This document shows positions 1-64,000 of a stretch of 64,000 bases of DNA, one piece after another. The notes under the pieces are model-generated. The model saw only the letters and a list, made by a program, of their open reading frames with translations, was not told the origin of the DNA and ran no database searches. The number at the start of each line of letters is the position of its first letter. Position 1 is the stretch's first letter. The stretch is from the IMG/VR virus record IMGVR_UViG_3300005613_000001, positions 434,001 to 498,000 of that record. One strand, given 5' to 3'. The position numbers and the translations under genes are program-made.

Positions 1-2144
1 TCATCTTCTGGAATCCCGTTTGCTTTTTTGAAGTGAGCTTTTAAAAATCCCTCCCACTCACCTTGCTTTTCAAAGGGAATGTCCTCACTTTCATAAGGAT
101 CAATACCATGCTTCTTTTTAAATTGTGTCATTAAATCATAGTATTGTATTTTGGGGCGACCATGTGGTGATCTAGGATCAATATGTGATTGATTGTCAAT
201 TTGCGCAATTGGAATTAAAGAACCCGAATCAAAAAACACACCCTGTTTGGGTTCCCCCGAGTGTATAACACTCCAACCCTGACGATCTGTAAAACCATCA
301 ATTCCCAACCCTCTTAAAACTGCCGTCCACTCCCTCCACTTTTTCGCCTTTGACCCTTTGGGCATCACACCAGCTTTAATATCTTTAACCTGTAAATCGT
401 CCAACTCAACCCAATCACGTTCGTTCTTACCTGGAATATGACTGGGCAGTTCAACGTGTGCTAAATTTTTATCTTTGTTGACCTTAAGAACTGTTGCTTC
501 TTTCCCTGCATATTTGCCATTTGCAATATAAACCTTTTTGCCTTTTTCTATTTGTTTGCTTCGTTCTAACTTTCTACCCACGTCCTTTGCTTGTGGAAGT
601 CCTAGCCCCAAAAGTGGGTGGCCGCTAGTTTTTACAATACCCTTCTTTTTCTTCTCTTTCCTCTCACTAGCTAAACTGCTTGCCATCCATAAAATAAATC
701 CCGCCCCATTTTTAGTCCTACTTTGGTCTGTATTCCAAAGTGTTTCGTATAATGCGTTAAACCAACTTAAGTGGTTGGCCTCTGCATATTTTTTAATTCT
801 TTGATGGAAAGGAAACTTAGCTTTATTGATAATAGGATCAACTACATCTCGCTTATAGTTACTCACAAATTTATTGAGGCGGCGCAAAACAAGAGTTGCT
901 ACTTTTTTCCATTCTTCTGATTGAACTACATCTTGTAGGCTTTGTCCTGATTTCTTTTCTTTAGCATTACGTAACGCAACGAGTTTTTCCCAATGCTGTA
1001 CTGTTTTGTTTTTACCATATGCATCATCGCCAAAATAATTAAGAGCGGCTTTATTCTCCCCTTCTAAATCAAATACATCTTTCATAGAAACCGTCTCAGG
1101 GGCTTCTGGATGTTTCTCAAGATAATGGTCCGTATGCTGAACTGTTAAATCTCCAAAATTTGCGTCACGATACTTTGTGAGTCGTTCGTGCCAATTATCA
1201 TAATGACCATCTATATCCACTCTTTGAAGAAAGCTTCTGAGGGCAGACACATGTTCGTCCTCTGTGGCTTTCTCATCGTGTGTTTCTCCCATGCCTTGCA
1301 AGAAATTAAAGGCCATTTCCCTATCTGCTTGTATTGCTAAAATGCCTTTATTCGGATCAATAGTGCCATGATTGGCATAGTGGGCCGACATCTTGTTTAT
1401 TACCGTTCCCAATTTGTCTTCTAATTGTTTTAGGATGGCTTCCTTATGTGGCGTTGTTTTGAAATCCACAGCTTCGGGTAATTGTTTAATTCCTAAATAT
1501 TGGTGTGCCCAAGCCATAATTTTCTTACGCTCTTCCTGTAGTATGTCGTGAAAATCAGGTTTTATTTTCCGTATTTCCTCTCTAATTTCTTCAACTTCTT
1601 GACGAAGATGGGGGAAACTGTACATGCGACTGCCACTATAGTAGCCACCATTGGGCCGCTGTTTTTTTCTTTTTCCCTCTTTTACAGAGGTTGAATAAAT
1701 TGCAGGTTTTCTACCTCGGGATTTAGAATAGGTTCTTCTAATTTTAAATACTTGCGCAAAGGGGCGTTCTTTAAAGCCTCCCTTTGCACTATCATCAATG
1801 ACAGCCTGAATTGGATAAGCATAGATTCCCAAAGGCGTACTACCATCGTCTGCATCTGGATTAACGCCTAATTTATCTACTTGTGTGAAGGCAACCCAAA
1901 TATCTCTTTCAGGAGTTCCCTTCCTTATCTCGCTGGCTAGAATTTGTTTTAATAACCGTATTTTGTCATTATGTCGCCAATTTCTTCGTGTGACTGGATC
2001 AATCCACTTGGTTTGGTCACCTTTGGGCTGGATGCCTCTATGTAATTTTCGCCCTTCGCATAGATACTCTTCCAAGTCAAGAAGTATAACTTCTGCTTGT
2101 TCAATGGCAAAAAAATCTGCAAATTCTAATTTTGATCCCGACAT
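1..2144 (-). CDS. Large protein (>714 aa, runs off the window) with a KOW-like motif and split ADP-ribosyltransferase-like motifs; candidate internal head protein
   Basis: Not in the ORF track because it has no stop in the window. Manual translation is open from ATG 2144 (MSGSKLEFADFFAIEQAE...) to base 1. It contains FTQVDKLGVNP..TPLGIYAYP, KGKKVYIANGKYAGKEATVLKVNKDK (KOW-like) and LGIDGFTD...IHSGEPKQGVFF. Confidence 0.8.
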   Translation of the reverse strand, partial: MSGSKLEFADFFAIEQAEVILLDLEEYLCEGRKLHRGIQPKGDQTKWIDPVTRRNWRHNDKIRLLKQILASEIRKGTPERDIWVAFTQVDKLGVNPDADDGSTPLGIYAYPIQAVIDDSAKGGFKERPFAQVFKIRRTYSKSRGRKPAIYSTSVKEGKRKKQRPNGGYYSGSRMYSFPHLRQEVEEIREEIRKIKPDFHDILQEERKKIMAWAHQYLGIKQLPEAVDFKTTPHKEAILKQLEDKLGTVINKMSAHYANHGTIDPNKGILAIQADREMAFNFLQGMGETHDEKATEDEHVSALRSFLQRVDIDGHYDNWHERLTKYRDANFGDLTVQHTDHYLEKHPEAPETVSMKDVFDLEGENKAALNYFGDDAYGKNKTVQHWEKLVALRNAKEKKSGQSLQDVVQSEEWKKVATLVLRRLNKFVSNYKRDVVDPIINKAKFPFHQRIKKYAEANHLSWFNALYETLWNTDQSRTKNGAGFILWMASSLASERKEKKKKGIVKTSGHPLLGLGLPQAKDVGRKLERSKQIEKGKKVYIANGKYAGKEATVLKVNKDKNLAHVELPSHIPGKNERDWVELDDLQVKDIKAGVMPKGSKAKKWREWTAVLRGLGIDGFTDRQGWSVIHSGEPKQGVFFDSGSLIPIAQIDNQSHIDPRSPHGRPKIQYYDLMTQFKKKHGIDPYESEDIPFEKQGEWEGFLKAHFKKANGIPED

Positions 2145-2161
2145 ATCTTATTTATGTATAT

Positions 2162-2743
2162 ATGAAAACAGTTCTTTTGTTAGTTAGCCATTTAGGGTCG
2201 TCCTCTAATATTTTATTTAATGTCCTGAACCAAAATTCTAGGATTCAAGGCTTTCGTACAGATCGACCTTACTACAACACTGATACATTACAATATTTAA
2301 CTGCCTACGAACATAAATTAAGGAATACCGCAGCAATTTATATGGATGAACTACTCCATAACTTCAAATTCGCTGCTAAAGATCTGTATAAAATCTGCAA
2401 ATTCGTGTATTTGATCCGTGAAGCTAGACCTTCTTTAAATAAAATAATAGCCCGAGGATACTCCCAAAACGCAGCAAGTGATTATTATCGATATAGATTG
2501 AGGCGGATTTGTGAGATGGCTAAACGGACTCCTGGTGCGCCTCTTTTAACTTGGGATGATATGGTTTCTGGGCGAGGACTTCCATTAATAGAAGAATATT
2601 TAAACCTCAAAGAGCCCATCAAGAAGATTTCAATTGGTCCCGAAGCCCCTGACGTGGTGGAATACAATATCGCAGAAAAAGCTCAGGAGGCATATGAAAG
2701 ACACTTTTTATATTTAAAAAAGTTTGATTTAATATCAGCCTAA
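2162..2743 (+). CDS. Degenerate sulfotransferase-like (P-loop) protein
   Basis: MKTVLLLVSHLGSSSNILFNVLNQN resembles the PAPS-binding loop (RSGSTLL..lLNQ), and KFVYLIRE resembles the 3'-phosphate motif. The catalytic K/R of the loop is absent. Start moved to ATG 2162. Confidence 0.45.
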   Translation: MKTVLLLVSHLGSSSNILFNVLNQNSRIQGFRTDRPYYNTDTLQYLTAYEHKLRNTAAIYMDELLHNFKFAAKDLYKICKFVYLIREARPSLNKIIARGYSQNAASDYYRYRLRRICEMAKRTPGAPLLTWDDMVSGRGLPLIEEYLNLKEPIKKISIGPEAPDVVEYNIAEKAQEAYERHFLYLKKFDLISA

Positions 2744-3100
2744 TAGTGTATCAATGTCTGTTTTGCCATCATCTTCTGGTTTCTCAAGTTTCTTTTGCTC
2801 TTCTTCAATCATATTATCAATAATATTAAGAGCATTCATAAGTTGCTCAGGAGACCACGGTTTTGCCTCGGGTTGCGCGGCTTGAATGGCATGTGCAGCA
2901 GAGGGCATTCTGGCAAGTCCAGGCTGGGGCTTTAACTGCCTAGATTCTCTTTTCGCTCTCTTCTTTTCTACTTTGGCTATCTCTTGGAAGGCTGCATTCA
3001 AATGAAATCTTGCCTCTGAAAGCGCAAAATCCTCGGGTATATTTTTGATTGCCTCTAATAAATGTGATTTTGCTTTTGAAGTATTACCCATTATTACCAT
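2735..3100 (-). CDS. Hypothetical coiled-coil protein downstream of terminase
   Basis: 121 aa ORF, helical and charged, overlapping the terL stop; no recognisable motif. Confidence 0.6.
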   Translation of the reverse strand: MVIMGNTSKAKSHLLEAIKNIPEDFALSEARFHLNAAFQEIAKVEKKRAKRESRQLKPQPGLARMPSAAHAIQAAQPEAKPWSPEQLMNALNIIDNMIEEEQKKLEKPEDDGKTDIDTLLG

Positions 3101-4926
3101 CCAAACTCTCGGAGTAACCGCTCGTTTTTTCGCCGTACATTGAAGACAACACCAGGCGTAACATCCCCTTGATAGGTAGCGAAAATGTCGTCATCTTCTT
3201 CAATAAAATCCTCAGGAGCCCCGTTTTTTAACTCCTGTTTAATTTCCTCATAAACTTCTGATTTAAATACATCCATCAGTTCCTTTGGGATGTCTGCTCC
3301 AACGGGAATGTCTCGCATTGCTTGGTCCCGAATGTAAACAGCAATCGCCAAAGCCATAATTGCATCGTCATGTTTGCCCTTCTGAGCTTCTGGTTTCCTT
3401 CTAGAAGTATTATAAATAAATGTTTTCAATTCATGAATTAATCTTGGACTATTAATAATTAAACTTTTTTGTAGAATTCTACTTTGAATTGCCTGCATTA
3501 CCATTGGGCGCACTTGAATGGTAGTTTTAATCCCTGCCTGTTGCCTTTTAGCTGCATCATAATATAGATTCTCATACATCAAAGTATTCTGAAGGGCACT
3601 TATTACTGCACCTCCTGATGATGCCATGTTTTCCACAACTATCTTTGATGTGTTGTAAAAAATTCCAGTTTGATTTATGATCTGAGCAAAATCATGAGGC
3701 GGGACTTTATTGCTATAGAACTCTGCTACTTGTTCAAGGGTGGAATCATCAATTATTGAAAAAGCACTACTATCGCCCCCTTCTCCAACACCATCTGCAC
3801 AATCCACTCCCATTGTGTATTCGTGACCATCTACAGGTTCTTTCCAAACCCACAACGCCCCTTCTTCTTCTGCATACTCTTCGTGATCGTTACACCACTG
3901 AGGAAATAAAATACGTTTAGGTCCATCTTTTGTTCTAATATTCGCATCAATGTCAGCGATAATGTGACCGGGAATATATGTTTCACCAGAACCCAGGAAT
4001 GATCGCATAACTTCCTGTTGCCAACCCTTTTCTCCCAGTTGTGCTCGTTGATCTGCAACCCAGTCAGCATCGTTGTAATCCGGGTGTTCCCAGAAATCTA
4101 AATCAATGACATGAAATTTATTTTTCTTAACTTGAGCGTTATGATAAATTTCCTCATACCAGTTACCAAGACCATTAACTGTAGAAATGGCGATACAATT
4201 ACCACCCGTAGAAAGCGTAGGATACATAGCTTTCCAATGCTCTTCCATACCATCGATGAAGGCAGCCTCATCCAAGATCATATAAGTTAAAGCACGGGTA
4301 CGAGCAGCTTCAGGGCCTTGGAAATCAATACGACTACTTGTGATTAAAAATTCTTTAACGTGGTCATTATTTTTACCCATTTCAGGTTGCAACCATGTTG
4401 GTAGCCACTGAATAGCTCGGGCAACCATACCAGCACCCGTCATAGCTTCACGGTCGGTCTTTGACATAACCATCATGGTCTGGTCTTTTTTAAACATACA
4501 CCGCCATAAAGCCCAAATAGCTGTGGTGGTGGTTAGCCCTCCCTGTCGGAATTTAGAAATAATTGTGAATCTATGTTTATCGTATTCATCAATTACCCGC
4601 CTCTGATAATTGTATAGAACAAAGGGCAGGAGACCCCTAATGGGATGCATGATTTTGATGTATTTGTGGCAAAAGTAAGGAAAATTATTGATACATTTTA
4701 TAATTTCTTCTCTTTGTTTTGCTGGATCACGTCCATATGCTTCAACTTCTGCGTCTGTTTCATCTGGATCAATTGCTATTTCATCGGCAGATAGTGTGTA
4801 GTAGGGAAATTGCTCTTCTGCCTTAATTACATTCAATGTCTCTGGATCAAGAATGCTATACTGTTGATTAAACTCATTTGCATAGTAATCTTCCAAAGTG
4901 TCGTATTTATCTCGCCATATACTCAT
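3094..4926 (-). CDS. terL: Terminase large subunit (T4 gp17-like)
   Basis: Walker A-like ISKFRQGGLTT, Walker B LDEAAFI, coupling motif STVNG, RNase H-like nuclease GVDCADG...D and KHDDAIMA. Likely start MSIWRDK at 4926. Confidence 0.95.
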   Translation of the reverse strand: MSIWRDKYDTLEDYYANEFNQQYSILDPETLNVIKAEEQFPYYTLSADEIAIDPDETDAEVEAYGRDPAKQREEIIKCINNFPYFCHKYIKIMHPIRGLLPFVLYNYQRRVIDEYDKHRFTIISKFRQGGLTTTTAIWALWRCMFKKDQTMMVMSKTDREAMTGAGMVARAIQWLPTWLQPEMGKNNDHVKEFLITSSRIDFQGPEAARTRALTYMILDEAAFIDGMEEHWKAMYPTLSTGGNCIAISTVNGLGNWYEEIYHNAQVKKNKFHVIDLDFWEHPDYNDADWVADQRAQLGEKGWQQEVMRSFLGSGETYIPGHIIADIDANIRTKDGPKRILFPQWCNDHEEYAEEEGALWVWKEPVDGHEYTMGVDCADGVGEGGDSSAFSIIDDSTLEQVAEFYSNKVPPHDFAQIINQTGIFYNTSKIVVENMASSGGAVISALQNTLMYENLYYDAAKRQQAGIKTTIQVRPMVMQAIQSRILQKSLIINSPRLIHELKTFIYNTSRRKPEAQKGKHDDAIMALAIAVYIRDQAMRDIPVGADIPKELMDVFKSEVYEEIKQELKNGAPEDFIEEDDDIFATYQGDVTPGVVFNVRRKNERLLREFGW

Positions 4927-4931
4927 ATCAT

Positions 4932-4957
4932 TATTTATGTAAGTAGAAACGTAAATA
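4932..4957. promoter_or_regulatory. Back-to-back late-promoter-like TAAATA hexamers
   Basis: TATTTA at 4932-4937 (TAAATA on minus) is 5 nt from terL ATG 4926; TAAATA at 4952-4957 is 5 nt from ATG 4963. Resembles the T4 late promoter TATAAATA. Confidence 0.6.
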
Positions 4958-4962
4958 AAAGT

Positions 4963-5178
4963 ATGGACGATCAAGAGAAAAAAGACATGGAGATGTCACC
5001 ACCCAAGAGGCGGGGAATTATCACGACGGGTACAATTGTTACCACTCTTATCGTGGCGGCGCTCCTAGAAGTTTTCAAAGCTACGATTAATTTCCTGTGG
5101 GGTCTTTTGTTAACTAAATTCTGGAAAAAGAAACAAGAGGAAGCAGAAAAAGAACAAAAGAAGAGTCAGTGGAATTAA
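4963..5178 (+). CDS. Small membrane protein
   Basis: MDDQEKKD... with one long hydrophobic segment and a basic C-terminal tail (KKKQEE). Start reassigned from 4810 because the upstream part overlaps terL. Confidence 0.55.
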   Translation: MDDQEKKDMEMSPPKRRGIITTGTIVTTLIVAALLEVFKATINFLWGLLLTKFWKKKQEEAEKEQKKSQWN

Positions 5179-5187
5179 GAGGTAATT

Positions 5188-6246
5188 ATGAAAACGAAAA
5201 CGTTATTGTTAATTATTGTGGCGGGTTTAGGTTTATTTATCATTTTTCCTAATTTAGAAGTACCGCCACCAAAAGAGCAAGGTGGATTTAGTGGGATTGT
5301 AGAACACATAACCCAACCACCAGAAAAAAATTCACTTGATGATGCTGTCAGTGCTATCTCGCAAGAGGAGCTTAAAGAAGACCTCTATTACCTAGCCTCA
5401 GACGATTTAAAAGGCAGAATGACGGGAGAGCCCGGCAATGTCAAAGCGGCTGAATTTATCAAGAAAAGGCTGTTAGAATATGGACTTCAGGTAGAATATC
5501 AGCCTTTCAGTGCTGGTGGGAGAAGCACAAACAACGTCATTGGTTGGTTAGATGGGGAAAATACCAATGAAATCGTCGTTGTAGGAGCCCATTTTGACCA
5601 TATTGGTATGAGAGGCGGGGGGGTGTGTAATGGGGCTGATGATAATGCCTCCGGTACTGTAGCCGTAATCCAAATGGCTAAAGTGTTTTCCATGTTAAAG
5701 GATGAATTAAAGCGTACCGTGGTCTTTCAACTGTATTCTGGGGAGGAAATGGGACTGATCGGCAGCCGGTTCTATGCCAATAATCCAACCTTCCCCCGTG
5801 GAAATCCCAATATTAAGAACCACATTTTCATGTTGAATCTTGATATGGTAGGATATATGAACAATGGATACTACTACGCCCTAAGCCATGTGGATACTTC
5901 CTTTGATTTGCGACAAATTCGCTCTGAATTAAGTCAAAAATACCCGTTTGCGGGAGGTATCACAAAAACAGGCGGTAGTGGAAGTGACCACCAAAGCTTC
6001 TCAAATAAGGGTGTTCCGGTCTTGTGGCTCTTTACGGGAACCCACGGAAATTATCACAGAACGACGGATACAGCCGAAAAAATCAATTATGATGGCTTGG
6101 AAAAAATCACCAAATATGGATTTGAAATCCTCTGGAAAGTGGCGCAAAGTGAAGCTGCACCAGTATTTAATAAGGAAGGCTACGAACATTTGCCGATTAC
6201 AAATGACCATAATCATCCAAATGTTCCATTTCCAATTCAATATTAG
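5188..6246 (+). CDS. M28-family zinc aminopeptidase with N-terminal signal/anchor
   Basis: GAHFDH, GADDNASG, SGEEMGL, LNLDMVG, SDHQSF and YHRTTD motifs; hydrophobic N-terminus. Confidence 0.92.
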   Translation: MKTKTLLLIIVAGLGLFIIFPNLEVPPPKEQGGFSGIVEHITQPPEKNSLDDAVSAISQEELKEDLYYLASDDLKGRMTGEPGNVKAAEFIKKRLLEYGLQVEYQPFSAGGRSTNNVIGWLDGENTNEIVVVGAHFDHIGMRGGGVCNGADDNASGTVAVIQMAKVFSMLKDELKRTVVFQLYSGEEMGLIGSRFYANNPTFPRGNPNIKNHIFMLNLDMVGYMNNGYYYALSHVDTSFDLRQIRSELSQKYPFAGGITKTGGSGSDHQSFSNKGVPVLWLFTGTHGNYHRTTDTAEKINYDGLEKITKYGFEILWKVAQSEAAPVFNKEGYEHLPITNDHNHPNVPFPIQY

Positions 6247-6247
6247 G

Positions 6248-6276
6248 TTGACAAGCATTTTCTAATTTACTATAAT
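6248..6276 (+). promoter_or_regulatory. Consensus sigma70 promoter
   Basis: TTGACA (6248-6253), 17 bp spacer, TATAAT (6271-6276). Confidence 0.85.
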
Positions 6277-6347
6277 CACGTTCAACAATGAGGCGGGAGC
6301 AAATAAATACCCGTCCAAAACACACTTTCTTTACAGGAGACGTGACT

Positions 6348-6662
6348 ATGAGTAACCGTTTTAATGACCTTGTGAGAAATCTTCCCGTAGCGAAGTTTTA
6401 TTACAAGGGGAGAAGCCACACCCACCCAGTACGACGTACAGTTTTGGTGTCGGCCTCAACCGCCACACACATTACGGGCTACGAACTTCGGGAAGGTAAC
6501 AACACAAGGACCATTGATGATGCTCCTGTGAAAACCTACCTTCGCAGCCGGATCGCTACCCGTAAGAACTGCCGTGGGGACAGTGCAATGAGAAAGGTTG
6601 GTAAGAAGAAGTTGAGTGAAACCACCCTCTCTCGCTCCAGTTTGAGCAACTTCTCCGTCTGA
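6348..6662 (+). CDS. Small stand-alone WYL-like (SH3-fold) protein
   Basis: AGGAG SD before ATG 6348. KFYYKG...VRRTV...ITGYELREG...KTYLRSRI follows the WYL pattern F.Y....R.V...gy...r.fr.dRI. Confidence 0.5.
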   Translation: MSNRFNDLVRNLPVAKFYYKGRSHTHPVRRTVLVSASTATHITGYELREGNNTRTIDDAPVKTYLRSRIATRKNCRGDSAMRKVGKKKLSETTLSRSSLSNFSV

Positions 6663-6686
6663 GTTTCGTAGCTACGATAGTTTGCT

Positions 6687-6720
6687 AGCCGCCCGCCTTA
6701 AAAGACGGGCGGCTTTTTTT
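6687..6720 (+). terminator. Rho-independent terminator
   Basis: GCCGCCCG stem / CGGGCGGC followed by T7. Confidence 0.9.
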
Positions 6721-6784
6721 ATCGATTTACTAAATTAAATGTAATAGCTACTAAATAAAAAAGCAGATAACAAGAGGAATCCTT

Positions 6785-7705
6785 ATGCCATTTTTTCAAA
6801 ATCCATTTTTTCAAGATTTTAGAGGATATTTAGTTCTGGGGGACAGACAACTGAGCCCCGTATTTACGTGCCCATTGCACGCCCAGAGAGGGCATGGGGA
6901 AATTGTCTCTATAGATTTGACAGCAACCCCTTATGATTTAACTGGGGCTGATGGGGATGGTAACGATACAGACGAATTAGTAATAAATTATGCCATCGAT
7001 CCCGCTTTGCGTGATTTTACTTCCATCACTGTAAATATTGCTGCTGAAGCACTTGTGCCTGCTGCTGCTACATTGGTGGAAATCGTCACCAGCTTAAATG
7101 AAGATGATAATTTTGCAGCTTTCTTTGAAGCAAGTCAGCAATTTACAGCAACCGGAGCAAATCCCACAGGGCGAGTGATTATTAAAGCTAAACTCCCCGC
7201 AGAACGCATTAAATTTTATGTTGCTAATACCGGGGCTGAAACCATCCTAAGATTTAATGCTCGGGCTGGGGTCAAAGAGCTACCTTCTTATTTTGCACGA
7301 CATACTGTAGCAAACAGATACACTTATACCGATGGTACTGCCCTGCTTATTGAACTTGATCCAAGTAACGGAGGCGGAGCTTCTGCTGTGGATGACGATG
7401 TTATTGATAATGCCGTAGATTTGAATGGCGTGTCACTAGGGTACGATTCATCTACAGTTCAAGAAGATTATGAACTTCTTGATGGGCAATCTGGGCTATT
7501 TACGTTCCAAAATATTTGCTTAGATGGAAATGGAGATATTGCCCAAATTATTGAATATCACGCAGGCGCAGGTGTAGGTGATCTAGCAAGAAAAATTTGT
7601 TATTTAAGAGATGGTGATACAAACCCAATTCAAATTACAGAAGAACCATATGTTTTAACGGCAGATGACTTGGTAGAGCCTGATTGTACCGATTGTCCGG
7701 CATAA
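6785..7705 (+). CDS. Hypothetical acidic protein, probably virion structural
   Basis: 306 aa, rich in D/N/T/A/G. TAAATA and a GAGG SD lie upstream. Confidence 0.6.
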   Translation: MPFFQNPFFQDFRGYLVLGDRQLSPVFTCPLHAQRGHGEIVSIDLTATPYDLTGADGDGNDTDELVINYAIDPALRDFTSITVNIAAEALVPAAATLVEIVTSLNEDDNFAAFFEASQQFTATGANPTGRVIIKAKLPAERIKFYVANTGAETILRFNARAGVKELPSYFARHTVANRYTYTDGTALLIELDPSNGGGASAVDDDVIDNAVDLNGVSLGYDSSTVQEDYELLDGQSGLFTFQNICLDGNGDIAQIIEYHAGAGVGDLARKICYLRDGDTNPIQITEEPYVLTADDLVEPDCTDCPA

Positions 7706-7855
7706 TCAAATAAATAATAGGGTCCAATAAAGAGGCGTGGGTTCCTTAATACGGTCATCAAATTGACAATTGTGTGCATCCACACCCACTAATCGCCCCA
7801 AAGATCTACGTCTTCCTCGTAATCCGCCTATACCAAGATTAACTAAATTATTCAT
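7706..7855 (-). CDS. Possible 49-aa ORF
   Basis: Manual translation MNNLVNLGIGGLRGRRRSLGRLVGVDAHNCQFDDRIKEPTPLYWTLLFI fills the gap between two plus-strand genes. Confidence 0.25.
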   Translation of the reverse strand: MNNLVNLGIGGLRGRRRSLGRLVGVDAHNCQFDDRIKEPTPLYWTLLFI

Positions 7856-7931
7856 ACCTTATGTATTCTTCAAATTGAGAAATAGTTGCATATATAAGGT
7901 AGACGTCATTTTTTTACAGAGAGGTAATTCG

Positions 7932-8507
7932 ATGGACGAAATTAAAGTAGAAGTGATCCGTACCGAGGATGGCAGATATGCCGAGCGTCACGTCAGGGAA
8001 GTTGCGGAAAGTGATCCCTGCGGAAAGTCCTTTGAAGCTGAAAAGGTCATCGAGCAATGGGAAGAAGATCGCCCCTTGCTTCTCAAAAAGCGAGTGCGCG
8101 AGAAGAGACAACCATGTGTTGTGGAAAGAGTTGTTGAGACAATTGAAGACAACGAAGTGGTTGATGTTCAAGTAGAATCTATTGAGCCTGACACCAAGCT
8201 TGAATTAAGATCTCACATTGCAGTTGCCAAGCCAGAAGTAGGTGCAGCAAAAGTCGATGAGTGCTACGTAACTAGAGATGATCTTAAAGAAGTCATGTTA
8301 AGCGTGACAGAACAGTTGAAAGATGCTTTTGAAAACCGAGAGGTTGCTGAAAGACGACCGAGTTCTCGCATGCAAGCGGTAGTAGAAGAAGAAGTTGAAC
8401 AGGCTGATGATGAAAAATGGGGAGCAGTAGAGTGGATTCTTCTGGGCATTGTAGCCATCGAGGGTGCCTATCTACTAGTGAACTGGCTGCCTCGTCTGCT
8501 TGGGTAA
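7932..8507 (+). CDS. Hypothetical tail-anchored membrane protein
   Basis: GAGAGG SD before ATG 7932; charged body with a single C-terminal TM (WILLGIVAIEGAYLLVNWL). Confidence 0.65.
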   Translation: MDEIKVEVIRTEDGRYAERHVREVAESDPCGKSFEAEKVIEQWEEDRPLLLKKRVREKRQPCVVERVVETIEDNEVVDVQVESIEPDTKLELRSHIAVAKPEVGAAKVDECYVTRDDLKEVMLSVTEQLKDAFENREVAERRPSSRMQAVVEEEVEQADDEKWGAVEWILLGIVAIEGAYLLVNWLPRLLG

Positions 8508-8609
8508 TTTGGCAAGATAAATATAAATTACATAACTTCCCGTTCTATGACGTTTACATAAAAATTGCACCAGTAGTACGTATTACATTTAAGAATCTGT
8601 ATGATATGC

Positions 8610-8643
8610 AAAAGCCTTATGATTTTAGATCATGAGGCTTTTT
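8610..8643. terminator. Bidirectional terminator between convergent genes
   Basis: AAAAGCCT(T)ATGA-loop-TCATGAGGCTTTTT. Confidence 0.75.
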
Positions 8644-9167
8644 CATTTGAATCCCCACTTTTTAGCCATCCTACCAAACCACTGATCCCTAGCTTCAACT
8701 GCCTGCTCTTCCCTCTCTTTGCGACTCTCTTTCTTGTCATCGCCTCTTAATTTTGAGGCGACTCTAAAAAGCCCCTCTATTTGATCTTCCCATCTGGGAT
8801 GAGGCACATAACTTTCTAGTTCGCCCGCCTCCTCTTTGAAAACCAAATAACCCTCTGCTAACACCGTGATAGTCTTATTGAGGTATTGTATCTCTAAATG
8901 CATTCCACGACTTAAACCATCAAATAAATAACCAACTACTATTGTTTGTTCGCCTTCCTCAAAAACAGGCATTTCCTCATCTTCTTCATCTTCTAGTGCC
9001 CAAGGGTCTTCCATTTCATTTGTATCATAAAGAGGCGAGGAGTGGGACATAATAGGTTCGCCCATATACTTCAAAATACAACCGAATTTTCCCCCAAGAC
9101 CAAAATAATCTTTATGGGTCGCCTCGATTGTTCTTTGTTCTTTGATTTTTGCTTCTTTGCTCTTCAT
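8643..9167 (-). CDS. Hypothetical protein
   Basis: 174 aa ORF co-oriented with and overlapping mscL; no motif recognised. Confidence 0.6.
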   Translation of the reverse strand: MKSKEAKIKEQRTIEATHKDYFGLGGKFGCILKYMGEPIMSHSSPLYDTNEMEDPWALEDEEDEEMPVFEEGEQTIVVGYLFDGLSRGMHLEIQYLNKTITVLAEGYLVFKEEAGELESYVPHPRWEDQIEGLFRVASKLRGDDKKESRKEREEQAVEARDQWFGRMAKKWGFK

Positions 9168-9681
9168 CTATTTTATTCTTCGCAAAAGGGTTATCCAAGA
9201 TAGTAGTGCAATAAGGGCATCTGGCTGATTGATAATGAATTTTACATAAACAAAATGGGCATTCAATTCCCTCGTCACAAATTATCTCAGGAGGCTTATC
9301 ATCCTGTTCAATTCTTCTAAATATTCTGCTGTATAGGTAGTATAAAATCGCTGCAATTATAATAAAATCTACAAATACCCCTAAAAAGTTGCCCAATTCA
9401 ATAACAACTCCTTCTATGGGCTCAAAAACTACCTTTCGCCAATCACCGTCAGCCTGATTCATAATATAGGTCAAGAAAGGCATGATAAGATGCTCTGAGA
9501 TAGATGCTACTACATTTTTAAATGCTGCCCCGAGCATAAAGGCAATAGCCATTTGAATCATTCTATCCTTGAATGCAAACTCTTTGAACGCCTCAAATTC
9601 CTTCCGTCCGACAAGACCTTCGATCTCATCTCCCAACTCATCTTTGATGCGTTCTACATCTATTATTGACTTAGGTTTCAT
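9112..9681 (-). CDS. mscL: Large-conductance mechanosensitive channel with C-terminal zinc-ribbon-like CxxC...CxxC
   Basis: FKEFAFKDRMIQMAIAFMLGAAFKNVVASISEHLIMP aligns with MscL S1/TM1 ([37 protein letters not shown]). TM2 is GNFLGVFVDFIIIAAILY; C-terminal CPFC..CPYC. Confidence 0.88.
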   Translation of the reverse strand: MKPKSIIDVERIKDELGDEIEGLVGRKEFEAFKEFAFKDRMIQMAIAFMLGAAFKNVVASISEHLIMPFLTYIMNQADGDWRKVVFEPIEGVVIELGNFLGVFVDFIIIAAILYYLYSRIFRRIEQDDKPPEIICDEGIECPFCLCKIHYQSARCPYCTTILDNPFAKNKIDEEQRSKNQRTKNNRGDP

Positions 9682-9684
9682 ATA

Positions 9685-9692
9685 TATAAATA
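9685..9692 (+). promoter_or_regulatory. T4-type late promoter TATAAATA
   Basis: Exact TATAAATA octamer in the 47-bp divergent gap before the peptidase at 9729. Confidence 0.55.
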
Positions 9693-9728
9693 GAGTAAAA
9701 ACTATCTTATTATCAGGAGGATCTAGTT

Positions 9729-11186
9729 ATGTTCGATTGGTTCCAAAACTTTTTAGATTGGTTCTACGGATTATTCTCTAGCGGCGAAAAAGCCGAGGCA
9801 AGGAAAGAGGATTTGTACATCCAATACTTGATGAATGATCCAACGACCCCAGAATTAATGGTAGAAGTCGTGCCACCTAACCCGCCCAAAGGCATGGATT
9901 TCCTAGTTCAAAATTATGTGGGTGGAGGATACCCTTGGGATCATTCCAAGGGACGTGCCGCAAACTGTTATGTTACGATGGCGCAAACTATTAAACAAAT
10001 TCAACGATATTCCCCCAGACCATTACAGCGATGGGCAGCTACGAACACCCTGTTGGTTGTCCCACAAGCGGGAAGACAACTAAATGCGTATTATGACCGT
10101 AGACATTTGAAGTTTTTCTATGCTTACGATAGAGAAATGCGAAAGGATGTTTATACATCCGACTCAGTGGATATTGTTGCACACGAATTGGGACACGCAC
10201 TTTTAGATACTATGCGACCTGACTTGTGGAGCGTACAATCACTAGAAGGATGGGGTTTCCATGAAGCATATTCTGATGTAAATGCTATTCTGGCATTACT
10301 TGGAAATGATGAAATTGTAAATCACGTTTTGAAAGAAACAGAAAATGATTTGAGGAAACATAATGTTGTTTCCAAATTAGCAGAAGAAATGGGCGATGCC
10401 ATCTATAATATCACCCGAGGAAGAGATGGTAGAAAACCGGGTGCCCTAAGAAATGCTATTAATAACTTCAAATATACTGAACCTGAAAAATTGCCCCAAA
10501 ATGCTCCCCACGATAAATTGGCCGGGGAATGCCATAGCTTTGGAAGATTATTCTTAGGTGCTTGGTATGACTTCCTAGTGGCTCTCTATGAACATAAACG
10601 AGCCCGAGGTAAAACGCCTAAAACAGCATTAAAAGAGGCGAGAGATGTCGCGGGACTTTATATTGTCCGTGGATTATCTCACGCTCCCGCATGCGTGCGA
10701 TACTACAATGCTGTCGCTAGAGCTATGATGGCTTATGATAAAACAAAATGTCATTCTCGCTATCAAAAGATTCTTCAAGAGGTATTCACAAAACGAGGAA
10801 TCTTGCGTCCAAAAGCTAGAGTCCTTTCTAATTTAACTTGGCAGGGACTAAACCTTAAGAATGATGATGATGTCATGAAATCAGACCACGGCTGGGTAGT
10901 CAGGTCAAAGAAAATTGAAACTTTAAAACTATCGGATCATTTAGAAGCTAGAACCCTAGTGAATAATCCATTGTTTAATGTTGAAATTGAAGTTCCAAGA
11001 GATAGCTACTTTGAATTTGATGCCAACGGCAACTTAGTTGACCAAATTCAAGAAAGTACCGAGGAAGTAGTGAATGCAGCTAGAGCTTGTTTGGTCCAAT
11101 TGGATACCCAAGGACAAGTAGGCGATGGCGAAGACACTATGTTTGCTATCGTAGATGGAAAATTAGTTAGAACTCATATTGAGTAA
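9729..11186 (+). CDS. Thermolysin/fungalysin-like (M4/M36) zinc metallopeptidase
   Basis: NAYYD, DIVAHELGH (HExxH) and GFHEAYSD (third zinc ligand Glu); amphipathic Trp/Phe-rich N-terminus. Confidence 0.88.
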   Translation: MFDWFQNFLDWFYGLFSSGEKAEARKEDLYIQYLMNDPTTPELMVEVVPPNPPKGMDFLVQNYVGGGYPWDHSKGRAANCYVTMAQTIKQIQRYSPRPLQRWAATNTLLVVPQAGRQLNAYYDRRHLKFFYAYDREMRKDVYTSDSVDIVAHELGHALLDTMRPDLWSVQSLEGWGFHEAYSDVNAILALLGNDEIVNHVLKETENDLRKHNVVSKLAEEMGDAIYNITRGRDGRKPGALRNAINNFKYTEPEKLPQNAPHDKLAGECHSFGRLFLGAWYDFLVALYEHKRARGKTPKTALKEARDVAGLYIVRGLSHAPACVRYYNAVARAMMAYDKTKCHSRYQKILQEVFTKRGILRPKARVLSNLTWQGLNLKNDDDVMKSDHGWVVRSKKIETLKLSDHLEARTLVNNPLFNVEIEVPRDSYFEFDANGNLVDQIQESTEEVVNAARACLVQLDTQGQVGDGEDTMFAIVDGKLVRTHIE

Positions 11187-11192
11187 GAACAC

Positions 11193-11241
11193 ACCCGGCG
11201 TACCGCTCCCTTTGGTGACGTACATAAAGGCCGGGTTTTTT
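11193..11241. terminator. Probable terminator between convergent genes
   Basis: ACCCGGC...GCCGGGT stem followed by a T-run; long loop. Confidence 0.6.
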
Positions 11242-11242
11242 C

Positions 11243-12052
11243 TTATGCATATCCAAAAAATCTGTTGTAATCTTGAAACCTATTCATAATAGTGTTTGCA
11301 AGATCAGGAGAAAAATACTGCCTCCACTCGTTAGGATCAGAAGCCTCAACCTTACCCGATCCCGTGTGTGGGAACTTATGCAAATAAAATCCATCAGGGT
11401 CTTCAGCGGTGTTCTCTATGTTTTCAAAATCATGCTCAAATAGTGTTTCGTCTAATTCAGTGTAAATCTTCTCAAAGACACCATTTGGATCGGCTGCCAT
11501 ACTCTCATACTGAACATAAACAACACCAGGCGGTTTGCGACGAATTAAATCCTCAATTCCTAAAATGGGACCACCTATCAAACCCTGTTCACTAAACATA
11601 CGGTTTGCCCTGTCAAAAACAGTCTTTTGAATGGCATTCTGAGCATCATCCAATAGAGGATTCTTTCGATGTTGTTTCTCTATAGAAGCAAAAACATTTC
11701 TTAAATCCCGCACCATCACAATGAGCTTGGAATCAGGATAAAGCTTCTTTAATGAAAGGGAATTGAGTGACCACGCCCGGCTCTTATCAAAAATAATCTC
11801 CCGACTTTCCTGCTTATACCAAGTTTCTACGAAAGCCTGGATACTATCTGTAATCCGTTGCTCGGTTTCCACCTTCTTTTTCTCTAAAAGACTTTTTACC
11901 TCTACGGCATTACTGATATTATGAACCATACCATTGAGAATTCCCGGCAAAGGAGATGTACTGGTAGCCCAAAACCGTGGGTTCTGATTCAAAATATTAC
12001 ATAAAAGCGTACTACCAGCCCTCGGTAGCCCCGTAATAGCATTTAATTTCAT
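11243..12052 (-). CDS. Sulfotransferase family protein
   Basis: GLPRAGSTLLCNILNQ PAPS loop, DKSRAW and VMVRDLRNVFAS. Confidence 0.88.
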   Translation of the reverse strand: MKLNAITGLPRAGSTLLCNILNQNPRFWATSTSPLPGILNGMVHNISNAVEVKSLLEKKKVETEQRITDSIQAFVETWYKQESREIIFDKSRAWSLNSLSLKKLYPDSKLIVMVRDLRNVFASIEKQHRKNPLLDDAQNAIQKTVFDRANRMFSEQGLIGGPILGIEDLIRRKPPGVVYVQYESMAADPNGVFEKIYTELDETLFEHDFENIENTAEDPDGFYLHKFPHTGSGKVEASDPNEWRQYFSPDLANTIMNRFQDYNRFFGYA

Positions 12053-12481
12053 TTATGTGATTCCCAATGCTGTTTCAACTTCTTCTAGTTGGGTTTGCAA
12101 TGTAGCGATCACAGCAGGATCTTCCTCCGCCTCAATTTTTTCTCTAAGTATTTTTTCTTTAGATAAATTAGCCACAACCGCAACTAATCCACCCATCACT
12201 TGCGCCAATGCTGGAACTCTGGCTGATTCTGTCAAGAGATTTTCAATTTCAAACACCTGGGGTTGCGGTGGTCCTAATTCTGAAGTATCAAAATTATAAG
12301 GAACCATAATTGCTCTTGCGCTAGGGACCAGGGGGTTTTCGCTTGGATTTCTACGATGTTGGCGAACATTTGCCGTAACGTGCAACTCTGCAATATAGCG
12401 ATCTGGATATGTTTTCTCCTCTGTGGCAGGAACCGCAGGGATTACAACTGGATCGACTGAATCTATTCTTGGTAAAGACAT
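12053..12481 (-). CDS. Hypothetical protein
   Basis: 142 aa ORF with AGGAG SD, abutting the sulfotransferase. Confidence 0.65.
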   Translation of the reverse strand: MSLPRIDSVDPVVIPAVPATEEKTYPDRYIAELHVTANVRQHRRNPSENPLVPSARAIMVPYNFDTSELGPPQPQVFEIENLLTESARVPALAQVMGGLVAVVANLSKEKILREKIEAEEDPAVIATLQTQLEEVETALGIT

Positions 12482-12511
12482 TATTTTCTCCTTTTAGGTA
12501 TTATAGTAGGA

Positions 12512-12901
12512 TCACCACGTTAATGCGGGCCAATTTGAAACTGGGCCTCCGGTTGGGGGAGGAGTATCACCAACAAATTCGTGGGCTCCCTGATCCCAAG
12601 TATCACCTTGGGAATCACGATCCCGGCCATTTATATCGATCTCAACACCAGAAGGAGTCGTTCCTAAATCTGTTCCTGCATCTATTGCATCTGACTGGGC
12701 TTTTAAATGCAAATCTTCAGAGCCAACAGTAGATCCCCCATTAATTGTCACCTGTTCATCAAAGTCAGAGTCATCATACATTTCACCTACTGCATCATCG
12801 CTAGATGAATAATACGCAACATTATCTAAATCAGCTTCCCATGCGGTAATAGTAGAATAATCTCGGGAGGTTACCCCAATGCTTTTCGTAACTGTAGCCA
12901 T
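12512..12901 (-). CDS. Short paralog of the 14198-15370 beta-helix protein (N- and C-caps only)
   Basis: Residues 1-60 match residues 1-63 of the 390-aa protein, then run directly into DLHLK...DTWDxGAxE matching its residues from about 307. Has its own TAAATA element. Confidence 0.75.
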   Translation of the reverse strand: MATVTKSIGVTSRDYSTITAWEADLDNVAYYSSSDDAVGEMYDDSDFDEQVTINGGSTVGSEDLHLKAQSDAIDAGTDLGTTPSGVEIDINGRDRDSQGDTWDQGAHEFVGDTPPPTGGPVSNWPALTW

Positions 12902-12907
12902 AAAGGC

Positions 12908-12913
12908 TATTTA
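12908..12913 (-). promoter_or_regulatory. Late-promoter-like TAAATA
   Basis: 6 nt upstream of ATG 12901 and just downstream of a terminator. Confidence 0.5.
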
Positions 12914-12924
12914 TCAATATTAAT

Positions 12925-12963
12925 AAAAAAGTCCTCAGAGATTACAGACAATCTCCAAGGACT
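12925..12963 (-). terminator. Rho-independent terminator
   Basis: On minus: AGTCCT..GAGATT-loop-AATCTC..AGGACT then T6. Confidence 0.7.
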
Positions 12964-12988
12964 CAACAACATAGCAGTTGTTTTGTTA

Positions 12989-14197
12989 TTATTCTTCTAA
13001 TTTCTCACGGATATAAGTAATATGCGACGGAAAGACTTTTGAAAAACCAAGTTCCTCACCCCTTGAAACCGTAGCACTCCCCAACGCTGTAATGTTAGTA
13101 ATGTCATCGGTAGTCAAAATCCCACCATCAACTAATGCTTGCATCATAGCTCCACGATCACTAAGACTGAGATCCAACGATGTTCCATCACGCATAATTA
13201 ATAGTTTTGCCACATTAGCGATTGAACGCAAAGAATCGGGCAAAGCATCATTATCAGCAGCATTAGAAATCCGCATAAAACGCCCATCAGCACCGGACCA
13301 AGCAAGAAGTTCCGCAGAAGAAATAGCTCTTGTAATATCCCTATCCTCCACTTCATTCATATTCTCTGCGACTTCTTGAGGTTCCATATTTGCATATCCC
13401 CGTCCAAGAGGATCATTGACATATTCGGCTGTTAATTTATCTAAATCAACCATGTAACCTATACCTTTCAATAAAGTTATTTCTTCTTTAAACCACATCC
13501 ACAAAGTGCGAATATCAACTGGAAGAACATTATCAGGTATTTGATTCTTCAAACTACCATCAAGCTGTGGAAGTTCTTGCCAGAGGACATTGTGAGCACG
13601 CATATGCATGATTCGACCATTTTCATCACAAATTGATGATTGTAATTTTGATGCTGTTTCATCATCAAAATTATCAACTTTAATTTGTAGATGATGGCGG
13701 CAATCTAAATTTCCCACGGGCCACAATTCATAATCTTTCCTTCGGTGGGATGAATGTTCTTCTATAATACTCCAAAGATTATTTACAGAAGTTTCATCTG
13801 TATTTGTTTTTCCACCATACCAAACCTCTTCACCAGGAGATCCAAAAATTGCGTGTCTTTCGTGATTTAACCGCATTTTTAAAAACACAGGAACATTCAT
13901 AGTTTCGCCTTTAGCATTTGGCGTTTTTCCTATAATTTCTTCTTCGTCTGTTAAGAGGTTTATGCGTTTCACAAAATTAGTGCTTACTCTTCTGAATTCA
14001 TACTGGTAAATGGCATTTCTCAATCTTCTAGGGATACTATCATAAATACGATGCACTAGTTTCCCGCCTCCTGCATTTCCAACGTCACCAATATGATCGG
14101 CATATACGATGCCTATTCGCCTTCTATTAAAAGCTCCCAATATATCACCGTCTTCAAAGTTGGAGCTTTCCCCTATTTTCAACATTAATTCTGCCAT
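12989..14197 (-). CDS. Hypothetical protein, probably a two-domain fusion associated with the fibre module
   Basis: 402 aa; internal Met (MVDLDKL...DPLGRGY) near 13453 is preceded by an SD-like GAAAGGTATAGG. Confidence 0.7.
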   Translation of the reverse strand: MAELMLKIGESSNFEDGDILGAFNRRRIGIVYADHIGDVGNAGGGKLVHRIYDSIPRRLRNAIYQYEFRRVSTNFVKRINLLTDEEEIIGKTPNAKGETMNVPVFLKMRLNHERHAIFGSPGEEVWYGGKTNTDETSVNNLWSIIEEHSSHRRKDYELWPVGNLDCRHHLQIKVDNFDDETASKLQSSICDENGRIMHMRAHNVLWQELPQLDGSLKNQIPDNVLPVDIRTLWMWFKEEITLLKGIGYMVDLDKLTAEYVNDPLGRGYANMEPQEVAENMNEVEDRDITRAISSAELLAWSGADGRFMRISNAADNDALPDSLRSIANVAKLLIMRDGTSLDLSLSDRGAMMQALVDGGILTTDDITNITALGSATVSRGEELGFSKVFPSHITYIREKLEE

Positions 14198-15370
14198 TTA
14201 TGCGGTTATTTCTTGTAATTCTTTTATACTGTCAACAGTAATAGAGTTAAGTGTTTTCACGTTTCCCCAAACGATACTATTAATAGTCTTTATGTTCCCA
14301 CTCGCTACTACGTATTCATCAGCGCCCATATCCCAGGTATCACCCTCTGAATCCCGATCCCTCCCATCAATATCTATTTCTACGCCAGAGGGTGTAGTGC
14401 CTAAATCTGTTCCGGCATTGATCGCATCAGCACCCGATTTTAGGTGTAGATCTATACTGCTGATGATTGATTCAAATTGATCGCTTGCCGATTTATTTGT
14501 AAGTGATCCTGTACCGGCAGCCGTTGCGTCTGATGATAGATTGTGGTCGTCGGTAACATTGGAGAATGATTCAAAACAATCAGCAGGACCGCTACCGTTT
14601 GTTTGTACGTCCATCACGACATTGTTTCGGCAATACTCCGTAATCGCCCCAGCATCGTACATCATGATACCGATAAGATCAGCCGTACTACTTGCGTGCG
14701 CTTCATCTATATTCCAAATGGTGTTATTGCACACATAGACGGTATCCCAATATCCCGTTTTTATTCCGATCAAATCACCACGATCACCCGTCGTGTTTTG
14801 CTTAATATCAAAGATGATATTGTTGCAAATTTGAAGCTCTGAGGTAGATCCTCCCAAACAGTGGTGGCCGATATGTATTCCAAAGCTGTTACGAGCATTA
14901 ACAACTGTGTGATAACAAAGATTGTGGCGAATCCTCAGCGTTTTAGATACGCCCCCAGAGGGCTCGGAAGTTGTAGAGCAAATGCAGCCACGGTAACAGT
15001 GATTATTAGCGTTAGCCATTTCCAGCCACTCAATAGTAACATCGTTGGGCATTGCATCTATGTCTATACTGATGCAATGACCCCCTGTGTATGATCCTCC
15101 ACTATGAACATTCCTAGCGCCACTCCCTGCCGTGCCATCGTGCCTTTCACTTTCAGGCACAGTTAGTTTTAATGAACTAAGCCCAACTGTGCCGCCTCCA
15201 TTTATTGTTACCTCTTCATTGAAAACTGAATCGTTGTAACACTCGCCTACAGCATCATCGCCAGCGCTGTAAATGGCTACGTTGTCTAGATCCGCCTCCC
15301 AAGCTGTAATAGTGCTGTAATCTCTACTGGGAGATACGCTTGTGCCTATGGATTTTGTAACAGTCGCCAA
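14198..15370 (-). CDS. Right-handed beta-helix (pectin-lyase-like) fibre/receptor-binding protein
   Basis: TTG start after AGGAG. Repeating N/I/G strands (IRHNLCY, ICNNIIF, VCNNTIW, CRNNVVM) and the C-terminal cap DLHLKSGADAINAG...DIDGRDR...WDMGADEY. Confidence 0.75.
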   Translation of the reverse strand: MATVTKSIGTSVSPSRDYSTITAWEADLDNVAIYSAGDDAVGECYNDSVFNEEVTINGGGTVGLSSLKLTVPESERHDGTAGSGARNVHSGGSYTGGHCISIDIDAMPNDVTIEWLEMANANNHCYRGCICSTTSEPSGGVSKTLRIRHNLCYHTVVNARNSFGIHIGHHCLGGSTSELQICNNIIFDIKQNTTGDRGDLIGIKTGYWDTVYVCNNTIWNIDEAHASSTADLIGIMMYDAGAITEYCRNNVVMDVQTNGSGPADCFESFSNVTDDHNLSSDATAAGTGSLTNKSASDQFESIISSIDLHLKSGADAINAGTDLGTTPSGVEIDIDGRDRDSEGDTWDMGADEYVVASGNIKTINSIVWGNVKTLNSITVDSIKELQEITA

Positions 15371-15379
15371 TTCAACTCC

Positions 15380-19456
<4,077 letters not shown>

Positions 19457-19474
19457 TTAGGAACTTCCTTGTCC

Positions 19475-20878
19475 TTATATATGGCTGTTACGCATACCTT
19501 TACACAGAAGAATATAAGATGAGGTATCTTCTCCGCCTTCAATCCACTTTTCGGCCCAATTAAATCTTATTATATCTTTAATTTCAATTAGATCGCCCAA
19601 CCTTTTTCGCAAGGTATCTTCTGAATAAACTCGCACATGAGCCGGGTCAGTAAAAGAAGGAACAGAAAAGATCACATTTTTATTAGCAGGAATTTTAGAT
19701 ATAATTTTAATATCATCTAAATGCTCTAAGACTTCTGTAAGAACATAGGTGTCGTAATCGCCAAAATCTTCTTCATACGCATCGGCTTTCCACACATTAG
19801 GATTGTTAGCCACTCGTACAGCCTCATCACTAAAATCAAAACCATGATAGTTGTGAATATAATATTGCAATTCGGCTGTACCACAACCTATTTCCAAAAC
19901 ACTTCCAGTCGCCCAATCCGCAACTTTCTTAGTAATTGCTTCATAGCGACTCATATCTGTGCTTTTTTTGAAGATCTTGTTGTAATATTCTGATTTTTGT
20001 TCTAGGGCTTCATGGGTGAATAAGACGGCATCATTTGTAGCCATCCCTGCGAATTGTTCCCATTTTTTCCTGTTTTTAGGGCCTGACATTTGTGCCATTA
20101 GGTTAAGTGCGGCTCTAAAGTCAGCATTTATTTTAATTGCTTGCAAACAGGCATCTCTTGCTTTTTCGCCTTGCTGTAGCTGCCAATAGGATTTAGCTAA
20201 AAGATAATAAGCATCTGCCATCTCCCCGCCCCAAGATTTCTTTTCTAGATAGATTTGGAGCCAATAGACTGCTTTTTCCCATTCATATTTGTATGTGTAT
20301 TCCCGCCCCAAATAATAGACTTCTCTAACGAGGTTTGGATTTTTTTTAATTTCTTTAGTTAAAATTCTTAGTGTTCTATTGGGGTCATCATTATGCGAGG
20401 GGCTTTTATAGAAGTTAATTTTAACATCGAGTCGTTCTTGTTTTGAGATACCTTTGAGGTAATTATGGATAGCTCCGTGCCATTTTATTTCAGGTTTATT
20501 AAGGCAGACTCTTGGAGAGTAGAAAGAGGTATTTCCTCCGACAACCCGTAAACAGAGGGCTTCGCATGGAGTTTCTTTAATTTTTTCACGAATTTTATCA
20601 AGACCACCATCCTCTAGAATCTCATCTGCATCGATAATGAGAATCCAATCTCCGGTAGCTTTGGTATTGGCAAAATTTCGTGCTTCAGCGAAATTATCAT
20701 TCCAGACGTATTCATTTTCAAAGAAATTATCTGTATATTTTAATGCTACATCTCTTGTTTTATCGGTAGAACCCGTATCAACAATTACAATTTCATCTAC
20801 GTCTTTAATGGATTCAAGGCAATTACCCAGCATTACCTCTTCATTTTTAACTATCAATACTGCTGAAATCTTTGTCAT
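19475..20878 (-). CDS. GT2 glycosyltransferase - TPR - class I SAM methyltransferase fusion
   Basis: ISAVLIVKNEE...DEIVIVDTGSTD...ILIIDADE (GT2), TPR-like helices (YYLGREY, YYLLAKSY), then VLEIGCGT...VLEH. Confidence 0.88.
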   Translation of the reverse strand: MTKISAVLIVKNEEVMLGNCLESIKDVDEIVIVDTGSTDKTRDVALKYTDNFFENEYVWNDNFAEARNFANTKATGDWILIIDADEILEDGGLDKIREKIKETPCEALCLRVVGGNTSFYSPRVCLNKPEIKWHGAIHNYLKGISKQERLDVKINFYKSPSHNDDPNRTLRILTKEIKKNPNLVREVYYLGREYTYKYEWEKAVYWLQIYLEKKSWGGEMADAYYLLAKSYWQLQQGEKARDACLQAIKINADFRAALNLMAQMSGPKNRKKWEQFAGMATNDAVLFTHEALEQKSEYYNKIFKKSTDMSRYEAITKKVADWATGSVLEIGCGTAELQYYIHNYHGFDFSDEAVRVANNPNVWKADAYEEDFGDYDTYVLTEVLEHLDDIKIISKIPANKNVIFSVPSFTDPAHVRVYSEDTLRKRLGDLIEIKDIIRFNWAEKWIEGGEDTSSYILLCKGMRNSHI

Positions 20879-21323
20879 AATCTAATAGAGGATACTTTCG
20901 TTTTTTCGGCTGGCCTTCTGCATCAAATTCTATAATTGATACTTCATCATCTAGATTTTTGTAAAAAAGCTCAGCATAAGGCTTATCTCCCATAAAATTA
21001 AGTCTTATTTTCACGACAGAAATATCATCTTCTACGTGTTCTACCGAAATTTTAAAGGTATCATTCTTAGTTTTGCAGACTATATAAGCATCGCCTTTTG
21101 CATTGGGGGGATTATCTTTGGTGAGGGGGATTTCCATTTCGCGGGCAACTCGCTTACAAGCTCTGTACATAGTTGGAGCATCATAAGCATAATAGGTTTC
21201 CGCTTCGCCTTCTGACCACTTGGTTATACCATACGTAATTGTGCTTATAGCAAAAGGAGTTAAAGCAATTGCTGCACAGCCATTGAGAAAAAGCAAAAAA
21301 ATAATTAGAATAGATTTTTTCAT
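20847..21323 (-). CDS. DUF3568-like lipoprotein
   Basis: Lipobox LNGC after a hydrophobic signal; the pattern G...Y..D...YRAC..V...M.I.....KIRLNFMGD matches recalled DUF3568. Confidence 0.6.
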   Translation of the reverse strand: MKKSILIIFLLFLNGCAAIALTPFAISTITYGITKWSEGEAETYYAYDAPTMYRACKRVAREMEIPLTKDNPPNAKGDAYIVCKTKNDTFKISVEHVEDDISVVKIRLNFMGDKPYAELFYKNLDDEVSIIEFDAEGQPKKRKYPLLDYDKDFSSIDS

Positions 21324-21375
21324 AGCAAACCCCTATTATTATTTATGAGTTTTCTTTAGAATAAGGAGTCGAAAA

Positions 21376-21600
21376 ATGAGCAAATGGGATAATGAGCCTT
21401 TTGACGATGACAAATATATAGAGGATCTAGAAAATGCGGATTATGATGAGGAAAATCAAGATGACGATGAAGATTGGGAACGCTATACACAATGGGAAGA
21501 AATAGCGGAAGAAAAATACGAAAAAAATTCCTGGGATGAAGAAGACGAAGAAGATGAGGATGAAGAAGATATAGAAGATGATGATTGGGAAGATGAATGA
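21376..21600 (+). CDS. Very acidic small protein
   Basis: 74 aa with 42 D/E and 5 Trp; TAAGGAG SD. Confidence 0.75.
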   Translation: MSKWDNEPFDDDKYIEDLENADYDEENQDDDEDWERYTQWEEIAEEKYEKNSWDEEDEEDEDEEDIEDDDWEDE

Positions 21601-22169
21601 ATATTGCCACTGAATATTTAACGAGGCGGAAATTCAAGAAACAACTTTTTGAGACCCCTTGTTCACTATTCCTTATCGGCAGCGACCCTGACACCAAAGG
21701 ACAAATCATTGTTGTAACATTTGAAGATTACAATGATAAGAAATACATCATCAAACGATGGAACCTCTATGATGCTTCCCCGGAGTTCATTTTGCCCCCT
21801 ATGAGAGAATTCATTGTTTCTAAGAATATTATATTTAATAAAATTATTACTGGCTTTAAACCTCTGCCATTTGTAAATTCTAGAATCCCAAATGAAGAAA
21901 ACCGCTACTGGCGTCCTATGTCTAATTATGTTTATCTACATTACCATGATGAGTGCCTAGATAGCCCTGGTCATCGATATCAGCGGACTGAACTTCTCTG
22001 GAAAGCATTCTGTGCCACCTATTTCCCAGAACTCGCACATGATGTGTTCTACGTGCCCCGTAATCAAATAAAATTAAATCATCCACGATATTGGAAGTAT
22101 TGGACCAAATGGAAAAAGTATTTATTAAAATATAAAGGGGCGGCTCCTGAGCTAGTATTTAAGACTTAG
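21597..22169 (+). CDS. Hypothetical protein
   Basis: 190 aa, ATGA overlap with the acidic gene; aromatic-rich. Confidence 0.6.
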   Translation: MNIATEYLTRRKFKKQLFETPCSLFLIGSDPDTKGQIIVVTFEDYNDKKYIIKRWNLYDASPEFILPPMREFIVSKNIIFNKIITGFKPLPFVNSRIPNEENRYWRPMSNYVYLHYHDECLDSPGHRYQRTELLWKAFCATYFPELAHDVFYVPRNQIKLNHPRYWKYWTKWKKYLLKYKGAAPELVFKT

Positions 22170-22362
22170 CCTTCATCTTCTTTTTCATCTTCTTCATAGC
22201 TCTTGTTTTTGGTCCACATTTGCATCCGGTGGGCGGTCTTTCATCTGATCCTGGTCCGTGGAAGTCTGCCCAAGCTCCGGGGAAATCTGTAGGGTCTTGT
22301 TTGGGTGGGTGCATACCGCCGCCCAGAGTTTGAGATTCAAGCCATTTTTTAAATGATAACAT
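22159..22362 (-). CDS. Small protein with capsid-targeting-like N-terminus
   Basis: MLSFKKWLE start, Pro/Gly-rich middle and Lys-rich tail. Confidence 0.55.
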   Translation of the reverse strand: MLSFKKWLESQTLGGGMHPPKQDPTDFPGAWADFHGPGSDERPPTGCKCGPKTRAMKKMKKKMKAKS

Positions 22363-22369
22363 ACTAGTC

Positions 22370-22375
22370 TATATA
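22370..22375. promoter_or_regulatory. Palindromic TATATA between divergent genes 18 bp apart
   Basis: 5 nt from ATG 22381 (+) and 7 nt from ATG 22362 (-). Confidence 0.5.
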
Positions 22376-22380
22376 TTGAT

Positions 22381-22932
22381 ATGAAATATAATTGGCACGG
22401 TTTAATGCAAATTGAGGAAATTCAACATATCCGCGATGGCAAGGTCATCTGGCGGAATGAGAACCTCAAAAATCTTCTTCATATTCAAGGCGAAGAGTTT
22501 ATTCTAAAAGTCGCATTTTCTGAATATCTTTTAAAACCAGAATATTATTATTTTGGTTTAGATAATCGGTCTTCTCTTGACGTAACTGATAGTATGACTG
22601 ATCTAGAAGATGAACCCACAACAAATGGTTATTTTCGTCAATCTGTTAATTCGGTAGATGATTTTACGTTTCTTGTTGTTGAGGGGTATAATCGAGCTAG
22701 ATCTCCCATTTTAACATTTTCTGCTGTTGGTGGTAGTTGGGGTCCAATTAGAAATTTATTCTTAACGATGCAAGACCAGGACATCGCTGCAAATTTGGGC
22801 TATTTGATAGCTTCTGTAGATTTAGAGCAGGATATCACAGTAGCATCAGGAGATGCCATTAGTCTTCGTATGGCTATGACACTAAGAGATTGTGAAGGCG
22901 GTCCTTGTCCTACTTCGCCTCTTAGTTATTAA
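22381..22932 (+). CDS. Probable virion structural protein (tail/baseplate-associated)
   Basis: HIRDGKVIWRNENLKNLLHIQGE...LG.D....D....E...NGY.RQ pattern is typical of tail/baseplate proteins in large phages. Confidence 0.55.
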   Translation: MKYNWHGLMQIEEIQHIRDGKVIWRNENLKNLLHIQGEEFILKVAFSEYLLKPEYYYFGLDNRSSLDVTDSMTDLEDEPTTNGYFRQSVNSVDDFTFLVVEGYNRARSPILTFSAVGGSWGPIRNLFLTMQDQDIAANLGYLIASVDLEQDITVASGDAISLRMAMTLRDCEGGPCPTSPLSY

Positions 22933-23434
22933 AATAGGTTAAACTTTCTTCAAGCACTTTTTGATCTTGAATAATTATGAAGTGCAAAATGTTAAATTTC
23001 GCTTCCGACTCAGTTGCATCTTGAGTTATTTTAAATGAAAGATGTTGAGAGCCAAAATCAACTAAATCTAATAGATTCTTACTTGATGTTGGCACTGGAT
23101 TATCATTATACCAAGTTGCACGTTCTTTTGGTGACATCTTTCGCCACTTCTCATCTGATAGACTTCTTGGTTCATAATCTTCTGGCAATTGTGGCACATT
23201 AATAATGTAGCCACTTTTCTTTGCCTGTAACGGTTGAATGCCCGCCTCATTAATTATTGCGTATTTACAGAACACTTCTTCAGCCGGTTCTGAGGTTGAA
23301 CCTTTATGAAACCACACTGGAAGACTCACGCCGATGGTTTTTATTTTCTTACCTTCATGCAAAGCATAACGCTCTTTTTTTGTAAGGAAAATATTATGCA
23401 TTATGGATAATGTAGTTGTTTTTTTATTCGCCAT
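22922..23434 (-). CDS. Hypothetical protein
   Basis: 170 aa ORF; no motif recognised. Confidence 0.55.
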   Translation of the reverse strand: MANKKTTTLSIMHNIFLTKKERYALHEGKKIKTIGVSLPVWFHKGSTSEPAEEVFCKYAIINEAGIQPLQAKKSGYIINVPQLPEDYEPRSLSDEKWRKMSPKERATWYNDNPVPTSSKNLLDLVDFGSQHLSFKITQDATESEAKFNILHFIIIQDQKVLEESLTYFNN

Positions 23435-23502
23435 TTCACACTTTTTCTATGCTGTTTTGCCATATATAAGGTAGTGAAGGATTATACTATAAAGGAGTTC
23501 CT

Positions 23503-24423
23503 ATGAAGGGAAATTTAGGCAGGATTGCTGTTATTGCTGCTGTCTTCATTGTAGCAATTATTCTCTTTTCTTCAAAGCATCAGGGCAAGGTTCAAACGGA
23601 TAAACCTCAACTCCCCAATATTTCTAATATGCCAATCGTGATCGAAAGCGATCCGCAATTGGCTGCTATTCAAGGTTTATCTCCTGTTGAACAAAGAGGA
23701 GAAAAATTCAGGGAATGGTTACAAGCATCATTTAAAATTAAAGTAAGTGGTGCAAGTGGCTCTGGAACATTATGTTATTACGACTACGAAAAAAACATTG
23801 CTTACGTGATTTCATGTGGGCACTTGTGGAGTGGAAACATGCGTGCGAGGGTAGGAAATACTCGCAAGGCAACAGTTATTACTTGGTATCATAATGATAA
23901 GAAATTATCATCCCCAAAAGAATACGAAGCTGAAGTTCATTTTTATAGCAACAGCAGGGGTTATGATATAAGTCTTTTAACATTTAAGCCTGATTGGTTT
24001 CCGCAAATTTACTTTCCTATTGCACCACTAGATCATAAAGTGGGCGGCTCTGCACATTCAATGGGATGTGACGGTGGAGAGGAAGTTGCACATTATGAAG
24101 TGGAAATAGTTGGGTTAAAAGATACAAACTTAATCACTAAAAATAACAGCCCACGGCCAGGTCGTTCTGGAGGCGGGTTGGTAGATAATACTGGTCATTA
24201 TATCGGTATTTGTTGGGGAACGTCTAAATATGATGGCTCTGGGATTGGATACTTTACGCCCCTTAAAGCCATTCATGAGCAATTTAAAAAGGAAGGCTAT
24301 GAATTCCTTTTGGGGCTTCCACCGGCCAGCTTAGCTCGCCAAATCCCAATTATTGATATGCCACGACACACAAAAGGCGATTATCCACATGATTACATTC
24401 CTTTACCGGGATACAGAATTTAG
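23503..24423 (+). CDS. Trypsin-like serine protease with N-terminal membrane anchor
   Basis: Catalytic triad contexts ISCGH, YDISLL and PGRSGGG; TM at residues 8-24; AAGGAG SD. Confidence 0.88.
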   Translation: MKGNLGRIAVIAAVFIVAIILFSSKHQGKVQTDKPQLPNISNMPIVIESDPQLAAIQGLSPVEQRGEKFREWLQASFKIKVSGASGSGTLCYYDYEKNIAYVISCGHLWSGNMRARVGNTRKATVITWYHNDKKLSSPKEYEAEVHFYSNSRGYDISLLTFKPDWFPQIYFPIAPLDHKVGGSAHSMGCDGGEEVAHYEVEIVGLKDTNLITKNNSPRPGRSGGGLVDNTGHYIGICWGTSKYDGSGIGYFTPLKAIHEQFKKEGYEFLLGLPPASLARQIPIIDMPRHTKGDYPHDYIPLPGYRI

Positions 24424-24431
24424 GAGATTAA

Positions 24432-25070
24432 ATGGCTGCTATTTTGCCTAATTCAATTTTTGTTCATATCCCCAAAACGGGAGGCACGTTTGTCAGAAGA
24501 ACAATTAAAGATCTTGGACTCTATCGTGGCGAAGCATATGAAGGGAATAACAACTGGACGAGAATACAAGTAATTCACTTGGGGATTGGTGATATTCAAT
24601 CCAACAAGTTAACTTTTGCTTTTGTTAGAAATCCTACAACTTGGCTTCAAAGCAAGTGGACCAATATGGTCCGTAGGTTTAAAAAAAGCTCTAAACCATC
24701 TAAACATCTTTGGAAGAACGATTGCTTTTCCAAAGATTTTGGTGAATTTGTTAGAAAAGTGTTGGATTTACACCCCAATAGACCTACAATTGAAATGAAT
24801 AATAAATTAGGGTATGAAGTTGTTTATGATAAATGTCAACCTAAGAAGCATCACGTTGATCTAATTGGAAAAAATGAATCTTTGAGAGAAGATTTAATTC
24901 GAATTCTAAACACAGCGGGAGAAGAATTTGATGAAAATACAATATTAAACAAAGAAGAACAACGGGTGGCTTCTCGATCAAGGAATTGGGCGTGTCAATA
25001 TCCACCGGGATTAGAAGATAAAGTAATAGATGCTAATTTGCCTTTTGCAAAAGCATTTGGTTATTTTTAG
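24432..25070 (+). CDS. Sulfotransferase family 2-like protein
   Basis: FVHIPKTGGT and FAFVRNP..W..S motifs. Confidence 0.8.
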   Translation: MAAILPNSIFVHIPKTGGTFVRRTIKDLGLYRGEAYEGNNNWTRIQVIHLGIGDIQSNKLTFAFVRNPTTWLQSKWTNMVRRFKKSSKPSKHLWKNDCFSKDFGEFVRKVLDLHPNRPTIEMNNKLGYEVVYDKCQPKKHHVDLIGKNESLREDLIRILNTAGEEFDENTILNKEEQRVASRSRNWACQYPPGLEDKVIDANLPFAKAFGYF

Positions 25071-25924
25071 AATCTTATATGATCCCAAAAGGCTTCATAA
25101 TCAAGATCGGCAGCAATAAGATCATTACCGGGGGCGGTACTCCAACCGCCCTCCATTTTTACCATCTTGCCTTTTACCCATGTTGCCACTTCTGGGTAGA
25201 GATGACATACCGCCGCACAGGGGTCATGAAACTTCTTCTCGGGATGCTTCTTAAGATAAATCTCCATCGCCTCTAAAAATAATTCTGAGGCGCGGTCTTT
25301 CGGCTGTCCCATTGATTCATGGATCACCCTATCGTATATGACGGTGTGACATAAGTTCTTTGATACAAAGCGTTTTTCTTTGATGTTCGCATCTACCAGG
25401 GCGAGGAATCCCTTTCTGTCTCCGTTGGGGTTGAATGAGGGAGCCCACTCTCTTCCTTCAAATTTCTCCTTAACGATGCTCGGTCGGTAGCGACTATATG
25501 GTAGGAAGCCGCCTTGCATTGTTGCTTTCTCAAATGCCGCTTCTGGGTGGGTTCTAAGGTACTTTCCTATGGATTTTATCGGACCAATCACAAAAAGTTC
25601 GCACTTCGGGTGCCTATTGAGGACATAGGGTAGTAGAGATTCACCCAAATCGTCAGGCGCAGAGCGTAACGGTGCGCCGTATACATTAAGGAGGCGTTCA
25701 TGCACTCCCGTATTCCAGTGCTTGTAATTATCCACCTTCCCAGAACCAATAGGAATGTCCAATCCCAGTTCTTTACAGAGAAACCTTACAATAGCTATTT
25801 GTTGTGGGTCGCCCGGCGAAACAAGAATACATCTTATGTTCACACCTGCCGAAATCAAATAACACAATGCAAAGAAGTCATCGGGATCGTTACCGATGTC
25901 CGTTTCTACGATCATATCACACAT
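25067..25924 (-). CDS. Inosine/uridine-preferring nucleoside hydrolase family protein
   Basis: ETDIGNDPDDFFAL (DxDxGxDD calcium-binding motif), IGP, FNP.GD and HDPCAA. Confidence 0.8.
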   Translation of the reverse strand: MCDMIVETDIGNDPDDFFALCYLISAGVNIRCILVSPGDPQQIAIVRFLCKELGLDIPIGSGKVDNYKHWNTGVHERLLNVYGAPLRSAPDDLGESLLPYVLNRHPKCELFVIGPIKSIGKYLRTHPEAAFEKATMQGGFLPYSRYRPSIVKEKFEGREWAPSFNPNGDRKGFLALVDANIKEKRFVSKNLCHTVIYDRVIHESMGQPKDRASELFLEAMEIYLKKHPEKKFHDPCAAVCHLYPEVATWVKGKMVKMEGGWSTAPGNDLIAADLDYEAFWDHIRF

Positions 25925-26102
25925 AATATAAAATCTTACCTTCGGATAAAGGGTATAAGGCTTTATAACCCTCGGAATCCATGAATTCTTTTTTTCTTAG
26001 AAGGGGGGCTAAAACAAACTTAACATTATGTCCAAAATGTGCCAACTTATCAAAATCTGCGTCTTCTTTAACATGCAAAATTTCTTCATAGCTCAGTGAC
26101 AT
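25917..26102 (-). CDS. Small hypothetical protein
   Basis: Likely start MSLSYEE at 26102 (61 aa), avoiding overlap with the upstream gene. Confidence 0.4.
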   Translation of the reverse strand: MSLSYEEILHVKEDADFDKLAHFGHNVKFVLAPLLRKKEFMDSEGYKALYPLSEGKILYYV

Positions 26103-26106
26103 TATT

Positions 26107-26874
26107 CTAACCTTTCTGTTTGCCACAATATTTATAACCAAAATGTTCCATAAGATCCGAACGCTCGCCCAGGACATCATTTATTTCAATGAAGTCCCTT
26201 TTTTTCAACTTAGAAATCTGTTTGTTATTTTGATTTTCCAATCCAAACACTTTTTCGTATCGCTTACGATTAAAAGCCCTATTTGGATCAAGACGCTGTA
26301 ACTCGGGAATGAAATTAACTAAATTCTTGCAAACATTCAAAGTATCATCACACATTTCCTCATAGCTAAAGAAAATATTTCCTTTGAGAGTTCGTTTGTT
26401 TCTAATTTGATGTTCCGCACACTTCAACCAATGTGTCGCAGCAACAGTTAATGAATGCCCCATTTTTCTTCTAATACCTTCGCAAAAAGCGTAGGGGTTA
26501 CGTAGGTTGATAATAAACTTTGTATTCTCAAATTCATTCTGTGTTAGATGAGCACGCAATACACTCTGAGGGCTTTTTTCTACTAGGATGGATTTACTAA
26601 TGTTCCACCTTTCAAACCAAGCAGCTTTTATTTTAGGCCAATTGTAATTGGCATTGTTCATGAATTTTTCTTCATTAATCGTACAATTACGTCGCTCATC
26701 TCCTGAAGAACGAGGCATGTGGGCTCGGGCTTTCCTTACACAAACTCCTTCGTGAAGCGTGTTGCGTATAAGGGAAACATTAGGGGAAGTTCCCAATAGT
26801 TTGGCTAACAAAGTAGAGCCTGAGTTGTTGGGACACACTATAAAAAGAAATAAATGCTTAAAATTCATAATCAA
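26107..26874 (-). CDS. Sulfotransferase family protein
   Basis: CPNNSGSTLLAKLL, LVEKSP and FIINLRNPYA. Confidence 0.8.
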   Translation of the reverse strand: MIMNFKHLFLFIVCPNNSGSTLLAKLLGTSPNVSLIRNTLHEGVCVRKARAHMPRSSGDERRNCTINEEKFMNNANYNWPKIKAAWFERWNISKSILVEKSPQSVLRAHLTQNEFENTKFIINLRNPYAFCEGIRRKMGHSLTVAATHWLKCAEHQIRNKRTLKGNIFFSYEEMCDDTLNVCKNLVNFIPELQRLDPNRAFNRKRYEKVFGLENQNNKQISKLKKRDFIEINDVLGERSDLMEHFGYKYCGKQKG

Positions 26875-27418
26875 ACTCTTTTATGTCTTTTGCAAAATAT
26901 GTTGCTACCACTTGACGCCCTAAGTCGCTGTAGTGGCGACGATAACCTTTTCCTCGCTTACTAGAATTGTGATTGCCTAGAGGGGAGTAAGGCATGTCTA
27001 TCTCTTTTAATAACCTCCTCCAATCGGTCGCTAAGCGTTCAAATCGGCCCACAAAATCCACTCTTGTTTTCCCACGATATCGTAACCAATTAACTTGATT
27101 TGTATATCGCAACTTATTCCATAAATCCAACTCCGTCAATTTTACTAGCCATGTGTTGAATTCAAAATCGTTTACCGCTTGCGAACGTCTTGCGTTTGCT
27201 CCCCCATCAAGATTGTGCTGGTACATTGACAACATCTTATCCCACGGGTTACGCACAAACGCAAATGAATAATGTGATTCAAAATTCTTCCATCCCAGGT
27301 CTTTGACATGATCCAGAACAGTCTTATGGTCTCCCTTCCAACCAAAAAACCTTTCAATTGATGTCCCGGCACACCTGTTTATGTGGATAAATATTAAATT
27401 CCGCTCCTTGTCTCTCAT
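26858..27418 (-). CDS. Sulfotransferase family 2 protein
   Basis: FIHINRCAGTSI, FAFVRNPWDKMLSMY and DFVGRFE. Confidence 0.85.
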   Translation of the reverse strand: MRDKERNLIFIHINRCAGTSIERFFGWKGDHKTVLDHVKDLGWKNFESHYSFAFVRNPWDKMLSMYQHNLDGGANARRSQAVNDFEFNTWLVKLTELDLWNKLRYTNQVNWLRYRGKTRVDFVGRFERLATDWRRLLKEIDMPYSPLGNHNSSKRGKGYRRHYSDLGRQVVATYFAKDIKEFDYEF

Positions 27419-27427
27419 AGAAAGTAT

Positions 27428-27703
27428 TTATCTTTCACCCTTAGCATTTAAACAATCTTCCGCAAATCGTTGACACATGGCTGCAATAGAAGCCAATTCA
27501 CGAATCGTAGCATCAGGATCAAGTTTTTGTTTGAATACCTCCTGTTTAAACTCTTCAAATTCCTCCCAAATAACTGCTAAACCCTCATGTGCGCTATACA
27601 TTCGGGCATGTTTTTGCCTAGCATTATGCAAGTCAAATTTAACCAACTCAGGAAAAGTACGCTTTTTCGCTAAAACATCTGTTACTATTTGATCTAAATT
27701 CAT
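27428..27703 (-). CDS. MazG-like / all-alpha NTP pyrophosphohydrolase-like small protein
   Basis: HEGLAVIWEEFEEF...ELASIAAM fits the EExxE...E acidic pattern. Confidence 0.5.
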   Translation of the reverse strand: MNLDQIVTDVLAKKRTFPELVKFDLHNARQKHARMYSAHEGLAVIWEEFEEFKQEVFKQKLDPDATIRELASIAAMCQRFAEDCLNAKGER

Positions 27704-27888
27704 TCTTTTCTCTCTTTTATTAAATCTCCAAGAACTGTCACTAACAACATAAGCACCATACCCTCTATGACGCCTATCTGGTGGGGGGAAAGCTCACTCC
27801 AAATTGCCCAATGCCCCGCTACTAAATAATATGCCACCCATGTTAAAATAAGACCACCAATAAGTAGCCCTAATAAAAAGTTCCACAT
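27700..27888 (-). CDS. Small two-TM membrane protein
   Basis: 62 aa with two hydrophobic segments; coupled to both neighbours by overlaps. Confidence 0.6.
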   Translation of the reverse strand: MWNFLLGLLIGGLILTWVAYYLVAGHWAIWSELSPHQIGVIEGMVLMLLVTVLGDLIKERKE

Positions 27889-28661
27889 TACTTACTCCGA
27901 TAATAAGGACAAATGGTTTTATAATCACATCTAAAACAATGATCGCCCACCTTTCCAAAGATGGAATCAGGATTTGTAGCCCTGATCTCATCAAAAGCAG
28001 TTACCAACTCTACTACAGCACTGTCAATTGCTCTTTGTGTAAATCTAGCAGGAACCAAATTTCCACCTTCAACATAATATAAGGCGGCTGCAATCCGATT
28101 AGCAGGAACTTCATACTCTATCTGAACGGCTTTACTATAAGCGCGTAATTGTAAATCCTGACCAATTGTTTGAGGAGTTTTCCGCCAAATACCTTTCTTC
28201 GTAGTCTTATAATCAATAATGAAAATCTTATCCTTGGCATCATTAGTAATTAAACGGTCAATAATGCCGATAAGTCTCTTATTATGAGGCGGGTCTAAAT
28301 CTATATTGAAAGAGTGTTCAAGTTTGCCCTTGAATCCAATTTGTTGAGTTAGAGAATCAATTGACCTAATGTGCCCTGGCAAACGTTTCATGTAGGCCGC
28401 TGGAATCTTAGATGCTTTTTTGCCATTTTCAATTTCAATCTCACCATTTATGACAGCATCTCGGATTTCGCTCAATGATACATCACCCTGATTCGCAATA
28501 TACTCTTCAGCAATTTTGTGTACAATCTTGCCGTACTCAAAATAGTAGGGTTCAGGCACCGGCGATTCAAGTTTCAGAAAGTACCGATACTTGTATTGTT
28601 GGCGGCATGTATCCCAAATTGATTTTCTTGTAACGCTTATTCGTTCTATATCCATAGTCAT
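27888..28661 (-). CDS. PD-(D/E)XK RecB/Cas4-like exonuclease
   Basis: TCRQQYKY, G.IVH, GIIDRL, IIDYKT and QLRAY motifs; C-terminal HCFRCDYKTIC (Fe-S staple pattern). Confidence 0.88.
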   Translation of the reverse strand: MTMDIERISVTRKSIWDTCRQQYKYRYFLKLESPVPEPYYFEYGKIVHKIAEEYIANQGDVSLSEIRDAVINGEIEIENGKKASKIPAAYMKRLPGHIRSIDSLTQQIGFKGKLEHSFNIDLDPPHNKRLIGIIDRLITNDAKDKIFIIDYKTTKKGIWRKTPQTIGQDLQLRAYSKAVQIEYEVPANRIAAALYYVEGGNLVPARFTQRAIDSAVVELVTAFDEIRATNPDSIFGKVGDHCFRCDYKTICPYYRSK

Positions 28662-28923
28662 TCTCTAATTAAGTACCCCAGTATATTAAAATTCAATTTT
28701 TAAGTCAAACCAAGCGGCAGCATGTAGATAAACGTCTGCTGGCAACCCTTGCGCCGGGATTAAGACACCCCCCTGATTTTTCCTAGCACCCCCCCAATAG
28801 ATAGATGTGCCAGCACTTTCCGTTAATCATTAGCTTGAGAGTGTAACCGCTGTGCTAGCAACAAGTTAGCTCCAGAAAACTCGTATACTGCAACTCATCC
28901 GTGCAGGAATCCGAAATCTGCGG

Positions 28924-28951
28924 TTTACACTTACCTTTCGTGTGGTATATT
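28924..28951 (+). promoter_or_regulatory. sigma70-like promoter with extended -10
   Basis: TTTACA, 16 bp spacer, then TG-n-TATATT. Confidence 0.55.
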
Positions 28952-29010
28952 GTGAAAAAGAGGCCCTAACTCTGGGGCTTCTAAGTGTGCATCCGGTAAG
29001 GAGTTTTCGT

Positions 29011-29988
29011 ATGGCTAACAAGCGTTTGGAAGGCGTGGTCACCCACGCCAAGGAATCTTCCAAGACCCACCAGCAGAAGGTGGCGAGTCTTGGGGCCAAG
29101 CTCGGCTTATCTGGGCTGGTGGAAATCGGGTTCGGTATTTTCGGCTCGGTGGCCGATATTACCCCCCAAATGGCGGAGGATTGGTTGGCTACCAACACCA
29201 ACAATCGTCGGCCAAAAGAACGCTCGATCAAGAAGTATTCGGGCGATATGGCTGAAGGCTACTGGCGGCTCACTCACGAAGCGGTCGCGTTCGGCTTGGA
29301 TGGTGAACTGAAGGACGGTCAAAACCGCCTCAAGGCGATTGTTCGTTCTAACCAGACCGTCCGTATGATGGTTGTGGTCGGCATTTGCGACGAGGCGAAA
29401 GCCGTCATTGACCAGAACGTTCCCCGCACACCGCTGGATGCCGCCCGCTTTCAGGGGGTGGATGTTGGTCCCAATTCCCGCACCCGCATCGGTGGCGCTA
29501 AAATCGCCTATGTTGGGATGAAGGGTCAGTCATTCAGCGTTTCGAACAGCAAGACCCTGGAATTGCTGGACGACTTCTGTGTGCCCCTGGATTTCGTTTG
29601 GGATCATCTTGATCGTGTCAAGGGTGTTTGCGTCGGCGGCGTGATCGGAGCCATCGTGCGGGCATACATCCACTGCCAGGACGATCCCAAGGCTATCGCC
29701 CGGCTCAAGCGATTCTGCGAAATCCTGAGTGACGGGCAGTACGGCAATGTGGACGCCGATGTTGCCGCCTTCCGCCTCCGCGAACGGCTGATGCAGAAGG
29801 AGCGTTACGGCAGCACGGGCAGTAAGGAAGCCTACGCCCTGTGCGAAAAGGCGCTGATCTTGTTCTTGGATGGGAAAACCGTTAGCCGGTTGAACCCCGT
29901 CAAGGTCGAACAGTTTCTCTTGGCCCACGAAGTGCCGCTCGATGAGTTGCACGAATTGCCCCTCGCGGCACAAAAGCGACGAGACTAA
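29011..29988 (+). CDS. ParB/Srx-like (DGQHR-type motif) protein, GC-rich
   Basis: AAGGAG SD before ATG 29011; ITPQMA..WL..N..NR...Y..DM..G.W...E...F...G.L.DGQNRL.AI. GC is about 55-65% in lines counted, versus about a third in the flank. Confidence 0.8.
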   Translation: MANKRLEGVVTHAKESSKTHQQKVASLGAKLGLSGLVEIGFGIFGSVADITPQMAEDWLATNTNNRRPKERSIKKYSGDMAEGYWRLTHEAVAFGLDGELKDGQNRLKAIVRSNQTVRMMVVVGICDEAKAVIDQNVPRTPLDAARFQGVDVGPNSRTRIGGAKIAYVGMKGQSFSVSNSKTLELLDDFCVPLDFVWDHLDRVKGVCVGGVIGAIVRAYIHCQDDPKAIARLKRFCEILSDGQYGNVDADVAAFRLRERLMQKERYGSTGSKEAYALCEKALILFLDGKTVSRLNPVKVEQFLLAHEVPLDELHELPLAAQKRRD

Positions 29989-30005
29989 ACGTTGCGGAAA
30001 CCTGG

Positions 30006-30040
30006 AAAGCCGCCTCAATTTTTTGGGGCGGCTTTTTTTT
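30006..30040 (+). terminator. Rho-independent terminator
   Basis: AAAGCCGCC-loop-GGCGGCT then T8. Confidence 0.88.
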
Positions 30041-31064
30041 ATCGACTCAAAATGTGTAGGAATTCCTGAGTAGAAGTTCCTTTGTAGTCCCTTTTGCTGT
30101 CCGCTTTAAATCGTGAATAATCCTTTTCACGCATGTCATACTTGCCGTATTTCTCCATTATCTTCTGGATTTCTTCAAATGATAGCAAACCTTCATTGTT
30201 GTAACTCAAGAAGATGTAGTTGAACTTGGCGGCGCTGATTATCTCATCTAGAGATTCGGGCACAGTTTTCTTGGAACAATATGTTGACCGCTCATATTCC
30301 CGCAACCCTGTCTTCCCTCTCGGTAAAAATTCATCATATTTTGCAATCGTATTGAGCAAATGATAGTTAGCACCGTAATCACGTTGGTTATATGGGGGGT
30401 CCAGGTAGAGAATTCCGCCTTCAATATGATGAATTAACTCGTTGGCATCCTGGTTGTAGGCTATGTTGCTGCCATCGTTAATGGTAAATTCCGGCGCATG
30501 CAACTGCATTGTGCGTATCGCTGTCTTTTTGAACTTCTTTAGGAATGCCCCATAGACAGAAGCAGTGTTGGCAACGCAATCTGCCGCCTCTAATAATGAA
30601 CATAAGTAGAAGTAATATTCGTTATCGTTGATTGCGCCGCTGGACAACCATCTTTCTATTTCCATTCTAATAGCATCAATCTTTTTGCCATTCTCATCAC
30701 TGAAATACATCCTTTCCGATCCACCAACGCAATAGTTGTTGAAGATAAACCCCTCTACTCCTGGTAGTTCGTTTAAATATTTGAGGCGGTCTACATGTGG
30801 AAAATGTTGGTTGTTGCGGATATAGTTGCGGCAGAAGACATAACTGTAATACTCAATATCGTTAGCAATGACGGATTGAACGTGGGGTTTGAAAAATCTC
30901 CCTACGATTCCCGTACCTGCAAACAGGTCACAGAATACTTGTTGTTCTAAATCTGGTACAGTCTCTTTAATTGTCTGATGAATAAAATCTAAAAGTCTGT
31001 ATTTAGAACCAATATAGTTAATCTGACATTTCGGTTTCATTAAAATTAGCTGGCAACTTAACAT
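30039..31064 (-). CDS. DNA adenine methyltransferase (Dam/D12 class)
   Basis: NYIGSK, DLFAGTGIV and YLDPPY. Confidence 0.92.
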   Translation of the reverse strand: MLSCQLILMKPKCQINYIGSKYRLLDFIHQTIKETVPDLEQQVFCDLFAGTGIVGRFFKPHVQSVIANDIEYYSYVFCRNYIRNNQHFPHVDRLKYLNELPGVEGFIFNNYCVGGSERMYFSDENGKKIDAIRMEIERWLSSGAINDNEYYFYLCSLLEAADCVANTASVYGAFLKKFKKTAIRTMQLHAPEFTINDGSNIAYNQDANELIHHIEGGILYLDPPYNQRDYGANYHLLNTIAKYDEFLPRGKTGLREYERSTYCSKKTVPESLDEIISAAKFNYIFLSYNNEGLLSFEEIQKIMEKYGKYDMREKDYSRFKADSKRDYKGTSTQEFLHILSR

Positions 31065-32169
31065 TCTCTAAAGTCTTTTGGGTAAAGACATATCTCCCAC
31101 CTGTTTTAAAGCCCAACTCCTCCCAATCAATTTGGTTGAGTTTGTCTCTCATCATCTCTAGACGCATGGGTATGGTTGGGAATATCGCCAAAATAGAGCC
31201 ATCATAGTTTTTACAAGGGTGTAGAAAGAAAGGATTCTTCGCCCTTGTCTTGCAATTGACATATATTCTGGGCTCATCACTCTTATGGCACTCTCTGCCC
31301 CACTTCCACCAATCCGCCTCTTTAAATTTCTTAACCCTTCTATTTAAGAGGCGGTCTTTGTGTTGCATGAGGTAGTCATTTTCCACATTGTAGTACATTC
31401 TCTTCAGCTTATTGGTCGTCCGCGTGTAGGAACAAACGAATTCCTCATTCCCATCTGGATGCTCAAACACTTCATCGAGACCACTAACTGCTCCTACTTT
31501 AACAAAGAACAAATCTTTAAAATCTAAGGAGTAATCTTTCTTAGTGAAACATATCTGCCCATTCATGCAGACAAAGTTTCTTTCCCCTTTAGTAGTGATG
31601 GTCTTTCTGGTGAGATTATCTTTCTCATACCGCCAAACTGCGCATGTGGGCGAGAAGCCTTTGAATATCTGTTTGTCTCCTAAGTCAAAAAAATGGGTTA
31701 TTGTTCCTTGATCCCATAGAAGTTGATTCAATTTAAAGCTGGAAGTGGCTTTGATGAAATCTCGGGGCGTAATGAAGATGATCTCCCCCTGAGCTTCCAA
31801 ATGCCGAAAACACTTCTCAATAAAAAACAAATATAAATTGGCTCTTTTATCAAACAAATCAAACCGCAATTTGTTTTTGGTGCCTTCTTGTATGTTTTTA
31901 AAAGCAACATAGGGTGGGTTACCCATAATAGTGACGAATTTGTTTTCTATTGAATAATCAAAAAAATCCATACAAAGACAATCATCAGGGCACAACTCTT
32001 TGTCCAATTCAATACAAGCGCTAGGTTCAAGGAGTGATAAGAAATCTCCCTCTCCCGCACTGGGCTCTAATGCTGTGCCATGATTCCGCCTCAAATGATT
32101 CATCTTCCCTACAATTTTTTGAGGCGTGAATATTTGACCTAGTTGTTCAACATTTCTGTGGATATCCAT
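31018..32169 (-). CDS. N6-adenine DNA methyltransferase (gamma class, TaqI/Eco57I-like)
   Basis: GQIFTP, LEPSAGEG and IMGNPPY. Confidence 0.9.
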   Translation of the reverse strand: MDIHRNVEQLGQIFTPQKIVGKMNHLRRNHGTALEPSAGEGDFLSLLEPSACIELDKELCPDDCLCMDFFDYSIENKFVTIMGNPPYVAFKNIQEGTKNKLRFDLFDKRANLYLFFIEKCFRHLEAQGEIIFITPRDFIKATSSFKLNQLLWDQGTITHFFDLGDKQIFKGFSPTCAVWRYEKDNLTRKTITTKGERNFVCMNGQICFTKKDYSLDFKDLFFVKVGAVSGLDEVFEHPDGNEEFVCSYTRTTNKLKRMYYNVENDYLMQHKDRLLNRRVKKFKEADWWKWGRECHKSDEPRIYVNCKTRAKNPFFLHPCKNYDGSILAIFPTIPMRLEMMRDKLNQIDWEELGFKTGGRYVFTQKTLENVKLPANFNETEMSD

Positions 32170-33058
32170 TTTCGATTAGAAGATTTGCCATTCGCACATA
32201 ATCCATATTAATATCAAATCCATAGGCAGTCATTCCCAAGCTTTTAGCAGCGTATAACTCACCGCCAGTACCAGCGAAAGGAACAACAACAATCCCATCT
32301 TCAGGTGGTTTTGATGCCAAGAGCAGCTTAGTGCTTAATTCCAAAGGTTTTTGTGTGGGGTGGGTAACAATTTCATGTTTATCATGTTCTTTCTTTTTCA
32401 TAGATGCGAAAATATTATCACAATCTTTGCAATAAAAGAACCTTTCTACACGGCCCGCTCCACCGGCTAGGGCTGGAATTTTAAATACATCTCTTGGCAA
32501 AGCACCCTTATCATGTGCTTTGTATATAGTTGTTTTCCCTTTTGAGGAAAACCGACCCTCTGTATCTTTTCTTTCTTTTCCTGCTGCGTTTTTCAAAAAG
32601 GTTGGGGTATAGGGTTCTCTTACATCATCTAAATTAAAGATTCGATTTTCGTCAGTCTTCCAAATTGCCAGCACAGATTCATGGCTTCGTTGCCAGAATT
32701 TATTTGTTGCTGAATTCTTATTAGTGTAATGCCAAACTAACCACCTACAGGGGTAGTCTATAGTGACAAATAAATGGGCGAGTATTTCAGAAAAGCCATA
32801 AATATAAGTTGTGCCTGAGGGTTTTAAAACCCGCATGGAATGGTGTATCCATTCTTGAGCCCATTCCACATATTCTTCAATCTCCACTTTGCATGTGTTA
32901 TTCCCGAAATCCTTTCCAATGTTATACGGAGGATCAATTAAAACGATATCAGAATATTCTCTGGGTAGGTTTCTAAGACCCAAAGTGGCATCCAATAATG
33001 TCACTCTATTTGGAAAGAAATGATTTTTGACTATGCACATATTATTGAGGGCTCCCAA
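32147..33058 (-). CDS. N4/N6 DNA methyltransferase (beta class)
   Basis: IDPPYNIGK, HPTQKPLEL and VPFAGTG; CxxC insertion. Confidence 0.92.
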   Translation of the reverse strand: MGALNNMCIVKNHFFPNRVTLLDATLGLRNLPREYSDIVLIDPPYNIGKDFGNNTCKVEIEEYVEWAQEWIHHSMRVLKPSGTTYIYGFSEILAHLFVTIDYPCRWLVWHYTNKNSATNKFWQRSHESVLAIWKTDENRIFNLDDVREPYTPTFLKNAAGKERKDTEGRFSSKGKTTIYKAHDKGALPRDVFKIPALAGGAGRVERFFYCKDCDNIFASMKKKEHDKHEIVTHPTQKPLELSTKLLLASKPPEDGIVVVPFAGTGGELYAAKSLGMTAYGFDINMDYVRMANLLIENGYPQKC

Positions 33059-33852
33059 AGGAAACTACTGCCATTTTGGAAAACATCAATATAAGGGAAA
33101 CCATGTGGCAATTGCAAGTCATCTCTGTACGAAAAATCGCACCCCAATTTATTAAATGGCACTTCCATTTCAACCAACTTAGTAATTCTTGCGTCCTCTG
33201 GGTCATTTGCAATAGAATCAAAAAAATCCCTCTTAATGTAATGCCATAATTGATGAGATTGTGTAAACGTTATTTTATGATGAATGTTTGATTTGTCTGC
33301 GTTTTTTGTTATGTAACCATTATGGTTTCCACTCTTGCCATAGGTTTTTTCCCAATTCTTCGCAGAGGGCACTTTAAGCACTTTTGCTTCTATCCAATAC
33401 ACATAAAGCCTTAAACAATTTTCTATTAAATCTTCTTGTTGTACTAAAAGCCCAATATAATCATAATGAATAGAACTTATATATTTAACTTTAGCATCTA
33501 TCTCTGGCAATGCTGGAAAAACCTTTATGGCACACTGAGTTCTGTAATTGCTTATTTCAACAAATGCGTTTTGCTTACATAAAACAACCTTCTTTTTAAA
33601 CCGTTTGTTCCGTCTAATTGGATCATATTTTGTAGTCTTATTAGCAATATTCCCGTCGTCAGCCCTAACATCAGTGCCAGGTGCATGGGAACCCTTCTTC
33701 CTCTGCACGTTTTTGTGACCACTATGTTTCAAAGACTGCTCTGTGATGTGCTCCCAATCAGAATAACCTACTTCTGAAACAACTTTAAGAAGATGTCGCA
33801 AATGATCCTCTAATGCATTGTGAAATTTCTTATCATATATTTGACGTTCCAT
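33031..33852 (-). CDS. Putative restriction endonuclease (PD-(D/E)XK-like)
   Basis: GSHAPGTD...IANKT resembles a nuclease active site; first gene of a three-methyltransferase operon. Confidence 0.45.
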   Translation of the reverse strand: MERQIYDKKFHNALEDHLRHLLKVVSEVGYSDWEHITEQSLKHSGHKNVQRKKGSHAPGTDVRADDGNIANKTTKYDPIRRNKRFKKKVVLCKQNAFVEISNYRTQCAIKVFPALPEIDAKVKYISSIHYDYIGLLVQQEDLIENCLRLYVYWIEAKVLKVPSAKNWEKTYGKSGNHNGYITKNADKSNIHHKITFTQSHQLWHYIKRDFFDSIANDPEDARITKLVEMEVPFNKLGCDFSYRDDLQLPHGFPYIDVFQNGSSFLWEPSIICA

Positions 33853-33881
33853 TAATATCCCTTTTAATACTAACTCACAGC

Positions 33882-33910
33882 ATTATAGGGAGATTAAATT
33901 AAATTGTCAA
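33882..33910 (-). promoter_or_regulatory. Consensus sigma70 promoter for the nuclease-methyltransferase operon
   Basis: On minus: TTGACA, 17 bp spacer, TATAAT. Confidence 0.85.
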
Positions 33911-33914
33911 ATAC

Positions 33915-33943
33915 TTGATTTAAAATGCTTCCCATAGTAAAAT
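33915..33943 (+). promoter_or_regulatory. sigma70-like promoter for primase
   Basis: TTGATT, 17 bp spacer, TAAAAT; ends 6 nt before the primase ATG. Confidence 0.65.
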
Positions 33944-33949
33944 GTCGCT

Positions 33950-34969
33950 ATGCCTGTAGATTTTGATACATTTGTTGATTGGGCCGAAAGCCGCTTCGGA
34001 GATATAATTGTCTCATATCCCGAAGTTAAAATCAATTCAATATTTAAAGACAATGACCAAGATCATAAACTCTGGTGTAATCCCGATGGCGGAAAAGACA
34101 ATATTGAACTAGGCGTCTACCATTGCTGGAAAACAGGGGAAACAGGCACGCTCGCGGGACTTGTTATGGAAGTGGATGGCTGCGCCTTTGAAGATGCAGT
34201 TGATATCCTCGGCGGTGATACGCCACTCACGGAACTCCAAGGGAAAATAGAAGATTTCTTCGATAACCTACAAACAAAAGAGGCGGCAGAAACCGAAGAG
34301 TCTGTTGATCTAAAGCTACCTCATGACACATATGCTATTGATGAATTGCCGCCCTGGAATCCATATCGCCAAAGAGCAGAAATTTATCTTAGAAATAGAA
34401 AAATCCCTACCACTAATCTAATGGTCTGCACAGAAGGGATCTACAGGAATAGAATTGTTATCCCGTATTATGACGAAAAAGGGAAATTAATCTATTTCAA
34501 CTGCCGGGCATTAAATGATAAACAAATACCCAAATACCGTGGACCTGAGAAAGATTTGGGAATCGGGAAGGGCGATGTTATTTTCATGCCCAAATGGCCC
34601 CCTAAAGGCGAGAAATTATATATTACAGAGGGCGAATTCGATGCTCTATCACTCTTTTATTCAGAGCTTTATTCAGCAGCTATGGGCGGTAAAAATCTCT
34701 CCGCAAAGCAAATTCAACTACTAAAGGATTATATCCCTGTTATCACGGTTGATAATGACGAGGCGGGCAGATTAGCTTTGCTCACCATAGGAGATTACCT
34801 ACTAGAACAAGGATTTGAAGTTTATTACGTCCGACCACCCCAAGGATTTAAAGATTGGAATGCGTTATTTGAGGAATATGACGCCCAAATTATAAAAGGC
34901 TATATCTCTACAAATGAGAAGCTCTACACCGAAAACACCAGTGTAGAGCTTCTTGAAAAGAGCTTGTGA
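33950..34969 (+). CDS. DnaG-like DNA primase
   Basis: N-terminal Zn-finger-like region (YHCWK..E.G), RIVIP, TOPRIM ITEGEFDAL and DNDEAG. Confidence 0.9.
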   Translation: MPVDFDTFVDWAESRFGDIIVSYPEVKINSIFKDNDQDHKLWCNPDGGKDNIELGVYHCWKTGETGTLAGLVMEVDGCAFEDAVDILGGDTPLTELQGKIEDFFDNLQTKEAAETEESVDLKLPHDTYAIDELPPWNPYRQRAEIYLRNRKIPTTNLMVCTEGIYRNRIVIPYYDEKGKLIYFNCRALNDKQIPKYRGPEKDLGIGKGDVIFMPKWPPKGEKLYITEGEFDALSLFYSELYSAAMGGKNLSAKQIQLLKDYIPVITVDNDEAGRLALLTIGDYLLEQGFEVYYVRPPQGFKDWNALFEEYDAQIIKGYISTNEKLYTENTSVELLEKSL

Positions 34970-35059
34970 ATAAAACTCGCTTTCTCCAGAACACTCTGGA
35001 TGAGCGTGCAACGATTTATTCTTTACTTATTTTATATAGAACAAACTGGTTAAATTATT

Positions 35060-35590
35060 ATGTCCCAATTAGAATACTTTAATGGTAAGATCGTTACGAT
35101 ACTTACAACTCCAATCAATCGCAACTTTAAAGAAGAGGCCGCAGCACTAGGAAAACCCAAGCTATTTCCTGCCAACCTCATGGATCACTTTGTCGGGCGT
35201 TTTGAGAGTTATGATGCACTAGGGGTGATGTTGGCTCACCCTGATGCCGCTGTAGGTACAAAAGCCTACTATTTTTTGGATAAAATTGTAGGGATTGTTG
35301 AAGAACAGGAATTAAATCCTGACGATCCCCAGGAAGCTGAATTAATTGAAAAATACAAGGCATTAAAGCAAACACCGCCTCAAGATAAGGTGTATTGCCC
35401 CAAAGGACATGCACTAGATATACCACCTAATATCAAACCTGGATCACTTGTAGCTTGCCCTAAATGTCAAACTCAATTCCAATTGCCTGACGATAATCCG
35501 CCTCAAGATAAACCCGCCCCAATAAATCAATCCAACTTTGTGGATATTGATGGGATGTCCAAACTAGCAGAAGAAGCTAAATCAAAATAA
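35060..35590 (+). CDS. Putative Sm/LSm-fold protein with C-terminal zinc ribbon
   Basis: GKIVTILT...FVGRFESYDALGVML...YFLDKIVGI resembles Sm1/Sm2; CPKGH...CPKC. Confidence 0.45.
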   Translation: MSQLEYFNGKIVTILTTPINRNFKEEAAALGKPKLFPANLMDHFVGRFESYDALGVMLAHPDAAVGTKAYYFLDKIVGIVEEQELNPDDPQEAELIEKYKALKQTPPQDKVYCPKGHALDIPPNIKPGSLVACPKCQTQFQLPDDNPPQDKPAPINQSNFVDIDGMSKLAEEAKSK

Positions 35591-36685
35591 ATCATCTAAA
35601 TCATCAAAATGATCGTCGTCGGTGGGTGTAGATATAAGCGTATCAATATCACCGGGTTCAGGTGGTGGTGGTATAAACTTTGAAGGTTCAAAAATCTCTG
35701 GACCTTCTTTTTTCTTTGTAGTCTTTTTCTTCGTAGTCTTTTTCTTCTTCTTTTTAGCAGCCGCCGCCTTATCTTCCGCAGAGCGTAATTTAATTGTCAT
35801 CGGTTTCTTTTTCTTTGGCGTTGACGTTGGTTTAGATTTTGATTTGGGTTCTGGTTTGGGTTCTGGAGGTTCTGGTTTGGGTTCTGGAGGTTCTGGTTTG
35901 GGTTCTGGAGGTTCTGGTTTGGGTTCTGGAGGTTCTGGTTTGGGTTCTGGTTTGGGATATTGTATGGCTGGTCGTGGGGGTTTACGATGTTTGGTAATAT
36001 AAACAAGTATATCATCACCTTCAACCCCTGCTTCTTTAGCATCAACTATCCACTTCTCCGCTTCAGAAGGCGTCAATTTCATTTTTATCAAACTATCATA
36101 TACATCTTTCTCTGCTCCCTCAAATGATGCTCTGGAAGGCTTTGGAGGCTTCTTTTCTTTTTTCTCTTCTTGTGCTTGTGGAATTTTCCCTGCCCGAGTA
36201 ATAGCAGCATCTAAATTCCTTCTAAACAGCCTTTTCATGGTGTCTGCAAATTGATTAAGTGCAGCCCCAATGTTATCATTGCCCAATTCATTTTCTAATT
36301 GCAGATAAGCATTATGGGTATCTTTATAAACTCCCAGACTTGCATGTTCGAGTCCTAGTTTTTTCTTAATAGCTTGCCACCAGCGAGGAGACTCATATTC
36401 CGTGCCCGTCTGTGGGGATTCCCCCGTAGACCAGTTGCGCATCCGATCTCCTGTCGCTTGCATTTTGTCCCCTGCCCTCCATAACCAGTGAGCCAAACCA
36501 GAGCCCTTCCCAGGTTGATTTTGCATTATTTGGGTGTATAAAGAAGCAACCATTCTATCAATTTGTGCATCAATAGAAGGCAAAAGATCACTCATGATTT
36601 GATCTTTTGTTACACCGGCTTCCAGTTCGTCAGCCTCAATTAATTTTTGGGGATTTGCAAATATTTCATTAAGTGGGAAGTCCAT
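35582..36685 (-). CDS. Pro/Lys-rich protein with a RuvA-C-like three-helix motif
   Basis: DVYDSLIKMKLTPSEAEKWI, (PEPKPEP)n, a Lys-rich segment and an acidic tail. Confidence 0.7.
   Translation of the reverse strand: MDFPLNEIFANPQKLIEADELEAGVTKDQIMSDLLPSIDAQIDRMVASLYTQIMQNQPGKGSGLAHWLWRAGDKMQATGDRMRNWSTGESPQTGTEYESPRWWQAIKKKLGLEHASLGVYKDTHNAYLQLENELGNDNIGAALNQFADTMKRLFRRNLDAAITRAGKIPQAQEEKKEKKPPKPSRASFEGAEKDVYDSLIKMKLTPSEAEKWIVDAKEAGVEGDDILVYITKHRKPPRPAIQYPKPEPKPEPPEPKPEPPEPKPEPPEPKPEPPEPKPEPKSKSKPTSTPKKKKPMTIKLRSAEDKAAAAKKKKKKTTKKKTTKKKEGPEIFEPSKFIPPPPEPGDIDTLISTPTDDDHFDDLDDLF
35843..35956 (-). repeat. 21-bp tandem repeat encoding PEPKPEP
   Basis: GGTTCTGGTTTGGGTTCTGGA repeated about 5 times. 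Confidence 0.9.
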
Positions 36686-37194
36686 TAGATACCTTCTAAT
36701 ACATAGTCACCTATTTTTTTCAAGGACATAAGGCAGGCATCAAATCTATGAAATTCACTTGACAAATATTGTAATCTCAATTCTTGAAACCCATTCATAC
36801 CTGTATCTGTTAAATCGAAAAAGAATGATTGTCCTCTTCTTCCTACCACCTTATTTTTCTTTTTCATAAGTATATAGGCTGCGGCACCTAAATCTGATAC
36901 TTCCCCTATTTCCCCGACATTTGGCTCATGTTCTCTCATTTTCTTGAGAGACATTAAGCATGAGTCAAATTTATGAAAATCGCTTGAGAGATACTCAAAA
37001 TTTAGATTATCAAAGTCATCAAGCTCAGACTCATTCATAAGGAAATATACTGCTTGTCCTTTCTTTCCGCCGATTTCGTGCTTGTTCATTAGACAAAAAG
37101 CAGCGGCACCTAAATCGGTTACATACTTTACAACTCGTTTTTCTTCCACTTTCTTTACCTTTCTTATACTGCATTTTCTGCGGCGATCAAACAT
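36685..37194 (-). CDS. Internally duplicated small-domain protein (DUF5659-like x2)
   Basis: DLGAAAFCLM...SSDFHKFDSCLMSLKK and DLGAAAYILM...SSEFHRFDACLMSLKK. Confidence 0.7.
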   Translation of the reverse strand: MFDRRRKCSIRKVKKVEEKRVVKYVTDLGAAAFCLMNKHEIGGKKGQAVYFLMNESELDDFDNLNFEYLSSDFHKFDSCLMSLKKMREHEPNVGEIGEVSDLGAAAYILMKKKNKVVGRRGQSFFFDLTDTGMNGFQELRLQYLSSEFHRFDACLMSLKKIGDYVLEGI

Positions 37195-38171
37195 CCCCTG
37201 CTAACGCTATAAAGCGGATCAGTAGGACGGATTATCTTACCTATCTTAATTGGCAATTTCGCTTGTTTAATAACATCATTAAACAACGCATCAAACCCAT
37301 TTGGCAAACTTGATCCTCCGGCAATTACAATATCAATTGGATCGTCTGTTCTTGCTTTCTTACCTGCACCTGCCAAACCTTCTTTAATGCCTGTAGCTGT
37401 CTTTTCCATCATAATTCTATATTGAGTTTGAATGGCTCTTTCTACAAGCGTGCTTGGTTCTTTCGTTAAATCAATATTTCTCTTTTCTTTGTTGATAAAA
37501 GTAGCCGTTTCACTAACCGCCTTGGCAGCCCTTTTGTCAATCCAGTCACCACTATTAACTAATGAAAAACTAAATACTGGCGCACTGTAAATAGAGAAGC
37601 ACAGATTTACCATTCCCGCCCCAAATGAAATTCCAATGCCTGTATATGCCTTTTTCCCAAGCTCAGCATACACCAATGCTAAGCCCTCGTTAATGGGTTG
37701 AGCATTTACTGTGTGTCCGGTTTCATCTTTAAACGCCTTAAAAATAGCCTCTAAGACTTTACCGTGATAATCTGCATCGGTCTCTTCATTAATGGCATTT
37801 GCCGGGACGCTGTAATATAAGGTTTCTTTGTCCTTAGACACATTATCCAACAGGCTGTGGACCATAATTTTTAAAATCTGAAAGGCATGAATCTCACCCG
37901 GATTCACACACCCTTCTTTCATAGGTCTCTTTAGATTTAACGCACTCATCGTATAAGCCATATCTACGGCTTTCTGTCCCAATGCATAAGCAATATCATC
38001 TCGCTCAACAAGAGGAACGCCTGCATTTTTCATCATATTAAATACAAAACGGTTCTCTAATGGGAATTCAAGGAAGGCATTTACTTCCTTCTTATGAACA
38101 AAATTCTTATTTTCATCTCGCTGACAAGTCACTAAATTATACGTGCCCGCGTCAAAACCGATTCCTGACAT
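37164..38171 (-). CDS. Actin-like ATPase (MreB/MamK/ParM superfamily)
   Basis: Phosphate-1 IGFDAGT, PMKEG, YSVPA, connect-1 INEGLA, phosphate-2 ISFGAG, adenosine IAGGSS and connect-2 SVSRG. Confidence 0.9.
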   Translation of the reverse strand: MSGIGFDAGTYNLVTCQRDENKNFVHKKEVNAFLEFPLENRFVFNMMKNAGVPLVERDDIAYALGQKAVDMAYTMSALNLKRPMKEGCVNPGEIHAFQILKIMVHSLLDNVSKDKETLYYSVPANAINEETDADYHGKVLEAIFKAFKDETGHTVNAQPINEGLALVYAELGKKAYTGIGISFGAGMVNLCFSIYSAPVFSFSLVNSGDWIDKRAAKAVSETATFINKEKRNIDLTKEPSTLVERAIQTQYRIMMEKTATGIKEGLAGAGKKARTDDPIDIVIAGGSSLPNGFDALFNDVIKQAKLPIKIGKIIRPTDPLYSVSRGCLIAAENAV

Positions 38172-38183
38172 TGCTTTACCTTT

Positions 38184-38408
38184 CTATTCCTGTACCTGTT
38201 CTCCAAATTTAATCTTACCCCCCGCCTCAAAATCGGGGACCATAAAGGGCTCATCTTCTTTTTGAGCTATTTTACCCTTGCCATCAACGGAAACCTTTAT
38301 GTCATTAGTAGTTATGTTTAAATTAAGGTCTAATGTGATATTAACATCACATTCACCGTCTTTAGTCACAACGGTAACTTTGGGTTTGCCTTTTAATAAC
38401 TGTACCAT
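38184..38408 (-). CDS. Small beta-rich hypothetical protein
   Basis: 74 aa directly upstream of the actin gene. Confidence 0.6.
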   Translation of the reverse strand: MVQLLKGKPKVTVVTKDGECDVNITLDLNLNITTNDIKVSVDGKGKIAQKEDEPFMVPDFEAGGKIKFGEQVQE

Positions 38409-38456
38409 GCTTTATATCTATCCTACCAAATACCCATTTAATCTAGTTACTGAGAT

Positions 38457-38618
38457 TTAAAACTCCCAAAAAGGGATGGTTTCGACAGGGATAGGACCAT
38501 CACCACTACCACTAGAACTGGAACTAGAACTGGATGATGTGGGTGGGCGTTGTAGACAATTTTTAATCCAATTAACGAGGCGCTTGAGGGCATCCAATAA
38601 TTTCTTCAGCCATTGCAT
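38457..38618 (-). CDS. 53-aa peptide: amphipathic helix plus poly-Ser
   Basis: Below the ORF-track cutoff. Manual translation MQWLKKLLDALKRLVNWIKNCLQRPPTSSSSSSSSGSGDGPIPVETIPFWEF; GGAGG SD; ATG 1 nt after the GT9 stop. Confidence 0.65.
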   Translation of the reverse strand: MQWLKKLLDALKRLVNWIKNCLQRPPTSSSSSSSSSGSGDGPIPVETIPFWEF

Positions 38619-38619
38619 T

Positions 38620-39615
38620 TTATCCTCCAATGATTTTCAATGGTTGCTTTAACATCTTATCTACTCCTAATAGAATCATGTCTGCTGTAAGTTCTGTCAA
38701 ACAGGGTTTTGGATATGCCTTACTTTTTGGGCAATCGGGCCAATTATAACAAGGTCCACAGTTCCAGTTGCCGTCGTCTCGATGCTTTTGTACAAGTGTC
38801 CAATTTTCATACCACCTTCCATATACCTTTCCATCGACCATTGTGAAAATACCAACCTGGGGCTTTCCCAAACCCCCGGCCATATGAAAGGTCGCTGTAT
38901 CGACTGAGACTATATAATCCGCTGATGCAACAAAACTCATCCATTTTCTAATAGACCCCATAAGCAAAGGCACTTTTAGATGTTCAAGCATTGGGATTGG
39001 ACCCGTATGTGTGTAAAACACATAGCATCCACGCTCCCGTAGTCCGTTTACGACCCCCTCCATTTGATGTGAAATTAAATTTTTAGTCGCCATTGCTGAA
39101 ATTGGCGAAAATAATACTGTTGGTCCACTCTGGGTGCGATGAGACTCAATTTCTCGCTTCGCCTCTATTAATTCTTGTTCACTGAATTGGAAGTGCATAT
39201 TGTGGTTTTCTAGTGCAACCCCACAATGGTTAGCCCAAATATCACTTCTATTTTTGCCAGAGAGAGGGGCCATTCTGACTTCATACCGACAGCACGCATT
39301 GGTAGTATTATAAGATGTCAGATAGTCTCCCTGGTCTATTTTTCCAGAATCAACCAGTTCATCTACAAAGGGGTGTCCTTTGATTGCTTGGTGATATATC
39401 CCTGGGCAAGCAAAAACTATCTTAGCATCGGGCATAATCCTTTTAAAATCTTCAAAGATCATTCGGTGAACTAGAATATCCCCTAGTCCCCCATTAGCAC
39501 GATAAATGAGTATAGAATTTCGCTTGTCGCTAAATTCCCTTAAAGACAGATTGGTAGTTCTCTGGCTTTTTTTGACAAGTCTTGATAATAACTTCTTATG
39601 CTGAAGTGCTCTCAT
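38620..39615 (-). CDS. GT9 (heptosyltransferase-like) glycosyltransferase
   Basis: GGLGD, ADYIVSVDTATFHMAGGLGKPQVGIF and a Cys cluster (CGPC...C...C). Confidence 0.85.
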   Translation of the reverse strand: MRALQHKKLLSRLVKKSQRTTNLSLREFSDKRNSILIYRANGGLGDILVHRMIFEDFKRIMPDAKIVFACPGIYHQAIKGHPFVDELVDSGKIDQGDYLTSYNTTNACCRYEVRMAPLSGKNRSDIWANHCGVALENHNMHFQFSEQELIEAKREIESHRTQSGPTVLFSPISAMATKNLISHQMEGVVNGLRERGCYVFYTHTGPIPMLEHLKVPLLMGSIRKWMSFVASADYIVSVDTATFHMAGGLGKPQVGIFTMVDGKVYGRWYENWTLVQKHRDDGNWNCGPCYNWPDCPKSKAYPKPCLTELTADMILLGVDKMLKQPLKIIGG

Positions 39616-40199
39616 TCAAATAATTTCGCAGGGAATTTAGGAGGCGGCAATTGGTAGAACCGGGGTACTTGTCTTTGGCTGAACGACCCGTGCCCACGCC
39701 CTTGACCTTCGCCTTCGCCTTCTCCTTCACCCTCTCCTTCTACACCAAATGGTTGCCCCCTGCCTTTGCTGGGGTCTGTTGTACCTCTAAAGCTACCGCC
39801 TCTTTTTAAATGTTGTTGGATTGCATGTCCTTGTTCGTGTAACGCTCTGGAATAGGGCAATTCATAAACACGGGGCTCATCTTTTTTAACTTCGAATGGA
39901 CTATCTTTTTCATCAGTGGGGTTTAAATCTTTGGCCCAAACGAGGACACCACCTTCATCATTATCACTGGGTTCATTAATAATAATCCAATATACTTGGA
40001 ATTTTTCTGGCATTTGCTCTGTAGACGGCCAGCCGAACAAGCTATTAATTGCAAACCAAACACCAAAGCCCAAGAATAATGTTGCTGTAATGGTTATCAT
40101 TTTAATTACCCACAGACCTTTAGCTCCAATAACAAACCAAAGGATGAGGGCAGACAACACAATGAAAGCTATAGGAATAGCAGACGTTTCTAAACTCAT
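39612..40199 (-). CDS. Two-TM membrane protein with Gly/Glu-rich tail; third component of the motor-like cluster
   Basis: Two N-terminal TMs, a soluble domain, GEGEGEGEGEGQGRG and a Pro-rich end; ATGA overlaps on both sides. Confidence 0.75.
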   Translation of the reverse strand: MSLETSAIPIAFIVLSALILWFVIGAKGLWVIKMITITATLFLGFGVWFAINSLFGWPSTEQMPEKFQVYWIIINEPSDNDEGGVLVWAKDLNPTDEKDSPFEVKKDEPRVYELPYSRALHEQGHAIQQHLKRGGSFRGTTDPSKGRGQPFGVEGEGEGEGEGEGQGRGHGSFSQRQVPRFYQLPPPKFPAKLFE

Positions 40200-40846
40200 G
40201 GGTCTACCTCCTCTTCATAATTATTTTCATCAAAACCTCCACCATTAACTGCTTTATCTGCAATGGTCTTGGGCAATTGATTCATACTTACCACGGAGCC
40301 CTTTTTGTCTAATAAGAACCTGCAAACAGTTTTTTCATCACCATCTTCGTCTAGTGTAACCTTTTTTATAGCCACGGTTTTGAGTGTTGGATTAATTTTA
40401 TCAATCTGGACGGTAACCTCAGTAGGTTTATTGGGAGTTCGCTTCGCATACATGTGTACGTTCATTACATACTCACCAGGGATAATACCTCGAATCGTTA
40501 TAATTTCCCTATTTTCGTTATATTTAATTGTCTCACCATCAGGAGTCTTAAAAGTATCATTGCTATGCCCTAAATCGTCACGATCTAAGTGCATTAGTCC
40601 ATCTTCCCGCCTCCTAAAGAACACAAGATGGTCAGCGGGGTCTTGCAAATAAGAATCTACATCATTATTTAACTCATTATCCCAAGTGGTTGTAATAACA
40701 AACTCAGCTTTGGCTTCAGAGGCATTATCCAGTTTTGCTTCTGGATTAATTAAAATGTAAGCTATGAAGAATAACGCTACAAATCCCAATAGCGCATTGA
40801 ATAGCAAATCTAAGAAGGCTGTATTAGCCCCATAATATTGTCTCAT
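40196..40846 (-). CDS. ExbD/TolR/MotB-like single-TM protein with a YfaP/DUF2135-like domain
   Basis: TM AFLDLLFNALLGFVALFFI with the membrane Asp; W..E..NDVDSYLQDP...RE.ITIRG..PGEYVMNVHMY. Confidence 0.7.
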   Translation of the reverse strand: MRQYYGANTAFLDLLFNALLGFVALFFIAYILINPEAKLDNASEAKAEFVITTTWDNELNNDVDSYLQDPADHLVFFRRREDGLMHLDRDDLGHSNDTFKTPDGETIKYNENREIITIRGIIPGEYVMNVHMYAKRTPNKPTEVTVQIDKINPTLKTVAIKKVTLDEDGDEKTVCRFLLDKKGSVVSMNQLPKTIADKAVNGGGFDENNYEEEVDP

Positions 40847-41427
40847 TAGATGTCCTTTTTGACTAAATTTAGTCCTTGAGCTAGATTAAAATACTGGATT
40901 TTAAGGAGTTGAGAACAAATTAAACCGATAAGAGTAGTATAGAGGGCTGTAGACATACCTCCACTCATGCTGCTTAACAAATCCTGTACGGACGTGATAT
41001 CACTTACATCTAAGGTGCTAAATCCAACGAGCATTAAAATAAAACCACTTACTGTTCCAATCATACCTATATTGACACACATTTCACTTGAAAACCAACC
41101 AATTTCTTCCAACCTAGATAGCTTCTCAACTTCATCTTCCCACTTTTTTCGTCTTACTTGTTGTCTTTTTCTTTGCTTTGGAGGAAGTGAAGCTTGCGGC
41201 CCAGGTCGCGGCGGCACATCCATATTCAGCACATTACTTAATTTGAATGTTTTCAATCCACACCAAGCTGAGACATATACAAATATCCCAAAAATAACAA
41301 AACTAAGTTTGGTTAAATCTCTTTCCCAAACCTTTTGAAAAGCATCCATATAAAAGGCTGCTACCACTCCCACAAGCACTAAACCGATTACAAGCCACCA
41401 TTTTAAAAATAATTTGTGTTTAATCAT
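40846..41427 (-). CDS. MotA/TolQ/ExbB proton-channel family protein
   Basis: IGMIGTVSGF and GMSTALYTTLIGL TM hairpin plus two N-terminal TMs. Confidence 0.88.
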   Translation of the reverse strand: MIKHKLFLKWWLVIGLVLVGVVAAFYMDAFQKVWERDLTKLSFVIFGIFVYVSAWCGLKTFKLSNVLNMDVPPRPGPQASLPPKQRKRQQVRRKKWEDEVEKLSRLEEIGWFSSEMCVNIGMIGTVSGFILMLVGFSTLDVSDITSVQDLLSSMSGGMSTALYTTLIGLICSQLLKIQYFNLAQGLNLVKKDI

Positions 41428-41460
41428 TATATTTTCCTCTCACAAGTAAGAGAGTAATCG

Positions 41461-41498
41461 AAAAAAAATCTCCTCGGGCCAAAGGACCGAGGAGATTT
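41461..41498 (-). terminator. Rho-independent terminator
   Basis: On minus: AAATCTCCTCGG-loop-CCGAGGAGAT followed by a T-run. Confidence 0.88.
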
Positions 41499-41521
41499 AT
41501 ATTTAATCCGGGGTTTAATTC

Positions 41522-42133
41522 TTAGCTGTTGCAGCTTGAACGAATGGACAGAAGAACGGCAACATCGGCGTCAGCGGCACCAGATTCACTGTTTGCAACC
41601 TGAATCTTGGAGACAGCCAAATCACCATTGTTGAAGATCTGCGTATCGGCAGCAGCCAACGTAAAGGTTGCTGTGGTTAGACCATTCAAGCGAACCTGAA
41701 CAGAACCAGAACCATTGTTGGTAATCTGCGTGAACACAGCGGCGGAACCGTATGTGGTCACAACATCTACCTCGTTGTCCGCAAAAGTAGTACCCGCAGT
41801 GGCGGAAATCGTGGTTGCAGCGGGATATGTATTCTCGCCAGCAACGTCAGAATAAACACTACCATCATCACTTACCACTTCAACAATTGCATCTTCAAGA
41901 GAGCACTGTGGGTAAGCAAATCTCTTCCAATAATTACAATCCGTAAATGTCTCCCCGTCAGACAACTTACGATTAATTAAATTTGGACCCATAACATAAA
42001 CTTGACGTTGCTTAGAAGGATCAATCTGATCTCCAAGCCCTTGACCCGTAACGGCACCGGCTGATGCGGTGGAGGGGTCTTTGTCCAAAAGGCCCTGTTC
42101 AACGTTGTTCAACGCAACTCTAAATACGCTCAT
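41522..42133 (-). CDS. Probable abundant virion protein (e.g. head decoration)
   Basis: A/T/S/N-rich, with frequent C-ending codons (TTC, AAC), GAGGAG SD and its own terminator. Confidence 0.6.
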   Translation of the reverse strand: MSVFRVALNNVEQGLLDKDPSTASAGAVTGQGLGDQIDPSKQRQVYVMGPNLINRKLSDGETFTDCNYWKRFAYPQCSLEDAIVEVVSDDGSVYSDVAGENTYPAATTISATAGTTFADNEVDVVTTYGSAAVFTQITNNGSGSVQVRLNGLTTATFTLAAADTQIFNNGDLAVSKIQVANSESGAADADVAVLLSIRSSCNS

Positions 42134-42201
42134 ACCTAACTCCTCAAATATGAATATACAGTATGACTCTCAATCTTCAAAAGTATATATGCAGCTATTA
42201 A

Positions 42202-42810
42202 CTATTTTAGATCCAAGATGTCCCCATTAAACATCTTTTCATAAAGAGAAGTGCCTAAACCAGTGGGTACTAAACTAGTCTTAATACCTTTTGAGGCGGC
42301 AAGATAAAGCGGTCCACACTCAACGCCTATTACCCAACCCGCATTTAGAACATCAGTAGTGATTTCTGGCTCAAACCCCTGTTTTGCAGCCATTTCGATG
42401 ACCGCCTCTTTTTGGAAATAGGACATAGATTTGACAGGATGTAAACCTTCAGGGCATATTGCGCACTTGGCTGTGGGATCATGATGGGGAACATCTACCC
42501 GTTCGCAAGCAATATTGGAATCATCTAATAAACCGATAATAGGATGTGTTCGCATATTAAATTTCAAGGGTTTAATTAAGGCAAAATCATTCTTTTTTTG
42601 GGTCATTTTAGAGTGACCAAACACCCTTGGATTATTAAACCAGCTTACAAGTTCATCTTTACAGCAAATAAAAATTTCAACACCATTTAATTCTCGTTCA
42701 AGAGTCGGTAGTAAACAATTTAATTGTACCACATATTCGGAAGACTCCCCTAAATACGATATACAAATCCTATCTTTTATTTTTGCATATATAGGTAAAG
42801 GCATTCCCAT
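42202..42810 (-). CDS. Degenerate GT9-like protein
   Basis: C-terminal WVIGVECGPLYLAASKGIKT resembles the GT9 motif (i.g.DSGp.HlAaa.g). Confidence 0.45.
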   Translation of the reverse strand: MGMPLPIYAKIKDRICISYLGESSEYVVQLNCLLPTLERELNGVEIFICCKDELVSWFNNPRVFGHSKMTQKKNDFALIKPLKFNMRTHPIIGLLDDSNIACERVDVPHHDPTAKCAICPEGLHPVKSMSYFQKEAVIEMAAKQGFEPEITTDVLNAGWVIGVECGPLYLAASKGIKTSLVPTGLGTSLYEKMFNGDILDLK

Positions 42811-43012
42811 GAGTCAATCCGATAAAGAAAAAGCCGCTGCGGCGAGGGCTGGGTTGCTAAGTTTTCTGGGTCAATTTGGCGAACCTGATCCCTATAATAA
42901 GATAGTTTTGGAAGTTCTTTTTGAGGAAATGATAAAACATGAAGGTATTTCTGTATCTGGCGAAAAGGGACAAAACAGGAGTCAAAGTGCTCGCTCATCT
43001 AAGAAGCAATAA
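42809..43012 (+). CDS. Possible small protein
   Basis: 67 aa with a CATATATAGGTA motif upstream; overlaps both neighbours. Confidence 0.3.
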   Translation: MSQSDKEKAAAARAGLLSFLGQFGEPDPYNKIVLEVLFEEMIKHEGISVSGEKGQNRSQSARSSKKQ

Positions 43013-43304
43013 GAGATTATTTGGACGAGTGACCAATCTAAAAGACTTAAATCTCCCGCAAGCATGGGAATCTAGAGTAGAAGGAATCATTCACGAAAAC
43101 AGAATGTTGTGGGAACCTTGGGTAGAAACTGCTGAGTCCTATCAAGCATTAAAGAAAGCGATGTTATCTAGGGGTTATACCGCTCTACCAAGCCACTCCA
43201 TGCCTGTAATTAGAGGGATAAACGCCTCTGACGAGGTGCAACCTAATAATACAGATAACTTTCAACCATCCAAAACTATGATCCGCAAAGGGAAAAGAAA
43301 TTAA
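42939..43304 (+). CDS. Hypothetical protein
   Basis: 121 aa ORF with a GAGG SD. Confidence 0.6.
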   Translation: MKVFLYLAKRDKTGVKVLAHLRSNKRLFGRVTNLKDLNLPQAWESRVEGIIHENRMLWEPWVETAESYQALKKAMLSRGYTALPSHSMPVIRGINASDEVQPNNTDNFQPSKTMIRKGKRN

Positions 43305-43609
43305 TCCCTTTTCTTAACAAAACAACGATGAATAGAAAATCCACCTGTAGAAACTTCAATTAAAAAAGTAGTTCCATCCACATCAGCGATGCTTCCGCCA
43401 TTCTTTTTAAAATCTTCTGCTATTTCATGAAGATTACCGTCAAAAGAGATGACATTTGCCGCAATCCTTTTAGCACTGAGTTTGGATACTACCGCTAGTC
43501 CAACCAAACTAGAACTTTTTGGTTGGTTGAATCGAGCAACATTATCCTTTTGTTCTGCTACCCATTTTTTGAAGTCTTCTAGCGATAAATAATTCATTCC
43601 CATTCCCAT
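43301..43609 (-). CDS. Hypothetical protein with capsid-targeting-like N-terminus
   Basis: ...LSLEDFKKWVAE...; 102 aa. Confidence 0.6.
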   Translation of the reverse strand: MGMGMNYLSLEDFKKWVAEQKDNVARFNQPKSSSLVGLAVVSKLSAKRIAANVISFDGNLHEIAEDFKKNGGSIADVDGTTFLIEVSTGGFSIHRCFVKKRD

Positions 43610-43610
43610 T

Positions 43611-44465
43611 TTAAGCTCCTTCTATATTGAAAAACTCATATATATCCTCTTCTTGTATATACGCTGCATTCGCATATTTAGGGCCACAAGAATGGTCTTT
43701 AATTTCTACATCTATCATTTCTTGATTCCTCAACCAATATAAATTTCCATCAATAATATCATGTGCTGTATGATGTTGTGGATACATATAGAGTTCATTT
43801 TCTAATTTTTCAGCCCCCGGTCTATTATCTTCAAAAGAATCATCACAGCACATAAGAAGAAGTTTGGTTACGCCGAAATGAAAAGCTAAACCAATTGCGG
43901 CACAAATGGGATTTCTATAATCATCTATTCTATATGCACATCCCGCCCCTGTTCCTTTATAATCCCTTTGAGGGACAGGGACATACCTATAAAGATGACC
44001 CCTATACTTTTCAATAAATTTATGATATGTTCGGGTAGATGTAATGCATTTGGGGAAATATGAATGTTTCGTTGGGAGATAAGATAAACATTCCTGATAG
44101 GGGTTATTTACAACATAATAATTAATTGCCCCTTTGTGACTTAAATCCCATTTTCGTAAAGCTGAATTAACAGCTAACACAGCGATTTGCCCTTTAGGTA
44201 ACTTGCCAATTATTTTTTGCTTTTCTTCGAAATTATACCCATCGGAAATGATAATAACATTAGGGTGCTCAATTTTGAGATCATCTATTTGTAATGATTT
44301 GTGGGAATTATTGGCTGTCTCATTATTTAAGAACACACTAAAATCTTTTTTTTGAATTAGCGTGTTTATATCTTGACAATTAGAAGTTTTTGCAAAATTG
44401 CGAACCCATATCCCTGATGTGGTTTGCAAATATTCATTGCCATTTCTGTGATTTTTTATTCTCAT
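43611..44465 (-). CDS. DUF115/Maf/MptE-like fold protein (degenerate)
   Basis: NVIIISDGYN, AVLAVNSAL, AIGLAFHFG..KLLLMCCD follow the family layout; the GxGPS loop is altered. Confidence 0.4.
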   Translation of the reverse strand: MRIKNHRNGNEYLQTTSGIWVRNFAKTSNCQDINTLIQKKDFSVFLNNETANNSHKSLQIDDLKIEHPNVIIISDGYNFEEKQKIIGKLPKGQIAVLAVNSALRKWDLSHKGAINYYVVNNPYQECLSYLPTKHSYFPKCITSTRTYHKFIEKYRGHLYRYVPVPQRDYKGTGAGCAYRIDDYRNPICAAIGLAFHFGVTKLLLMCCDDSFEDNRPGAEKLENELYMYPQHHTAHDIIDGNLYWLRNQEMIDVEIKDHSCGPKYANAAYIQEEDIYEFFNIEGA

Positions 44466-44467
44466 AA

Positions 44468-47400
44468 CTAAACTCTAGGGCAAGGAACAATTGCAACACA
44501 TTGCAATTCTTCTTCGCTAGCCCCAGTGAGCTTCTGTATGTCTAAATCAATCTTGACATTGACATCTATTGGCTTGCCCTTGTAAACCATTTCTACTTCC
44601 ATATCTTCTGGAGCTTTGAGGTAAATTTCCTCGGGTATATTATGAATTAGAGTAATAGTCTCAGGGATTCCTGTTACTTTAATGCTGTTTGGAATGCCAG
44701 AAGCATCTAGCTGAATCGATTTGGGAAAATCTTCAGGCACTAAAAGATCAATAGATTCAGGTATCGCAGGAGCAATTAATTCAATAGATTTAGGAACATC
44801 TGTAGCTGTTAACTCAATGGAAGTTGGAATTTCAAAATCAGAAACAATTTTAATTTGTTCTGGGATTTTGGGGCCATCAAATGTAATTTTTTCTGGAATA
44901 TTCCCTTCTAACTTAATAGATTCTGGCAAATCATGCTTTAATTTAATAGCCCTTGGCATCTTGGGGGCAACAACTTGAATAGTAGAAGGAATGCCAAGAT
45001 CACCAACTTCAACAGTCAAAGGGTCATCTTCTTTGAACATATCTTCATCAAAGAATCGTGATGATTGCCTGTTCTTTTTATTCTGCGAAAATGCCTGTGA
45101 GGTTGCACTAACAGAGCTAGGACACGAAACCGTCACAACACAACTAATAGTGGGTGGATCACTCCATGTAACCGTTAGGTCGGGTGCCTCCATTGTAATC
45201 TGAGTTGGTATTTCACAATCACATACAATTGCAATTTCTGATGGAATATCACAATCACATGTAACATTAATTTCGGAAGGTATATCACAATCACATACAA
45301 TTGTAATTTCTGACGGTAGATCGCCAGAGACATCAGCCCCTAAAACAACTTCAATTTGTGAGGGAAGGGATTGGCTCAAATCATCAGCCGCTCTAATTTC
45401 AATTGTCGAAGGTATTGAACCAGCGCTCTCTCCGGCTTCAATAAGAATAACCGATGTGAAATTCTCCGGCATTGCCCCAAATCCAACCTCAGATGGAATT
45501 GGTGTTTCCATTGGAGCAAATCCAACTTGGGATGGAATTGGTGTGTCCATCGAGCCGAAATCAACTCGGGATGGAATTGGTGTTTCCATTGGAGTAAATC
45601 CAACTTGTGATGGAATTGGTGTGTCCATCGAGCCGAAATTAACTTGGGATGGAATTGATTCCATTGAACCAAATTCCACTACTGAAGGCACAGCATTCCC
45701 CGTAAATTCCACTACCGAAGGTACAGCATTCCCCGTAAATTCCACTACCGATGGCACCTCATTCCCTGTAAGTGTAATCTCAGATGGAACTGTCCCTGTA
45801 AGTGTAATCTCAGAAGGCAGAGAACTCTCCCCGAATTCAACTACCGATGGCAAAGGACTGTCCGCAAAATCAATTATTGATGGTACATCATTCCCTGTAA
45901 GTGTAATCTCAGAAGGAACACTCAAACCCGTAAGTGTAATCTCAGATGGTATATCATCATTCACCTGAATCATTGATGGCACACTATCTGTAACTGTAAT
46001 CTCAGACGGCACTTCCAAACCCGTAAGCGTAATCTCAGATGGTATGTCATCCATCACCTGAAGCACTGATGGAATATCATGATTTACTTCAATTATTGAT
46101 GGAATATGATCCGTAGGTCCAAAATTAATTACCGATGGAATATCATGTTCTACTGTAATTATTGATGGAATATGATCTGTGGGTCCAAATTGAATTAATG
46201 ATGGAATATCATGTTCTACTGTAATTATTGACGGAATATGATCCGTAGGACCAAATTGAATTATTGATGGCAAGTCATGTACTACTTCAATTACCGATGG
46301 GAAAGGAAGAGGTACAGGTCCAAAATTAATTACCGATGGAATATCATGATCTACTACAATTACCGATGGAATATGATCTGTGGGTCCAAATTCAATTATT
46401 GATGGTAAATCATGCACTACTGAAATAATTGATGGAATATCATTGGGAAAATATCCAAATTCAATTAACGACGGAATATTAACAGGACTAAATGTAATAT
46501 TCGATGGAATATCAACGGGACCAAATGTAATCACAGATGGAATATCAACAGGGCTAAATGTAATCACAGACGGAATTTCAACTTCTCCGAATAAAATAAT
46601 AGACGGGAAATTAACCGCGTCTCCAACAACTGAAATTACCGAGGGTATATTGACGGGTCCAAATAAAATAATTGATGGAATGTCAAGAGGCCCAAAATTG
46701 ATTATTGATGGGATTTCAAGAGGCCCAAATTCAATTAATGTTGGGATGAAAATGTCACCAAATGGACTAAAACTTAGAAGAAAACTTGGGATATCAAAAT
46801 CTAAACTTATACAAGGAAATAAAATAGGCGGCACAATAACTTCAGGCGGCAAGAAGTCGCAGTCAGGAATATCACAATTGGGATAATCAGGAACTTCAGG
46901 AACCGGAATTTCCAATATTGGATTTACATACCCCGGAGCAGGCAAATTAGATTGGTGTCGTATAGTAGGTGTTTGCACAACTTGGCAACGAGGGTCTGTT
47001 ACAATTACCACTGGGTCAATAGTAGAATTAGGCGCATATCTGTGAGTGCCCTGTGTCTCAGTAGTGGTAAATGTTCCATCACCAAAATCTAATTTATATT
47101 GAGTGTATAGCCCTTCAATGTCTATATTGTATTCTAAATCAACACCAACACACTCATTGCTTGTCTCAGCAACCTTTGTTTCAAAGCTGCCCACTGTCAC
47201 ACAGAAATCATCTAAACACAAAGGGGTTTCATCAAGACACCGAATACGGAAATCTAAAGTTTCTGTATCAACGTCATAGTTGTAACCTATAAACTCTTCA
47301 AGATCTATTACAGCATCAGCTAACTGGTTGTGGTGTTCGGCAACTACCATACCGCGAACTATTGTGCCTGTTCGGGGGCAAATAGCAGTGCCAGCTATAG

Positions 47401-47707
47401 TTGAATTATATTGTGTTTCTTCACCACCTAGATTTCTTAAAGCCTTTTTGAGAACATTAATTTTACCATTAGCATCATATCCAACATCTGCATAATAAAA
47501 TAATTCTCCTCCTATAGTTGCAAAACCGTTGGTAGGCCAGATTTCCGTTTCATTTATCCCAACTGGCACAATATAGACTTCTTCCGACCACGGCTGATTA
47601 TCAGTCGCCAACACACTCTCTACAGTGTTATTGACTAGATAAAGCGTGTGATTGCTGTTAATCCCCAGGGGATATACAGGAGTTGGGGGGAAGTTTTGTT
47701 GTGCCAT
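44468..47707 (-). CDS. Long repeat-rich virion fibre protein with shared anchor and PKD-like domain
   Basis: N-terminal VAEHHNQLADAV anchor, DFGDG (PKD-like), then dozens of IPS-x-I repeats. Confidence 0.8.
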   Translation of the reverse strand: MAQQNFPPTPVYPLGINSNHTLYLVNNTVESVLATDNQPWSEEVYIVPVGINETEIWPTNGFATIGGELFYYADVGYDANGKINVLKKALRNLGGEETQYNSTIAGTAICPRTGTIVRGMVVAEHHNQLADAVIDLEEFIGYNYDVDTETLDFRIRCLDETPLCLDDFCVTVGSFETKVAETSNECVGVDLEYNIDIEGLYTQYKLDFGDGTFTTTETQGTHRYAPNSTIDPVVIVTDPRCQVVQTPTIRHQSNLPAPGYVNPILEIPVPEVPDYPNCDIPDCDFLPPEVIVPPILFPCISLDFDIPSFLLSFSPFGDIFIPTLIEFGPLEIPSIINFGPLDIPSIILFGPVNIPSVISVVGDAVNFPSIILFGEVEIPSVITFSPVDIPSVITFGPVDIPSNITFSPVNIPSLIEFGYFPNDIPSIISVVHDLPSIIEFGPTDHIPSVIVVDHDIPSVINFGPVPLPFPSVIEVVHDLPSIIQFGPTDHIPSIITVEHDIPSLIQFGPTDHIPSIITVEHDIPSVINFGPTDHIPSIIEVNHDIPSVLQVMDDIPSEITLTGLEVPSEITVTDSVPSMIQVNDDIPSEITLTGLSVPSEITLTGNDVPSIIDFADSPLPSVVEFGESSLPSEITLTGTVPSEITLTGNEVPSVVEFTGNAVPSVVEFTGNAVPSVVEFGSMESIPSQVNFGSMDTPIPSQVGFTPMETPIPSRVDFGSMDTPIPSQVGFAPMETPIPSEVGFGAMPENFTSVILIEAGESAGSIPSTIEIRAADDLSQSLPSQIEVVLGADVSGDLPSEITIVCDCDIPSEINVTCDCDIPSEIAIVCDCEIPTQITMEAPDLTVTWSDPPTISCVVTVSCPSSVSATSQAFSQNKKNRQSSRFFDEDMFKEDDPLTVEVGDLGIPSTIQVVAPKMPRAIKLKHDLPESIKLEGNIPEKITFDGPKIPEQIKIVSDFEIPTSIELTATDVPKSIELIAPAIPESIDLLVPEDFPKSIQLDASGIPNSIKVTGIPETITLIHNIPEEIYLKAPEDMEVEMVYKGKPIDVNVKIDLDIQKLTGASEEELQCVAIVPCPRV
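44620..46800 (-). repeat. IPSxI-based peptide repeat array with drifting unit
   Basis: Successive blocks DIPSVITFGPV, HDIPSIIEFGPTD, IPSEITLTG, PSVVEFTGNAV, TPIPSQVGF, CDCDIPSEI and IPESI. Confidence 0.85.
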
Positions 47708-47739
47708 ACCTAATTATTTACATTCTATTTTATAGATTT

Positions 47740-48411
47740 TTACCGGATGTTGCTATTTTTCCTACGCTGATTAACTTCTGTGAGACCTTGTGAATTACAC
47801 CAACCGTTTGTTTGGCTATGACAATTAGGACATAAAAATTGCAAATTAACAGGTCTATCGTCTAAAACATTTCCATTCTTGTGATCTACTTGCAATCTCA
47901 ATTCTTCTCCACACCATGAATCTCCAATTCCGCACTTCTCACAAATATATTTTCTTCCACTTTCAATCAAAGCTCGCCGCAGGACATAAGATAGATGTCT
48001 TCTACCCTCTTTTCTTTTTACAAGTATTTCATTAGCACTTTTCCTTTTATTTCCACCTTTATGTCTTTTGCCCGAGTTTGCCTTTCTTCCCAAAAAATGG
48101 CTTGTATCTATTTGATATTCTTTAATTCTTGTTTTTAAATAATTGTGAATTCCACCGTGCCACTTTACGCCCAAATGATTACAAAGTTCTGCATACGATA
48201 CACTTTTGGCTACTGCATCTTGCAATACTTCTTTAGTATATTTGCGTGGATGATTTCGCCCGACAAAGTGTGATGTGTTTATTCCAAACAATTTAGCTTT
48301 CTTTTGCACGTTGCAAATGTTTCCTCCATGTACAGGCAGTCCCAAACCCCTCACTACGCCACTCCAAGTTATATTTTCGGAAATCAAATATTGTAATTTT
48401 TCTTTGTCCAT
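47740..48411 (-). mobile_element. Free-standing HNH homing endonuclease
   Basis: CEKC...LQVDHKNG...D.R..NLQFLCPNCHSQT plus duplicated N-terminal helical repeats. Sits between two paralogous fibre genes; likely start 48411, 5 nt after TATATA. Confidence 0.88.
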
Positions 48412-48456
48412 ATGTTTATATATTAAATCATCCACTTTTTTTCATCATCCACTGGT

Positions 48457-50868
48457 CTAATATATTGCCATCATCCATTGATCGCCAGAAGGTCTTGCTC
48501 CTAGAGATGAAAATGTAAGGTCCGCCTCATTAAATTTAATAAAGGCATTAGGACTATAATCAAAGCTCATATAAGCCCTTCTGTCATCATCCGACACAGC
48601 AAGAAGTGGCTGGTCTAAATTACTAAATCCTGCCACGGTTTTATCTTGAAGTGATCCAAAAGCAACAGAATTTGTTCCTGCACCACCTGTTTCCCATACG
48701 CCGCTTGTATCGTTGTAAGCGGAAATATTAGCTGAGTTATTTAAAAAGTACATGCCACTTGTTAAACCAACCAATTGACCTTCTAGTTTTGTAGTGCCAG
48801 CTATATCCACTAGTTTTTTAAGATCCCTAAGGGGATTTGATAAAATGCCTTCCGTTCGGTAGAAGCTTTTGATTCTAAAAAATGCTCCAACACCATCATT
48901 TCTTGCAAAATATCCAACATTATTTTTTGTTGCAGCCCGATAAACACTGAAATGTCCTTCTTCTGGCACACCTGTTGTGGGGTCATAGTTTGCTATATTT
49001 TGCTGAAGTTCGTCCGCCCCATTTAAATAATTAGCAAATTGAAAGTCAACTGAAGTGCTAGACAAGTCTGTTACATCTACGGCGAGTTTTGCTGCATTTG
49101 TAGGAGATGTATCAGGCGGTATTACAGCATCGGTTGTATTTCCTAGAATGAAGTAAGCATTAGAATAGATGTTCATACCTACCCAATTCCACGGTCTTGA
49201 AACTGTAGGAACACCGGGAGTGATATAAACGTCATCAAACCCATTAAACTCTCTAATTTTAATTTTCTCTGTGGCAGGAGACGCTGCGGAATCTCGTCCA
49301 CCAGCCCAAAACAGCAACGATGTGCCATGAGCAACAGCCCCAGATGTAGTTGTAGATCGTTGAGAGAAGAATGTATTTCTTTTAAATTCTCTTAACAACT
49401 GTTCTGCATTATCATGGTCTTTAAGAAAATCTGTGTTTCTGCTGATAGTCAAAGGCGTTGATCGCGTTTTAAAGGTTTCGCTAATCAACCCAAATTCGCG
49501 TACTGAAGCTTGTCCGTTTGAATATATCCACAACCATACATTTTCTCGCTCTACTACATCAAATGCATCTTCATAAGTTGTAATTCTATAAGCACCATAT
49601 TCTGTATCGACTCTTAAAATTAAATCATATAATCCACCAACACTATAAGAAGCCCTGGTAGAGCGGGCGTTTCCATGCGTTAAGTCATCACTAAGCTCCC
49701 AGTTGTAATCTACAATTGGATCAATAGCGCTACCTTGAGCATCCAATAACTCCCCGGCATATGAAACACTTGGAGTATTGGGATTTTCCCCTTCCGCTAT
49801 CACTAAATCTATAAAAGTATCTACAGGTGTTTTGATAAAGGGTGTTGTTACAAAAGGCCCGCCCAATGGACTACCCTGTGTAACATCTTGTCCGCTTCTC
49901 TGGTCAATTTCAATAATAGCTTCATCTGGGGCGGGGATTCTCGCTTGGATATAATCGTAAAATGTAACTGTGTCCGTCCCATATCTATTTCTCACCGTGA
50001 AACTAACATCATATTTGCCCGGAGAAGTATATGTTTTAGTAATATTGCCACCATCAATGTCTAGCACCTTTACTCCTACCTGCTCCACAGGAACTACACT
50101 AGCTACTGAAATGGTTGAAGGGCAACCTGATATATCAAGATAATTACAATGTTCCACTAAAGCACAAGATATAGATGATATTGTTGAGATTGTTGAAATA
50201 CAAGAAATATTAGAAATACACGATATCATTGAACAATCATAATCACCAAAATCCCATTCAAAAACCGTGGGAGATACAAGGCAGTATTTTTCATTTGTGC
50301 CATACCAATTGCCCCCCATATTAAAACTTTTCTCTGTAAATGTAACCTTGAAAGGAACTAAACCAACTTGCTTATCCACCGAAAACCAAGCTCTCGGTTG
50401 TAAGACCAATCGGTGTAGGAAGTTGATGCGCCCCTCCATTGTGTCGCCATAAGGAGCTAAATCAATAGTTCCCTTGATTCCAACAAAGGTTTCAATAGCA
50501 ATAATGGCATCTTTTAAAGCATTGTGATATTCCGCCATTACGTTTTGAGTGACATTAGTGACCCTTTTCGGCTTGGCAACATCTGTATGTGTTGATAGTA
50601 AAGACAAACCACTGAAAGTAAATGAATTATCACTCTCCTGTGATTTTGCACTATAATTGAAAGATATAGCACGATCATCTACATCACTACATTGCTCCGT
50701 AAGAGTGATATATCCTGTAGAGGGGAAATTGTTATAAATATCAACATCGCCCTCAACACTAATACTTGTGTCCCCAGGAGTATAATCATCTGTTAATCGC
50801 AACCTTAAAGCATCATGGGCAATTAATAAATTTTGTTCTGTATCAAGTGACTCTGGATAATTACTCAT
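48457..50868 (-). CDS. PKD-domain virion protein (fibre family paralog 2)
   Basis: VMAEYHNALKDAI anchor; F.WDFGD...YTSPGKYDVSFTV PKD motifs with a Cys/Ser/Ile-rich insertion. Confidence 0.8.
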   Translation of the reverse strand: MSNYPESLDTEQNLLIAHDALRLRLTDDYTPGDTSISVEGDVDIYNNFPSTGYITLTEQCSDVDDRAISFNYSAKSQESDNSFTFSGLSLLSTHTDVAKPKRVTNVTQNVMAEYHNALKDAIIAIETFVGIKGTIDLAPYGDTMEGRINFLHRLVLQPRAWFSVDKQVGLVPFKVTFTEKSFNMGGNWYGTNEKYCLVSPTVFEWDFGDYDCSMISCISNISCISTISTISSISCALVEHCNYLDISGCPSTISVASVVPVEQVGVKVLDIDGGNITKTYTSPGKYDVSFTVRNRYGTDTVTFYDYIQARIPAPDEAIIEIDQRSGQDVTQGSPLGGPFVTTPFIKTPVDTFIDLVIAEGENPNTPSVSYAGELLDAQGSAIDPIVDYNWELSDDLTHGNARSTRASYSVGGLYDLILRVDTEYGAYRITTYEDAFDVVERENVWLWIYSNGQASVREFGLISETFKTRSTPLTISRNTDFLKDHDNAEQLLREFKRNTFFSQRSTTTSGAVAHGTSLLFWAGGRDSAASPATEKIKIREFNGFDDVYITPGVPTVSRPWNWVGMNIYSNAYFILGNTTDAVIPPDTSPTNAAKLAVDVTDLSSTSVDFQFANYLNGADELQQNIANYDPTTGVPEEGHFSVYRAATKNNVGYFARNDGVGAFFRIKSFYRTEGILSNPLRDLKKLVDIAGTTKLEGQLVGLTSGMYFLNNSANISAYNDTSGVWETGGAGTNSVAFGSLQDKTVAGFSNLDQPLLAVSDDDRRAYMSFDYSPNAFIKFNEADLTFSSLGARPSGDQWMMAIY

Positions 50869-50875
50869 TTCACTC

Positions 50876-51907
50876 CTATAAAACTACCAATTGCTCGGTT
50901 AAAACGCCTCGTTTTTGTAATGTGCTCCCAAACACTAACAATAATGAAGGCTCATATGTACCAGGCTGTTGATATACGTGTTCGGTAGCATGTATGTTGG
51001 GATCAAGTTCCACTTCTTTTTCAGTATCACCAAAAGCCCAATATCTCTGCATAATGTCCCCATCGGTTTGATCTACAAAACTAAATGTTGTTGGGGAAAC
51101 GCCTAATTCCGCTGCCGTTTCTACAGAGTAAGCTTTGGAACCGCCATCTTTGGGAACAACATAAAAGAAAGGCTCTATCTGTTCTTCATCTACAATTATA
51201 TATGCCGCCTTGGTCGTTATTCCAGTTCCGCCCAGGTCCGTTACTACGTCTAACCTTACGGTATAATGACCTTCTGCTAAATAAGTATGACTTGGACTGC
51301 GCTCTGAAGATGTTGTGCCATCCCCAAAATCCCACAAAAATCGCAATGAATGACCTAATGTGAAATTGTGAAATGAAACTTTTAGAGGCGGGGGTCCAAC
51401 TACGGGGTGGGCTCTAAAAATAGCTCTAGGTGCTAACCATTTTTCTTCTAAAGCCTGAAGAATATAATTTAATGATCCTTCTGCTGGCTCATCTTCCACT
51501 CCTAAGTTTGTTTCAATGTTAACAAGTGCATCTCTTAATGCATTGTGATGCTCGGCCATTACCCCATGAATGACGGGACTTCCAATAGACCACCTATTTT
51601 GACGAGTTTTAGCAAAACCACGGTGTAAATCAGAAAAAACCCCATTAGTTCTAGAATCATACCAAATTAACTCATGACTCCCCGGAACGCCTGGTTCTGT
51701 TCCTATGCGTAATAATCCCTTTTGAGGGAAAGCTGAGGCATCATTAACAATTATTCGTGATCCTGTAAAGCTTAGAGTTTGTTTTAGGGTTGTTTGCGCA
51801 TTATTAGTAACAATATGCAAATCGTCCCGGTCGTCTACAACCTCGGGATAAACAGACAAATCTCCTATCGTATATCCGTCGTCAAGGGATGAAATCTTCT
51901 CTACCAT
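50876..51907 (-). CDS. PKD-domain virion protein (fibre family paralog 3)
   Basis: VMAEHHNALRDAL anchor; WDFGDGTTS...HTY...G.YTV.L and a second PKD (WAFGD...H.YQQPG.Y). Confidence 0.85.
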   Translation of the reverse strand: MVEKISSLDDGYTIGDLSVYPEVVDDRDDLHIVTNNAQTTLKQTLSFTGSRIIVNDASAFPQKGLLRIGTEPGVPGSHELIWYDSRTNGVFSDLHRGFAKTRQNRWSIGSPVIHGVMAEHHNALRDALVNIETNLGVEDEPAEGSLNYILQALEEKWLAPRAIFRAHPVVGPPPLKVSFHNFTLGHSLRFLWDFGDGTTSSERSPSHTYLAEGHYTVRLDVVTDLGGTGITTKAAYIIVDEEQIEPFFYVVPKDGGSKAYSVETAAELGVSPTTFSFVDQTDGDIMQRYWAFGDTEKEVELDPNIHATEHVYQQPGTYEPSLLLVFGSTLQKRGVLTEQLVVL

Positions 51908-51915
51908 TATAACTC

Positions 51916-52611
51916 CTATTTATCATGCTTTTCCAGGCTTTTTTTAAGTTTCTGATCTTGCTTCACATGCATGAGTTGAACCTTTTCTATTATATTTACC
52001 AATTCTTTTTTAATTGGCGCATCATCATTTAAAGATAAAATGGTTTTAGCTAATTCTACATCAATTGGATGATGCAATAGCAGCCTCAAATTCATATCTT
52101 GACGGAGGCGTTCATCCCAGTATTGCTTTTGAGATTCTAGGTCGTCAAAAGGCTTTAAAGGCTCTATTTTCTGCAATTCCTCTAAAGTCCGTAGGAACCA
52201 TTCGGACTCTTCTGTGGTTTCTTTCATTCTCACTTTCAACTCAGAAATAGAACTATTAACTGCATCCATGTGCCTGTTAAATTTTCTTAATTTAATAGCA
52301 GATTCATCAAGATGTAGCCTATTTTCATCATCTGAATAGGGCAAAGTCTCTTTTACCTTCTCCTCGGTCATTTTTTGCCTTCTTATCTCAATTTCCAACA
52401 ACTCCTTCTGATCTTGGCTTTCTGCGATCTCCCGACGTAGATTTTCAAGAGTATCCTTCCTGGTCCGTATTTCCCTAATGCATTGCCACATCTTACTTTG
52501 TAACGTAGGCTCTTTATTTACAATGAAATGTTGAAGCTGAAAGAAGCTCATCCGATTAACAATATCGTTTTCTAAGACCTTATTCATCTCGGTTACTATA
52601 TCTCTTGACAT
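51916..52611 (-). CDS. Coiled-coil hypothetical protein
   Basis: 231 aa, charged and helical. Confidence 0.65.
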   Translation of the reverse strand: MSRDIVTEMNKVLENDIVNRMSFFQLQHFIVNKEPTLQSKMWQCIREIRTRKDTLENLRREIAESQDQKELLEIEIRRQKMTEEKVKETLPYSDDENRLHLDESAIKLRKFNRHMDAVNSSISELKVRMKETTEESEWFLRTLEELQKIEPLKPFDDLESQKQYWDERLRQDMNLRLLLHHPIDVELAKTILSLNDDAPIKKELVNIIEKVQLMHVKQDQKLKKSLEKHDK

Positions 52612-52662
52612 TTTATTCTCCTTTGGTAATAATAGAGTTGGGCATATTCAGAAAGGAAGGGA

Positions 52663-53244
52663 ATGACAGGATTACTCAAGCGTTTTAATTGCCTTACTAG
52701 CAAACTCACCGAGTCCGTAGTGCCGCCGACAAGCGTTTTACAAGGCAAACGTGGATACCTTAGCGGACCCATTGAAAATGATGCTACAAACTTTAACTGG
52801 CGAGTAGAACCACTTAGAGTTTTGCGTGATGAATTCAAAATTAACATGTTTGATCCTCATGCTGATCCCAAACAACAATGGGTTCCAATTTTAAGAGAGG
52901 CAAGAGATAAAAGGGATTACGGAAAAATAGCCCATATCGCTAGAGATTTTGTTAGAAAAGACCTAGCAATGGTAGATCGTTCTGACCTCTTAATTGCCTA
53001 TCTACCTCGCAATGTTTATACAACTGGCACTCATCATGAAGTGATTAATAGCGATAGCGCTAAAAAACCTACACTTTTGATCTGTCCAGAAGGGAAGGAA
53101 CACATTCCAATTTGGTATCACGGGTTTATTCCTCACGAATTTATGTTTGGTAGTTGGGAAAGTCTGTATGAGTATTTAAGGGAAGTTAATGAGTGCAAAC
53201 ATACGGAAAATCGTAGGTGGCATTTCGTCTATGGGTTAATCTGA
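52663..53244 (+). CDS. Nucleoside 2-deoxyribosyltransferase-like protein
   Basis: YLSGPI...WR, FDP, DLAMVDRSDLLIAY and GTHHE. Confidence 0.75.
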   Translation: MTGLLKRFNCLTSKLTESVVPPTSVLQGKRGYLSGPIENDATNFNWRVEPLRVLRDEFKINMFDPHADPKQQWVPILREARDKRDYGKIAHIARDFVRKDLAMVDRSDLLIAYLPRNVYTTGTHHEVINSDSAKKPTLLICPEGKEHIPIWYHGFIPHEFMFGSWESLYEYLREVNECKHTENRRWHFVYGLI

Positions 53245-53610
53245 TTTTGCCCAACTGACAGTTACATATTCATATTCTTTTATACTTAAAGTTACGTCAG
53301 TAAAATGACAATAACCTATAACACCAGAAAATTCAGCCACTAGAAGCACGTCTTTATAATAATAATTTATAACTGCCTTCCCTGCTTTGCTATAATACAC
53401 AAACTCCAATTCAGATACCTCTGTGGCGTCAGTGCTTATTTTAAACGCCTCTCTAATTTCAACATTTTCAACTTTAAATGTGCGATTATTAAATGGACTA
53501 ATAGGTTGAATTTGAACGGGTTCAAAAACTATCTTTTTGTTTTTGAACCCAGTTGCCATCCAACAATCTTTAGGCTTATCTGCTATTCTTTCTAACCAAT
53601 AATTCTTCAT
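53236..53610 (-). CDS. Hypothetical protein (MKNYWLE leader)
   Basis: Start reassigned to 53610 by its ATGA overlap with the upstream gene. Confidence 0.6.
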   Translation of the reverse strand: MKNYWLERIADKPKDCWMATGFKNKKIVFEPVQIQPISPFNNRTFKVENVEIREAFKISTDATEVSELEFVYYSKAGKAVINYYYKDVLLVAEFSGVIGYCHFTDVTLSIKEYEYVTVSWAKSD

Positions 53611-53825
53611 ACCGGACCTTTCGGACCCTTTACCCCTTTTGGCCCTTTGGGGCAAGTGTGTCCTCTTAATTGCCAAGCATCTTTTACTTGAGTTGTATCT
53701 AATATTTTCTTAAGATGCTTAGCAAAAGATTCTAAATCTTTATGGTGTGACAAATCATGCATCTGTGCTGCTTTTTTCTTTAACAATTCTTTATCTTTAA
53801 TCTTTTCTAACCAATGATTTTTCAT
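53607..53825 (-). CDS. Small basic protein (MKNHWLE leader)
   Basis: 72 aa with a GPK repeat tail; ATGA-coupled. Confidence 0.55.
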   Translation of the reverse strand: MKNHWLEKIKDKELLKKKAAQMHDLSHHKDLESFAKHLKKILDTTQVKDAWQLRGHTCPKGPKGVKGPKGPV

Positions 53826-54349
53826 AGGATAGCTGCTCCCAAAATAGCCTTAAATTTAGTTTTACATGACGCGGTGGCAATTAAAGCCCATCTTTCTTTA
53901 CACTGTTCAATCTGGCCCTGTTCTTGAAATGGCCCTGCTTTTTTAAATGTTTTCTTATTTATACACAATCCATTCAATGTGGCCTGCTTAAAATTTGAAA
54001 TTCTATCTACAATGGGGAATAATACGTCCGCCTCGTTTGTTGCGAATCTTGAATACTTTACAGGCAAATTGCGGCGTATCCAAGTGCCTGCCATTGTAAA
54101 TATCCCCCAATTAGACGGCACATTTCGCATACCCGTGTTTAACAATGAGGTAATGGTGTCCTTAGCTCGGAAAACAGGGCATATTGCTTTCATTTCATTA
54201 ACAACATCTGCTTTGAAATTATTCGGGATCACAGCGATAAAATCATTGGGATAGCCTAATTTCAAAGATTTAACTGTACTTTGAAGTAAAATAGCATTTG
54301 GTTCAGTGCATAATATAATGAAGCTGAACTCTTCACTCTTAAATGGCAT
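53822..54349 (-). CDS. Degenerate GT-A (GT2-like) fold protein
   Basis: FSFIIL...LQSTVKSL...SLLNTGM...WGIFTMAG follows the GT2 layout but lacks DxD. Confidence 0.35.
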   Translation of the reverse strand: MPFKSEEFSFIILCTEPNAILLQSTVKSLKLGYPNDFIAVIPNNFKADVVNEMKAICPVFRAKDTITSLLNTGMRNVPSNWGIFTMAGTWIRRNLPVKYSRFATNEADVLFPIVDRISNFKQATLNGLCINKKTFKKAGPFQEQGQIEQCKERWALIATASCKTKFKAILGAAIL

Positions 54350-54364
54350 CTATTATCTCTTTAC

Positions 54365-55132
54365 TTATAACTGCACATCAAAATCAATTCTAATTACATC
54401 ACTGGCTGTGATTGCTGTATCTAATTTAAACGTCCCTGCGGCAGCGGTAGGGGTGAACTTATTTAAAGTCCAAGCATCGGTGGGTAATTCGCCTGGAACA
54501 TATATGGCTTCATCTTCGCCTAATCTGGTTCCATTAATGTAGACTCTAAGGCTTCCTGTCATATATGGAGTGCTAACAGAATTTACCTTATAATTCTTGT
54601 AGTTGGAAACATGAACAGGCTGTATGTCATAATAATGTCTATGAATTGCTGTTAATGGGAAATTTAAATCCAAGTACATCTTGCCTGTCTGGTATCGCCA
54701 AGCGGTGCTAACGGAATCTGCCATTACTACCGTACCATTCTCAAAAAGCACCGGCGTATTAGAAGCCCCTGCTGTCTCAAAGTTAAATTCAATTAAATTA
54801 GATTCATCTTCAATCAAAGTGAGCTTATCCCGCTCAGCACTCAGCATTCTGACATATGTGGAACTATCAGTGTGTTCTTCAATATCATGTAATGCCGCAT
54901 CCACAGCACTTGTCTTTAAAGCACCACTATCCTGTAGAGAGGCAGAAAGTCTAGCGTTCACGCTACTTGCTGAACCATGAGCACCATCTAGCTCATTGCG
55001 GTTTGTATCTACAGCGTTATTAATAATAGTTTGTCTGCCCAGGATGTTACGAAGGGGCATATTGTCAAATTCATGACGGTAGGGCATTAAGCCTGTGTAA
55101 TATACTTCTGGAATAGAATAAATATTTGGCAT
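54365..55132 (-). CDS. Probable virion structural protein
   Basis: S/T/A/N-rich with SLRVYINGTRL...IRIDF C-terminal beta domain, in the tail block. Confidence 0.6.
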   Translation of the reverse strand: MPNIYSIPEVYYTGLMPYRHEFDNMPLRNILGRQTIINNAVDTNRNELDGAHGSASSVNARLSASLQDSGALKTSAVDAALHDIEEHTDSSTYVRMLSAERDKLTLIEDESNLIEFNFETAGASNTPVLFENGTVVMADSVSTAWRYQTGKMYLDLNFPLTAIHRHYYDIQPVHVSNYKNYKVNSVSTPYMTGSLRVYINGTRLGEDEAIYVPGELPTDAWTLNKFTPTAAAGTFKLDTAITASDVIRIDFDVQL

Positions 55133-55196
55133 TATTTCCTCACAATTTCCCTTATGCGATCAAGATTATATAGCCCTACATTGCCAAAGATTTGCT

Positions 55197-55505
55197 TCAA
55201 TCAAAATCATCTTTATTGGGTGTCATAATTAAAAGTGACTCGGTGGCCTTCCAATTAAAGTAATAAGTCTTGCCTTCTATGGTCAGGGGCACTACTTCTC
55301 CCGCTGAAAGTGTAGTATGGGTACTTGCTAAATCTTCATCTATTACTACAATGTTAATTTTGGAATTTAATGTAGGGCCTACTAATTCAGATTTATTTTT
55401 GCCATCTTCTATAAATTCAACGACTACAAAAATGTAGCCTATCACACAAAGTAGCCCTACTACAACTAATGACCAAAAGATCATCCTATGCATTGATCGC
55501 CTCAT
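55197..55505 (-). CDS. Single-TM membrane protein
   Basis: N-terminal hydrophobic helix. Confidence 0.55.
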   Translation of the reverse strand: MRRSMHRMIFWSLVVVGLLCVIGYIFVVVEFIEDGKNKSELVGPTLNSKINIVVIDEDLASTHTTLSAGEVVPLTIEGKTYYFNWKATESLLIMTPNKDDFD

Positions 55506-55512
55506 TTATTTC

Positions 55513-55980
55513 TTAAACAAAATTCAATCGCCAATTCCAGGTAATTTGCATTTGGTTGGTTTTGGTAAGATCGGGGAAAGTAACCATACTGTATAGTTGG
55601 CCGTTTTGCATTCGGAGAGCCATTTCATTTAATATGGCTGAATTAGCTTCTGTAAAACTAATCACGGAGGTAAAAATCACTTGTGTTTCATCTCTGCTTG
55701 CAATTACAGATTTGGAGAGTTCCGTAACGCCAAACAAACCTGTACGGCTAGCTGCCACAAATTTTTGAACACCACCACTTGCACCATTTGTCCCAAAAAT
55801 CATTTGGGAAATATAGAAGTCATAAGTATCATCTACTTCATTTGCTAGTGATTTCGCCAAGGCAATACGACCGTTGCGAAGAATGGTATTTTTGAAGGTT
55901 TTAACTTCCTTTCGCCCATCACGATAATCAATAATTCGTTCTATTGTGCCCTCGGGCTGTATCTGTTCATTAACGTTCAT
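55513..55980 (-). CDS. Tail/baseplate-associated structural protein (tail-collar-like)
   Basis: FKNTILRNGRIALA...MIFGTNG...EAN...NEMAL...TF..LTK...ITWNW; start 55980 by ATGA coupling. Confidence 0.65.
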   Translation of the reverse strand: MNVNEQIQPEGTIERIIDYRDGRKEVKTFKNTILRNGRIALAKSLANEVDDTYDFYISQMIFGTNGASGGVQKFVAASRTGLFGVTELSKSVIASRDETQVIFTSVISFTEANSAILNEMALRMQNGQLYSMVTFPDLTKTNQMQITWNWRLNFV

Positions 55981-58900
55981 ATTTCTCCTTTTTCTTCTAA
56001 GCCGCTTGCCCACTCAATATTGAATGAAATATCCTCGGATTGCTGAATAGTCTCAACAATTTCATCTTTGTTTGCGGCATTTAACATTGCAGCCTTAAAT
56101 GCCATAGGGGCTGCTGTTTCCACAGTATTTACAATGATATCTTTACCCCTTCTATCTACGAAATCAAATGCATGTCCCGGTCCTGCCGGATCTCTTTGTG
56201 GTCGCACGGTCAAGTCCTCTTTCATTGCTTTATAAATAGTAAAATCTGTATTAGCCACCCCAGCGGTTCCCCAAACTTGAGCAGGACCGCCAAGAGTAAT
56301 TTCTGTTCCATTTATGTCATTAATAACAAAATAATCTGCATCAACATAAAGTAGAAAGTCTTCTTTAAAATGCCCATCGCTAAATGGCGGAGTCCATTCG
56401 GTTGAAGGGGCATCTGTTCCCGTGCCTTGTTCTAAGAACCCACCATCTTCCCAAGGGTATCCTGGCGCACTAGCTCCGTTCTGGATATTTAGATTAGTTT
56501 CATAATTTGTACTTGTAGTAAGTGTAGCACCGGAATATGCCACATACCCCACTTCATTATCTACCAATCTACGATATACGCTAATTGCGCCCGCACCAGC
56601 GACTCCGTTGTAATCCATATAAAGGGTCTTAGAGGCTCCCTCTTCAAATCCTATAACTTCATATTCAGAACCGCCCCAAACTACGTAATCCCCAATATTA
56701 ATTAAAATTCTAATATCAGACGTTGCGGCATCTGTGATTACAACCTTGCCCCTTGCTGTTACCGTTAATGCCCCAGTTGTGCTTGTCGTAATAGGAACAG
56801 AACCATCATCTAGAAGGGTATAGGTTATTCCTGTGCCCGCTACACCACCATCATCTATCAATAGTGTGCCATCTGGAAGGGTGGTAAGAATGGTATAAGT
56901 GGAAGCACCTATTTTAATCTCCCATGCTCCTCCGCTGTAGTCTGCATCATTATCTACATCCCACTGTGTCTTTACTCCCAATAATCCAAAATTAACAGAG
57001 GCGTCAGAGAAGTTATTGACATCATCGCGTGAAATGGTATTCACGGCGTTGGTATAAACAATATTGGATAGCCTGAATGTAAATTCGCCTGTGCGAAAAG
57101 GACTTTCAGAGATCGTATCAGGACTAGCTGGGTCAATCCATATTGTATTTTTAGTTGGTTCTCCTGAGACTGTGTAAGTTCCCGCCCTACCAATAGCCGG
57201 AGCTAAAATTTCAAGCACATTATCATTAGTTCCTGCCACATAGGCAGCAGGATCATTAATGTATGTGGAATTATTAAAATTAAGCTCTTGGAAATCTACA
57301 TTAGGCGCATAAAGAACAATGTGATCGTTACTTACAGTACCCTTCACACCTGTCACCACGGCCCGCAAATCAGCGGTCTCAGTTCTTTTGACCATTTCAG
57401 GTGGCATCTCCCACATATTGTGTTCCATTGATCTACTAAAGATGGTTTGAGCCGTACCACAATAAACATTTTCATCTACAGCTACCGTAACCAAAGCTTC
57501 AACTTCCTCCACACCGCAGTTTACAAACTCTTCAACTCCCCCGGAGAAATTCATAGTATGAAGAACGGCATGAAATGGCTTAAATTCATCTATAATTGAT
57601 AATGCTTCAATAATCCTATCATCTGACAAACTCTCAATTTCAATATCTACTGTAAATTTGCTACCCAAACATTTCGTACAGCAGTCTAAGAAGTCTTTGT
57701 CAATATCACAAGGGTCAGTTGAATCCCTTAAACTACCATTATACTCCTCCATATTGTAAATATTTTCTGAGAACGGGAACTCAGTTCTTATCTGACCAAA
57801 AACAACTGCCGGAGTGTAAGGTTGCCTGTCGGGTATGATAACGTCAAATAGAGGATCATCCTCCTCAATAACACGTACATTCCAGTTTTTCAACGGATAT
57901 GTTTGATCCCTGAAATCTCTTTGATCGTCTAACGGTAATGTTCTAATATAATCCTCAATAGATTGTTGAGTGGCATTAGGAACGTTGTTTACTTCATACG
58001 TTATCTTTAAAAGGTCATCTTCTGCTAAAACAATGGGGCTCATAGAAAGTTGATGACCTACCCATGTCATCGTGGTTACGCCATCCACTGTTACAAATGT
58101 AACGTAGTCTGATGTTAAATCAACAAAATCATCACTTCCCGCTGGGCGAATGGAAAGTTCAAAATTATTAGTATCAATAGGCAAAATTGGGTTTTTGTCT
58201 AATGTGAATTCTGTTTGTCCATTGCTTGATACCAATAACCCTTCTACCCAAGTATAAGGAGAAACAACCTGCCAAAGTCTTGTTAATTTAGTCAAAACAA
58301 TGTCTGCTTGTGCAAGTGCCTCTTCCAATGCTAAATATGTTCCTTTTCGCTTAAATAATGGAATGGACCTCTTGATCTGCCTCCTCCACAATGTAGGATC
58401 ACCACTTCTAAGCTGAAGATTGAACATGTTTGCCAGCAAGTTTAAAAATGATTCATTGGTTACATTGGCATCCATTAAATCAATTAGTTGATTGGCTAAA
58501 TCTTCTACAAAAGTGAATCCTTTTGCTATCGCCCCATTAAAATTGTCTATAACTTCAGGTGTCAAATCATGGTCACCCAAGTAACTCTTAAACATTTGAG
58601 GCGTATATCTATCCAACAGAGTGTCATACTTGAGAGGATCAGTAAAATGCGTGGGAACAGCGGTAGTAATTTGTGTTGCGCCAAAAAGATCAAATTGTCG
58701 GTAATTTGTTGAAGTATCCCCGGCTACATTCACAGTCCAAGTCCAACAAACAAAATATTGTCCCTCTCGCCTTCCATCGGGCTCCCAAGTCAGTTGGAAA
58801 GTACCTGTGCTTGTTCTTTCTAAAATGGCATTATCTGTGTCGGTAGACAGCCAGGCGGGAAACAACTCGGTGCCAAAGTTATCAGAAGGGGTTGCTTCAT

Positions 58901-59216
58901 TATAATAAAAAGTAGAGGCAACCACACTTTGTTCTGCATCTTGTCTTAACTTGGTTGCATTTTCAATATTATCAGCAGTTGGAGTCGTGCAAGCCAATTC
59001 TTCAGCAGCAATCGCAGCAGTTAGCTTGTCTTGATTGTAATTTTTAGATTCATGCTCTCTAAGGTTGCCACTAATAAAATCCCTTTCAATGAAGTAGATT
59101 GTCACATTGTCAACTTTATATGGATCAACCAAACACCCATCGGTATCTGTTGTTTCTAAATCAATAAGCACTGTGTCCGCCATTGTAGGCGATTCATCAA
59201 GTGTTTTTATTGCCAT
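55977..59216 (-). CDS. Large baseplate wedge protein with a P2 gpI-like tail domain
   Basis: LIDLMDANVTNESFLNLLANMFN...WRRQIKRSIPLFKRKGT..ALE pattern; follows the gp6-like gene. Confidence 0.8.
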   Translation of the reverse strand: MAIKTLDESPTMADTVLIDLETTDTDGCLVDPYKVDNVTIYFIERDFISGNLREHESKNYNQDKLTAAIAAEELACTTPTADNIENATKLRQDAEQSVVASTFYYNEATPSDNFGTELFPAWLSTDTDNAILERTSTGTFQLTWEPDGRREGQYFVCWTWTVNVAGDTSTNYRQFDLFGATQITTAVPTHFTDPLKYDTLLDRYTPQMFKSYLGDHDLTPEVIDNFNGAIAKGFTFVEDLANQLIDLMDANVTNESFLNLLANMFNLQLRSGDPTLWRRQIKRSIPLFKRKGTYLALEEALAQADIVLTKLTRLWQVVSPYTWVEGLLVSSNGQTEFTLDKNPILPIDTNNFELSIRPAGSDDFVDLTSDYVTFVTVDGVTTMTWVGHQLSMSPIVLAEDDLLKITYEVNNVPNATQQSIEDYIRTLPLDDQRDFRDQTYPLKNWNVRVIEEDDPLFDVIIPDRQPYTPAVVFGQIRTEFPFSENIYNMEEYNGSLRDSTDPCDIDKDFLDCCTKCLGSKFTVDIEIESLSDDRIIEALSIIDEFKPFHAVLHTMNFSGGVEEFVNCGVEEVEALVTVAVDENVYCGTAQTIFSRSMEHNMWEMPPEMVKRTETADLRAVVTGVKGTVSNDHIVLYAPNVDFQELNFNNSTYINDPAAYVAGTNDNVLEILAPAIGRAGTYTVSGEPTKNTIWIDPASPDTISESPFRTGEFTFRLSNIVYTNAVNTISRDDVNNFSDASVNFGLLGVKTQWDVDNDADYSGGAWEIKIGASTYTILTTLPDGTLLIDDGGVAGTGITYTLLDDGSVPITTSTTGALTVTARGKVVITDAATSDIRILINIGDYVVWGGSEYEVIGFEEGASKTLYMDYNGVAGAGAISVYRRLVDNEVGYVAYSGATLTTSTNYETNLNIQNGASAPGYPWEDGGFLEQGTGTDAPSTEWTPPFSDGHFKEDFLLYVDADYFVINDINGTEITLGGPAQVWGTAGVANTDFTIYKAMKEDLTVRPQRDPAGPGHAFDFVDRRGKDIIVNTVETAAPMAFKAAMLNAANKDEIVETIQQSEDISFNIEWASGLEEKGEI

Positions 59217-59227
59217 ATTTTTCTCCG

Positions 59228-60793
59228 TTACTCATAAATGAATGAAATAGTCACATCGTCATAACGGATTATTTCATTAAAATCGGCTGTGACGGTCAAT
59301 CCACTATTATCAGGGTCAGAAGTTGTAAGCGTAATGTCGCTATTAGTAACTTCTCTTACATCGGATAAGATTTTAATTATATCTGTATCTTTCAAATCTT
59401 GACCATATTCCCAATTGTTTAAAGCAAAAAATGAATCAATACGCCTTACAATCCTTGTTCTTATTTCTTCCTCATATTTTCTTCGTGCTCTAGCTACGGT
59501 GACATCTAAACTGACATCTACTTCAATGATTACACCATCTCGAATACATAATTCATCCGTAAACATTTTTTTCTCATCTAACTCATTCTGCAAATCAACT
59601 TTTAATTCATTTGAAGCTTCTTCTAATCCATCTGAACCATCTTTTGCTAATATGTATAGATCAATAATGTTTGCTGCACATCCATAGTTTCTCAATACCG
59701 CCGTTGATTTGCCAACTTGACCATGATAAACACTTGCAAATTGATCTGCCAATGTTTTATAATCGGTTCCGGTGACTGCTCTATCTTGTGTGCGGATATA
59801 CCGGGGTAGCTTCTGACGAATCTCTTCAATACCATCTCCGTTATATCCATATTCACCTTTGGTGTAGTTGGTAAATTCTACTGCCACCCCAAAAGGAAAC
59901 ACATCTATACCAATTGCGCCTTGTGCCGTAACGCCTCCCGTAACAATATTCCCTCTGGTTCCGCCACCAACACGATAAACCACTTTAATTTCTGCGCCTT
60001 CACTTGGAATCATACCCGCACGATTATTACCAAAAACAACATAAGCTGAATAATCGGGATTATATTCTAAACGAAATTCCCTTCTAGGTTGAGAATCTGT
60101 GAAATATTCAACTTGATCCCATTGAACGCCTTCCACATAAACACGGACGGATTGATAAATAATTGGCAAATTGGGAATTAAAACCGTCTGCCCAATACTG
60201 CCGTCTCCTTCAAAGAAGGCTTCTATTGTCACACCTTCTAAACCAACTATATTAGATATTGTAGTTTTTCCAGCGGGAACTACAATATCTTCATCTAAAA
60301 TAGGGTTATCATCAGAGTCAGCAGGGAAAAGCTCAATTGTAATAGCACCCTCATTAGTTCCACTTTCAATTGTATAAGGCGTAGGAATAGTCAGATGTTC
60401 TGTCAAAACCTTATTTGTTGTTGCTGTCCACATTGATTTTGATGCTATTGGAGGCAATGGATCAAAGCCAACCAACTTAGACAGCCTAAATGCATTGTCA
60501 ATTTCTGTTACTGTGTCAATGAAAATTTCATTGGCTATTTGATCGATTTTAAAACTTAAGGTATCTCCGATGAAAGCAAAATTCTCCATCAACATAATTG
60601 CCAAAGACGACTCTACAAAGTCATTAAAGTCATCGGAAAACTTTTCATTAATAAAATTGATTAATCTACTTTTAATTGACCAAAAATCTTGGTTCGTATA
60701 ATTAAAATTAGCTATATTTGTAGTCGAAATAGGCTCTGATATGTCATAGGGCCTTACTTCAAAAGGACAATTAACTGCCATCAAATCCTCCAA
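59228..60793 (-). CDS. Baseplate wedge subunit (T4 gp6 / baseplate J-like)
   Basis: NYTNQDFWSIK..L...DF..SS...ML....AFIGD.LSF..D..ANE.FIDT, GG..GN, and QDRAVT..DY. Confidence 0.9.
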   Translation of the reverse strand: MEDLMAVNCPFEVRPYDISEPISTTNIANFNYTNQDFWSIKSRLINFINEKFSDDFNDFVESSLAIMLMENFAFIGDTLSFKIDQIANEIFIDTVTEIDNAFRLSKLVGFDPLPPIASKSMWTATTNKVLTEHLTIPTPYTIESGTNEGAITIELFPADSDDNPILDEDIVVPAGKTTISNIVGLEGVTIEAFFEGDGSIGQTVLIPNLPIIYQSVRVYVEGVQWDQVEYFTDSQPRREFRLEYNPDYSAYVVFGNNRAGMIPSEGAEIKVVYRVGGGTRGNIVTGGVTAQGAIGIDVFPFGVAVEFTNYTKGEYGYNGDGIEEIRQKLPRYIRTQDRAVTGTDYKTLADQFASVYHGQVGKSTAVLRNYGCAANIIDLYILAKDGSDGLEEASNELKVDLQNELDEKKMFTDELCIRDGVIIEVDVSLDVTVARARRKYEEEIRTRIVRRIDSFFALNNWEYGQDLKDTDIIKILSDVREVTNSDITLTTSDPDNSGLTVTADFNEIIRYDDVTISFIYE

Positions 60794-61225
60794 TTACGCC
60801 AATGGTACTTCCAATACTAACTCTTGAACCGACTGTATATCTTCAGGATCATACAATGTAATCCGAATGCCTAAAATATGCTCCAAATCTTGCATCGCAT
60901 CTGATTCGTTTATACTGTCTTCCCAATCACTATGCGATCCTATCTTTATATCTATCTGATCCACTACAACTCTTGGCTCCCAAGCCTGAATTGAAGTTGA
61001 AATCATAGATTTTGCCTGTTCAATGATTTCCTGGTCATTTGGATTAAAAAACAATTTCTTAAGAGGCGTGCCAAATTCGGGCAACATTACTCGTTCCCCA
61101 ATATTCGTTAATAATAATATGAGTAAATCTGATTTAATTGTATTTAAACCAGTTTGAGTACGAAGATACCCTCTAGGGTGTGTGTTAATTGGATATGGTG
61201 CGCCTCTAAATTTTTCTTCTGCCAT
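60794..61225 (-). CDS. Baseplate wedge protein, gp25/GPW-like
   Basis: IKSDL..LLLTN.GERVM.PEFGT.L...F........I...I..WEPRV. Confidence 0.92.
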   Translation of the reverse strand: MAEEKFRGAPYPINTHPRGYLRTQTGLNTIKSDLLILLLTNIGERVMLPEFGTPLKKLFFNPNDQEIIEQAKSMISTSIQAWEPRVVVDQIDIKIGSHSDWEDSINESDAMQDLEHILGIRITLYDPEDIQSVQELVLEVPLA

Positions 61226-61229
61226 TGTT

Positions 61230-63380
61230 TTATCCTATTACTGGACCTATTCTTGGTACATCAAATACTCCTTCGCATTCATCCGGCCTCTTAGCGGAAG
61301 CAAATACTCTTTCACTCAAAGATTTTTCGGTAATGTGCAATAACATTGGGAAAATCGGGCACCTAGTAATACATCTGCCCACTAATACGGGATATAAACA
61401 CGGACCCATTTCTTCGGGAGTGGGATTATCAACACCAGGCGGGGGACAATCACGACCAGCAAACAGTAAAATATACTTTTCAGCAAAGAAAATATGTTGA
61501 TCTGCGTGATTGAAGTATAAATCTTTAGGAATATCTATTAAATATTTACCATTTAAAACAAATAAAGTTTTATCGGTTGGGCCTAAGCACCCTTCTTCAT
61601 CTCCTACTATTACGTGTTCATGTCCCAATGTGTGCCTTATGTAATCCCCGCCTGCTCGCACGAATATCTGCCCGCAGGTGTTGTTGGTATTTTCTTGCAA
61701 TCTGATTTCATGATGACCACAACAAGATCCCTTTTGAGGAGCCACTATTCTAATATATTGCTGATCCATTACCTCCTGAGATTGAGCATCATTCATCTCC
61801 ATCATTAGACCATAACCTGATCTAATTCTTACATAAGCATTCTTAGCCTTAGGGGCCGGAACTCCACCCTCTCTTCTTTTTGAAGATGGTTGCTCATTGT
61901 TAAAGTCAATCATCTCAAGTGTGTGATTGCTTGTGCTTTGCATGGTAATCCCACGACTCGGACCACCTATATCGCCAGGAAGTGTATCATCATTTAATTC
62001 AACTCTATTCCCATTAGCAGTTAATAGGAGAATTCCATTTCTAGCTGGACGAGGACGGGGAACCATATCAAGATCTTCATTGATCTGAGATGGAAGTGCC
62101 GTTACATCCCAAGGATCGTATTCTCCATCATCTGCTGGTGTCCTGCCCCCTCTTAAACCAGGAGGAGAATTTTCATCCCCGCCCCCAGGTTGATATTCTT
62201 CGTCATTTAATTCAACACGGTGTCCCGTCATAGATTTAAATAACATCTTACCCTTACACTCGTTCCTGCAACCCCAGTCAAAAGGTTCCTGTGATCGTTC
62301 CCATTTTGGTATACCTATAGGCTCGGCAACTGAATCGTCAAAAATTGCTGTGTGACCACCAAAAGTTAAAATTTGGATACCACTTTGAGGTAATTCTGCC
62401 TTATTATTTTGAGGCGTGCCTGGCCCCGTATAAGGCCGACATTCATTTTTATGTTTAAAATATTTATTTTGACATTCTCCTTGGAGAACAGCCTTATCAT
62501 CACAGCTTTCCATTTTTTCAATGGGGTTGCCTTCTTCATCAAGACAATCAGCATTCCCCGATGTGTTACCACAACATTGAGGGTGAGCCCACTGCCCAGC
62601 GTCATGCATATGATCGTCTTTAAAGATCATCCAGTTTCCCGTACTGGACATAAGCTCCATTCTCTTCCAACGATAATTACACTTAGGGTCACCATCATCC
62701 ATTTTAAGCATGTGTTTTTGAACACTCTTGATGCCCGATTGGTGTGGAATAGTGGCTCTTAGAAATGCATCAGGATCAACTTCAATTTCATTTAAAGAAT
62801 CAGGGTCAAACATCTGATAATTGTCAGTGTTCCACGGCGGTAAAACTTGTGATTCATCATTAGGGTCGCCCTCTCCTGGTCCAATGAAATATCCTTTTCG
62901 GGTGCCTTCATGAATATCATCATATTCCTTCATGGTCACAATGCTATCCCAAATCCTTGACCCTGACGTTCCTCTGTTTCTAGTCCAAATTGAACCTAAA
63001 TAATATGGGGCAAGACTATGACCAGCCTCAAAAATAACCATAATAGTCGAACCGGCAGGCGGCACTGCTACCATTCCTGAATCATCAAAACCACTATAAG
63101 ATGAGATTGGCGAAGCAAAAGGATATTTCTTGGTATTCATATCCGGCTTATGAAGATAAGGGCTAAAAAATCGCACCCGACCTTGTAAATGCGGATCTTC
63201 TGTGCTAATCACCCACGCCTTATACACAGACATCTCAGCGGGATTTCGATGGGGAACTTGATCTGTGCTATGTTTTATACTCCCAACAAATTGTGCCATG
63301 CTGAAAAGTTCATCTGATAACTTTTCTTCAAGCGATCTTATCCTTTGTCGTGATTCGTGTACTACTGAAAAAAATGACAT
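61230..63380 (-). CDS. Baseplate hub/central spike (gp5/VgrG-like OB fold plus beta-helix)
   Basis: A.V....DP..QGRV....P...G...PP.GS...V.FE.G....PY.LG.W, then repeated xSGH..xFDD-like strands. Confidence 0.85.
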   Translation of the reverse strand: MSFFSVVHESRQRIRSLEEKLSDELFSMAQFVGSIKHSTDQVPHRNPAEMSVYKAWVISTEDPHLQGRVRFFSPYLHKPDMNTKKYPFASPISSYSGFDDSGMVAVPPAGSTIMVIFEAGHSLAPYYLGSIWTRNRGTSGSRIWDSIVTMKEYDDIHEGTRKGYFIGPGEGDPNDESQVLPPWNTDNYQMFDPDSLNEIEVDPDAFLRATIPHQSGIKSVQKHMLKMDDGDPKCNYRWKRMELMSSTGNWMIFKDDHMHDAGQWAHPQCCGNTSGNADCLDEEGNPIEKMESCDDKAVLQGECQNKYFKHKNECRPYTGPGTPQNNKAELPQSGIQILTFGGHTAIFDDSVAEPIGIPKWERSQEPFDWGCRNECKGKMLFKSMTGHRVELNDEEYQPGGGDENSPPGLRGGRTPADDGEYDPWDVTALPSQINEDLDMVPRPRPARNGILLLTANGNRVELNDDTLPGDIGGPSRGITMQSTSNHTLEMIDFNNEQPSSKRREGGVPAPKAKNAYVRIRSGYGLMMEMNDAQSQEVMDQQYIRIVAPQKGSCCGHHEIRLQENTNNTCGQIFVRAGGDYIRHTLGHEHVIVGDEEGCLGPTDKTLFVLNGKYLIDIPKDLYFNHADQHIFFAEKYILLFAGRDCPPPGVDNPTPEEMGPCLYPVLVGRCITRCPIFPMLLHITEKSLSERVFASAKRPDECEGVFDVPRIGPVIG

Positions 63381-64000
63381 TTAAGGTTTTAATCTCCCAT
63401 TTAAATAATCTATACCACAGGAATCCCGGCCTCCCAATGGCACATCTTTATTCATTACTACGCCCGGCGCTCGCAATCCCAACTTTAATATAGTGTGATA
63501 TGAACCCTCTTTTATCTGGTGGTCTACCCCTTCAATTAGCCAATTTCTATTAGTCAACAAAGGATTACAAGGTGGCTTTACTGTATAATCGCCGCAATTA
63601 GTTTGATTATCACTTCCCCGTAGGTGGAAAGGATTGACAACAACTACAGTAACATACCTACTTGTCAACAGTAATACTTTTGAATAAAAAGGATCACCCT
63701 GAATAATAAGATTTGCTGAAACTGCATCAGCATGAATAAGCTGCGCTTTCTCATTGGCTTCTAATGATGTTGCTTGTTCTTCGGCTGCCTTATCTTTAAA
63801 TTGATGTTGTATATCATCTGGAATTGGAGCACTCGATCCTTCTCCCTGCCCTGTTATTTGAGGACAAATTCTTGACTGTGGCTCTTTTTGAGCCGCTGGT
63901 TTACCACCAGCATCACTAATACTACTCCCAGGATGTACCGTGGGCGGAAATACAGTAATTTTTGGATCAAATTTAATAACCGGACTACACGAACCTCCAT
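63381..64000 (-). CDS. Baseplate hub / tail protein (gp27/gpD-like), 5' end outside the window
   Basis: The frame stays open to the window edge (manual translation); ANLIIQGDP and WLIEGVDHQI..G.YHT.LKL. Confidence 0.7.
   Translation of the reverse strand, partial: GGSCSPVIKFDPKITVFPPTVHPGSSISDAGGKPAAQKEPQSRICPQITGQGEGSSAPIPDDIQHQFKDKAAEEQATSLEANEKAQLIHADAVSANLIIQGDPFYSKVLLLTSRYVTVVVVNPFHLRGSDNQTNCGDYTVKPPCNPLLTNRNWLIEGVDHQIKEGSYHTILKLGLRAPGVVMNKDVPLGGRDSCGIDYLNGRLKP

Follow-up and report, generated by a model that had tools for sequence, protein, structure and literature searches.

The window analysed here is a stretch of 64,000 nucleotides, corresponding to positions 434001-498000 of a source record of 527,112 bp. 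At its left end, a minus-strand frame free of stop codons occupies window positions 3-2144. An ORF check over the whole record showed that this frame constitutes codons 1-714 of the gene for a 1292-residue minus-strand protein, P0002, located at genome 432266-436144 (in locus L002, the whole gene spans 8266-12144, with the protein P0002 at 8269-12144 on the minus strand). The original prediction had described an uninterrupted minus-strand frame missing from the ORF track; this frame is real and is the start of the 1292-codon gene, and it was absent from the ORF list because the gene runs past the window edge. Promoter and terminator scans flanking the gene gave results no better than those of shuffles. 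The features of the locus are as follows, in window coordinates.

3094-4974, minus strand: large terminase subunit (TerL), upstream neighbour of P0002 and co-oriented with it
2735-3100, minus strand: 121-aa ORF between TerL and P0002, no family match
1-2144, minus strand: ORF of the N-terminal 714 codons of P0002; the other 578 codons lie beyond window base 1 (genome 432266-434000)
2055-2144, minus strand: N-terminal amphipathic helix, residues 1-30, conserved, with F-x-x-[FY]-[FLI]-x-[IL]-x-E and two L-x-E sites
1617-1907, minus strand: first half of the ART-like core, residues 80-176 (strand 1, 82-87; strand 2, 107-111; strand 3, 129-135)
1812-1838, minus strand: TPLGIYAYP, residues 103-111, on and ahead of strand 2, with near-invariant Y108 and Y110
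645-1616, minus strand: insertion separating the core halves, residues 177-500, mostly helical
546-644, minus strand: Lys-rich linker, residues 501-533, partly disordered (pLDDT <50 at 507-523)
387-545, minus strand: KOW/SH3-like barrel, residues 534-586, in P0002 and P0003 only
342-386, minus strand: second flexible linker, residues 587-601 (pLDDT <50 at 587-599)
192-341, minus strand: second half of the ART-like core, residues 602-651
3-191, minus strand: C-terminal helical region, residues 652-714 within the window, extending past it to ~640 residues in total

On the minus strand, the genes are ordered as large terminase, 121-aa ORF, P0002, 105-aa ORF, and an intein-containing T4-type portal, and beyond the portal lie a 619-aa ORF, an S77 prohead protease and further head genes. 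The phage is a megaphage with T4-type head genes. The contig of P0003, a protein 59% identical to P0002, keeps the same gene order and extends to a gp23-type capsid gene. A 115-aa gene was also observed on this contig at the position equivalent to the 121-aa ORF.

Residues 1-1200 of P0002 were modelled with AlphaFold using 74 aligned relatives (pLDDT 81.3). In this model, N-terminal helices span residues 8-74, and the amphipathic helix at the extreme N-terminus is common to the long and mid-length members of the family described below. The N-terminus had been called rich in F-x-x-F and L-x-E, and residues 1-30 do carry an F-x-x-[FY] motif and two L-x-E sites, but across the protein L/I-x-E tripeptides were not enriched (13 observed vs 14.3 expected), and L/I-x-E content as a mark of T4-type protease processing was dropped on this count. 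The N-terminal motif was likewise rejected as a general capsid-targeting tag, because elsewhere in the genome only one paralogue has it. The second half of the core is predicted to consist of a helix at 602-612 with W606, strand 4 at 617-620 with D620, a loop with H628 and E631, strand 5 at 634-637 starting from Q634, and strand 6 at 643-650, followed by N651. A helical insert of about 55 aa or more is present at the core split in all family members, that of P0002 being among the largest. From about residue 666 to 1192 the model is all-helical; fold searches described residues 761-896 as a generic helical bundle, and from residue 955 on there are two-helix modules of ~65-72 aa, of which P0002 has five and P0003 seven. 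Three of the five P0002 modules were recognised by a profile made from non-orthologous copies.

The two motif blocks singled out by the original prediction are both present, TPLGIYAYP at residues 103-111 and GIDGF...IHSGEPKQGVFF at residues 614-638, the latter ending in HSGEPKQGVFF. An exhaustive phmmer search with P0002 residues 1-1200 as the query against 1.84 billion cluster representatives gave 880 metagenomic phage proteins at E<=1e-3, 68 of them at E<=1e-10, and nearly all aligned in two stretches, query ~45-140 and ~596-665. Both blocks were found in 154 of the ~158 relatives retrieved, with a gap of 54-426 residues between them. The shortest gap, 54 residues, belonged to proteins of 220-450 aa, the spacing across the family was usually only 55-150 residues, and it reached ~420 in P0002 and its closest relatives. 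As the blocks are paired in relatives at such widely varying gaps, they are the halves of one conserved domain, which is split in P0002 by an insertion of ~420 residues; the earlier view that two fold halves are separated by a large insertion was therefore upheld.

The family signature reads [FYW]-[VI]-[ST]-F-T ... K-x-G-x-N-P ... T-P-x-G-I-Y-x-Y-P in the first half and W...R-x-x-G-x-D-G-x-x-D ... I-H-x-x-E-P-x-Q-x-V-F-F ... N in the second. Conservation was counted over ~245 members with ~25% pairwise identity. D620, E631 and Q634 were conserved in 244/244, 241/244 and 242/244 members, respectively, and T103, P104 and G106 in 240/246, 245/246 and 242/246. Position 108 was Tyr in 220/246 members and Phe in 24, Y110 was conserved in 226, position 628 was His in 221 and Tyr in 19, and N651 was conserved in 221. 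P0002 retains all ten of these residues, T103 through N651. Searches by sequence placed the family in no named group: when P0002, ten relatives and 52 compact members were scanned against Pfam and PHROG, KOW in P0002 was the sole match, and the database names of the members were 'hypothetical protein' throughout. With P0002 and three other members as queries, tblastn against 50,697 phage records, a set from which near-identical records may be excluded, gave no match even at E<=1, sequence and profile searches of the PDB returned only a weak uL24 match to the KOW and a chance omega-subunit match, and an ESM Atlas feature search with each half of P0002 gave no usable match.

The fold of the domain was examined in a compact member, P0149 (241 aa), modelled by AlphaFold with a 52-member alignment (pLDDT 91.8, pTM 0.84). 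The model is laid out as three strands, a four-helix insert and three more strands, and its resemblance to the ADP-ribosyltransferase (ART) superfamily was found in three structure libraries. In BFVD, the best named matches were 'ART-PolyVal-like' and 'PolyVal ADP-ribosyltransferase' proteins (E 6.5e-6 and 3.3e-5, prob 1.00), and a 'PARP catalytic domain' protein was also matched. The nearest ESM Atlas clusters carry PF18760 ART-PolyVal (TM 0.50-0.55 over 156-184 residues), and weaker fold matches were obtained for AcrIF11, RES/ParT toxins, diphtheria toxin and PARPs. The split six-stranded sheet and its flanking helices matched solved ARTs over both halves, and the best solved structural match of the domain was cyanophage A4 gp27, a similarity at the domain level with an rmsd of 5.7 Å. 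The expected likeness to ART folds was seen with the compact P0149 model but not with the 1200-residue P0002 model, for which fold searches picked up the KOW and the generic bundle of helices and missed the ART core. The core of P0002 is best placed in a sequence-orphan family that combines an ART-PolyVal-like fold with non-canonical invariant residues.

At the profile level, PF18760 (31.2 bits cut-off) matched nothing in P0002, in the 52 members or anywhere in the P0002 genome, and in related megaphages the same model does detect real members. For hhalign, two alignments were made of PF18760 genes taken from other megaphages that also carry the P0002 family. The family compared with ART-PolyVal gave weak values of 24% (E 8e-4, 42 columns) and 15.5% (E 1.7e-3, 17 columns), and the similarity was confined to the G-I-D-G vs G-Y-D-G strand. 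A name-word search for more ART-PolyVal sequences yielded 3 proteins.

A KOW-like segment had been noted just ahead of the late motif, and it is genuine: residues 534-565 scored 30.5 bits against the Pfam PF00467 threshold of 22.3, and the P0002 model contains a small SH3-like barrel at 537-586, with a fold like the NusG/uL24 KOW, inside the insertion that precedes the second core half. The barrel-bearing segment, about residues 505-598, was found only in P0002 and the 59%-identical P0003; it is missing from the other long orthologues P0005 and P0008-P0012, in none of which Pfam detected a KOW. The KOW is therefore a recent lineage-specific insertion outside the mechanism of the family. A barrel on flexible basic tethers, as modelled, would suit docking or the binding of nucleic acid, and nothing in the P0002 evidence points to RNA polymerase specifically as its partner.

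We further inspected the genomic neighbourhoods in 77 IMG/VR loci that the family profile retrieved. A T4-like TerL, portal, protease or capsid gene lay <=6 kb from a family member in 18 of the 77 loci, and members were direct neighbours of head genes in several independent lineages: between TerL and portal in L059, directly after TerL in L073/L078 and for P0073, directly after the portal in L014/L015, and directly before the protease in L069. ART genes in such positions are regarded as probably head-packaged by comparative genomics (PMC9503650). The TerL-portal synteny of P0002, together with the fold match to A4 gp27, suggests that P0002 may be built into the virion. The family as a whole extends beyond head modules. 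The P0002 genome has two further paralogues, at 279 kb and 516-518 kb, both in non-structural neighbourhoods among replication and RNA-metabolism genes. Across the family, tandem arrays of 2-7 paralogues occurred in 25/77 loci, and bona fide ART-PolyVal (PF18760) genes were located ~0.6-6 kb from members in several megaphages. One of the paralogues in the P0002 genome and the compact member L005 each lie near one or the other of a CCA-adding enzyme gene and RlaP; an RNA-repair association was dropped, as each of these links was found in 1/77 loci.

The reading that we favour, with confidence somewhat above even, is that P0002 is a multidomain head-cluster protein in which an ART-like core with a tethered KOW acts as a late, packaged, NAD+-using enzyme. 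Under this reading, the gene would be expressed together with the head genes, and the protein would become part of the prohead and be delivered alongside the DNA. NAD+ would be bound by the ART-like domain, its nicotinamide stacked against Y108/Y110; E631/Q634, at the front edge of strand 5, would act on the ribose with the help of D620 and H628; and ADP-ribose would be moved to a host target, or NAD+ otherwise processed there. The insert between strands 3 and 4 has grown to about 420 residues in P0002 and, solely in this lineage, gained the KOW barrel on two flexible Lys-rich linkers; barrel and basic linkers may provide contacts to nucleic acid or to the transcription/translation machinery. 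The analysis establishes the gene and its synteny, the family with its split domain, and the fold likeness of both core and KOW, whereas we infer catalysis, NAD+ use, packaging and target: the invariant Asp, Glu and Gln with His and Tyr argue for catalysis, the ART-like fold argues for NAD+ as the substrate, and the synteny with the gp27 match argues for packaging. In particular, an enzyme whose active site is unusual is favoured by the invariance of D620, E631 and Q634 and the near-invariance of Y108, Y110 and H628.

The same residues bear on whether P0002 might instead be a structural, non-catalytic head-internal or ejection protein built on a degenerate ART-like scaffold (a pseudoenzyme), as A4 gp27 may be, with Lys-rich linkers, KOW and helical tail that arrange the packaged DNA, bind it, or form a conduit for ejection. 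The DNA-contacting pre-ejectosome layer formed by gp27, the loss of the canonical strand-1 His/Arg, the ~640 residues of helical repeats with net-basic segments, and the gene position between TerL and portal are all in keeping with such a role. However, constancy at these six positions over ~245 very divergent members is active-site-like rather than scaffold-like, many members are short (220-450 aa) stand-alone proteins or form tandem arrays away from head genes, and a T4-type contractile-tail head module needs no podovirus-style ejectosome. We consider a purely structural role unlikely, though by no means negligible. A rather unlikely explanation is that P0002 is a non-packaged cytoplasmic effector for counter-defence or host takeover, ART/NADase-like, from a phage family that diversifies fast (comparable to AcrIF11 or to NAD+ degraders of the RES/NatT type) and placed in the late region by chance. 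It would account for the tandem arrays in 25/77 loci, the non-structural location of two of the three paralogues in the P0002 genome, the nearby ART-PolyVal genes in several megaphages, and the fold similarity reaching AcrIF11, NatT, MbcT and ParT. Against it, the orthologue group of P0002 keeps the TerL-portal position at 59% identity, members lie right beside TerL, portal or protease in lineages independent of one another, and a 1292-aa architecture with long helical regions is unlike the small soluble Acr-type enzymes.

Two further explanations concern the target and the lineage of the enzyme. An ART-like enzyme directed at nucleic acid (DarT- or KptA/Tpt1-like, acting on DNA/RNA ends), with the KOW as its binding module, would agree with the RNA binding of KOW in uL24 and its presence in nucleic-acid machines, and with the paralogue and the L005 member near CCA-adding enzyme or RlaP genes; yet this link is limited to 1/77 loci each, the KOW occurs in only two family members, and the KptA H-H-h motif is absent, which leaves this explanation very improbable. 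To true membership of the R-S-E Alt/VIP2 group we assign practically no probability. A large protein near head genes is a general analogy to T4 Alt, and P0002 has a local S-T-S at 151-153, but this tripeptide is present only in P0002 and P0003, and its reading as the R-S-E motif was rejected because it is not conserved. The strand-1 Arg is absent (A85 in P0002; S 171, T 38, H 19, Q 8 and N 7 of 246 in the family), strand 2 is G-I-Y-A-Y-P in place of S-T-S, and there is no E-x-E. Pfam ART families, those of the R-S-E type included, gave no match in P0002 at E<=10 or in 52 members at E<=1, and the closest folds belong to the H-Y-[EDQ] type. These motif and profile tests on P0002 and the family refute T4 Alt-family membership, and the 'Alt-like' label of the original prediction fell with it, no R-S-E triad being present. 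Because the residue sets differ and profile matches are lacking, P0002 is, by these sequence measures, outside both PF18760 as defined and the Alt family.

Head-packaged ADP-ribosyltransferases are already an established idea (T4 Alt, polyvalent proteins). At the 50% identity level, the family described here numbers at least 880 representatives, frequently in tandem arrays in the largest known phages. Neither Pfam nor PHROGs nor BLAST against cultured phages detects it, so every survey of phage NAD+/ADP-ribose systems would miss it. Should the family prove active, its residue set would extend the chemistry known for the ART fold, and a block of 'hypothetical' megaphage genes and an unannotated domain of a solved ejection protein would acquire a function open to testing. 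The KOW insertion is a natural experiment on the possible aiming of an injected enzyme. A bolder proposal, quite unlikely in our estimate and put forward tentatively, is that P0002 is a founding representative of a new clade of ART-fold enzymes without the strand-1 His/Arg, one lineage of which became an injected head effector docked by its KOW on the host transcription-translation machinery. The catalytic constellation of this clade would be Y-x-Y in strand 2, with the invariant Asp following strand 4 and H-x-x-E-P-x-Q ahead of strand 5, and the clade would have expanded into tandem arrays in jumbo and mega-phages. If this is true, the matching domain of A4 gp27 would likewise be a capsid-borne enzyme that has gone unrecognised.

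Among known systems, the resemblances to AcrIF11, the RES-domain toxins (MbcT, NatT, VPA0770), ParT, diphtheria toxin and PARP catalytic domains come with low scores, 5-17% identity and catalytic constellations that differ. With NusG/Spt5 and uL24 (PF00467), P0002 shares an above-threshold profile match and the same small barrel, but it has neither an NGN domain nor a ribosomal-protein context, the KOW is its only Pfam domain, and its barrel sits inside another domain on disordered linkers, in two sequences only. A4 gp27 forms the outer layer of a capsid-internal pre-ejectosome (PDB 9k3a chain B), was located inside the capsid by cryo-EM, where it contacts the first DNA circle, and is described by its authors without an enzymatic domain (PMC12002296). 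It differs from the family in having no detectable sequence similarity (family profile vs PDB sequences, E<=10) and in coming from a podovirus, where ejection proteins build a trans-envelope channel.

T4 Alt is a large ART-fold late protein that is packaged in the head, injected, and modifies host proteins (PMC5512222, PMC9503650), and by analogy it may serve as the functional model for P0002 as a late, packaged and injected large ART-fold protein. It belongs to the R-S-E Alt/VIP2 clade, defined by Arg, Ser and Glu (Iyer et al., PMC5512222). Alt, an R-S-E-2 member, has a contiguous, C-terminal catalytic domain, whereas the ART-like core of P0002 is split; the alt gene, unlike that of P0002, is not located between terminase and portal; and none of the motifs of Alt is found in P0002. 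ART-PolyVal, a domain of polyvalent proteins from phages and conjugative elements, is predicted to be virion-delivered (PMC5512222), and the polyvalent-protein ART has His in strand 1, Tyr in strand 2 and Asp in strand 5 (Iyer et al., PMC5512222). In our family, the strand-1 His is replaced by Ser/Thr in 85% of members and by Ala in P0002, His remaining in 19/246 (8%); H-x-x-E-P-x-Q stands before strand 5 in place of the Asp, with E631 and Q634 directly preceding the predicted strand; and the T-P-x-G and K-x-G-x-N-P motifs have no counterpart in ART-PolyVal. Nevertheless, ART-PolyVal (PF18760; Tox-ART-HYD2 clade) is the nearest named fold in BFVD and ESM Atlas, the strand-2 Tyr is present in the family as Y108 (220/246) within G-I-Y-x-Y-P, and the elements follow in the same order: strand 1, strand 2 with G-h-Y, strand 3, a variable helical insert ending in a Trp helix, and then the G-[IY]-D-G strand 4.

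The 527,112-bp virus record (G000) encodes two more paralogues from the split-domain family, the unannotated phage proteins with an ART-like fold whose two motif blocks are parted by an insert:

genome 279084-280505 (L083:1474-2895), plus strand, 473-aa paralogue amid gp32/helicase-like genes
genome 516021-518276 (L095:6021-8276), minus strand, 751-aa paralogue amid CCA-adding enzyme, DNA methylase and AAA genes

Neither sits among head genes, and the N-terminal motif of P0002, the 1292-aa protein encoded between the terminase (TerL) and portal genes, is also present in the 751-aa paralogue. Tandem arrays of 2-7 family paralogues each were found in 25 of the 77 IMG/VR loci, contigs of 250-561 kb included (for example L032:4573-12674 and L004:6925-15710, and in L038, L039, L043, L050, L051, L056 and L060). 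The split-domain family thus looks like a multigene family that is diversifying rapidly.

The C-terminal part of P0002 lies outside the window and is repetitive:

P0002 residues 955-1265 (L002:8350-9282), two-helix module in five copies, repeating approximately every 65-72 residues

Using a profile made from non-orthologous units, three of the five units outscored 499-500 of 500 shuffles. P0003, the 59%-identical relative on a related contig, carries seven copies, compared to five in P0002.

Two features were located at the start of P0002:

window 2132-2743, plus strand, 203-aa ORF between P0002 and the 121-aa ORF, on the strand opposite to both
window 2145-2170 and L002:4726-4760, minus strand, CATATATA, a short distance upstream of two start codons

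No family match was found for the 203-aa ORF. It is probably a real gene, since the P0003 contig has a gene of 193 aa at the equivalent place, oriented the same way. The sequence CATATATA precedes the starts of P0002 and of a 619-aa head-module ORF. There was no obvious Shine-Dalgarno sequence upstream of P0002, in contrast to the portal, protease and following genes, which have GGAGG-like sites.

Further genes were as follows:

genome 429339-431912 (L002:5339-7912), minus strand, T4-type portal gene (PF07230, E 4e-77)
window 5188-6246, plus strand, M28 metallopeptidase, adjoining the terminase gene divergently
window 11243-12052, minus strand, sulfotransferase
window 15380-19453, minus strand, 1357-aa protein with collagen triple-helix repeats in ten stretches (PF01391, E 2e-71)
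window 19475-20878, minus strand, fusion of a GT2 glycosyltransferase with TPR and methyltransferase domains

In the portal protein, residues 119-333, N-terminal to the portal domain, form an intein splicing domain (PF14890), and the product of the portal gene on the related JGI contig (L003:7321-9885) has one as well. The rise in GC to 0.50-0.54 at window 16-20 kb is due to the collagen-repeat gene.

In several megaphage records, canonical ART-PolyVal genes (PF18760) lie approximately 0.6-6 kb from split-domain family members:

G001 293578-294774, near L046
G010 83533-84057, inside L029
G016 137694-138116, adjoining L056
G027 64345-64815, adjoining L009

A tandem run of four PF18760 genes was observed in G008 (247454-250736). 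In cyanophage A4 gp27, an ejection protein of solved structure, the region best matching the family model was residues ~1120-1611 (PDB 9k3a chain B). The structure paper (PMC12002296) nowhere mentions an ART-like domain; these gp27 residues themselves appear to be ART-like.

What the first reader, a model, noticed from the sequence alone, without database searches (positions are those of the whole stretch)
9112..9681. Phage-encoded MscL channel with a rewired hinge and extra termini
Seen: clear MscL S1-TM1-TM2, but the conserved Gly-Asn hinge (E. coli G14-N15) reads Asp-Arg, position 23 is Phe and position 30 is Lys. There is also an acidic N-terminal extension of about 25 aa and a C-terminal CxxC-CxxC ribbon. 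The gene sits head-to-head with a metallopeptidase around a TATAAATA late element. Known: MscL is the osmotic emergency valve, and TM1/hinge substitutions shift its gating threshold. Inference: it may tune osmotic lysis timing (holin-like leak or lysis delay), or act on host MscL via hetero-oligomers.
Basis: partly seen in the sequence, partly recalled or inferred. Interest (0 to 1): 0.68.

Follow-up and report, generated by a model that had tools for sequence, protein, structure and literature searches.

The report
Huge-phage MscL channel with zinc ribbon
A very large bacteriophage carries its own copy of the bacterial pressure-release channel MscL, from a previously undescribed phage-only branch of that family, so the phage probably manages the pressure or leakiness of the cell it infects.

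Summary
The ORF at 9112-9681 (-) is a real MscL homologue (Pfam PF01741, 74 bits against a cut-off of 27). Every residue-level claim holds. E. coli G14-N15 reads D39-R40, position 23 is Phe, and position 30 is Lys. There is a 25-aa N-terminal extension and a C-terminal CxxC-x10-CxxC ribbon.

The window is a huge myophage (contig 216-527 kb). The gene sits in conserved synteny in at least 10 divergent phage contigs. It falls in a 94-member clade (SH-aLRT 95) whose located members are all on phage contigs. No hit from 185,579 cellular species genomes joins that clade.

The features called "rewired" are not phage inventions:
- The hinge dipeptide varies across the clade (GH, GQ, GR, DK, DN, DR).
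- Polar G14 substitutions still gate in E. coli.
- The solved archaeal MaMscL shares the AIAF TM1 and lacks the GN hinge.
- The C-terminal ribbon is common in cellular MscLs (Veillonella, Paenibacillus).

TATAAATA occurs at chance frequency and points at the peptidase gene, not mscL.

Best reading: a tightly closed, tension-gated relief valve that the phage supplies to the infected cell. A lysis-timing role or poisoning of host MscL remains possible but is untested. I rate it a new variant of a known kind, of moderate interest.

The parts
9112..9681 (-). mscL-like gene, 189 aa plus stop codon
   Evidence: ORF; Pfam PF01741 74.4 bits; matches to solved MscL structures; 100% identical copy in IMG/VR contig UViG_3300005613_000001.
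9595..9681 (-). N-terminal cytoplasmic extension, aa 1-29; charged helix predicted at 9-24
   Evidence: Absent from E. coli, S. aureus and M. acetivorans MscL in the alignments. Conserved motif in the 25-member subclade, with R11, E15, E21 and G25 invariant. Net charge -2.
9562..9594 (-). S1 amphipathic helix plus hinge, aa 30-40 (F32 and F35 = Ec F7 and F10; D39-R40 = Ec G14-N15)
   Evidence: Gapless alignment to EcMscL; F32, F35, A36, F37 and K38 invariant in the clade.
9484..9561 (-). TM1, the pore-lining helix, aa 41-66 (M44, A45, I46, A47, F48, G51, F54, K55)
   Evidence: The A-I-A-F-x-L-G motif is invariant in the subclade and shared with MaMscL.
9394..9483 (-). Short periplasmic loop, aa 67-96 (M67-P68, W81-R82 invariant)
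   Evidence: loop length and the Trp resemble MaMscL.
9316..9393 (-). TM2, aa 97-122 (G97, F103, D105-F106 invariant)
   Evidence: Hydropathy peak; alignments.
9202..9267 (-). C4 zinc ribbon, aa 139-160 (CPFC-x10-CPYC), preceded by an acidic linker at aa 123-138 (9268-9315)
   Evidence: All four Cys conserved in P0001-P0010 and L007-L016; AF2 pLDDT about 80 with short strands; no Pfam model reaches threshold.
9115..9201 (-). Polar, basic C-terminal tail, aa 161-189; poorly conserved; overlaps the start of the next gene by 56 nt
8643..9167 (-). Downstream co-oriented gene ('down174'): soluble protein with an N-terminal helical hairpin, an acidic disordered linker, a beta-meander and a 48-residue C-terminal helix. 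No known fold.
   Evidence: Full-length orthologues lie downstream of mscL in L003-L016 and L096 (next to it or overlapping, except L014, which has an insert of about 900 nt). AF2 pLDDT 80. No fold match. It is also present without mscL in LR756511.1.
9729..11186 (+). Divergent 485-aa protein with a gluzincin-type motif (HELGH ... EAYSD)
   Evidence: Motifs invariant in 8 orthologues; AGGAGG Shine-Dalgarno sequence ending 8 nt before the ATG; no Pfam, PHROG or PDB match.
9682..9728 (.). 47-bp divergent spacer. The TATA-rich element (about 9679-9695, includes TATAAATA at 9685-9692) starts in the first codon of mscL and reads toward the peptidase gene.
8606..8646 (.). Hairpin between the end of down174 and the convergent gene 7932-8507; a likely two-way terminator that closes the mscL-down174 unit
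   Evidence: Folding energy -15.4 kcal/mol (z -4.3) on the - strand and -20.0 kcal/mol (z -4.8) on the + strand, the latter followed by UUUUU.

Best explanation
The gene encodes a working MscL-type channel that a huge myophage makes in the infected cell and inserts into the host inner membrane.

The parts that sense tension and form the pore are all kept:
- an S1 helix with its two anchoring Phe residues;
- a pore-lining TM1 with a small-residue face and a bulky hydrophobic gate (Met, Ala, Phe);
- the Met-Pro loop start;
- TM2 with its Asp-Phe pair.

The gate is at least as hydrophobic as in high-threshold cellular channels. I therefore expect the channel to stay shut until the membrane is stretched and then release solutes. 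I also expect gating properties closer to the archaeal MaMscL type, which has a short loop, no C-terminal helix bundle and a small conductance.

The most likely use is as an emergency relief valve. It would keep the infected cell from bursting early, during a long infection that fills the cell with phage DNA and counter-ions, or when outside salinity drops.

The extra N-terminal helix and the zinc ribbon lie on the cytoplasmic side, under the pore. They probably replace the usual C-terminal bundle as a module that tunes the threshold, filters what passes, or docks a partner.

Shown: family membership, conservation, phage context and synteny. Inferred: gating behaviour, the relief-valve role and the role of the termini.
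For: Family membership: Pfam MscL at 74 bits and eight solved MscL sequences matched.

Fingerprint residues kept and invariant in 13 homologues: F32, F35, A45, G51, F54, M67-P68, G97, D105-F106.

Real phage gene:
- The window holds a terminase, baseplate genes and a collagen-like fibre protein.
- The contig is 216,527 bp in one collection and 527,112 bp in IMG/VR.
- The same gene order (peptidase <- -> mscL -> down174 ... M28 peptidase, terminase) recurs in at least 10 phage contigs. MscL is 43-52% identical there, against 47-68% for the terminase, which fits long vertical retention.

Phage-only clade:
- The 94-row clade has SH-aLRT 95. Every locus in it is viral, and none of the 76 hits from GTDB species genomes falls inside it. 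The best cellular identity is 36%.
- Four more clade members were looked up and all lie on phage-like contigs carrying a T4 baseplate gene, terminase, RNA ligase, Apyc1 or PTH2/RF-1.
- Further IMG/VR contigs of 259 and 511 kb carry the clade.

Gate and hinge:
- A47 and F48 match the MaMscL TM1.
- Polar residues at G14 still allow gating in EcMscL (PMC4917966).

Cytoplasmic domain:
[quoted passage not shown] MaMscL lacks it and conducts 0.25 nS (PMC6167328).
- Zinc ribbons were added at either terminus in different subclades, and both termini are cytoplasmic.
Against: - No function was measured.
- The host and habitat are unknown, so an osmotic need is assumed.
- Expression timing is unknown, and no convincing promoter for mscL was found.
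- A close relative, LR756511.1 (595 kb), has the same module without mscL, so the gene is dispensable for that lineage.
- Host cells normally already have mechanosensitive channels, so the benefit of a phage copy is not obvious.
- The AF2 monomer model is poor (pLDDT 54), and no pentamer was modelled.
Confidence: 0.45

Rival explanations
1. Lysis-timing device (holin or pinholin-like, or a lysis delay). The channel builds up harmlessly in the membrane. Late in infection it opens, collapses the membrane potential or lets solutes out, and so sets the time of lysis.
For: - Two transmembrane helices with both ends in the cytoplasm and a charged C-terminal tail, the general layout of class II holins (holin layout from general knowledge).
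- The gene lies among packaging and structural genes.
- It faces a conserved zinc-peptidase-motif gene.
Against: - No lysozyme, amidase or spanin-like gene was found among the neighbours scanned by Pfam or PHROGs within about 10 kb, or in the other window ORFs scanned.
- The HExxH protein matches no known endolysin family.
- The full MscL tension-sensing apparatus is conserved, and a simple hole-former would not need it.
- The gate is more hydrophobic, not leakier.
- LR756511.1 lacks the gene, which is unlikely for a sole holin.
Confidence: 0.17
2. Interference with host channels. The phage subunit mixes with host MscL subunits and changes or blocks their gating. Alternatively it acts as a membrane protein that excludes superinfecting phages.
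For: - MscL is a homo-oligomer, so mixed pentamers are conceivable.
- The clade carries unusual cytoplasmic add-ons that could poison or plug a mixed channel.
Against: - The protein is at most 36% identical to any MscL hit recovered from 185,579 species genomes. Co-assembly with a host subunit would therefore have to tolerate a very divergent TM1-TM2 interface.
- All residues needed for a self-sufficient channel are kept under selection.
- No host is known against which to test it.
Confidence: 0.08
3. Regulated conduit rather than safety valve. The zinc ribbon and N-terminal helix respond to a cytoplasmic signal (redox state, zinc, or a bound protein or nucleic acid). The channel then opens to release or admit small solutes or small proteins during infection.
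For: - Zinc-binding modules were gained independently at the N- or C-terminus in different subclades, and some members have coiled-coil extensions instead.
- The downstream gene overlaps or abuts mscL in most loci.
- The literature allows that the C-terminal domain may bind partners or act as a filter (PMC6167328).
Against: - The same ribbon sits on ordinary cellular MscLs, so it is not a phage-specific switch.
- The downstream gene persists without mscL in LR756511.1.
- The complex prediction gave no verdict.
- Many clade members have no ribbon at all.
Confidence: 0.2
4. Not a functional phage gene: host DNA carried by mis-assembly, or a decaying passenger gene.
For: - MscL is almost absent from cultured phage genomes. 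A canonical MscL query finds 20 of 50,697 records, most of which look like host fragments. The window protein finds only 2, both from faecal metagenomes.
Against: - The ORF is intact, with 28 invariant residues across 13 homologues.
- It sits in the same place in at least 10 independent, divergent phage contigs.
- No close cellular homologue exists.
Confidence: 0.02

Closest known systems
Bacterial MscL (E. coli, M. tuberculosis, S. aureus; Pfam PF01741)
   Same: S1 helix with two Phe residues, TM1 with an A/G face and hydrophobic gate, Met-Pro loop start, TM2 Asp-Phe pair, both termini cytoplasmic.
   Different: - G14-N15 replaced by D-R.
- G22 and V23 replaced by A and F.
- Short loop.
- No C-terminal helix bundle.
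- 25 extra N-terminal residues and a C4 zinc ribbon.
- Encoded by a phage.
- At most 36% identity to any cellular hit.
Methanosarcina acetivorans MscL (MaMscL; PDB 4Y7K and 4Y7J)
   Same: - Best solved match (E 2.3e-11).
- Same A-I-A-F TM1 and a non-GN hinge (E-Y-K).
- Short loop with a Trp.
- No C-terminal bundle.
   Different: - MaMscL is cellular (archaeal).
- No counterpart of the window's N-terminal extension or zinc ribbon appears in the alignment to the solved chain, a riboflavin-synthase fusion.
- The alignable core is only partly identical (alignment).
Cellular MscL-zinc ribbon fusions (for example Veillonella atypica KON, Paenibacillus eucommiae, Oribacterium sp. F0262, Terriglobales MAGs)
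   Same: C-terminal CxxC-x10-CxxC directly after TM2 and its linker. The Terriglobales versions also have an A-I-A-F TM1 and a K-Y-N hinge, and group next to the phage clade.
   Different: - Most keep the canonical K/R-G-N hinge and a G-rich TM1.
- They have no N-terminal extension.
- They are chromosomal.
- I found no paper describing this architecture, so its role is unknown there too.
Phage holins and pinholins (class II, two transmembrane domains)
   Same: Small inner-membrane phage protein with two TM helices and a charged cytoplasmic tail.
   Different: - Holins are unrelated in sequence to MscL and lack S1, the loop and the TM2 fingerprints.
- No endolysin or spanin partner is seen nearby.
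Virus-encoded ion channels (for example the chlorovirus Kcv potassium channel; from general knowledge, not tested here)
   Same: A virus carrying a pared-down or modified version of a cellular channel.
   Different: Different channel family, a eukaryotic virus, and a role at entry through the virion membrane. Tailed phages have no membrane.

Membership tests
MscL (PF01741) | Profile match above the curated threshold | tested here: met
   74.4 bits against a cut-off of 27.4, residues 30-128 covering profile positions 3-103 of 123.
MscL (PF01741) | N-terminal amphipathic S1 helix with two conserved Phe (Ec F7, F10) | tested here: met
   F32 and F35 align to F7 and F10 and are invariant in 13 homologues.
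MscL (PF01741) | Gly-Asn hinge between S1 and TM1 (Ec G14-N15) | tested here: not met
   D39-R40. This is not disqualifying. MaMscL has Y-K here, G14 polar substitutions still gate in EcMscL, and the dipeptide varies within the phage clade.
MscL (PF01741) | Pore-lining TM1 with a small-residue face and a hydrophobic constriction (Ec L19, A20, G22, V23, G26) | tested here: met
   M44, A45, A47, F48 and G51; A45, I46, A47, F48 and G51 invariant.
MscL (PF01741) | Second TM helix with the conserved Asp-Phe pair; Met-Pro at the loop start | tested here: met
   M67-P68 and D105-F106 invariant; hydropathy peak over residues 97-121.
MscL (PF01741) | C-terminal cytoplasmic helix bundle (S3) | tested here: not met
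   The Pfam match stops at profile position 103 of 123, and a zinc ribbon follows instead. The bundle is also absent in MaMscL and is not needed for mechanosensitivity.
MscL (PF01741) | Homopentamer | not tested
   Only a monomer was folded (pLDDT 54).
MscL (PF01741) | Opens on membrane tension; rescues cells from osmotic downshock | not testable with these tools
   Needs patch clamp and complementation.
Phage holin | Encoded in a lysis cassette with an endolysin and/or spanin | tested here: not met
   No lysozyme, amidase or peptidoglycan-peptidase domain in the ORFs scanned. The rest of the 216-527 kb genome lies outside the window.
Phage holin | Timed lethal hole formation | not testable with these tools
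   Needs expression and lysis assays.
T4-type late promoter (TATAAATA) | Motif enriched and placed upstream of late genes in the right orientation | tested here: not met
   6 copies against 6.24 expected. One of six is upstream of a gene, and it faces the peptidase gene rather than mscL. It is not conserved in orthologous spacers.
Zinc ribbon (C4) | Two CxxC knuckles about 10 residues apart on short strands, conserved | tested here: met
   C141, C144, C155 and C158, conserved in P0001-P0010 and L007-L016. AF2 predicts strands with pLDDT about 80. Pfam zinc-ribbon models are only sub-threshold. Metal binding was not tested.

The most novel reading that the evidence does not exclude
A whole phage-specific branch of the MscL family exists. 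It is carried mainly by jumbo and huge phages and has its own cytoplasmic add-ons: an N-terminal helix, and C4 or CHCC zinc ribbons at either end. Phages use it to control the turgor or permeability of the infected cell. This would be the first mechanosensitive channel shown to be a viral tool in bacteria. It would also be a natural set of MscL variants with altered hinge and gate residues.
Probability: 0.4. Interest if true: 0.7.

Novelty: new variant of a known kind. Interest (0 to 1): 0.55.

Why it matters
MscL is one of the best-studied model channels, yet in the papers I could search I found nothing on phage copies or on zinc-ribbon-bearing MscLs. A conserved MscL in huge phages points to an unstudied need: keeping a cell mechanically intact, or opening it on cue, while hundreds of kilobases of phage DNA are copied many times over.

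The clade also offers natural experiments for channel biophysics. These include a hinge without Gly-Asn, an Ala-Phe gate, and swapped cytoplasmic domains. The finding further flags that cellular MscLs with zinc ribbons are common and unexplained.

Tried and rejected
- **DNA search:** a search of the region against 50,697 phage records found no match.
- **AF2 monomer of MscL:** too poor to use for fold search (pLDDT 54).
- **Downstream protein (down174):** the model was good (pLDDT 80), but Foldseek against PDB and BFVD and VIA-align wide gave nothing above noise (best Z 4.7). It has no Pfam, PHROG or PDB sequence match.
- **Complex prediction, MscL plus down174:** no verdict (score 0.00). This is not evidence either way.
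- **Idea that down174 is an obligate MscL partner:** weakened. LR756511.1 has the peptidase gene and down174 side by side with no mscL. L014 has about 900 nt inserted between the two genes. The P0011-13 phages have no down174 homologue nearby.
- **Peptidase gene:** a profile search against PDB found nothing.
- **Wide alignment of the clade:** too diverse for an IMG/VR pattern scan. A narrower alignment worked.
- **Literature:** seven searches and four paper look-ups found no description of phage MscL or of an MscL-zinc ribbon fusion. The library is incomplete, so this is not proof of absence. The MaMscL structure paper is not held.
- **Host identification:** not achieved. The best-matching phage record carries no host or habitat. 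The only hint is use of Shine-Dalgarno sequences (AGGAGG or GGAG).
- **Sigma-70 and terminator scan:** gave no convincing promoter for mscL.
- **Rejected outright:** host contamination, a pseudogene, or a virion membrane protein.
Full report
**1. What is there**

The ORF at 9112-9681 on the minus strand encodes 189 residues. It matches the Pfam MscL model well above threshold (74.4 bits against 27.4; residues 30-128). It also matches eight solved MscL sequences. The best is the Methanosarcina acetivorans channel 4Y7K (E 2.3e-11), followed by S. aureus, E. coli and M. tuberculosis.

The alignment to E. coli MscL runs without a gap from query residue 30 (Ec K5) through TM1.
- G14-N15 is D39-R40.
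- G22 is A47.
- V23 is F48.
- G30 is K55.

The rest of the family fingerprint is kept. It comprises F32 and F35 (Ec F7 and F10), A45, G51, F54, M67-P68, G97 and D105-F106, and it is invariant in 13 homologues.

Twenty-nine residues precede S1, which is about 25 more than in E. coli. They have net charge -2 and a predicted helix at 9-24. After TM2 comes an acidic linker, then CPFC-x10-CPYC. This ribbon is the only confidently predicted part of the monomer model (pLDDT about 80). A polar tail follows.

**2. Context**

The window is a tailed phage. It has a large terminase (3094-4974), an M28 peptidase, baseplate and spike proteins, and a 1357-residue collagen-repeat protein.

The protein's cluster comes from a 216,527-bp contig. 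An identical stretch, covering mscL and every flanking gene compared (12.6 kb), lies in an IMG/VR contig of 527,112 bp. The closest terminase in the phage collection is from a 595-kb uncultured phage, LR756511.1 (50% identity). T4-like Flavobacterium, Microcystis and cyanophages are far behind.

mscL is followed by a 174-residue gene that overlaps it by 56 nt. The pair ends at a strong hairpin at 8606-8646.

Forty-seven base pairs upstream, on the other strand, starts a 485-residue protein. It carries HELGH and, 23 residues later, EAYSD. This gluzincin-type motif is invariant in eight orthologues, but the protein matches no Pfam, PHROG or PDB entry.

**3. The 'late element'**

TATAAATA is at 9685-9692, but on the plus strand, 36 nt before the peptidase start codon. 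It therefore faces away from mscL. The window has six copies where 6.24 are expected by chance, and only this one precedes a gene. Orthologous spacers hold TATATA-like sequences, not the T4 consensus.

A different 11-mer, CATATATAAGG, occurs three times exactly. Each copy lies 19-33 nt upstream of a gene in the right orientation. It is a better promoter candidate for this phage. The mscL spacer has a related sequence that again points toward the peptidase gene.

I found no convincing promoter for mscL, so its timing is unknown.

**4. A conserved phage gene, not a passenger**

The order peptidase <- -> mscL -> down174 ... M28 peptidase, terminase recurs in L003-L016, from at least ten different metagenomes. 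MscL identity there is 43-52%, against 47-68% for the terminase and 41-54% for the peptidase. That pattern is what long vertical inheritance gives.

A profile search of 1.84 billion representative proteins found 10,270 MscL relatives. I built a tree from the 100 core columns of the 150 best hits, the earlier homologues and all fetched loci.
- The window falls in a 94-row clade (SH-aLRT 95).
- Nearly all members of that clade lack the Gly-Asn hinge (91 of 94).
- Every locus in the clade is from the viral collection.
- None of the 76 hits from 185,579 cellular species genomes is inside it, and the best cellular identity is 36%.

I looked up four further members. All sit on phage-like contigs that carry a T4 baseplate gene, terminase, RNA ligase, anti-Pycsar Apyc1, or PTH2 and RF-1. 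One of them, P0062, repeats the same gene order without a ribbon. Another IMG/VR scan added contigs of 259 and 511 kb.

Cultured phages essentially lack MscL. The window protein finds only two faecal-metagenome records among 50,697. A canonical MscL query finds 20 records, mostly fragments that look like host DNA.

Caveats:
- The tree has only 100 columns and used a quick search.
- The cellular sample was drawn by pattern search.
- Most clade members are known only as proteins from short metagenome contigs.

**5. The 'rewired' features in this light**

- **Hinge.** Within the clade the hinge reads K-G-H, K-G-Q, K-G-R, K-D-K, K-D-N, K-D-R, K-K-S and more. Gly14 is often kept. What the clade has lost is Asn15, and Asp-Arg is one variant among many. 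In E. coli MscL, G14 tolerates S, Q, E and R, while bulky V or W kill function and deletion makes the channel leaky (PMC4917966). An Asp at this position should therefore be compatible with gating.
- **TM1.** The A-I-A-F TM1 and the non-GN hinge are shared with MaMscL, a solved MscL with a measured conductance (0.25 nS). A few cellular lineages group next to the phage clade and share these traits: Terriglobales (K-Y-N hinge plus ribbon), a Nitrosarchaeum MAG and a gammaproteobacterial MAG.
- **Position 30.** Lys at position 30 is seen in ordinary cellular MscLs.
- **Ribbon.** The C-terminal CxxC-x10-CxxC ribbon is found on many canonical GN-hinge MscLs from isolates such as Veillonella atypica KON, several Paenibacillus species and Oribacterium sp. 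F0262.
- **N-terminal helix.** This conserved extension is what is particular to the window's 25-member subclade.
- **Variety of cytoplasmic add-ons.** The wider clade shows a C4 ribbon at the C-terminus, a CxxH...CxxC ribbon at the N-terminus on a different phage backbone (P0011-13), a long coiled-coil N-terminus (P0017), long basic tails (P0062) and extra membrane segments (P0029).

**6. How it most likely works**

All elements that couple membrane stretch to pore opening are under selection. The constriction is bulkier and more hydrophobic than in E. coli (Met, Ala and Phe in place of Leu, Gly and Val). From the established rule that hydrophilic gate residues lower the MscL threshold and hydrophobic ones raise it, I infer a tightly closed, high-threshold channel rather than a leak.

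The short loop, the missing C-terminal bundle and the likeness to MaMscL suggest a smaller conductance.

I therefore favour a relief valve that the phage supplies to keep the infected cell whole through a long, DNA-heavy infection or through salinity shifts (confidence 0.45). The cytoplasmic helix and ribbon would tune the threshold, filter what passes, or dock a partner. These are roles that the literature already allows for the MscL C-terminal domain.

Rivals:
- A signal-regulated conduit (0.20).
- A lysis-timing device (0.17). It is weakened by the absence of any lysis enzyme nearby and by the intact tension sensor.
- Interference with host channels or superinfection exclusion (0.08).
- An artefact (0.02).

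**7. The neighbour**

The downstream gene is conserved and usually overlaps or abuts mscL. It folds confidently into a helical hairpin, a beta-meander and a long helix with no known relatives.

In LR756511.1, however, the peptidase gene and this gene sit 54 bp apart with no mscL between them. mscL is therefore an insertion into, or a loss from, an older gene pair. The neighbour is not an obligate channel partner. The complex prediction gave no verdict.

**8. Verdict**

This is a genuine phage MscL, but the hinge, gate and ribbon features are traits of a clade or are also found in cells. They are not a unique rewiring.

The new point is the existence of a diverse, apparently phage-restricted MscL branch, held in conserved synteny in huge phages. 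I rate it a new variant of a known kind, with interest 0.55.

Noticed in passing
window 7889-7899 (+), 19473-19483 (-), 23461-23471 (+): The exact 11-mer CATATATAAGG occurs three times. Each copy lies 19-33 nt upstream of a gene start in the matching orientation. It is a candidate phage promoter. A related sequence at 9679-9695 faces the peptidase gene.
   Followed up: partly
window 11243-12052, 24432-25070, 26107-26874, 26858-27418; also 19475-20878 and 15380-19453: Four sulfotransferase-family genes and a glycosyltransferase-TPR-methyltransferase fusion lie near a 1357-residue collagen-repeat protein. That gene is much more GC-rich (0.50-0.54) than the window (about 0.39). This hints at sulfated or glycosylated fibres.
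   Followed up: no
window 37164-38171 (-); also L096 542-1564: A strong match to the Volactin actin-like family (PF25216, E 1.7e-66) is encoded by the phage. A second phage contig of the MscL clade carries one too.
   Followed up: no
window 30039-33058 (-): Three DNA methyltransferase genes lie in tandem (D12 class, Eco57I-like, N6/N4). A PD-(D/E)XK nuclease is at 27888-28661 and a Toprim primase at 33950-34969.
   Followed up: no
L113 (LR756511.1) 16775-18729: In the 595-kb relative, the peptidase-motif gene and the down174 homologue are divergent neighbours 54 bp apart, with no mscL between them. mscL was therefore gained or lost at exactly this spot.
   Followed up: yes
L022-L058 (for example L046 6007-6474, L031 5989-6456): Many chromosomal MscLs of Veillonella, Paenibacillus, Oribacterium, Lachnospiraceae, Chloroflexi and Acidobacteria end in a CxxC-x10-CxxC zinc ribbon. 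I found no paper describing this architecture.
   Followed up: partly
L001 and L002 8001-8516 (proteins P0011-P0013): A sister subclade has a CxxH...CxxC ribbon at the N-terminus and none at the C-terminus. It sits on an unrelated phage backbone found in NCBI assemblies GCA_013329015.1 and GCA_013328895.1.
   Followed up: partly
window 7932-8507 (+): A conserved syntenic gene encodes a very acidic protein with a single C-terminal hydrophobic anchor. It converges on the mscL-down174 unit and shares its hairpin terminator.
   Followed up: no
window as a whole / L006: The same sequence is recorded as a 216,527-bp contig in one collection and a 527,112-bp contig in IMG/VR. The true genome size is unresolved.
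   Followed up: no

Follow-up and report, generated by a model that had tools for sequence, protein, structure and literature searches.

A Volactin-family actin-like gene and three clade-restricted neighbouring genes in a 527-kb bacteriophage

Cytoskeletal organisation of phage infection is so far known mainly from the tubulin PhuZ in nucleus-forming jumbo phages, together with one prophage actin, AlpC. The latter is encoded by prophage CGP3 of Corynebacterium glutamicum, where it is co-transcribed with a small adaptor, AlpA, and is needed for efficient phage DNA replication (PMC4446434). Actin-like proteins also drive plasmid segregation, as in the ParMRC, AlfAB and Alp7AR systems, while MamK forms the filament of the magnetosome chain and is joined to its cargo by MamJ, an acidic, repetitive, Pro/Glu-rich linker. 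In archaea, volactin (VolA, HVO_2015) of Haloferax volcanii forms dynamic filaments that span the cytoplasm and acts in cell-shape transitions (PMC10869688).

We examined a 64,000-nt window (positions 434,001 to 498,000) of the 527,112-bp tailed-phage record IMGVR_UViG_3300005613_000001. A sequence-only reading of this window had described an actin-like ATPase with all of its motifs intact, flanked by co-oriented, overlapping accessory genes, and had inferred an actin-based counterpart of PhuZ with an adaptor, a membrane tether and a flexible linker protein. The observation holds, with three corrections given below, whereas the interpretation is only partly supported. We found no published description of such a module in the literature that was searched. 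The features discussed, in coordinates of the window, are as follows.

33950-35590 (+), convergent neighbours: a Toprim primase (33950-34969) and a zinc-ribbon protein (35060-35590)
35582-36685 (-), third gene (PK367), 367 aa: helical N-domain, possible small helical module, PEPK linker, polybasic patch and acidic-hydrophobic tail
35585-35815 (-), PK367 polybasic patch (residues 291-330) and acidic-hydrophobic tail (residues 331-367)
35816-35965 (-), PK367 PEPK linker (residues 241-290), encoded by 21-nt tandem DNA repeats
36188-36610 (-), PK367 conserved N-terminal helical domain (residues 26-166)
36685-37149 (-), tandem-domain protein (dup169), probably 154 aa from a GTG at 37149; the open frame runs up to an ATG at 37194
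37164-38171 (-), actin-like ATPase, 335 aa, Volactin family (PF25216)
38184-38408 (-), small conserved partner of 74 aa (p74)
38457-38618 (-), amphipathic-helix plus poly-Ser peptide of 53 aa (p53)
38620-39615 (-), GT9-type glycosyltransferase
41522-42133 (-), Ala/Thr/Gly-rich protein of 203 aa

The actin-like protein and its conservation

The 335-aa protein matches Pfam Volactin (PF25216) at 225.3 bits against a gathering threshold of 35 (E = 1.7e-66), with residues 4-331 aligned to profile positions 3-321 of 321, and the match was confirmed on the genome. Its AlphaFold2 model (pLDDT 91.5, pTM 0.90) has the four-subdomain actin fold, and a Foldseek search returned the filament formers MamK, MreB, BeeR and actin with probability 1.00 and TM scores of 0.6-0.73 (MamK filament 5ljv 0.71/0.73, BeeR 0.72). 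The MreB/Mbl and MamK profiles did not recognise the protein above their cut-offs, as MreB/Mbl (PF06723) scored 21.4 bits against 27 and covered only residues 59-128, and MamK (NCBIfam NF040964) scored 27 bits against 400. The resemblance to MamK is structural only.

The phosphate-1, inter-domain and adenosine motifs are present, with D7, G9, T10, E162 (in PINE) and G285/G286 invariant in 24 sequences that include bacterial relatives at 35% identity. In contrast to the claim that all motifs are intact, the phosphate-2 motif reads S-F-G-A-G-M rather than the canonical D-x-G-G-G-T, and therefore the usual D-x-G-x-G-T criterion is not fulfilled. The family form is S182-[FCAWY]-G-[AGS]-G-M-[VIT]-N, in which S182, G184 and G186 are invariant, and the Ser and the Gly-x-Gly-Met-x-Asn part are invariant across the phage clade, its bacterial relatives and a 33%-identical phage actin (LR745208.1). 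This variant is thus a family trait and not decay, although the ATPase chemistry may differ from that of canonical actins. In some orthologues (the related locus L090 and an Atlas cluster of 57 viral members) an intein sits exactly inside this loop, and inteins usually lie in functionally critical sites.

At least 145 IMG/VR viral contigs carry relatives, and the 80 examined, which include contigs of about 300-530 kb, are 63-76% identical. Relatives were also found in 1267 protein clusters on contigs of up to 673 kb and in GenBank LR756511.1 (595 kb). The actin is the most conserved gene of its neighbourhood (median identity 67%, against 33-48% for neighbours), as expected for a polymer with many interfaces and exceptionally high for a phage gene. 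The actin fold is shared with Hsp70, sugar kinases and EutJ, and the protein could instead be a non-polymerising ATPase with a chaperone-, kinase- or EutJ-like role, its neighbours being unrelated small genes kept together only by descent; the missing phosphate-2 Asp and the lack of any demonstrated interaction are compatible with this. Nucleotide-dependent polymerisation was not measured here, yet the top 48 structural matches are polymer-forming actins, with EutJ appearing at rank 49, and the founder of the Pfam family forms dynamic filaments in vivo (PMC10869688). Given also the conservation of the protein and the near-universal synteny of three ORFan partners in the 80 loci, we consider this alternative very unlikely.

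The flanking genes

All five open reading frames, the actin gene and its four named neighbours, lie on the minus strand at the stated coordinates and are tightly packed. Conservation of gene order across large phages had been put forward in advance as a test of the proposal, and three of the four named neighbours passed it, being syntenic and restricted to this phage clade, so that the description as private accessory genes is right. The tandem-domain gene was found in all 73 related loci with enough downstream sequence, p74 immediately upstream of the actin gene in 76 of 79 loci with enough upstream sequence, and a third-gene family at the same position in almost all loci. This is more than chance, although synteny within one phage clade could reflect shared descent rather than function, and the more distant phage actin of LR745208.1 has entirely different neighbours.

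The p74 protein has a beta-type N-terminal segment, a variable acidic middle and, in an alignment of 55 orthologues, a conserved C-terminal W-x-IPDF-x4-K-I-x-FGK motif; it has no Pfam, PHROG, NCBIfam or Atlas match. It was said to overlap the actin gene, but the two are separated by a 12-nt gap. A predicted complex of the actin with each neighbour had likewise been proposed as a check; the one complex that was modelled, actin with p74, gave no verdict, and no binding was shown for any partner. Neither p74 nor the tandem-domain protein shows a recognisable adaptor or DNA-binding fold.

The two halves of dup169 are identical at 31 of 66 positions, and its AlphaFold2 model (pLDDT 89) shows two beta-alpha-beta-beta-alpha-alpha units of ~70 aa. 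Orthologues comprise 40 distinct tandem forms and 15 distinct single-domain forms. The 31-nt overlap of its open frame (36685-37194) with the actin gene is probably an ORF-extension artefact, as a GTG at 37149 follows the same GAAAGGTAAAG ribosome-binding site as the actin ATG and gives 154 aa, the length called for the 94%-identical orthologue. Of 340 relatives, the 120 listed lie on fragments or on large contigs (up to 513 kb) and carry no informative name. One repeat resembles a DUF5659 cluster of the Atlas (TM 0.72 over 67 aa), but only 4 of 42 orthologues hit the Pfam profile (PF18903; best E = 0.0047), which is a lead that does not settle membership either way.

PK367 was described as a Pro/Lys-rich protein with a long PEPK linker and an acidic-hydrophobic tail. 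This is correct, as residues 241-290 are 46% Pro in PEPK repeats (direct repeat family at 35826-35984), residues 291-330 have a net charge of +15, and residues 331-367 have a net charge of -10 and end in DDDHFDDLDDLF. A clear orthologue is present in two related loci, L085 and L086, and an analogous K/R patch plus acidic tail is present in P0121 and P0122. The N-domain is homologous to that of the gene at the same position in other loci (hhalign against a 37-member downstream-gene cluster, 95.7%, E = 9.6e-9; further clusters were linked). The protein is fast-evolving, with a helical N-domain, a long disordered linker and a short C-terminal motif. The PEPK linker and acidic tail are lineage-specific decorations of a conserved family, whose C-terminus is more often a basic amphipathic helix.

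The 53-aa peptide is preceded by a GGAGG ribosome-binding site, and its residues 1-22 are strongly amphipathic (muH 0.74, against 0.25 +/- 0.13 in shuffles). However, it has no homologue in any of 85 related loci, including a relative whose actin is 96% identical, and is absent from the closest relative, L085. We conclude that it is a lineage-specific ORFan, probably not part of the conserved module, and its proposed role as the membrane tether is not supported.

Farther upstream, the GT9-type glycosyltransferase (PF01075, E = 4.5e-7) is a frequent neighbour, present in 58 of 80 loci between the 203-aa gene and p74. The 203-aa gene (76 of 80 loci; no family match) has its own terminator, a hairpin plus T-run at 41461-41503, and is probably a separate unit. 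The primase (Toprim_2, E = 7e-14) and the zinc-ribbon protein are both present downstream of the module in 50 of 80 loci.

Possible roles of the module

Based on these findings, we propose that the region is a phage-encoded actin cytoskeleton module, a reading to which we give a probability of about 0.45. In this view, the Volactin-family protein would bind ATP and polymerise into filaments in the infected cell, served by three dedicated genes that sit tightly beside it on the same strand. The C-terminal peptide of p74 may regulate or dock on the filament. The tandem-domain protein is encoded where ParR, AlfB and AlpA adaptors are encoded, and a single-copy form would have to pair up to equal the tandem form, suggesting that it acts as a dimer or pseudo-dimer. 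The third gene product would be a flexible tether. The module would position or transport something large during a long infection by a 0.5-Mb phage, possibly replicating phage DNA, a replication or assembly zone, or capsids, although the cargo is a guess. In that role it would work like AlpC/AlpA of prophage CGP3, MamK/MamJ, or the tubulin PhuZ of other jumbo phages. The modelled fold, the family, the conservation, the synteny and the domain anatomy are what the analysis itself demonstrates, while polymerisation, partner binding and cargo are inferred from them without experiment. Relatives in the same Pfam family point to cargo and DNA work, as bacterial homologues at 35% identity are embedded in gas-vesicle gene clusters in 4 of 4 loci examined and an Acidobacteriota cluster fuses Volactin to an HU-type DNA-binding domain; the primase operon is, moreover, a conserved convergent neighbour.

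Alternatively, the protein may act on the shape, size or envelope synthesis of the host cell, as volactin or MreB would, rather than moving phage cargo. The only characterised member of the family acts in cell-shape transitions (PMC10869688), MreB is among the best structural matches, and the co-directional gene array also holds the GT9 glycosyltransferase, a MotA/ExbB-type channel and two membrane proteins. However, the MotA-type module is near the actin gene in only 6-7 of 80 loci, the actin has no membrane-targeting extension at either end, the amphipathic peptide is not conserved, and the bacterial relatives sit in organelle rather than cell-wall clusters. We therefore regard this explanation as unlikely.

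A third possibility is a ParMRC-like type II system that keeps the huge genome as a plasmid-like episome during a carrier or pseudolysogenic state. The actin gene followed directly by a small gene whose single-copy form would need to dimerise is the parM-parR gene order, and a prophage precedent exists in AlpC/AlpA. However, a repeat search over 34900-43000 found only coding repeats (the PEPK linker and the internal domain duplication) and the terminator hairpin, with no iterated centromere-like repeats. No RHH or HTH fold was recognised in the downstream protein, whose confident model has no significant PDB or BFVD match (best Foldseek E = 0.07, best Z = 4.8), an outcome that leaves its standing as a DNA-binding adaptor undecided. 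Genes for lysogeny or plasmid maintenance were not sought. As the best structural matches are MamK and MreB, and p74 and a long tether protein have no ParMRC counterpart, we also consider this reading unlikely.

More speculatively, and tentatively, a large clade of huge phages, whose largest records reach about 0.5-0.67 Mb, may build its own actin cytoskeleton, in which a Volactin-type filament and three phage-private partners (a peptide-motif protein, a dimeric or tandem alpha/beta domain protein and a long disordered tether) together organise replication or assembly inside the host. This would be an actin counterpart of the PhuZ spindle, evolutionarily linked to a previously unnoticed bacterial actin embedded in gas-vesicle gene clusters. 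If the protein, which comes with its own partner set in the largest known phages, forms filaments, it would show that actin-based intracellular organisation is also a widespread viral strategy in bacteria, and the module would offer a compact system of an actin plus three small partners, directly testable in vitro and in surrogate hosts. It also ties the little-studied Volactin family to cargo and organelle contexts.

Comparison with described systems

PhuZ is a possible functional analogue, as a cytoskeletal polymer encoded by a very large phage, but it has a tubulin fold, and no tubulin-family gene (PF00091) was found in the 527-kb genome, in a search whose control was positive in 13 of 14 genomes; nothing here shows a phage nucleus. 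The ParMRC, AlfAB and Alp7AR systems share an actin ATPase followed by a small gene in the adaptor position, and differ in the features given above and in lacking the extra conserved partners, p74 and the tether protein. Volactin belongs to the same Pfam family and is a cellular archaeal protein tied to the rod-to-disk shape change; the present protein, which was not aligned directly to HVO_2015, is encoded by a huge tailed phage with three clade-private partner genes, a context to which the founder's role in disk-shape morphogenesis, not examined here, cannot be transferred.

The MamK filament is the best structural match, and MamJ resembles the third gene product, although homology between PK367 and MamJ was not tested, identity to MamK is only 16% and no magnetosome genes are present. 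Bacterial relatives of this actin also sit in organelle clusters, those of gas vesicles. In the case of AlpC/AlpA, AlpA binds a defined DNA site in its own promoter; no sequence relation was shown, as neither homology to AlpC or AlpA nor adaptor binding to phage DNA and filament was examined, and no repeats or DNA-binding fold were found at the present locus. The module described here has three partners and occurs in genomes of roughly 0.5-0.67 Mb in the few near-complete records seen. As a phage-encoded actin-like protein co-transcribed with a small adaptor, AlpC/AlpA is the nearest precedent for how the module may work.

The actin-like gene and its genomic setting

The 527,112-bp IMG/VR virus record in which the window lies (bases 434001-498000) is estimated as complete by CheckV and carries hallmarks of a tailed phage, namely a T4-type large terminase, P2-I and gpV-type baseplate proteins, PKD-domain proteins, a 1357-aa collagen-repeat protein, three DNA methyltransferases and a Toprim primase. 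The GC content is about 41% and the standard code reads cleanly. The collagen-repeat protein (15380-19453, minus strand) has at least ten collagen triple-helix repeat stretches (PF01391, E 1.9e-71), coincides with a GC-rich island (0.50-0.54 against about 0.40 elsewhere) and is probably a fibre or whisker protein. The three methyltransferase genes are consecutive (30039-33058, minus strand), lie just upstream of the primase region and comprise a D12 Dam-type, an Eco57I/N6-type and one that, on reading of the sequence without a profile scan, looks like an N4/N6 type. Nine genes, including the actin-like gene, sit almost without gaps on the minus strand:

40846-41427 (-), MotA/ExbB-type protein
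40196-40846 (-), membrane protein
39612-40199 (-), membrane protein
38620-39615 (-), GT9 glycosyltransferase
38457-38618 (-), 53-aa peptide
38184-38408 (-), 74-aa protein (p74)
37164-38171 (-), actin-like protein
36685-37194 (-), tandem-domain protein, as an open frame
35582-36685 (-), Pro/Lys-rich protein (PK367)

A hairpin with a T-run at 41461-41503 closes the preceding 203-aa gene. The MotA/TolQ/ExbB-type channel protein (PF01618, E 1.6e-8) and the two membrane proteins that follow it (216 and 195 aa, the latter containing a GEGEGEGEGEG run) belong to the same co-directional array, but they are found near the actin gene in only 6-7 of 80 related loci, and in a different position there. Expression was not examined, as no sequencing run was listed, while a repeat search over 34900-43000 detected no centromere-like repeats and a shared ATTAAATGGG motif, found upstream of p74 both here and in the closest related locus (L085), proved not to be a genome-wide promoter signal. 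None of the module genes has a paralogue elsewhere in the genome.

The observation made in the sequence-only reading holds, since every feature that it described is present, although three corrections are needed. First, the actin ATPase motifs had been called intact, whereas the phosphate-2 loop reads S-F-G-A-G-M rather than D-x-G-G-G-T; the Ser, both Gly and the Met are invariant in the phage clade and in 35%-identical bacterial relatives, and the variant is thus a family trait. Second, the flanking genes had been described as overlapping, but the tandem-domain gene most likely starts at GTG 37149, a codon that lies behind the same GAAAGGTAAAG ribosome-binding site that precedes the actin ATG; this start gives 154 aa, as in the closest orthologue, and removes the apparent overlap. 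Third, the 74-aa gene is separated from the actin gene by 12 nt.

The actin-like protein matches Pfam Volactin (PF25216) end to end at 225 bits against a cut-off of 35, and is only marginal to MreB (21 bits) and MamK (27 bits against 400). No PDB sequence matches it. The AlphaFold2 model is confident (pLDDT 91.5), and its best structural matches are filament formers at about 16% identity, namely the MamK filament (TM 0.71/0.73), BeeR (0.72), MreB and eukaryotic actin. The protein has no N- or C-terminal extension that could serve as a membrane anchor.

Distribution and conservation of the partner genes

At least 145 IMG/VR contigs hold relatives of the actin, of which the best 80 are 63-76% identical and include contigs of 532, 340, 323 and 298 kb. 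The protein collection searched holds 1267 clusters at E <= 1e-5, on contigs up to 673 kb, and GenBank phages hold two uncultured records, LR756511.1 (595 kb, 65% identity) and LR745208.1 (485 kb, 33% identity). Among 185,579 species-representative genomes only eight loci matched; all are MAG contigs, labelled with eight different taxa, and one is a 546-kb contig. The six close matches are probably misbinned phage contigs, and therefore no host was assigned. The actin is the most conserved gene in its neighbourhood, with a median identity of 67%, compared with 48% for the tandem-domain and 203-aa proteins, 43% for the primase, 42% for GT9, 37% for p74 and 33% for the zinc-ribbon protein. Some orthologues carry a LAGLIDADG-type intein inserted exactly in the phosphate-2 nucleotide-binding loop, as GIS / intein / CGAGMVN in the 712-aa phage orthologue of locus L090 (L090:5369-7507), and an ESM Atlas cluster of 57 viral members shows the same architecture.

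Synteny across large phages and complex prediction of the actin with its neighbours had both been put forward in advance as ways of testing the proposed partnership. With respect to synteny, p74 lies immediately upstream of the actin gene in 76 of 79 loci with enough sequence. Its alignment shows a conserved N-terminal beta-type segment, a variable acidic middle and a conserved C-terminal motif, W-x-IPDF-x4-K-I-x-FGK, while searches of Pfam, PHROG, NCBIfam and the Atlas gave no signal. The complex prediction, run for the actin with p74 and not for the tandem-domain protein or the acidic tail of PK367, scored 0.03 against a mark of 0.32, a result that returned no verdict and counts neither for nor against binding. 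In 20 related loci (within L003-L061; for example L006:6198-7196), one to three extra ORFs of about 140-560 aa lie between the actin gene and the tandem-domain gene, with most of these loci having a single ORF of about 200-330 aa. The four ORFs scanned have no informative Pfam match, and tblastn matched the window genome only for ORFs from the L041 and L044/L046 loci, at unrelated places.

The tandem-domain protein is present in 73 of 73 loci with at least 1.5 kb downstream, with 40 distinct two-domain forms (147-175 aa) and 15 distinct one-domain forms (70-107 aa), and this occurrence as one or two copies suggests a dimer or pseudo-dimer. The model (pLDDT 89) consists of two beta-alpha-beta-beta-alpha-alpha units. 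Fold searches with Foldseek against the PDB, with VIA wide and against BFVD gave nothing significant, the best Z being 4.8 in a tie that included GvpF, although one repeat resembles DUF5659. Pfam LidA_Long_CC (PF18641) hits 33 of 42 orthologues (best E 6e-9), JGI names some of them 'regulator of sigma D', and a PDB profile search gave Rsd at E 0.1. However, neither identity fits the alpha/beta model and neither appears in the fold searches, so we assigned the protein to neither family and have no explanation for these hits. At least 120 of the 340 relatives lie on fragments or on large contigs (up to 513 kb) and carry no informative name.

PK367 has an obvious orthologue only in the closest relative, where the N-domain is 60% identical while the actin is 96% identical, so the protein evolves fast. 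Profile comparison nevertheless links its residues 26-166 to the N-domain of the gene at the same position in 37 other loci (95.7% probability, E 9.6e-9), and most other positional analogues link to the same family at 73-93%. All 45 distinct members contain a strongly disorder-prone stretch; 17 end in a strict Y-[YFI]-K-x-L-L type basic helix, several of the 18 unclassified ones look like variants of that helix on reading (these were not counted), and ten end in acidic tails, as here. The conserved anatomy is therefore a folded N-domain, a long linker and a short terminal motif, of which the PEPK repeats, the +15 basic patch and the DDDHFDDLDDLF tail are this lineage's version. We also considered a TonB-like identity, because of the EP/KP repeats and the nearby MotA/ExbB gene, and rejected it, as no hydrophobic N-terminal anchor was seen on reading the sequence (this was not computed), there is no TonB C-domain and the linker is lineage-specific. 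The acidic tail bears only a resemblance to an SSB- or T7-like replisome-docking peptide, which was not tested. In four loci (L057, L059, L076 and L081, at about 7250-7680) the zinc-ribbon protein homologue follows the single-domain protein directly, on the same strand as the actin gene, and takes the place of the linker protein, while in the window it lies convergent instead.

The 53-aa peptide, which the sequence-only reading had offered as a membrane tether, is truly amphipathic (N-terminal helix muH 0.74), has a run of nine Ser and is preceded by a good ribosome-binding site. However, it has no homologue in any related locus, and in the closest relative the same spacer is non-coding DNA that contains two copies of a CCC..CCCTAAAGAGGT-like element (L085:110-300).

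Volactin-family genes in other genomic contexts

The distant phage LR745208.1 has different neighbours around its actin. Bacterial members of the family (35% identical to the phage actin) sit inside gas-vesicle gene clusters in all four loci examined (L091:5929-7008, L092:2577-3581, L096:7001-8053 and L097:2958-4007), which are a Patescibacteria contig that also carries mraZ, rsmH and ftsL, plus Nitrospirota, Candidatus Scalindua and Omnitrophica contigs. The clusters contain GvpA, F/L, G, K, O and an AAA ATPase. In each, the actin gene follows a ~170-aa gene, and in the two loci whose sequence we read this protein looks like a winged-helix protein with a tail. This branch has more than 1300 protein clusters, and a literature search on gas vesicles and actin homologues found nothing relevant; it may represent an actin that positions gas vesicles. 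In addition, an Acidobacteriota cluster of 69 proteins (~456 aa) in the ESM Atlas fuses a Volactin domain to an HU/IHF-type DNA-binding domain (PF00216); no locus of this cluster was examined. The founder of the family, volactin, forms dynamic filaments that bridge the cytoplasm (PMC10869688). The phage genome itself has no tubulin, and no gas-vesicle genes were found in it either, although the gas-vesicle profiles did not match in any control genome and this control was thus uninformative.

Proposed role and comparison with known systems

The interpretation given in the sequence-only reading, an actin-based counterpart of PhuZ with an adaptor, a membrane tether and a flexible linker protein, is partly supported. 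Our analysis demonstrates an actin-fold, Volactin-family protein with invariant nucleotide-site residues and under unusually strong constraint, which sits in a tight co-directional array with three clade-private partners of defined anatomy. Beyond this we infer that the protein polymerises, that the partners regulate the filament or couple it to cargo, and that the system organises replication or assembly in the infected cell, which would be analogous to AlpC/AlpA (PMC4446434), MamK/MamJ or PhuZ; sequences of archaeal volactin, AlpC and MamJ were not compared directly. The conserved convergent primase operon (50 of 80 loci) and the HU fusion hint at DNA as the cargo, but only weakly. Against this reading stand the absence of centromere-like repeats, of a recognisable DNA-binding fold and of a positive interaction prediction. 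Host-shape or envelope remodelling, episome partition, and a non-polymerising ATPase are the rival explanations.

In the literature searched we found no paper describing this module or an actin in huge or jumbo phages, and the supplements of Al-Shayeb 2020 gave only unrelated hits, while databases label the protein only generically, as 'actin-like ATPase involved in cell morphogenesis' or 'volactin'. Phage and prophage actin-like proteins and phage tubulins are already known. The module described here differs in three ways: it belongs to the Volactin family, it is conserved across the largest known phages, and its three-partner set resembles no described adaptor.

What the first reader, a model, noticed from the sequence alone, without database searches (positions are those of the whole stretch)
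35582..41427. Best candidate for a new system: phage-encoded MotA/ExbB-type ion motor coupled to a glycosyltransferase and upstream of an actin
Seen: four genes chained by TAATG/ATGA overlaps. They encode a MotA/TolQ/ExbB channel (GTV and YTT threonines kept, the ExbB/TolQ TM3 Glu replaced by Thr); a single-TM partner with the membrane Asp but a YfaP/DUF2135-like domain instead of an ExbD or OmpA domain; a two-TM protein with a GE-repeat tail; and GT9. The same-strand run continues through small genes to the actin-like ATPase. Known: 5:2 ion motors (MotAB, ExbBD, TolQR, AglRQS, ZorAB) convert ion flux to work, and AglRQS works with MreB. No TonB box partner, TolB/Pal or ZorC/D/E is present. 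Inference: a non-canonical phage motor that could drive transport along the actin filament, export or remodel a glycan, block superinfection, or dissipate membrane potential to control lysis.
Basis: partly seen in the sequence, partly recalled or inferred. Interest (0 to 1): 0.82.

Follow-up and report, generated by a model that had tools for sequence, protein, structure and literature searches.

The report
Orphan ion-motor gene triad in megaphage
A marine 527-kb phage carries a three-gene membrane "ion motor" cassette of an unstudied family that is common in phages and bacteria, but it landed next to the sugar-transferase and actin genes by rearrangement and is not part of one machine with them.

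Summary
The sequence observations hold. Four minus-strand genes are chained by TAATG/ATGA/ATGA overlaps. They are a MotA/TolQ/ExbB-type channel (A), a single-helix partner with an invariant membrane Asp and a DUF2135/TerD-like beta-sandwich (B), a two-helix protein with a GE-rich tail (C), and a GT9-like transferase. An actin-like ATPase lies downstream.

A-B-C is a self-contained, translationally coupled triad of an uncharacterised 5:2-motor-like family:
- it occurs in at least 157 IMG/VR contigs, in cultured Rhizobium phages, and in 41 of 301 sampled genomes of the class of Thalassobaculum litoreum;
- gene order was A-B-C in 124 of 124 non-redundant loci.

GT9 and the actin belong to a separate conserved block (up203-GT9-s74-actin-p169). 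In 80 related loci GT9 or s74 follows up203 directly. The triad lies within 10 kb in only 8 of them and never sits between up203 and GT9. A complete 532-kb relative that has the actin block has no B homologue.

So the motor-GT9-actin coupling is peculiar to this genome. The triad looks like an inserted accessory cassette placed after a strong terminator. Its small cytoplasmic face and large periplasmic parts argue for work on the cell envelope, not along actin. What that work is remains unknown.

The parts
41462..41497 (-). Intrinsic-terminator hairpin followed by a run of eight U, between up203 and gene A. It marks the end of the upstream (tail/baseplate-side) transcription unit.
   Evidence: Read. 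Fold -21.8 kcal/mol, z -4.25, 0 of 200 shuffles as stable. The consensus scan did not list it; I think the 9-nt loop exceeds its 8-nt limit.
40846..41427 (-). A: MotA/TolQ/ExbB-superfamily channel subunit, 193 aa. Four hydrophobic segments, N-in. The short cytoplasmic loop carries a basic/proline insert of about 25 residues seen only here and in one 84%-identical relative.
   Evidence: Pfam PF01618 1.6e-8. TolQ alignment. G121, G124, G128, T165 and G168 in 151/151 homologues and T125 in 143/151. Insert visible in alignment A3.
40196..40846 (-). B: axle-type subunit, 216 aa. N-terminal helix with Asp13, then a periplasmic beta-sandwich (residues about 47-190) with an invariant acidic motif (D62, D64, D90, D91).
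   Evidence: Alignments. Invariance. AlphaFold2 pLDDT 78.5. DUF2135 fold matches. TerD Z 7.5/7.0. No Pfam or PDB sequence match.
39612..40199 (-). C: third subunit, 195 aa. Two-helix membrane hairpin, small beta-rich periplasmic domain with one helix, disordered G/E-rich linker, and a conserved C-terminal 'FYxLPPxKLPxK' strand.
   Evidence: Homologous to the gene after B in phage and bacterial loci. K33, G56, E76, P77, P109, Y116, L184 and K192 invariant in A4. AlphaFold2 pLDDT 79.4. 1,832 cluster representatives at E<=0.001.
38620..39615 (-). GT9-like glycosyltransferase, 331 aa. By synteny it belongs to the actin block, not to the triad.
   Evidence: PF01075 4.5e-7 over a partial stretch. 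Heptosyltransferase I model 6e-8. In relatives it follows up203 directly (58/80 loci).
38457..38618 (-). Small serine-rich ORF (53 aa from the ATG after a GGAGGA site). Function unknown.
   Evidence: Read. Conservation was not assessed: my tblastn query for it was in the wrong frame.
38184..38408 (-). s74: small conserved protein of the actin block.
   Evidence: tblastn hit in 69/80 actin loci, always just upstream of the actin.
37164..38171 (-). Actin-like ATPase of the Volactin family, 335 aa.
   Evidence: PF25216 1.7e-66, 225 bits. 145 related viral stretches at 63-76% identity.
36685..37194 (-). p169: protein with an internal duplication, encoded directly after the actin. Candidate actin partner or adaptor (inference only).
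   Evidence: Present in 75/80 actin loci. Internal repeat seen (family D3).
35582..36685 (-). p367: lysine-rich protein with PEPKPEP repeats. Not conserved in relatives.
   Evidence: tandem 21-nt coding repeat. No tblastn hits in relatives.
41522..42133 (-). up203: conserved first gene of the actin block in relatives. Here it is separated from GT9 by the terminator and the triad.
   Evidence: 76/80 actin loci. No family match.

Best explanation
Genes A-B-C (39612-41427, minus strand) form an autonomous three-gene ion-motive-force motor cassette. It belongs to a distinct, uncharacterised family within the MotA/ExbB/TolQ superfamily.

Shown:
- The three genes always travel together, in this order, with overlapping or abutting reading frames.
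- The residues that carry the ion in known 5:2 motors are invariant or nearly so: Asp in the B helix, and Thr in the last two A helices.
- The family is widespread in phages and in bacterial chromosomes and has no conserved fourth gene.
- In this genome the cassette sits immediately after a strong terminator, between two genes (up203 and GT9) that are adjacent in every relative examined.

Inferred:
- A forms a pentamer that turns around a B dimer as H+ or Na+ passes the Asp/Thr site.
- A exposes only a short cytoplasmic loop, while B (a Ca-binding-type TerD/DUF2135-like beta-sandwich) and C (a small beta-rich domain on a flexible acidic linker) are periplasmic. The work is therefore delivered to the cell envelope.
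- C probably sits at the rim of the motor as TonB and TolA do.
- Its conserved C-terminal strand may be the handle that B grips, by analogy with the way ExbD grips a TonB strand.
- For the phage this is an accessory, moron-like module that adds an envelope-directed energy transducer to the infected cell.

GT9 and the actin block are a separate conserved module, and their contiguity with the triad here is a local rearrangement. The actual substrate or target of the motor is not known.
For: Identity of A: Pfam and the TolQ alignment.

Conserved residues: B Asp13 in 152/153; A T165 in 151/151 and T125 in 143/151.

Triad universality:
- A and C were found in 88 of 91 loci by tblastn alone.
- Order was A-B-C in 124/124 non-redundant loci, with a median A-B gap of -4 nt and B-C gap of 2 nt.
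- Clustering all neighbouring genes found no other universal gene.

Breadth:
- more than 1,400 B clusters at 90% identity;
- 157 IMG/VR stretches;
- 27 cultured Rhizobium/Sinorhizobium phage records;
- 240 stretches in GTDB genomes, with housekeeping neighbours;
- 41 of 301 genomes of one class.

Topology and folds.

Independence from actin/GT9.

Terminator.

Position at a module boundary: baseplate and tail genes lie upstream on the same strand.

A natural C-C tandem fusion (P0391) suggests that C acts in pairs.

Precedents from the literature:
- Motors in which an Asp-bearing helix carries a non-ExbD domain (PMC12204202).
- ExbD grips a TonB strand by beta-sheet addition (10.1101/2023.08.11.552980).
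Against: No complex was modelled or observed, so the 5:2 stoichiometry and the position of C are analogies.

Sequence similarity of A to solved motors is weak (E about 0.2 to TolQ, MotA and PomA alike).

The TerD match for B is at a Z-score that unrelated folds often reach. Calcium binding is untested.

The AlphaFold model of C puts its C-terminal strand on its own domain, not on B.

Some carriers are MAGs labelled Parcubacteria or Saccharibacteria, which are thought to lack an outer membrane. If those contigs are cellular, an outer-membrane target cannot be general.

In 8 of 80 actin loci the triad lies within 1-5 kb of the actin block in three different arrangements. That leaves room for a loose association in this lineage.

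The ATGA overlap of C with GT9 could couple their translation in this one genome.
Confidence: 0.65

Rival explanations
1. One reading: motor, glycosyltransferase and actin are one system. The motor would drive transport along the actin filament or export and remodel a glycan made by GT9.
For: All lie on one strand, with an ATGA overlap between C and GT9. A's cytoplasmic loop has a basic/proline insert seen only here and in one close relative, which could be a lineage-specific docking site. Sugar-related genes follow C in some other phages: an epimerase in 26 loci, and a GT2 two genes after C in L010. The triad lies within 10 kb of the actin block in 8/80 relatives.
Against: The window's gene order is unique among 80 actin loci. 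GT9 normally follows up203 directly, and the actin block exists without the triad in a complete 532-kb genome and four other large records. The triad occurs without actin or GT9 in about 90% of phage loci and in bacterial chromosomes. The epimerase neighbour comes with the same set of co-occurring genes (terminase, ERCC4, HNH), which points to one phage lineage. The cytoplasmic face of the motor is minimal.
Confidence: 0.06
2. Competition or defence role. The cassette changes the envelope so that other phages or colicins cannot enter, or it interferes with host envelope motors (Tol, Ton) or motor-based defence (Zorya).
For: In the phage loci looked at, it sits among replication and accessory genes or at a module boundary. 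That is typical of accessory cassettes. The weak PADLOC matches are to ZorA models, on the membrane core only. Envelope-directed topology.
Against: The same triad is a single-copy chromosomal operon among housekeeping genes in many bacteria. That fits a physiological envelope function better than a conflict function. No defence-island neighbours were seen. No ZorA tail and no ZorC/D/E.
Confidence: 0.14
3. Regulated ion leak. The complex does no mechanical work and instead serves the phage as a gated H+/Na+ channel that tunes membrane potential, for example to time lysis.
For: The conserved Asp/Thr ion path. Known stator units leak ions when unplugged (established knowledge of MotAB). Two conserved periplasmic parts could act as the gate.
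Against: It is not next to recognisable lysis genes in the loci examined. A simple leak would not need two conserved, folded periplasmic domains and a conserved C-terminal motif kept across phages and bacteria. Chromosomal copies in free-living bacteria argue against a lysis function.
Confidence: 0.08
4. Nutrient-uptake helper. A Ton-like energiser would power host outer-membrane transporters during infection, as an auxiliary metabolic gene set.
For: The three-part layout mirrors ExbB-ExbD-TonB. C has a long flexible linker and a conserved terminal motif. Marine phages often carry uptake genes (general knowledge).
Against: There is no TonB C-terminal domain and no ExbD domain. No TonB-dependent receptor is linked in any locus. 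C has two helices. I did not look for the SHLS-type motif.
Confidence: 0.05

Closest known systems
ExbB-ExbD-TonB and TolQ-TolR-TolA (proton-driven 5:2 envelope motors with a third, rim-bound force transducer)
   Same: Three co-transcribed inner-membrane proteins. The channel subunit has the two Thr-bearing helices. The partner helix has the essential Asp. The third subunit is anchored in the membrane with a flexible periplasmic linker. Output goes to the envelope, not the cytoplasm.
   Different: A has four hydrophobic segments and almost no cytoplasmic domain. The TolQ/ExbB Glu is not conserved (Thr, Val or Ile). B carries a beta-sandwich instead of the ExbD/TolR alpha/beta domain. C has two helices, a small beta-rich domain and a C-terminal LPPxKLPxK motif instead of a TonB/TolA C-terminal domain. 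No receptor, TolB or Pal partner.
TolQ-like motors with Asp-bearing 'transpore helix'-vWA partners (Mol Biol Evol 2025, PMC12204202)
   Same: The same logic: a TolQ-like pentamer whose axle helix, with the conserved Asp inside a Thr ring, is fused to a non-ExbD periplasmic domain. Function unknown. Found in Proteobacteria and Verrucomicrobia.
   Different: The periplasmic domain here is a TerD/DUF2135-like beta-sandwich, not vWA. There is a single B gene rather than heterologous pairs, and a universal third gene C. The family is very common in phages.
MotAB/PomAB flagellar stators
   Same: Four-helix N-in topology of A. Asp in the B helix. Thr pair.
   Different: No OmpA-like peptidoglycan-binding domain. 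The cytoplasmic loop is far too short for a torque-generating interface. Not in flagellar loci, apart from a chance FliG neighbour in one bacterial family.
Zorya ZorAB
   Same: Weak profile matches of A to ZorA membrane cores.
   Different: A is 193 aa and has no long ZorA tail. B has no ZorB-type domain. No ZorC/D/E. The cassette is carried by phages.
DUF2135 (YfaP-type) and TerD calcium-binding beta-sandwiches
   Same: Fold of B residues about 47-190, and the 'DxD ... D-D-x-G' acidic pattern.
   Different: No significant sequence match to either family. Here the domain is tethered to an Asp-bearing motor helix.

Membership tests
MotA/TolQ/ExbB superfamily (PF01618) | Profile match above the curated threshold | tested here: met
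   34.8 bits against 22.9. Relatives also match.
MotA/TolQ/ExbB superfamily (PF01618) | Conserved Thr in each of the last two membrane helices | tested here: met
   T125 and T165 align to TolQ T145 and T178 (residue numbers from memory; alignment). Present in 143/151 and 151/151 homologues.
5:2 ion-driven motors in general | Adjacent single-helix partner with an invariant membrane Asp | tested here: met
   Asp13 in 152/153. A-B gap has a median of -4 nt.
5:2 ion-driven motors in general | Pentamer of A around a dimer of B | not testable with these tools
   No multimer prediction was available.
Ton system (ExbBD-TonB) | ExbD periplasmic domain (PF02472) and TonB C-terminal domain (PF03544) | tested here: not met
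   No hits in B or C or anywhere in the genome.
Tol-Pal | TolA, TolB and Pal partners; TolR-type domain | tested here: not met
   The ten proteins scanned across 35582-42133 gave no TolA, TolB, Pal or TolR-type match. No OmpA/Pal-type domain in the genome.
Flagellar stator MotAB/PomAB | OmpA-like peptidoglycan-binding domain in B; large cytoplasmic torque interface in A | tested here: not met
   The cytoplasmic loop is 54 residues here and shorter in relatives.
Zorya | ZorA with long C-terminal tail; ZorB; ZorC/D or ZorE | tested here: not met
   PADLOC matches cover only A residues about 107-180, at E>=1.5e-5. There were no hits for the neighbours.
DUF2135 (PF09906) | Sequence profile match | tested here: not met
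   None for the window protein. 1 of 31 relatives matched, at E 0.12.
DUF2135 (PF09906) | Same fold | tested here: met
   Foldseek against AFDB clusters: several DUF2135 proteins, best E 2e-8, probability 1.00, TM 0.53.
TerD | Calcium-binding beta-sandwich fold | tested here: inconclusive
   The two top PDB matches are TerD proteins (Z 7.5 and 7.0, 120-140 residues). That Z range is common for unrelated folds.
Glycosyltransferase family 9 | Profile match | tested here: met
   29.9 bits against 22, but only profile positions 173-231 of 247. Heptosyltransferase models also match partially.
Actin-like ATPase, Volactin family (PF25216) | Full-length profile match | tested here: met
   225 bits, positions 3-321 of 321.

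The most novel reading that the evidence does not exclude
The A-B-C triad is a new class of envelope force transducer. In it a rotating, calcium-binding beta-sandwich axle (B) repeatedly grips and pulls the C-terminal strand of a tethered partner (C). Phages spread it to re-engineer the envelope of infected cells. In this megaphage it has been wired into the actin operon, with a lineage-specific basic insert in the motor's cytoplasmic loop. That would physically link a membrane motor to a phage cytoskeleton.
Probability: 0.07. Interest if true: 0.85.

Novelty: new variant of a known kind. Interest (0 to 1): 0.55.

Why it matters
Ion-driven 5:2 motors power flagella, nutrient import, outer-membrane maintenance, gliding and Zorya defence, and each newly characterised family has revealed a new use of the same engine. 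This triad is a large unstudied family, with about 1,800 clusters at 50% identity for subunit C alone. It has an unusual axle domain and an obligatory third subunit. It is carried by many marine and soil phages and by roughly one in seven sampled genomes of one bacterial class.

Tractable carriers exist: cultured Rhizobium phages and Thalassobaculum litoreum DSM 18839. Its function can therefore be tested directly. For phage biology it would be a first case of a phage-borne motor of this kind. For this window, the result removes a tempting but unsupported motor-glycan-actin story.

Tried and rejected
1. Close-relative scan of viral contigs with the single B protein found nothing. The alignment-based scan worked.

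2. tblastn of A against cultured phages found nothing. The Rhizobium phage A genes were found only through their position and Pfam.

3. FliG next to the triad in Thalassobaculum looked like a rotor partner. It is limited to three loci of one family, so I treat it as a chance neighbour.

4. The ESM Atlas shape search twice listed a 297-aa viral cluster with a lysozyme domain as similar to C. Neither the word-indexed search nor the listed best matches of the exhaustive HMMER search (150 of 1,832) showed a C-lysozyme fusion. I dropped it as a lead.

5. A weak DUF4131 (ComEC N-terminal) hit for one bacterial C and weak OB-like PDB hits are not enough to call C an OB fold or a DNA binder.

6. A search for centromere-like repeats near the actin found only coding repeats.

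I re-aligned without them.

8. Literature searches for a phage-borne MotA/ExbB module, DUF2135, or TerD combined with motor terms found no description of this triad.

9. Only one marine DNA run holds part of the region, so I did not attempt read mapping for expression.

Full report
**Setting.** The window is bases 434001-498000 of a 527,112-bp IMG/VR virus record rated 100% complete. The only public run that holds part of the region is a marine metagenome. On the minus strand, baseplate and tail genes lie transcriptionally upstream: a gp5-like OB domain at 61230-63380, a P2 gpI-like protein at 55977-59216, and a PKD protein at 48457-50868. A primase gene lies beyond the finding on the other strand. 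The finding therefore sits at a boundary between genome modules.

**The observation.** The minus-strand genes are A (40846-41427), B (40196-40846), C (39612-40199) and a GT9-like gene (38620-39615). Their junctions read TAATG, ATGA and ATGA.
- A matches Pfam MotA_ExbB above threshold.
- A profile of 31 A homologues aligns to TolQ so that both channel threonines are kept. The Glu of the TolQ/ExbB last helix is Thr in the window protein.
- B has one N-terminal helix with Asp13 in an ExbD/TolR-like 'FLDLLF' context (that resemblance is from my own knowledge of those proteins).
- B has no Pfam, NCBIfam or PDB sequence match for the rest of the protein.
- C has a two-helix hairpin and a G/E-rich segment.
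- The actin-like gene (37164-38171) is a full-length match to the Volactin family.

A has four hydrophobic segments, with charge distribution indicating both ends in the cytoplasm, as in MotA/PomA rather than ExbB. A strong intrinsic terminator lies between up203 and A.

**The triad is a conserved unit.**
- B has more than 1,400 relatives at 90% clustering, mostly 50-63% identical, from marine and other metagenomes.
- In contigs that encode them, a MotA_ExbB gene precedes B and a C homologue follows it. One such contig carries a terminase.
- Twenty-seven cultured Rhizobium and Sinorhizobium phage records carry B. In the two I inspected, a MotA_ExbB gene precedes it and a small membrane protein follows. 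All are annotated hypothetical.
- An alignment-based scan found 157 IMG/VR stretches. In 91 loci, tblastn alone found A in 88 and C in 88.
- A scan of one genome per GTDB species found 240 stretches. The best 80 came from Alphaproteobacteria, Gammaproteobacteria including Thiobacillus, Verrucomicrobiae, several candidate-phyla MAGs and others.
- There too A precedes B and C follows.
- Over 124 non-redundant loci the order is always A-B-C on one strand. The median gaps are -4 nt and 2 nt.
- Clustering all neighbouring genes found no fourth universal gene.
- Bacterial neighbours are ordinary housekeeping genes: dihydropyrimidine dehydrogenase, SfsA, methionine aminopeptidase, PQQ dehydrogenases, tRNA synthetases, alanine racemase and GatB.
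- In a sample of 301 species of the class of Thalassobaculum litoreum, 41 have B, nearly always in one copy.
- Four carrier genomes also hold 4-8 other MotA_ExbB genes. One 0.6-Mb assembly has only this one.

**Origin of the window's copy.** In a tree of 153 B sequences, 44 bacterial sequences form one clade, many of them on megabase contigs. The window's B nests deep in a clade that is mostly viral (midpoint root, FastTree support values). Among the genome hits, only short MAG contigs (2-7 kb) reach 51-53% identity. The best hits on contigs longer than 100 kb are about 46% identical. The cassette is therefore not a recent capture of a host operon.

**Anatomy and likely mechanism.**
- Ion path: across 151-153 unique sequences, the ion-path residues and the glycines around them are invariant or nearly so. 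These are B Asp13 and A T125 and T165.
- Subunit A: its cytoplasmic loop is short. The window protein and one 84%-identical relative carry an extra basic, proline-rich insert there.
- Subunit B:
  - The model (pLDDT 78.5) is a helix followed by a beta-sandwich.
  - The most conserved motif (REDGLMHLDRDDLG) lies in a low-confidence loop.
  - The sandwich matches DUF2135 proteins in AFDB clusters, including a 234-aa protein with the same helix-plus-domain layout.
  - In the PDB its two best matches are calcium-binding TerD proteins. Calcium-dependent carbohydrate-binding and protease C-terminal sandwiches come next. The Z-scores are modest.
  - W55, D62, D64, D90, D91, G93, G124 and N129 are invariant.
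- Subunit C:
  - The model (pLDDT 79.4) is a helical hairpin, a small beta-rich domain with one helix, and a disordered acidic linker.
  - It ends in a terminal strand from the conserved 'FYxLPPxKLPxK' motif. K192 is invariant in the 28-sequence alignment.
  - The basic loop between the two helices places the folded part in the periplasm.
  - No solved fold matches it convincingly.
  - The family has 1,832 representatives at E<=0.001 in an exhaustive search. One of the 150 best is a natural C-C tandem fusion.

From this I infer an ion-driven A-around-B motor whose output is periplasmic, with C as a rim-bound or gripped partner. Two published findings make this plausible. First, TolQ-like motors exist whose Asp-bearing helix carries a vWA domain instead of an ExbD domain (PMC12204202). 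Second, ExbD captures a TonB strand by beta-sheet addition (10.1101/2023.08.11.552980). None of this was tested here.

**The link to GT9 and actin.**
- The actin is itself widespread, with 145 related viral stretches at 63-76% identity.
- In 80 loci with up to 10 kb on each side, the conserved block is [up202]-up203-[GT9]-s74-actin-p169. Counts are up203 76, GT9 58, s74 69 and p169 75.
- GT9, or s74 where GT9 is missing, follows up203 directly in all of them.
- The triad is within 10 kb in 8 loci, in three arrangements: convergent after p169 at about 1.3 kb, convergent at about 5 kb, and co-directional after a 2-kb gap. It is never between up203 and GT9.
- Two further contigs hold both more than 10 kb apart (locus tables).
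- Five large actin-bearing records have no B homologue, including a 532,729-bp genome rated 100% complete.
- Of 91 triad loci, only 7 carry the actin.

In the window the triad lies exactly between up203 and GT9, directly after the terminator. The simplest reading is insertion or transposition of an accessory cassette at a module boundary. The ATGA overlap with GT9 may couple translation in this one genome, but it is not a conserved feature.

**What it is not.** No ExbD, TonB C-terminal or OmpA-type domain exists anywhere in the genome. PADLOC matches are limited to the membrane core of ZorA models, and no other Zorya component is nearby. The triad is therefore not a Ton, Tol, flagellar or Zorya system, although it belongs to the same superfamily of engines.

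**Function.** The data do not identify the target. The envelope-directed architecture suggests a physiological envelope function that phages borrow. So do the chromosomal single-copy distribution among housekeeping genes and the presence in small genomes. Superinfection exclusion, a gated ion leak and a Ton-like uptake helper remain possible for the phage copies, and I rank them below that.

**Literature.** Searches found no paper describing this triad.

**Verdict.** The motor-glycosyltransferase-actin system is not. The triad is a new variant of a known kind of machine. It is interesting as a large orphan family with tractable carriers, not as a peculiarity of this phage.

Noticed in passing
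window 36685-38408 and 41522-42810; loci L172-L250: A conserved phage 'actin block' ([up202]-up203-[GT9]-s74-Volactin-like actin-p169) occurs in at least 145 viral stretches, including records of 250-530 kb. p169, encoded right after the actin, has an internal duplication and could be its adaptor. No centromere-like repeats were found nearby.
   Followed up: partly
L161 7310-8332 (also L162, L166): In Thalassobaculum litoreum DSM 18839 and two related genomes, a full-length FliG homologue is encoded directly after the A-B-C triad, outside any visible flagellar cluster. The pairing is restricted to this family.
   Followed up: partly
protein P0391 (374 aa): A natural tandem fusion of two C modules in one polypeptide, which hints that C works as a pair.
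   Followed up: partly
window 15380-19453 (minus strand): A 1,357-aa protein with ten collagen triple-helix repeat stretches, in a stretch of about 50-54% G+C against a background of about 39%.
   Followed up: no
window 44468-47707 (minus strand): A 1,079-aa protein made largely of short 'IPS'-containing repeats with no family match, downstream of baseplate genes. Possibly a fibre or surface protein.
   Followed up: no
window 40846-41427, A residues about 69-95: A basic, proline-rich insert (PPRPGPQASLPPKQRKRQQVRRKKW) in the cytoplasmic loop of A. Among 31 aligned homologues it is shared only with one 84%-identical metagenomic protein (P0122).
   Followed up: partly
L006/L039 8669-9448: In one phage lineage a radical-SAM/SPASM gene and a 77-aa ORF are inserted between B and C.
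   Followed up: no
G010 (genome of L099): A 0.6-Mb bacterial assembly whose only MotA_ExbB-family gene is the triad's A. The triad is flanked by tRNA synthetases, alanine racemase and beta-oxidation genes.
   Followed up: no
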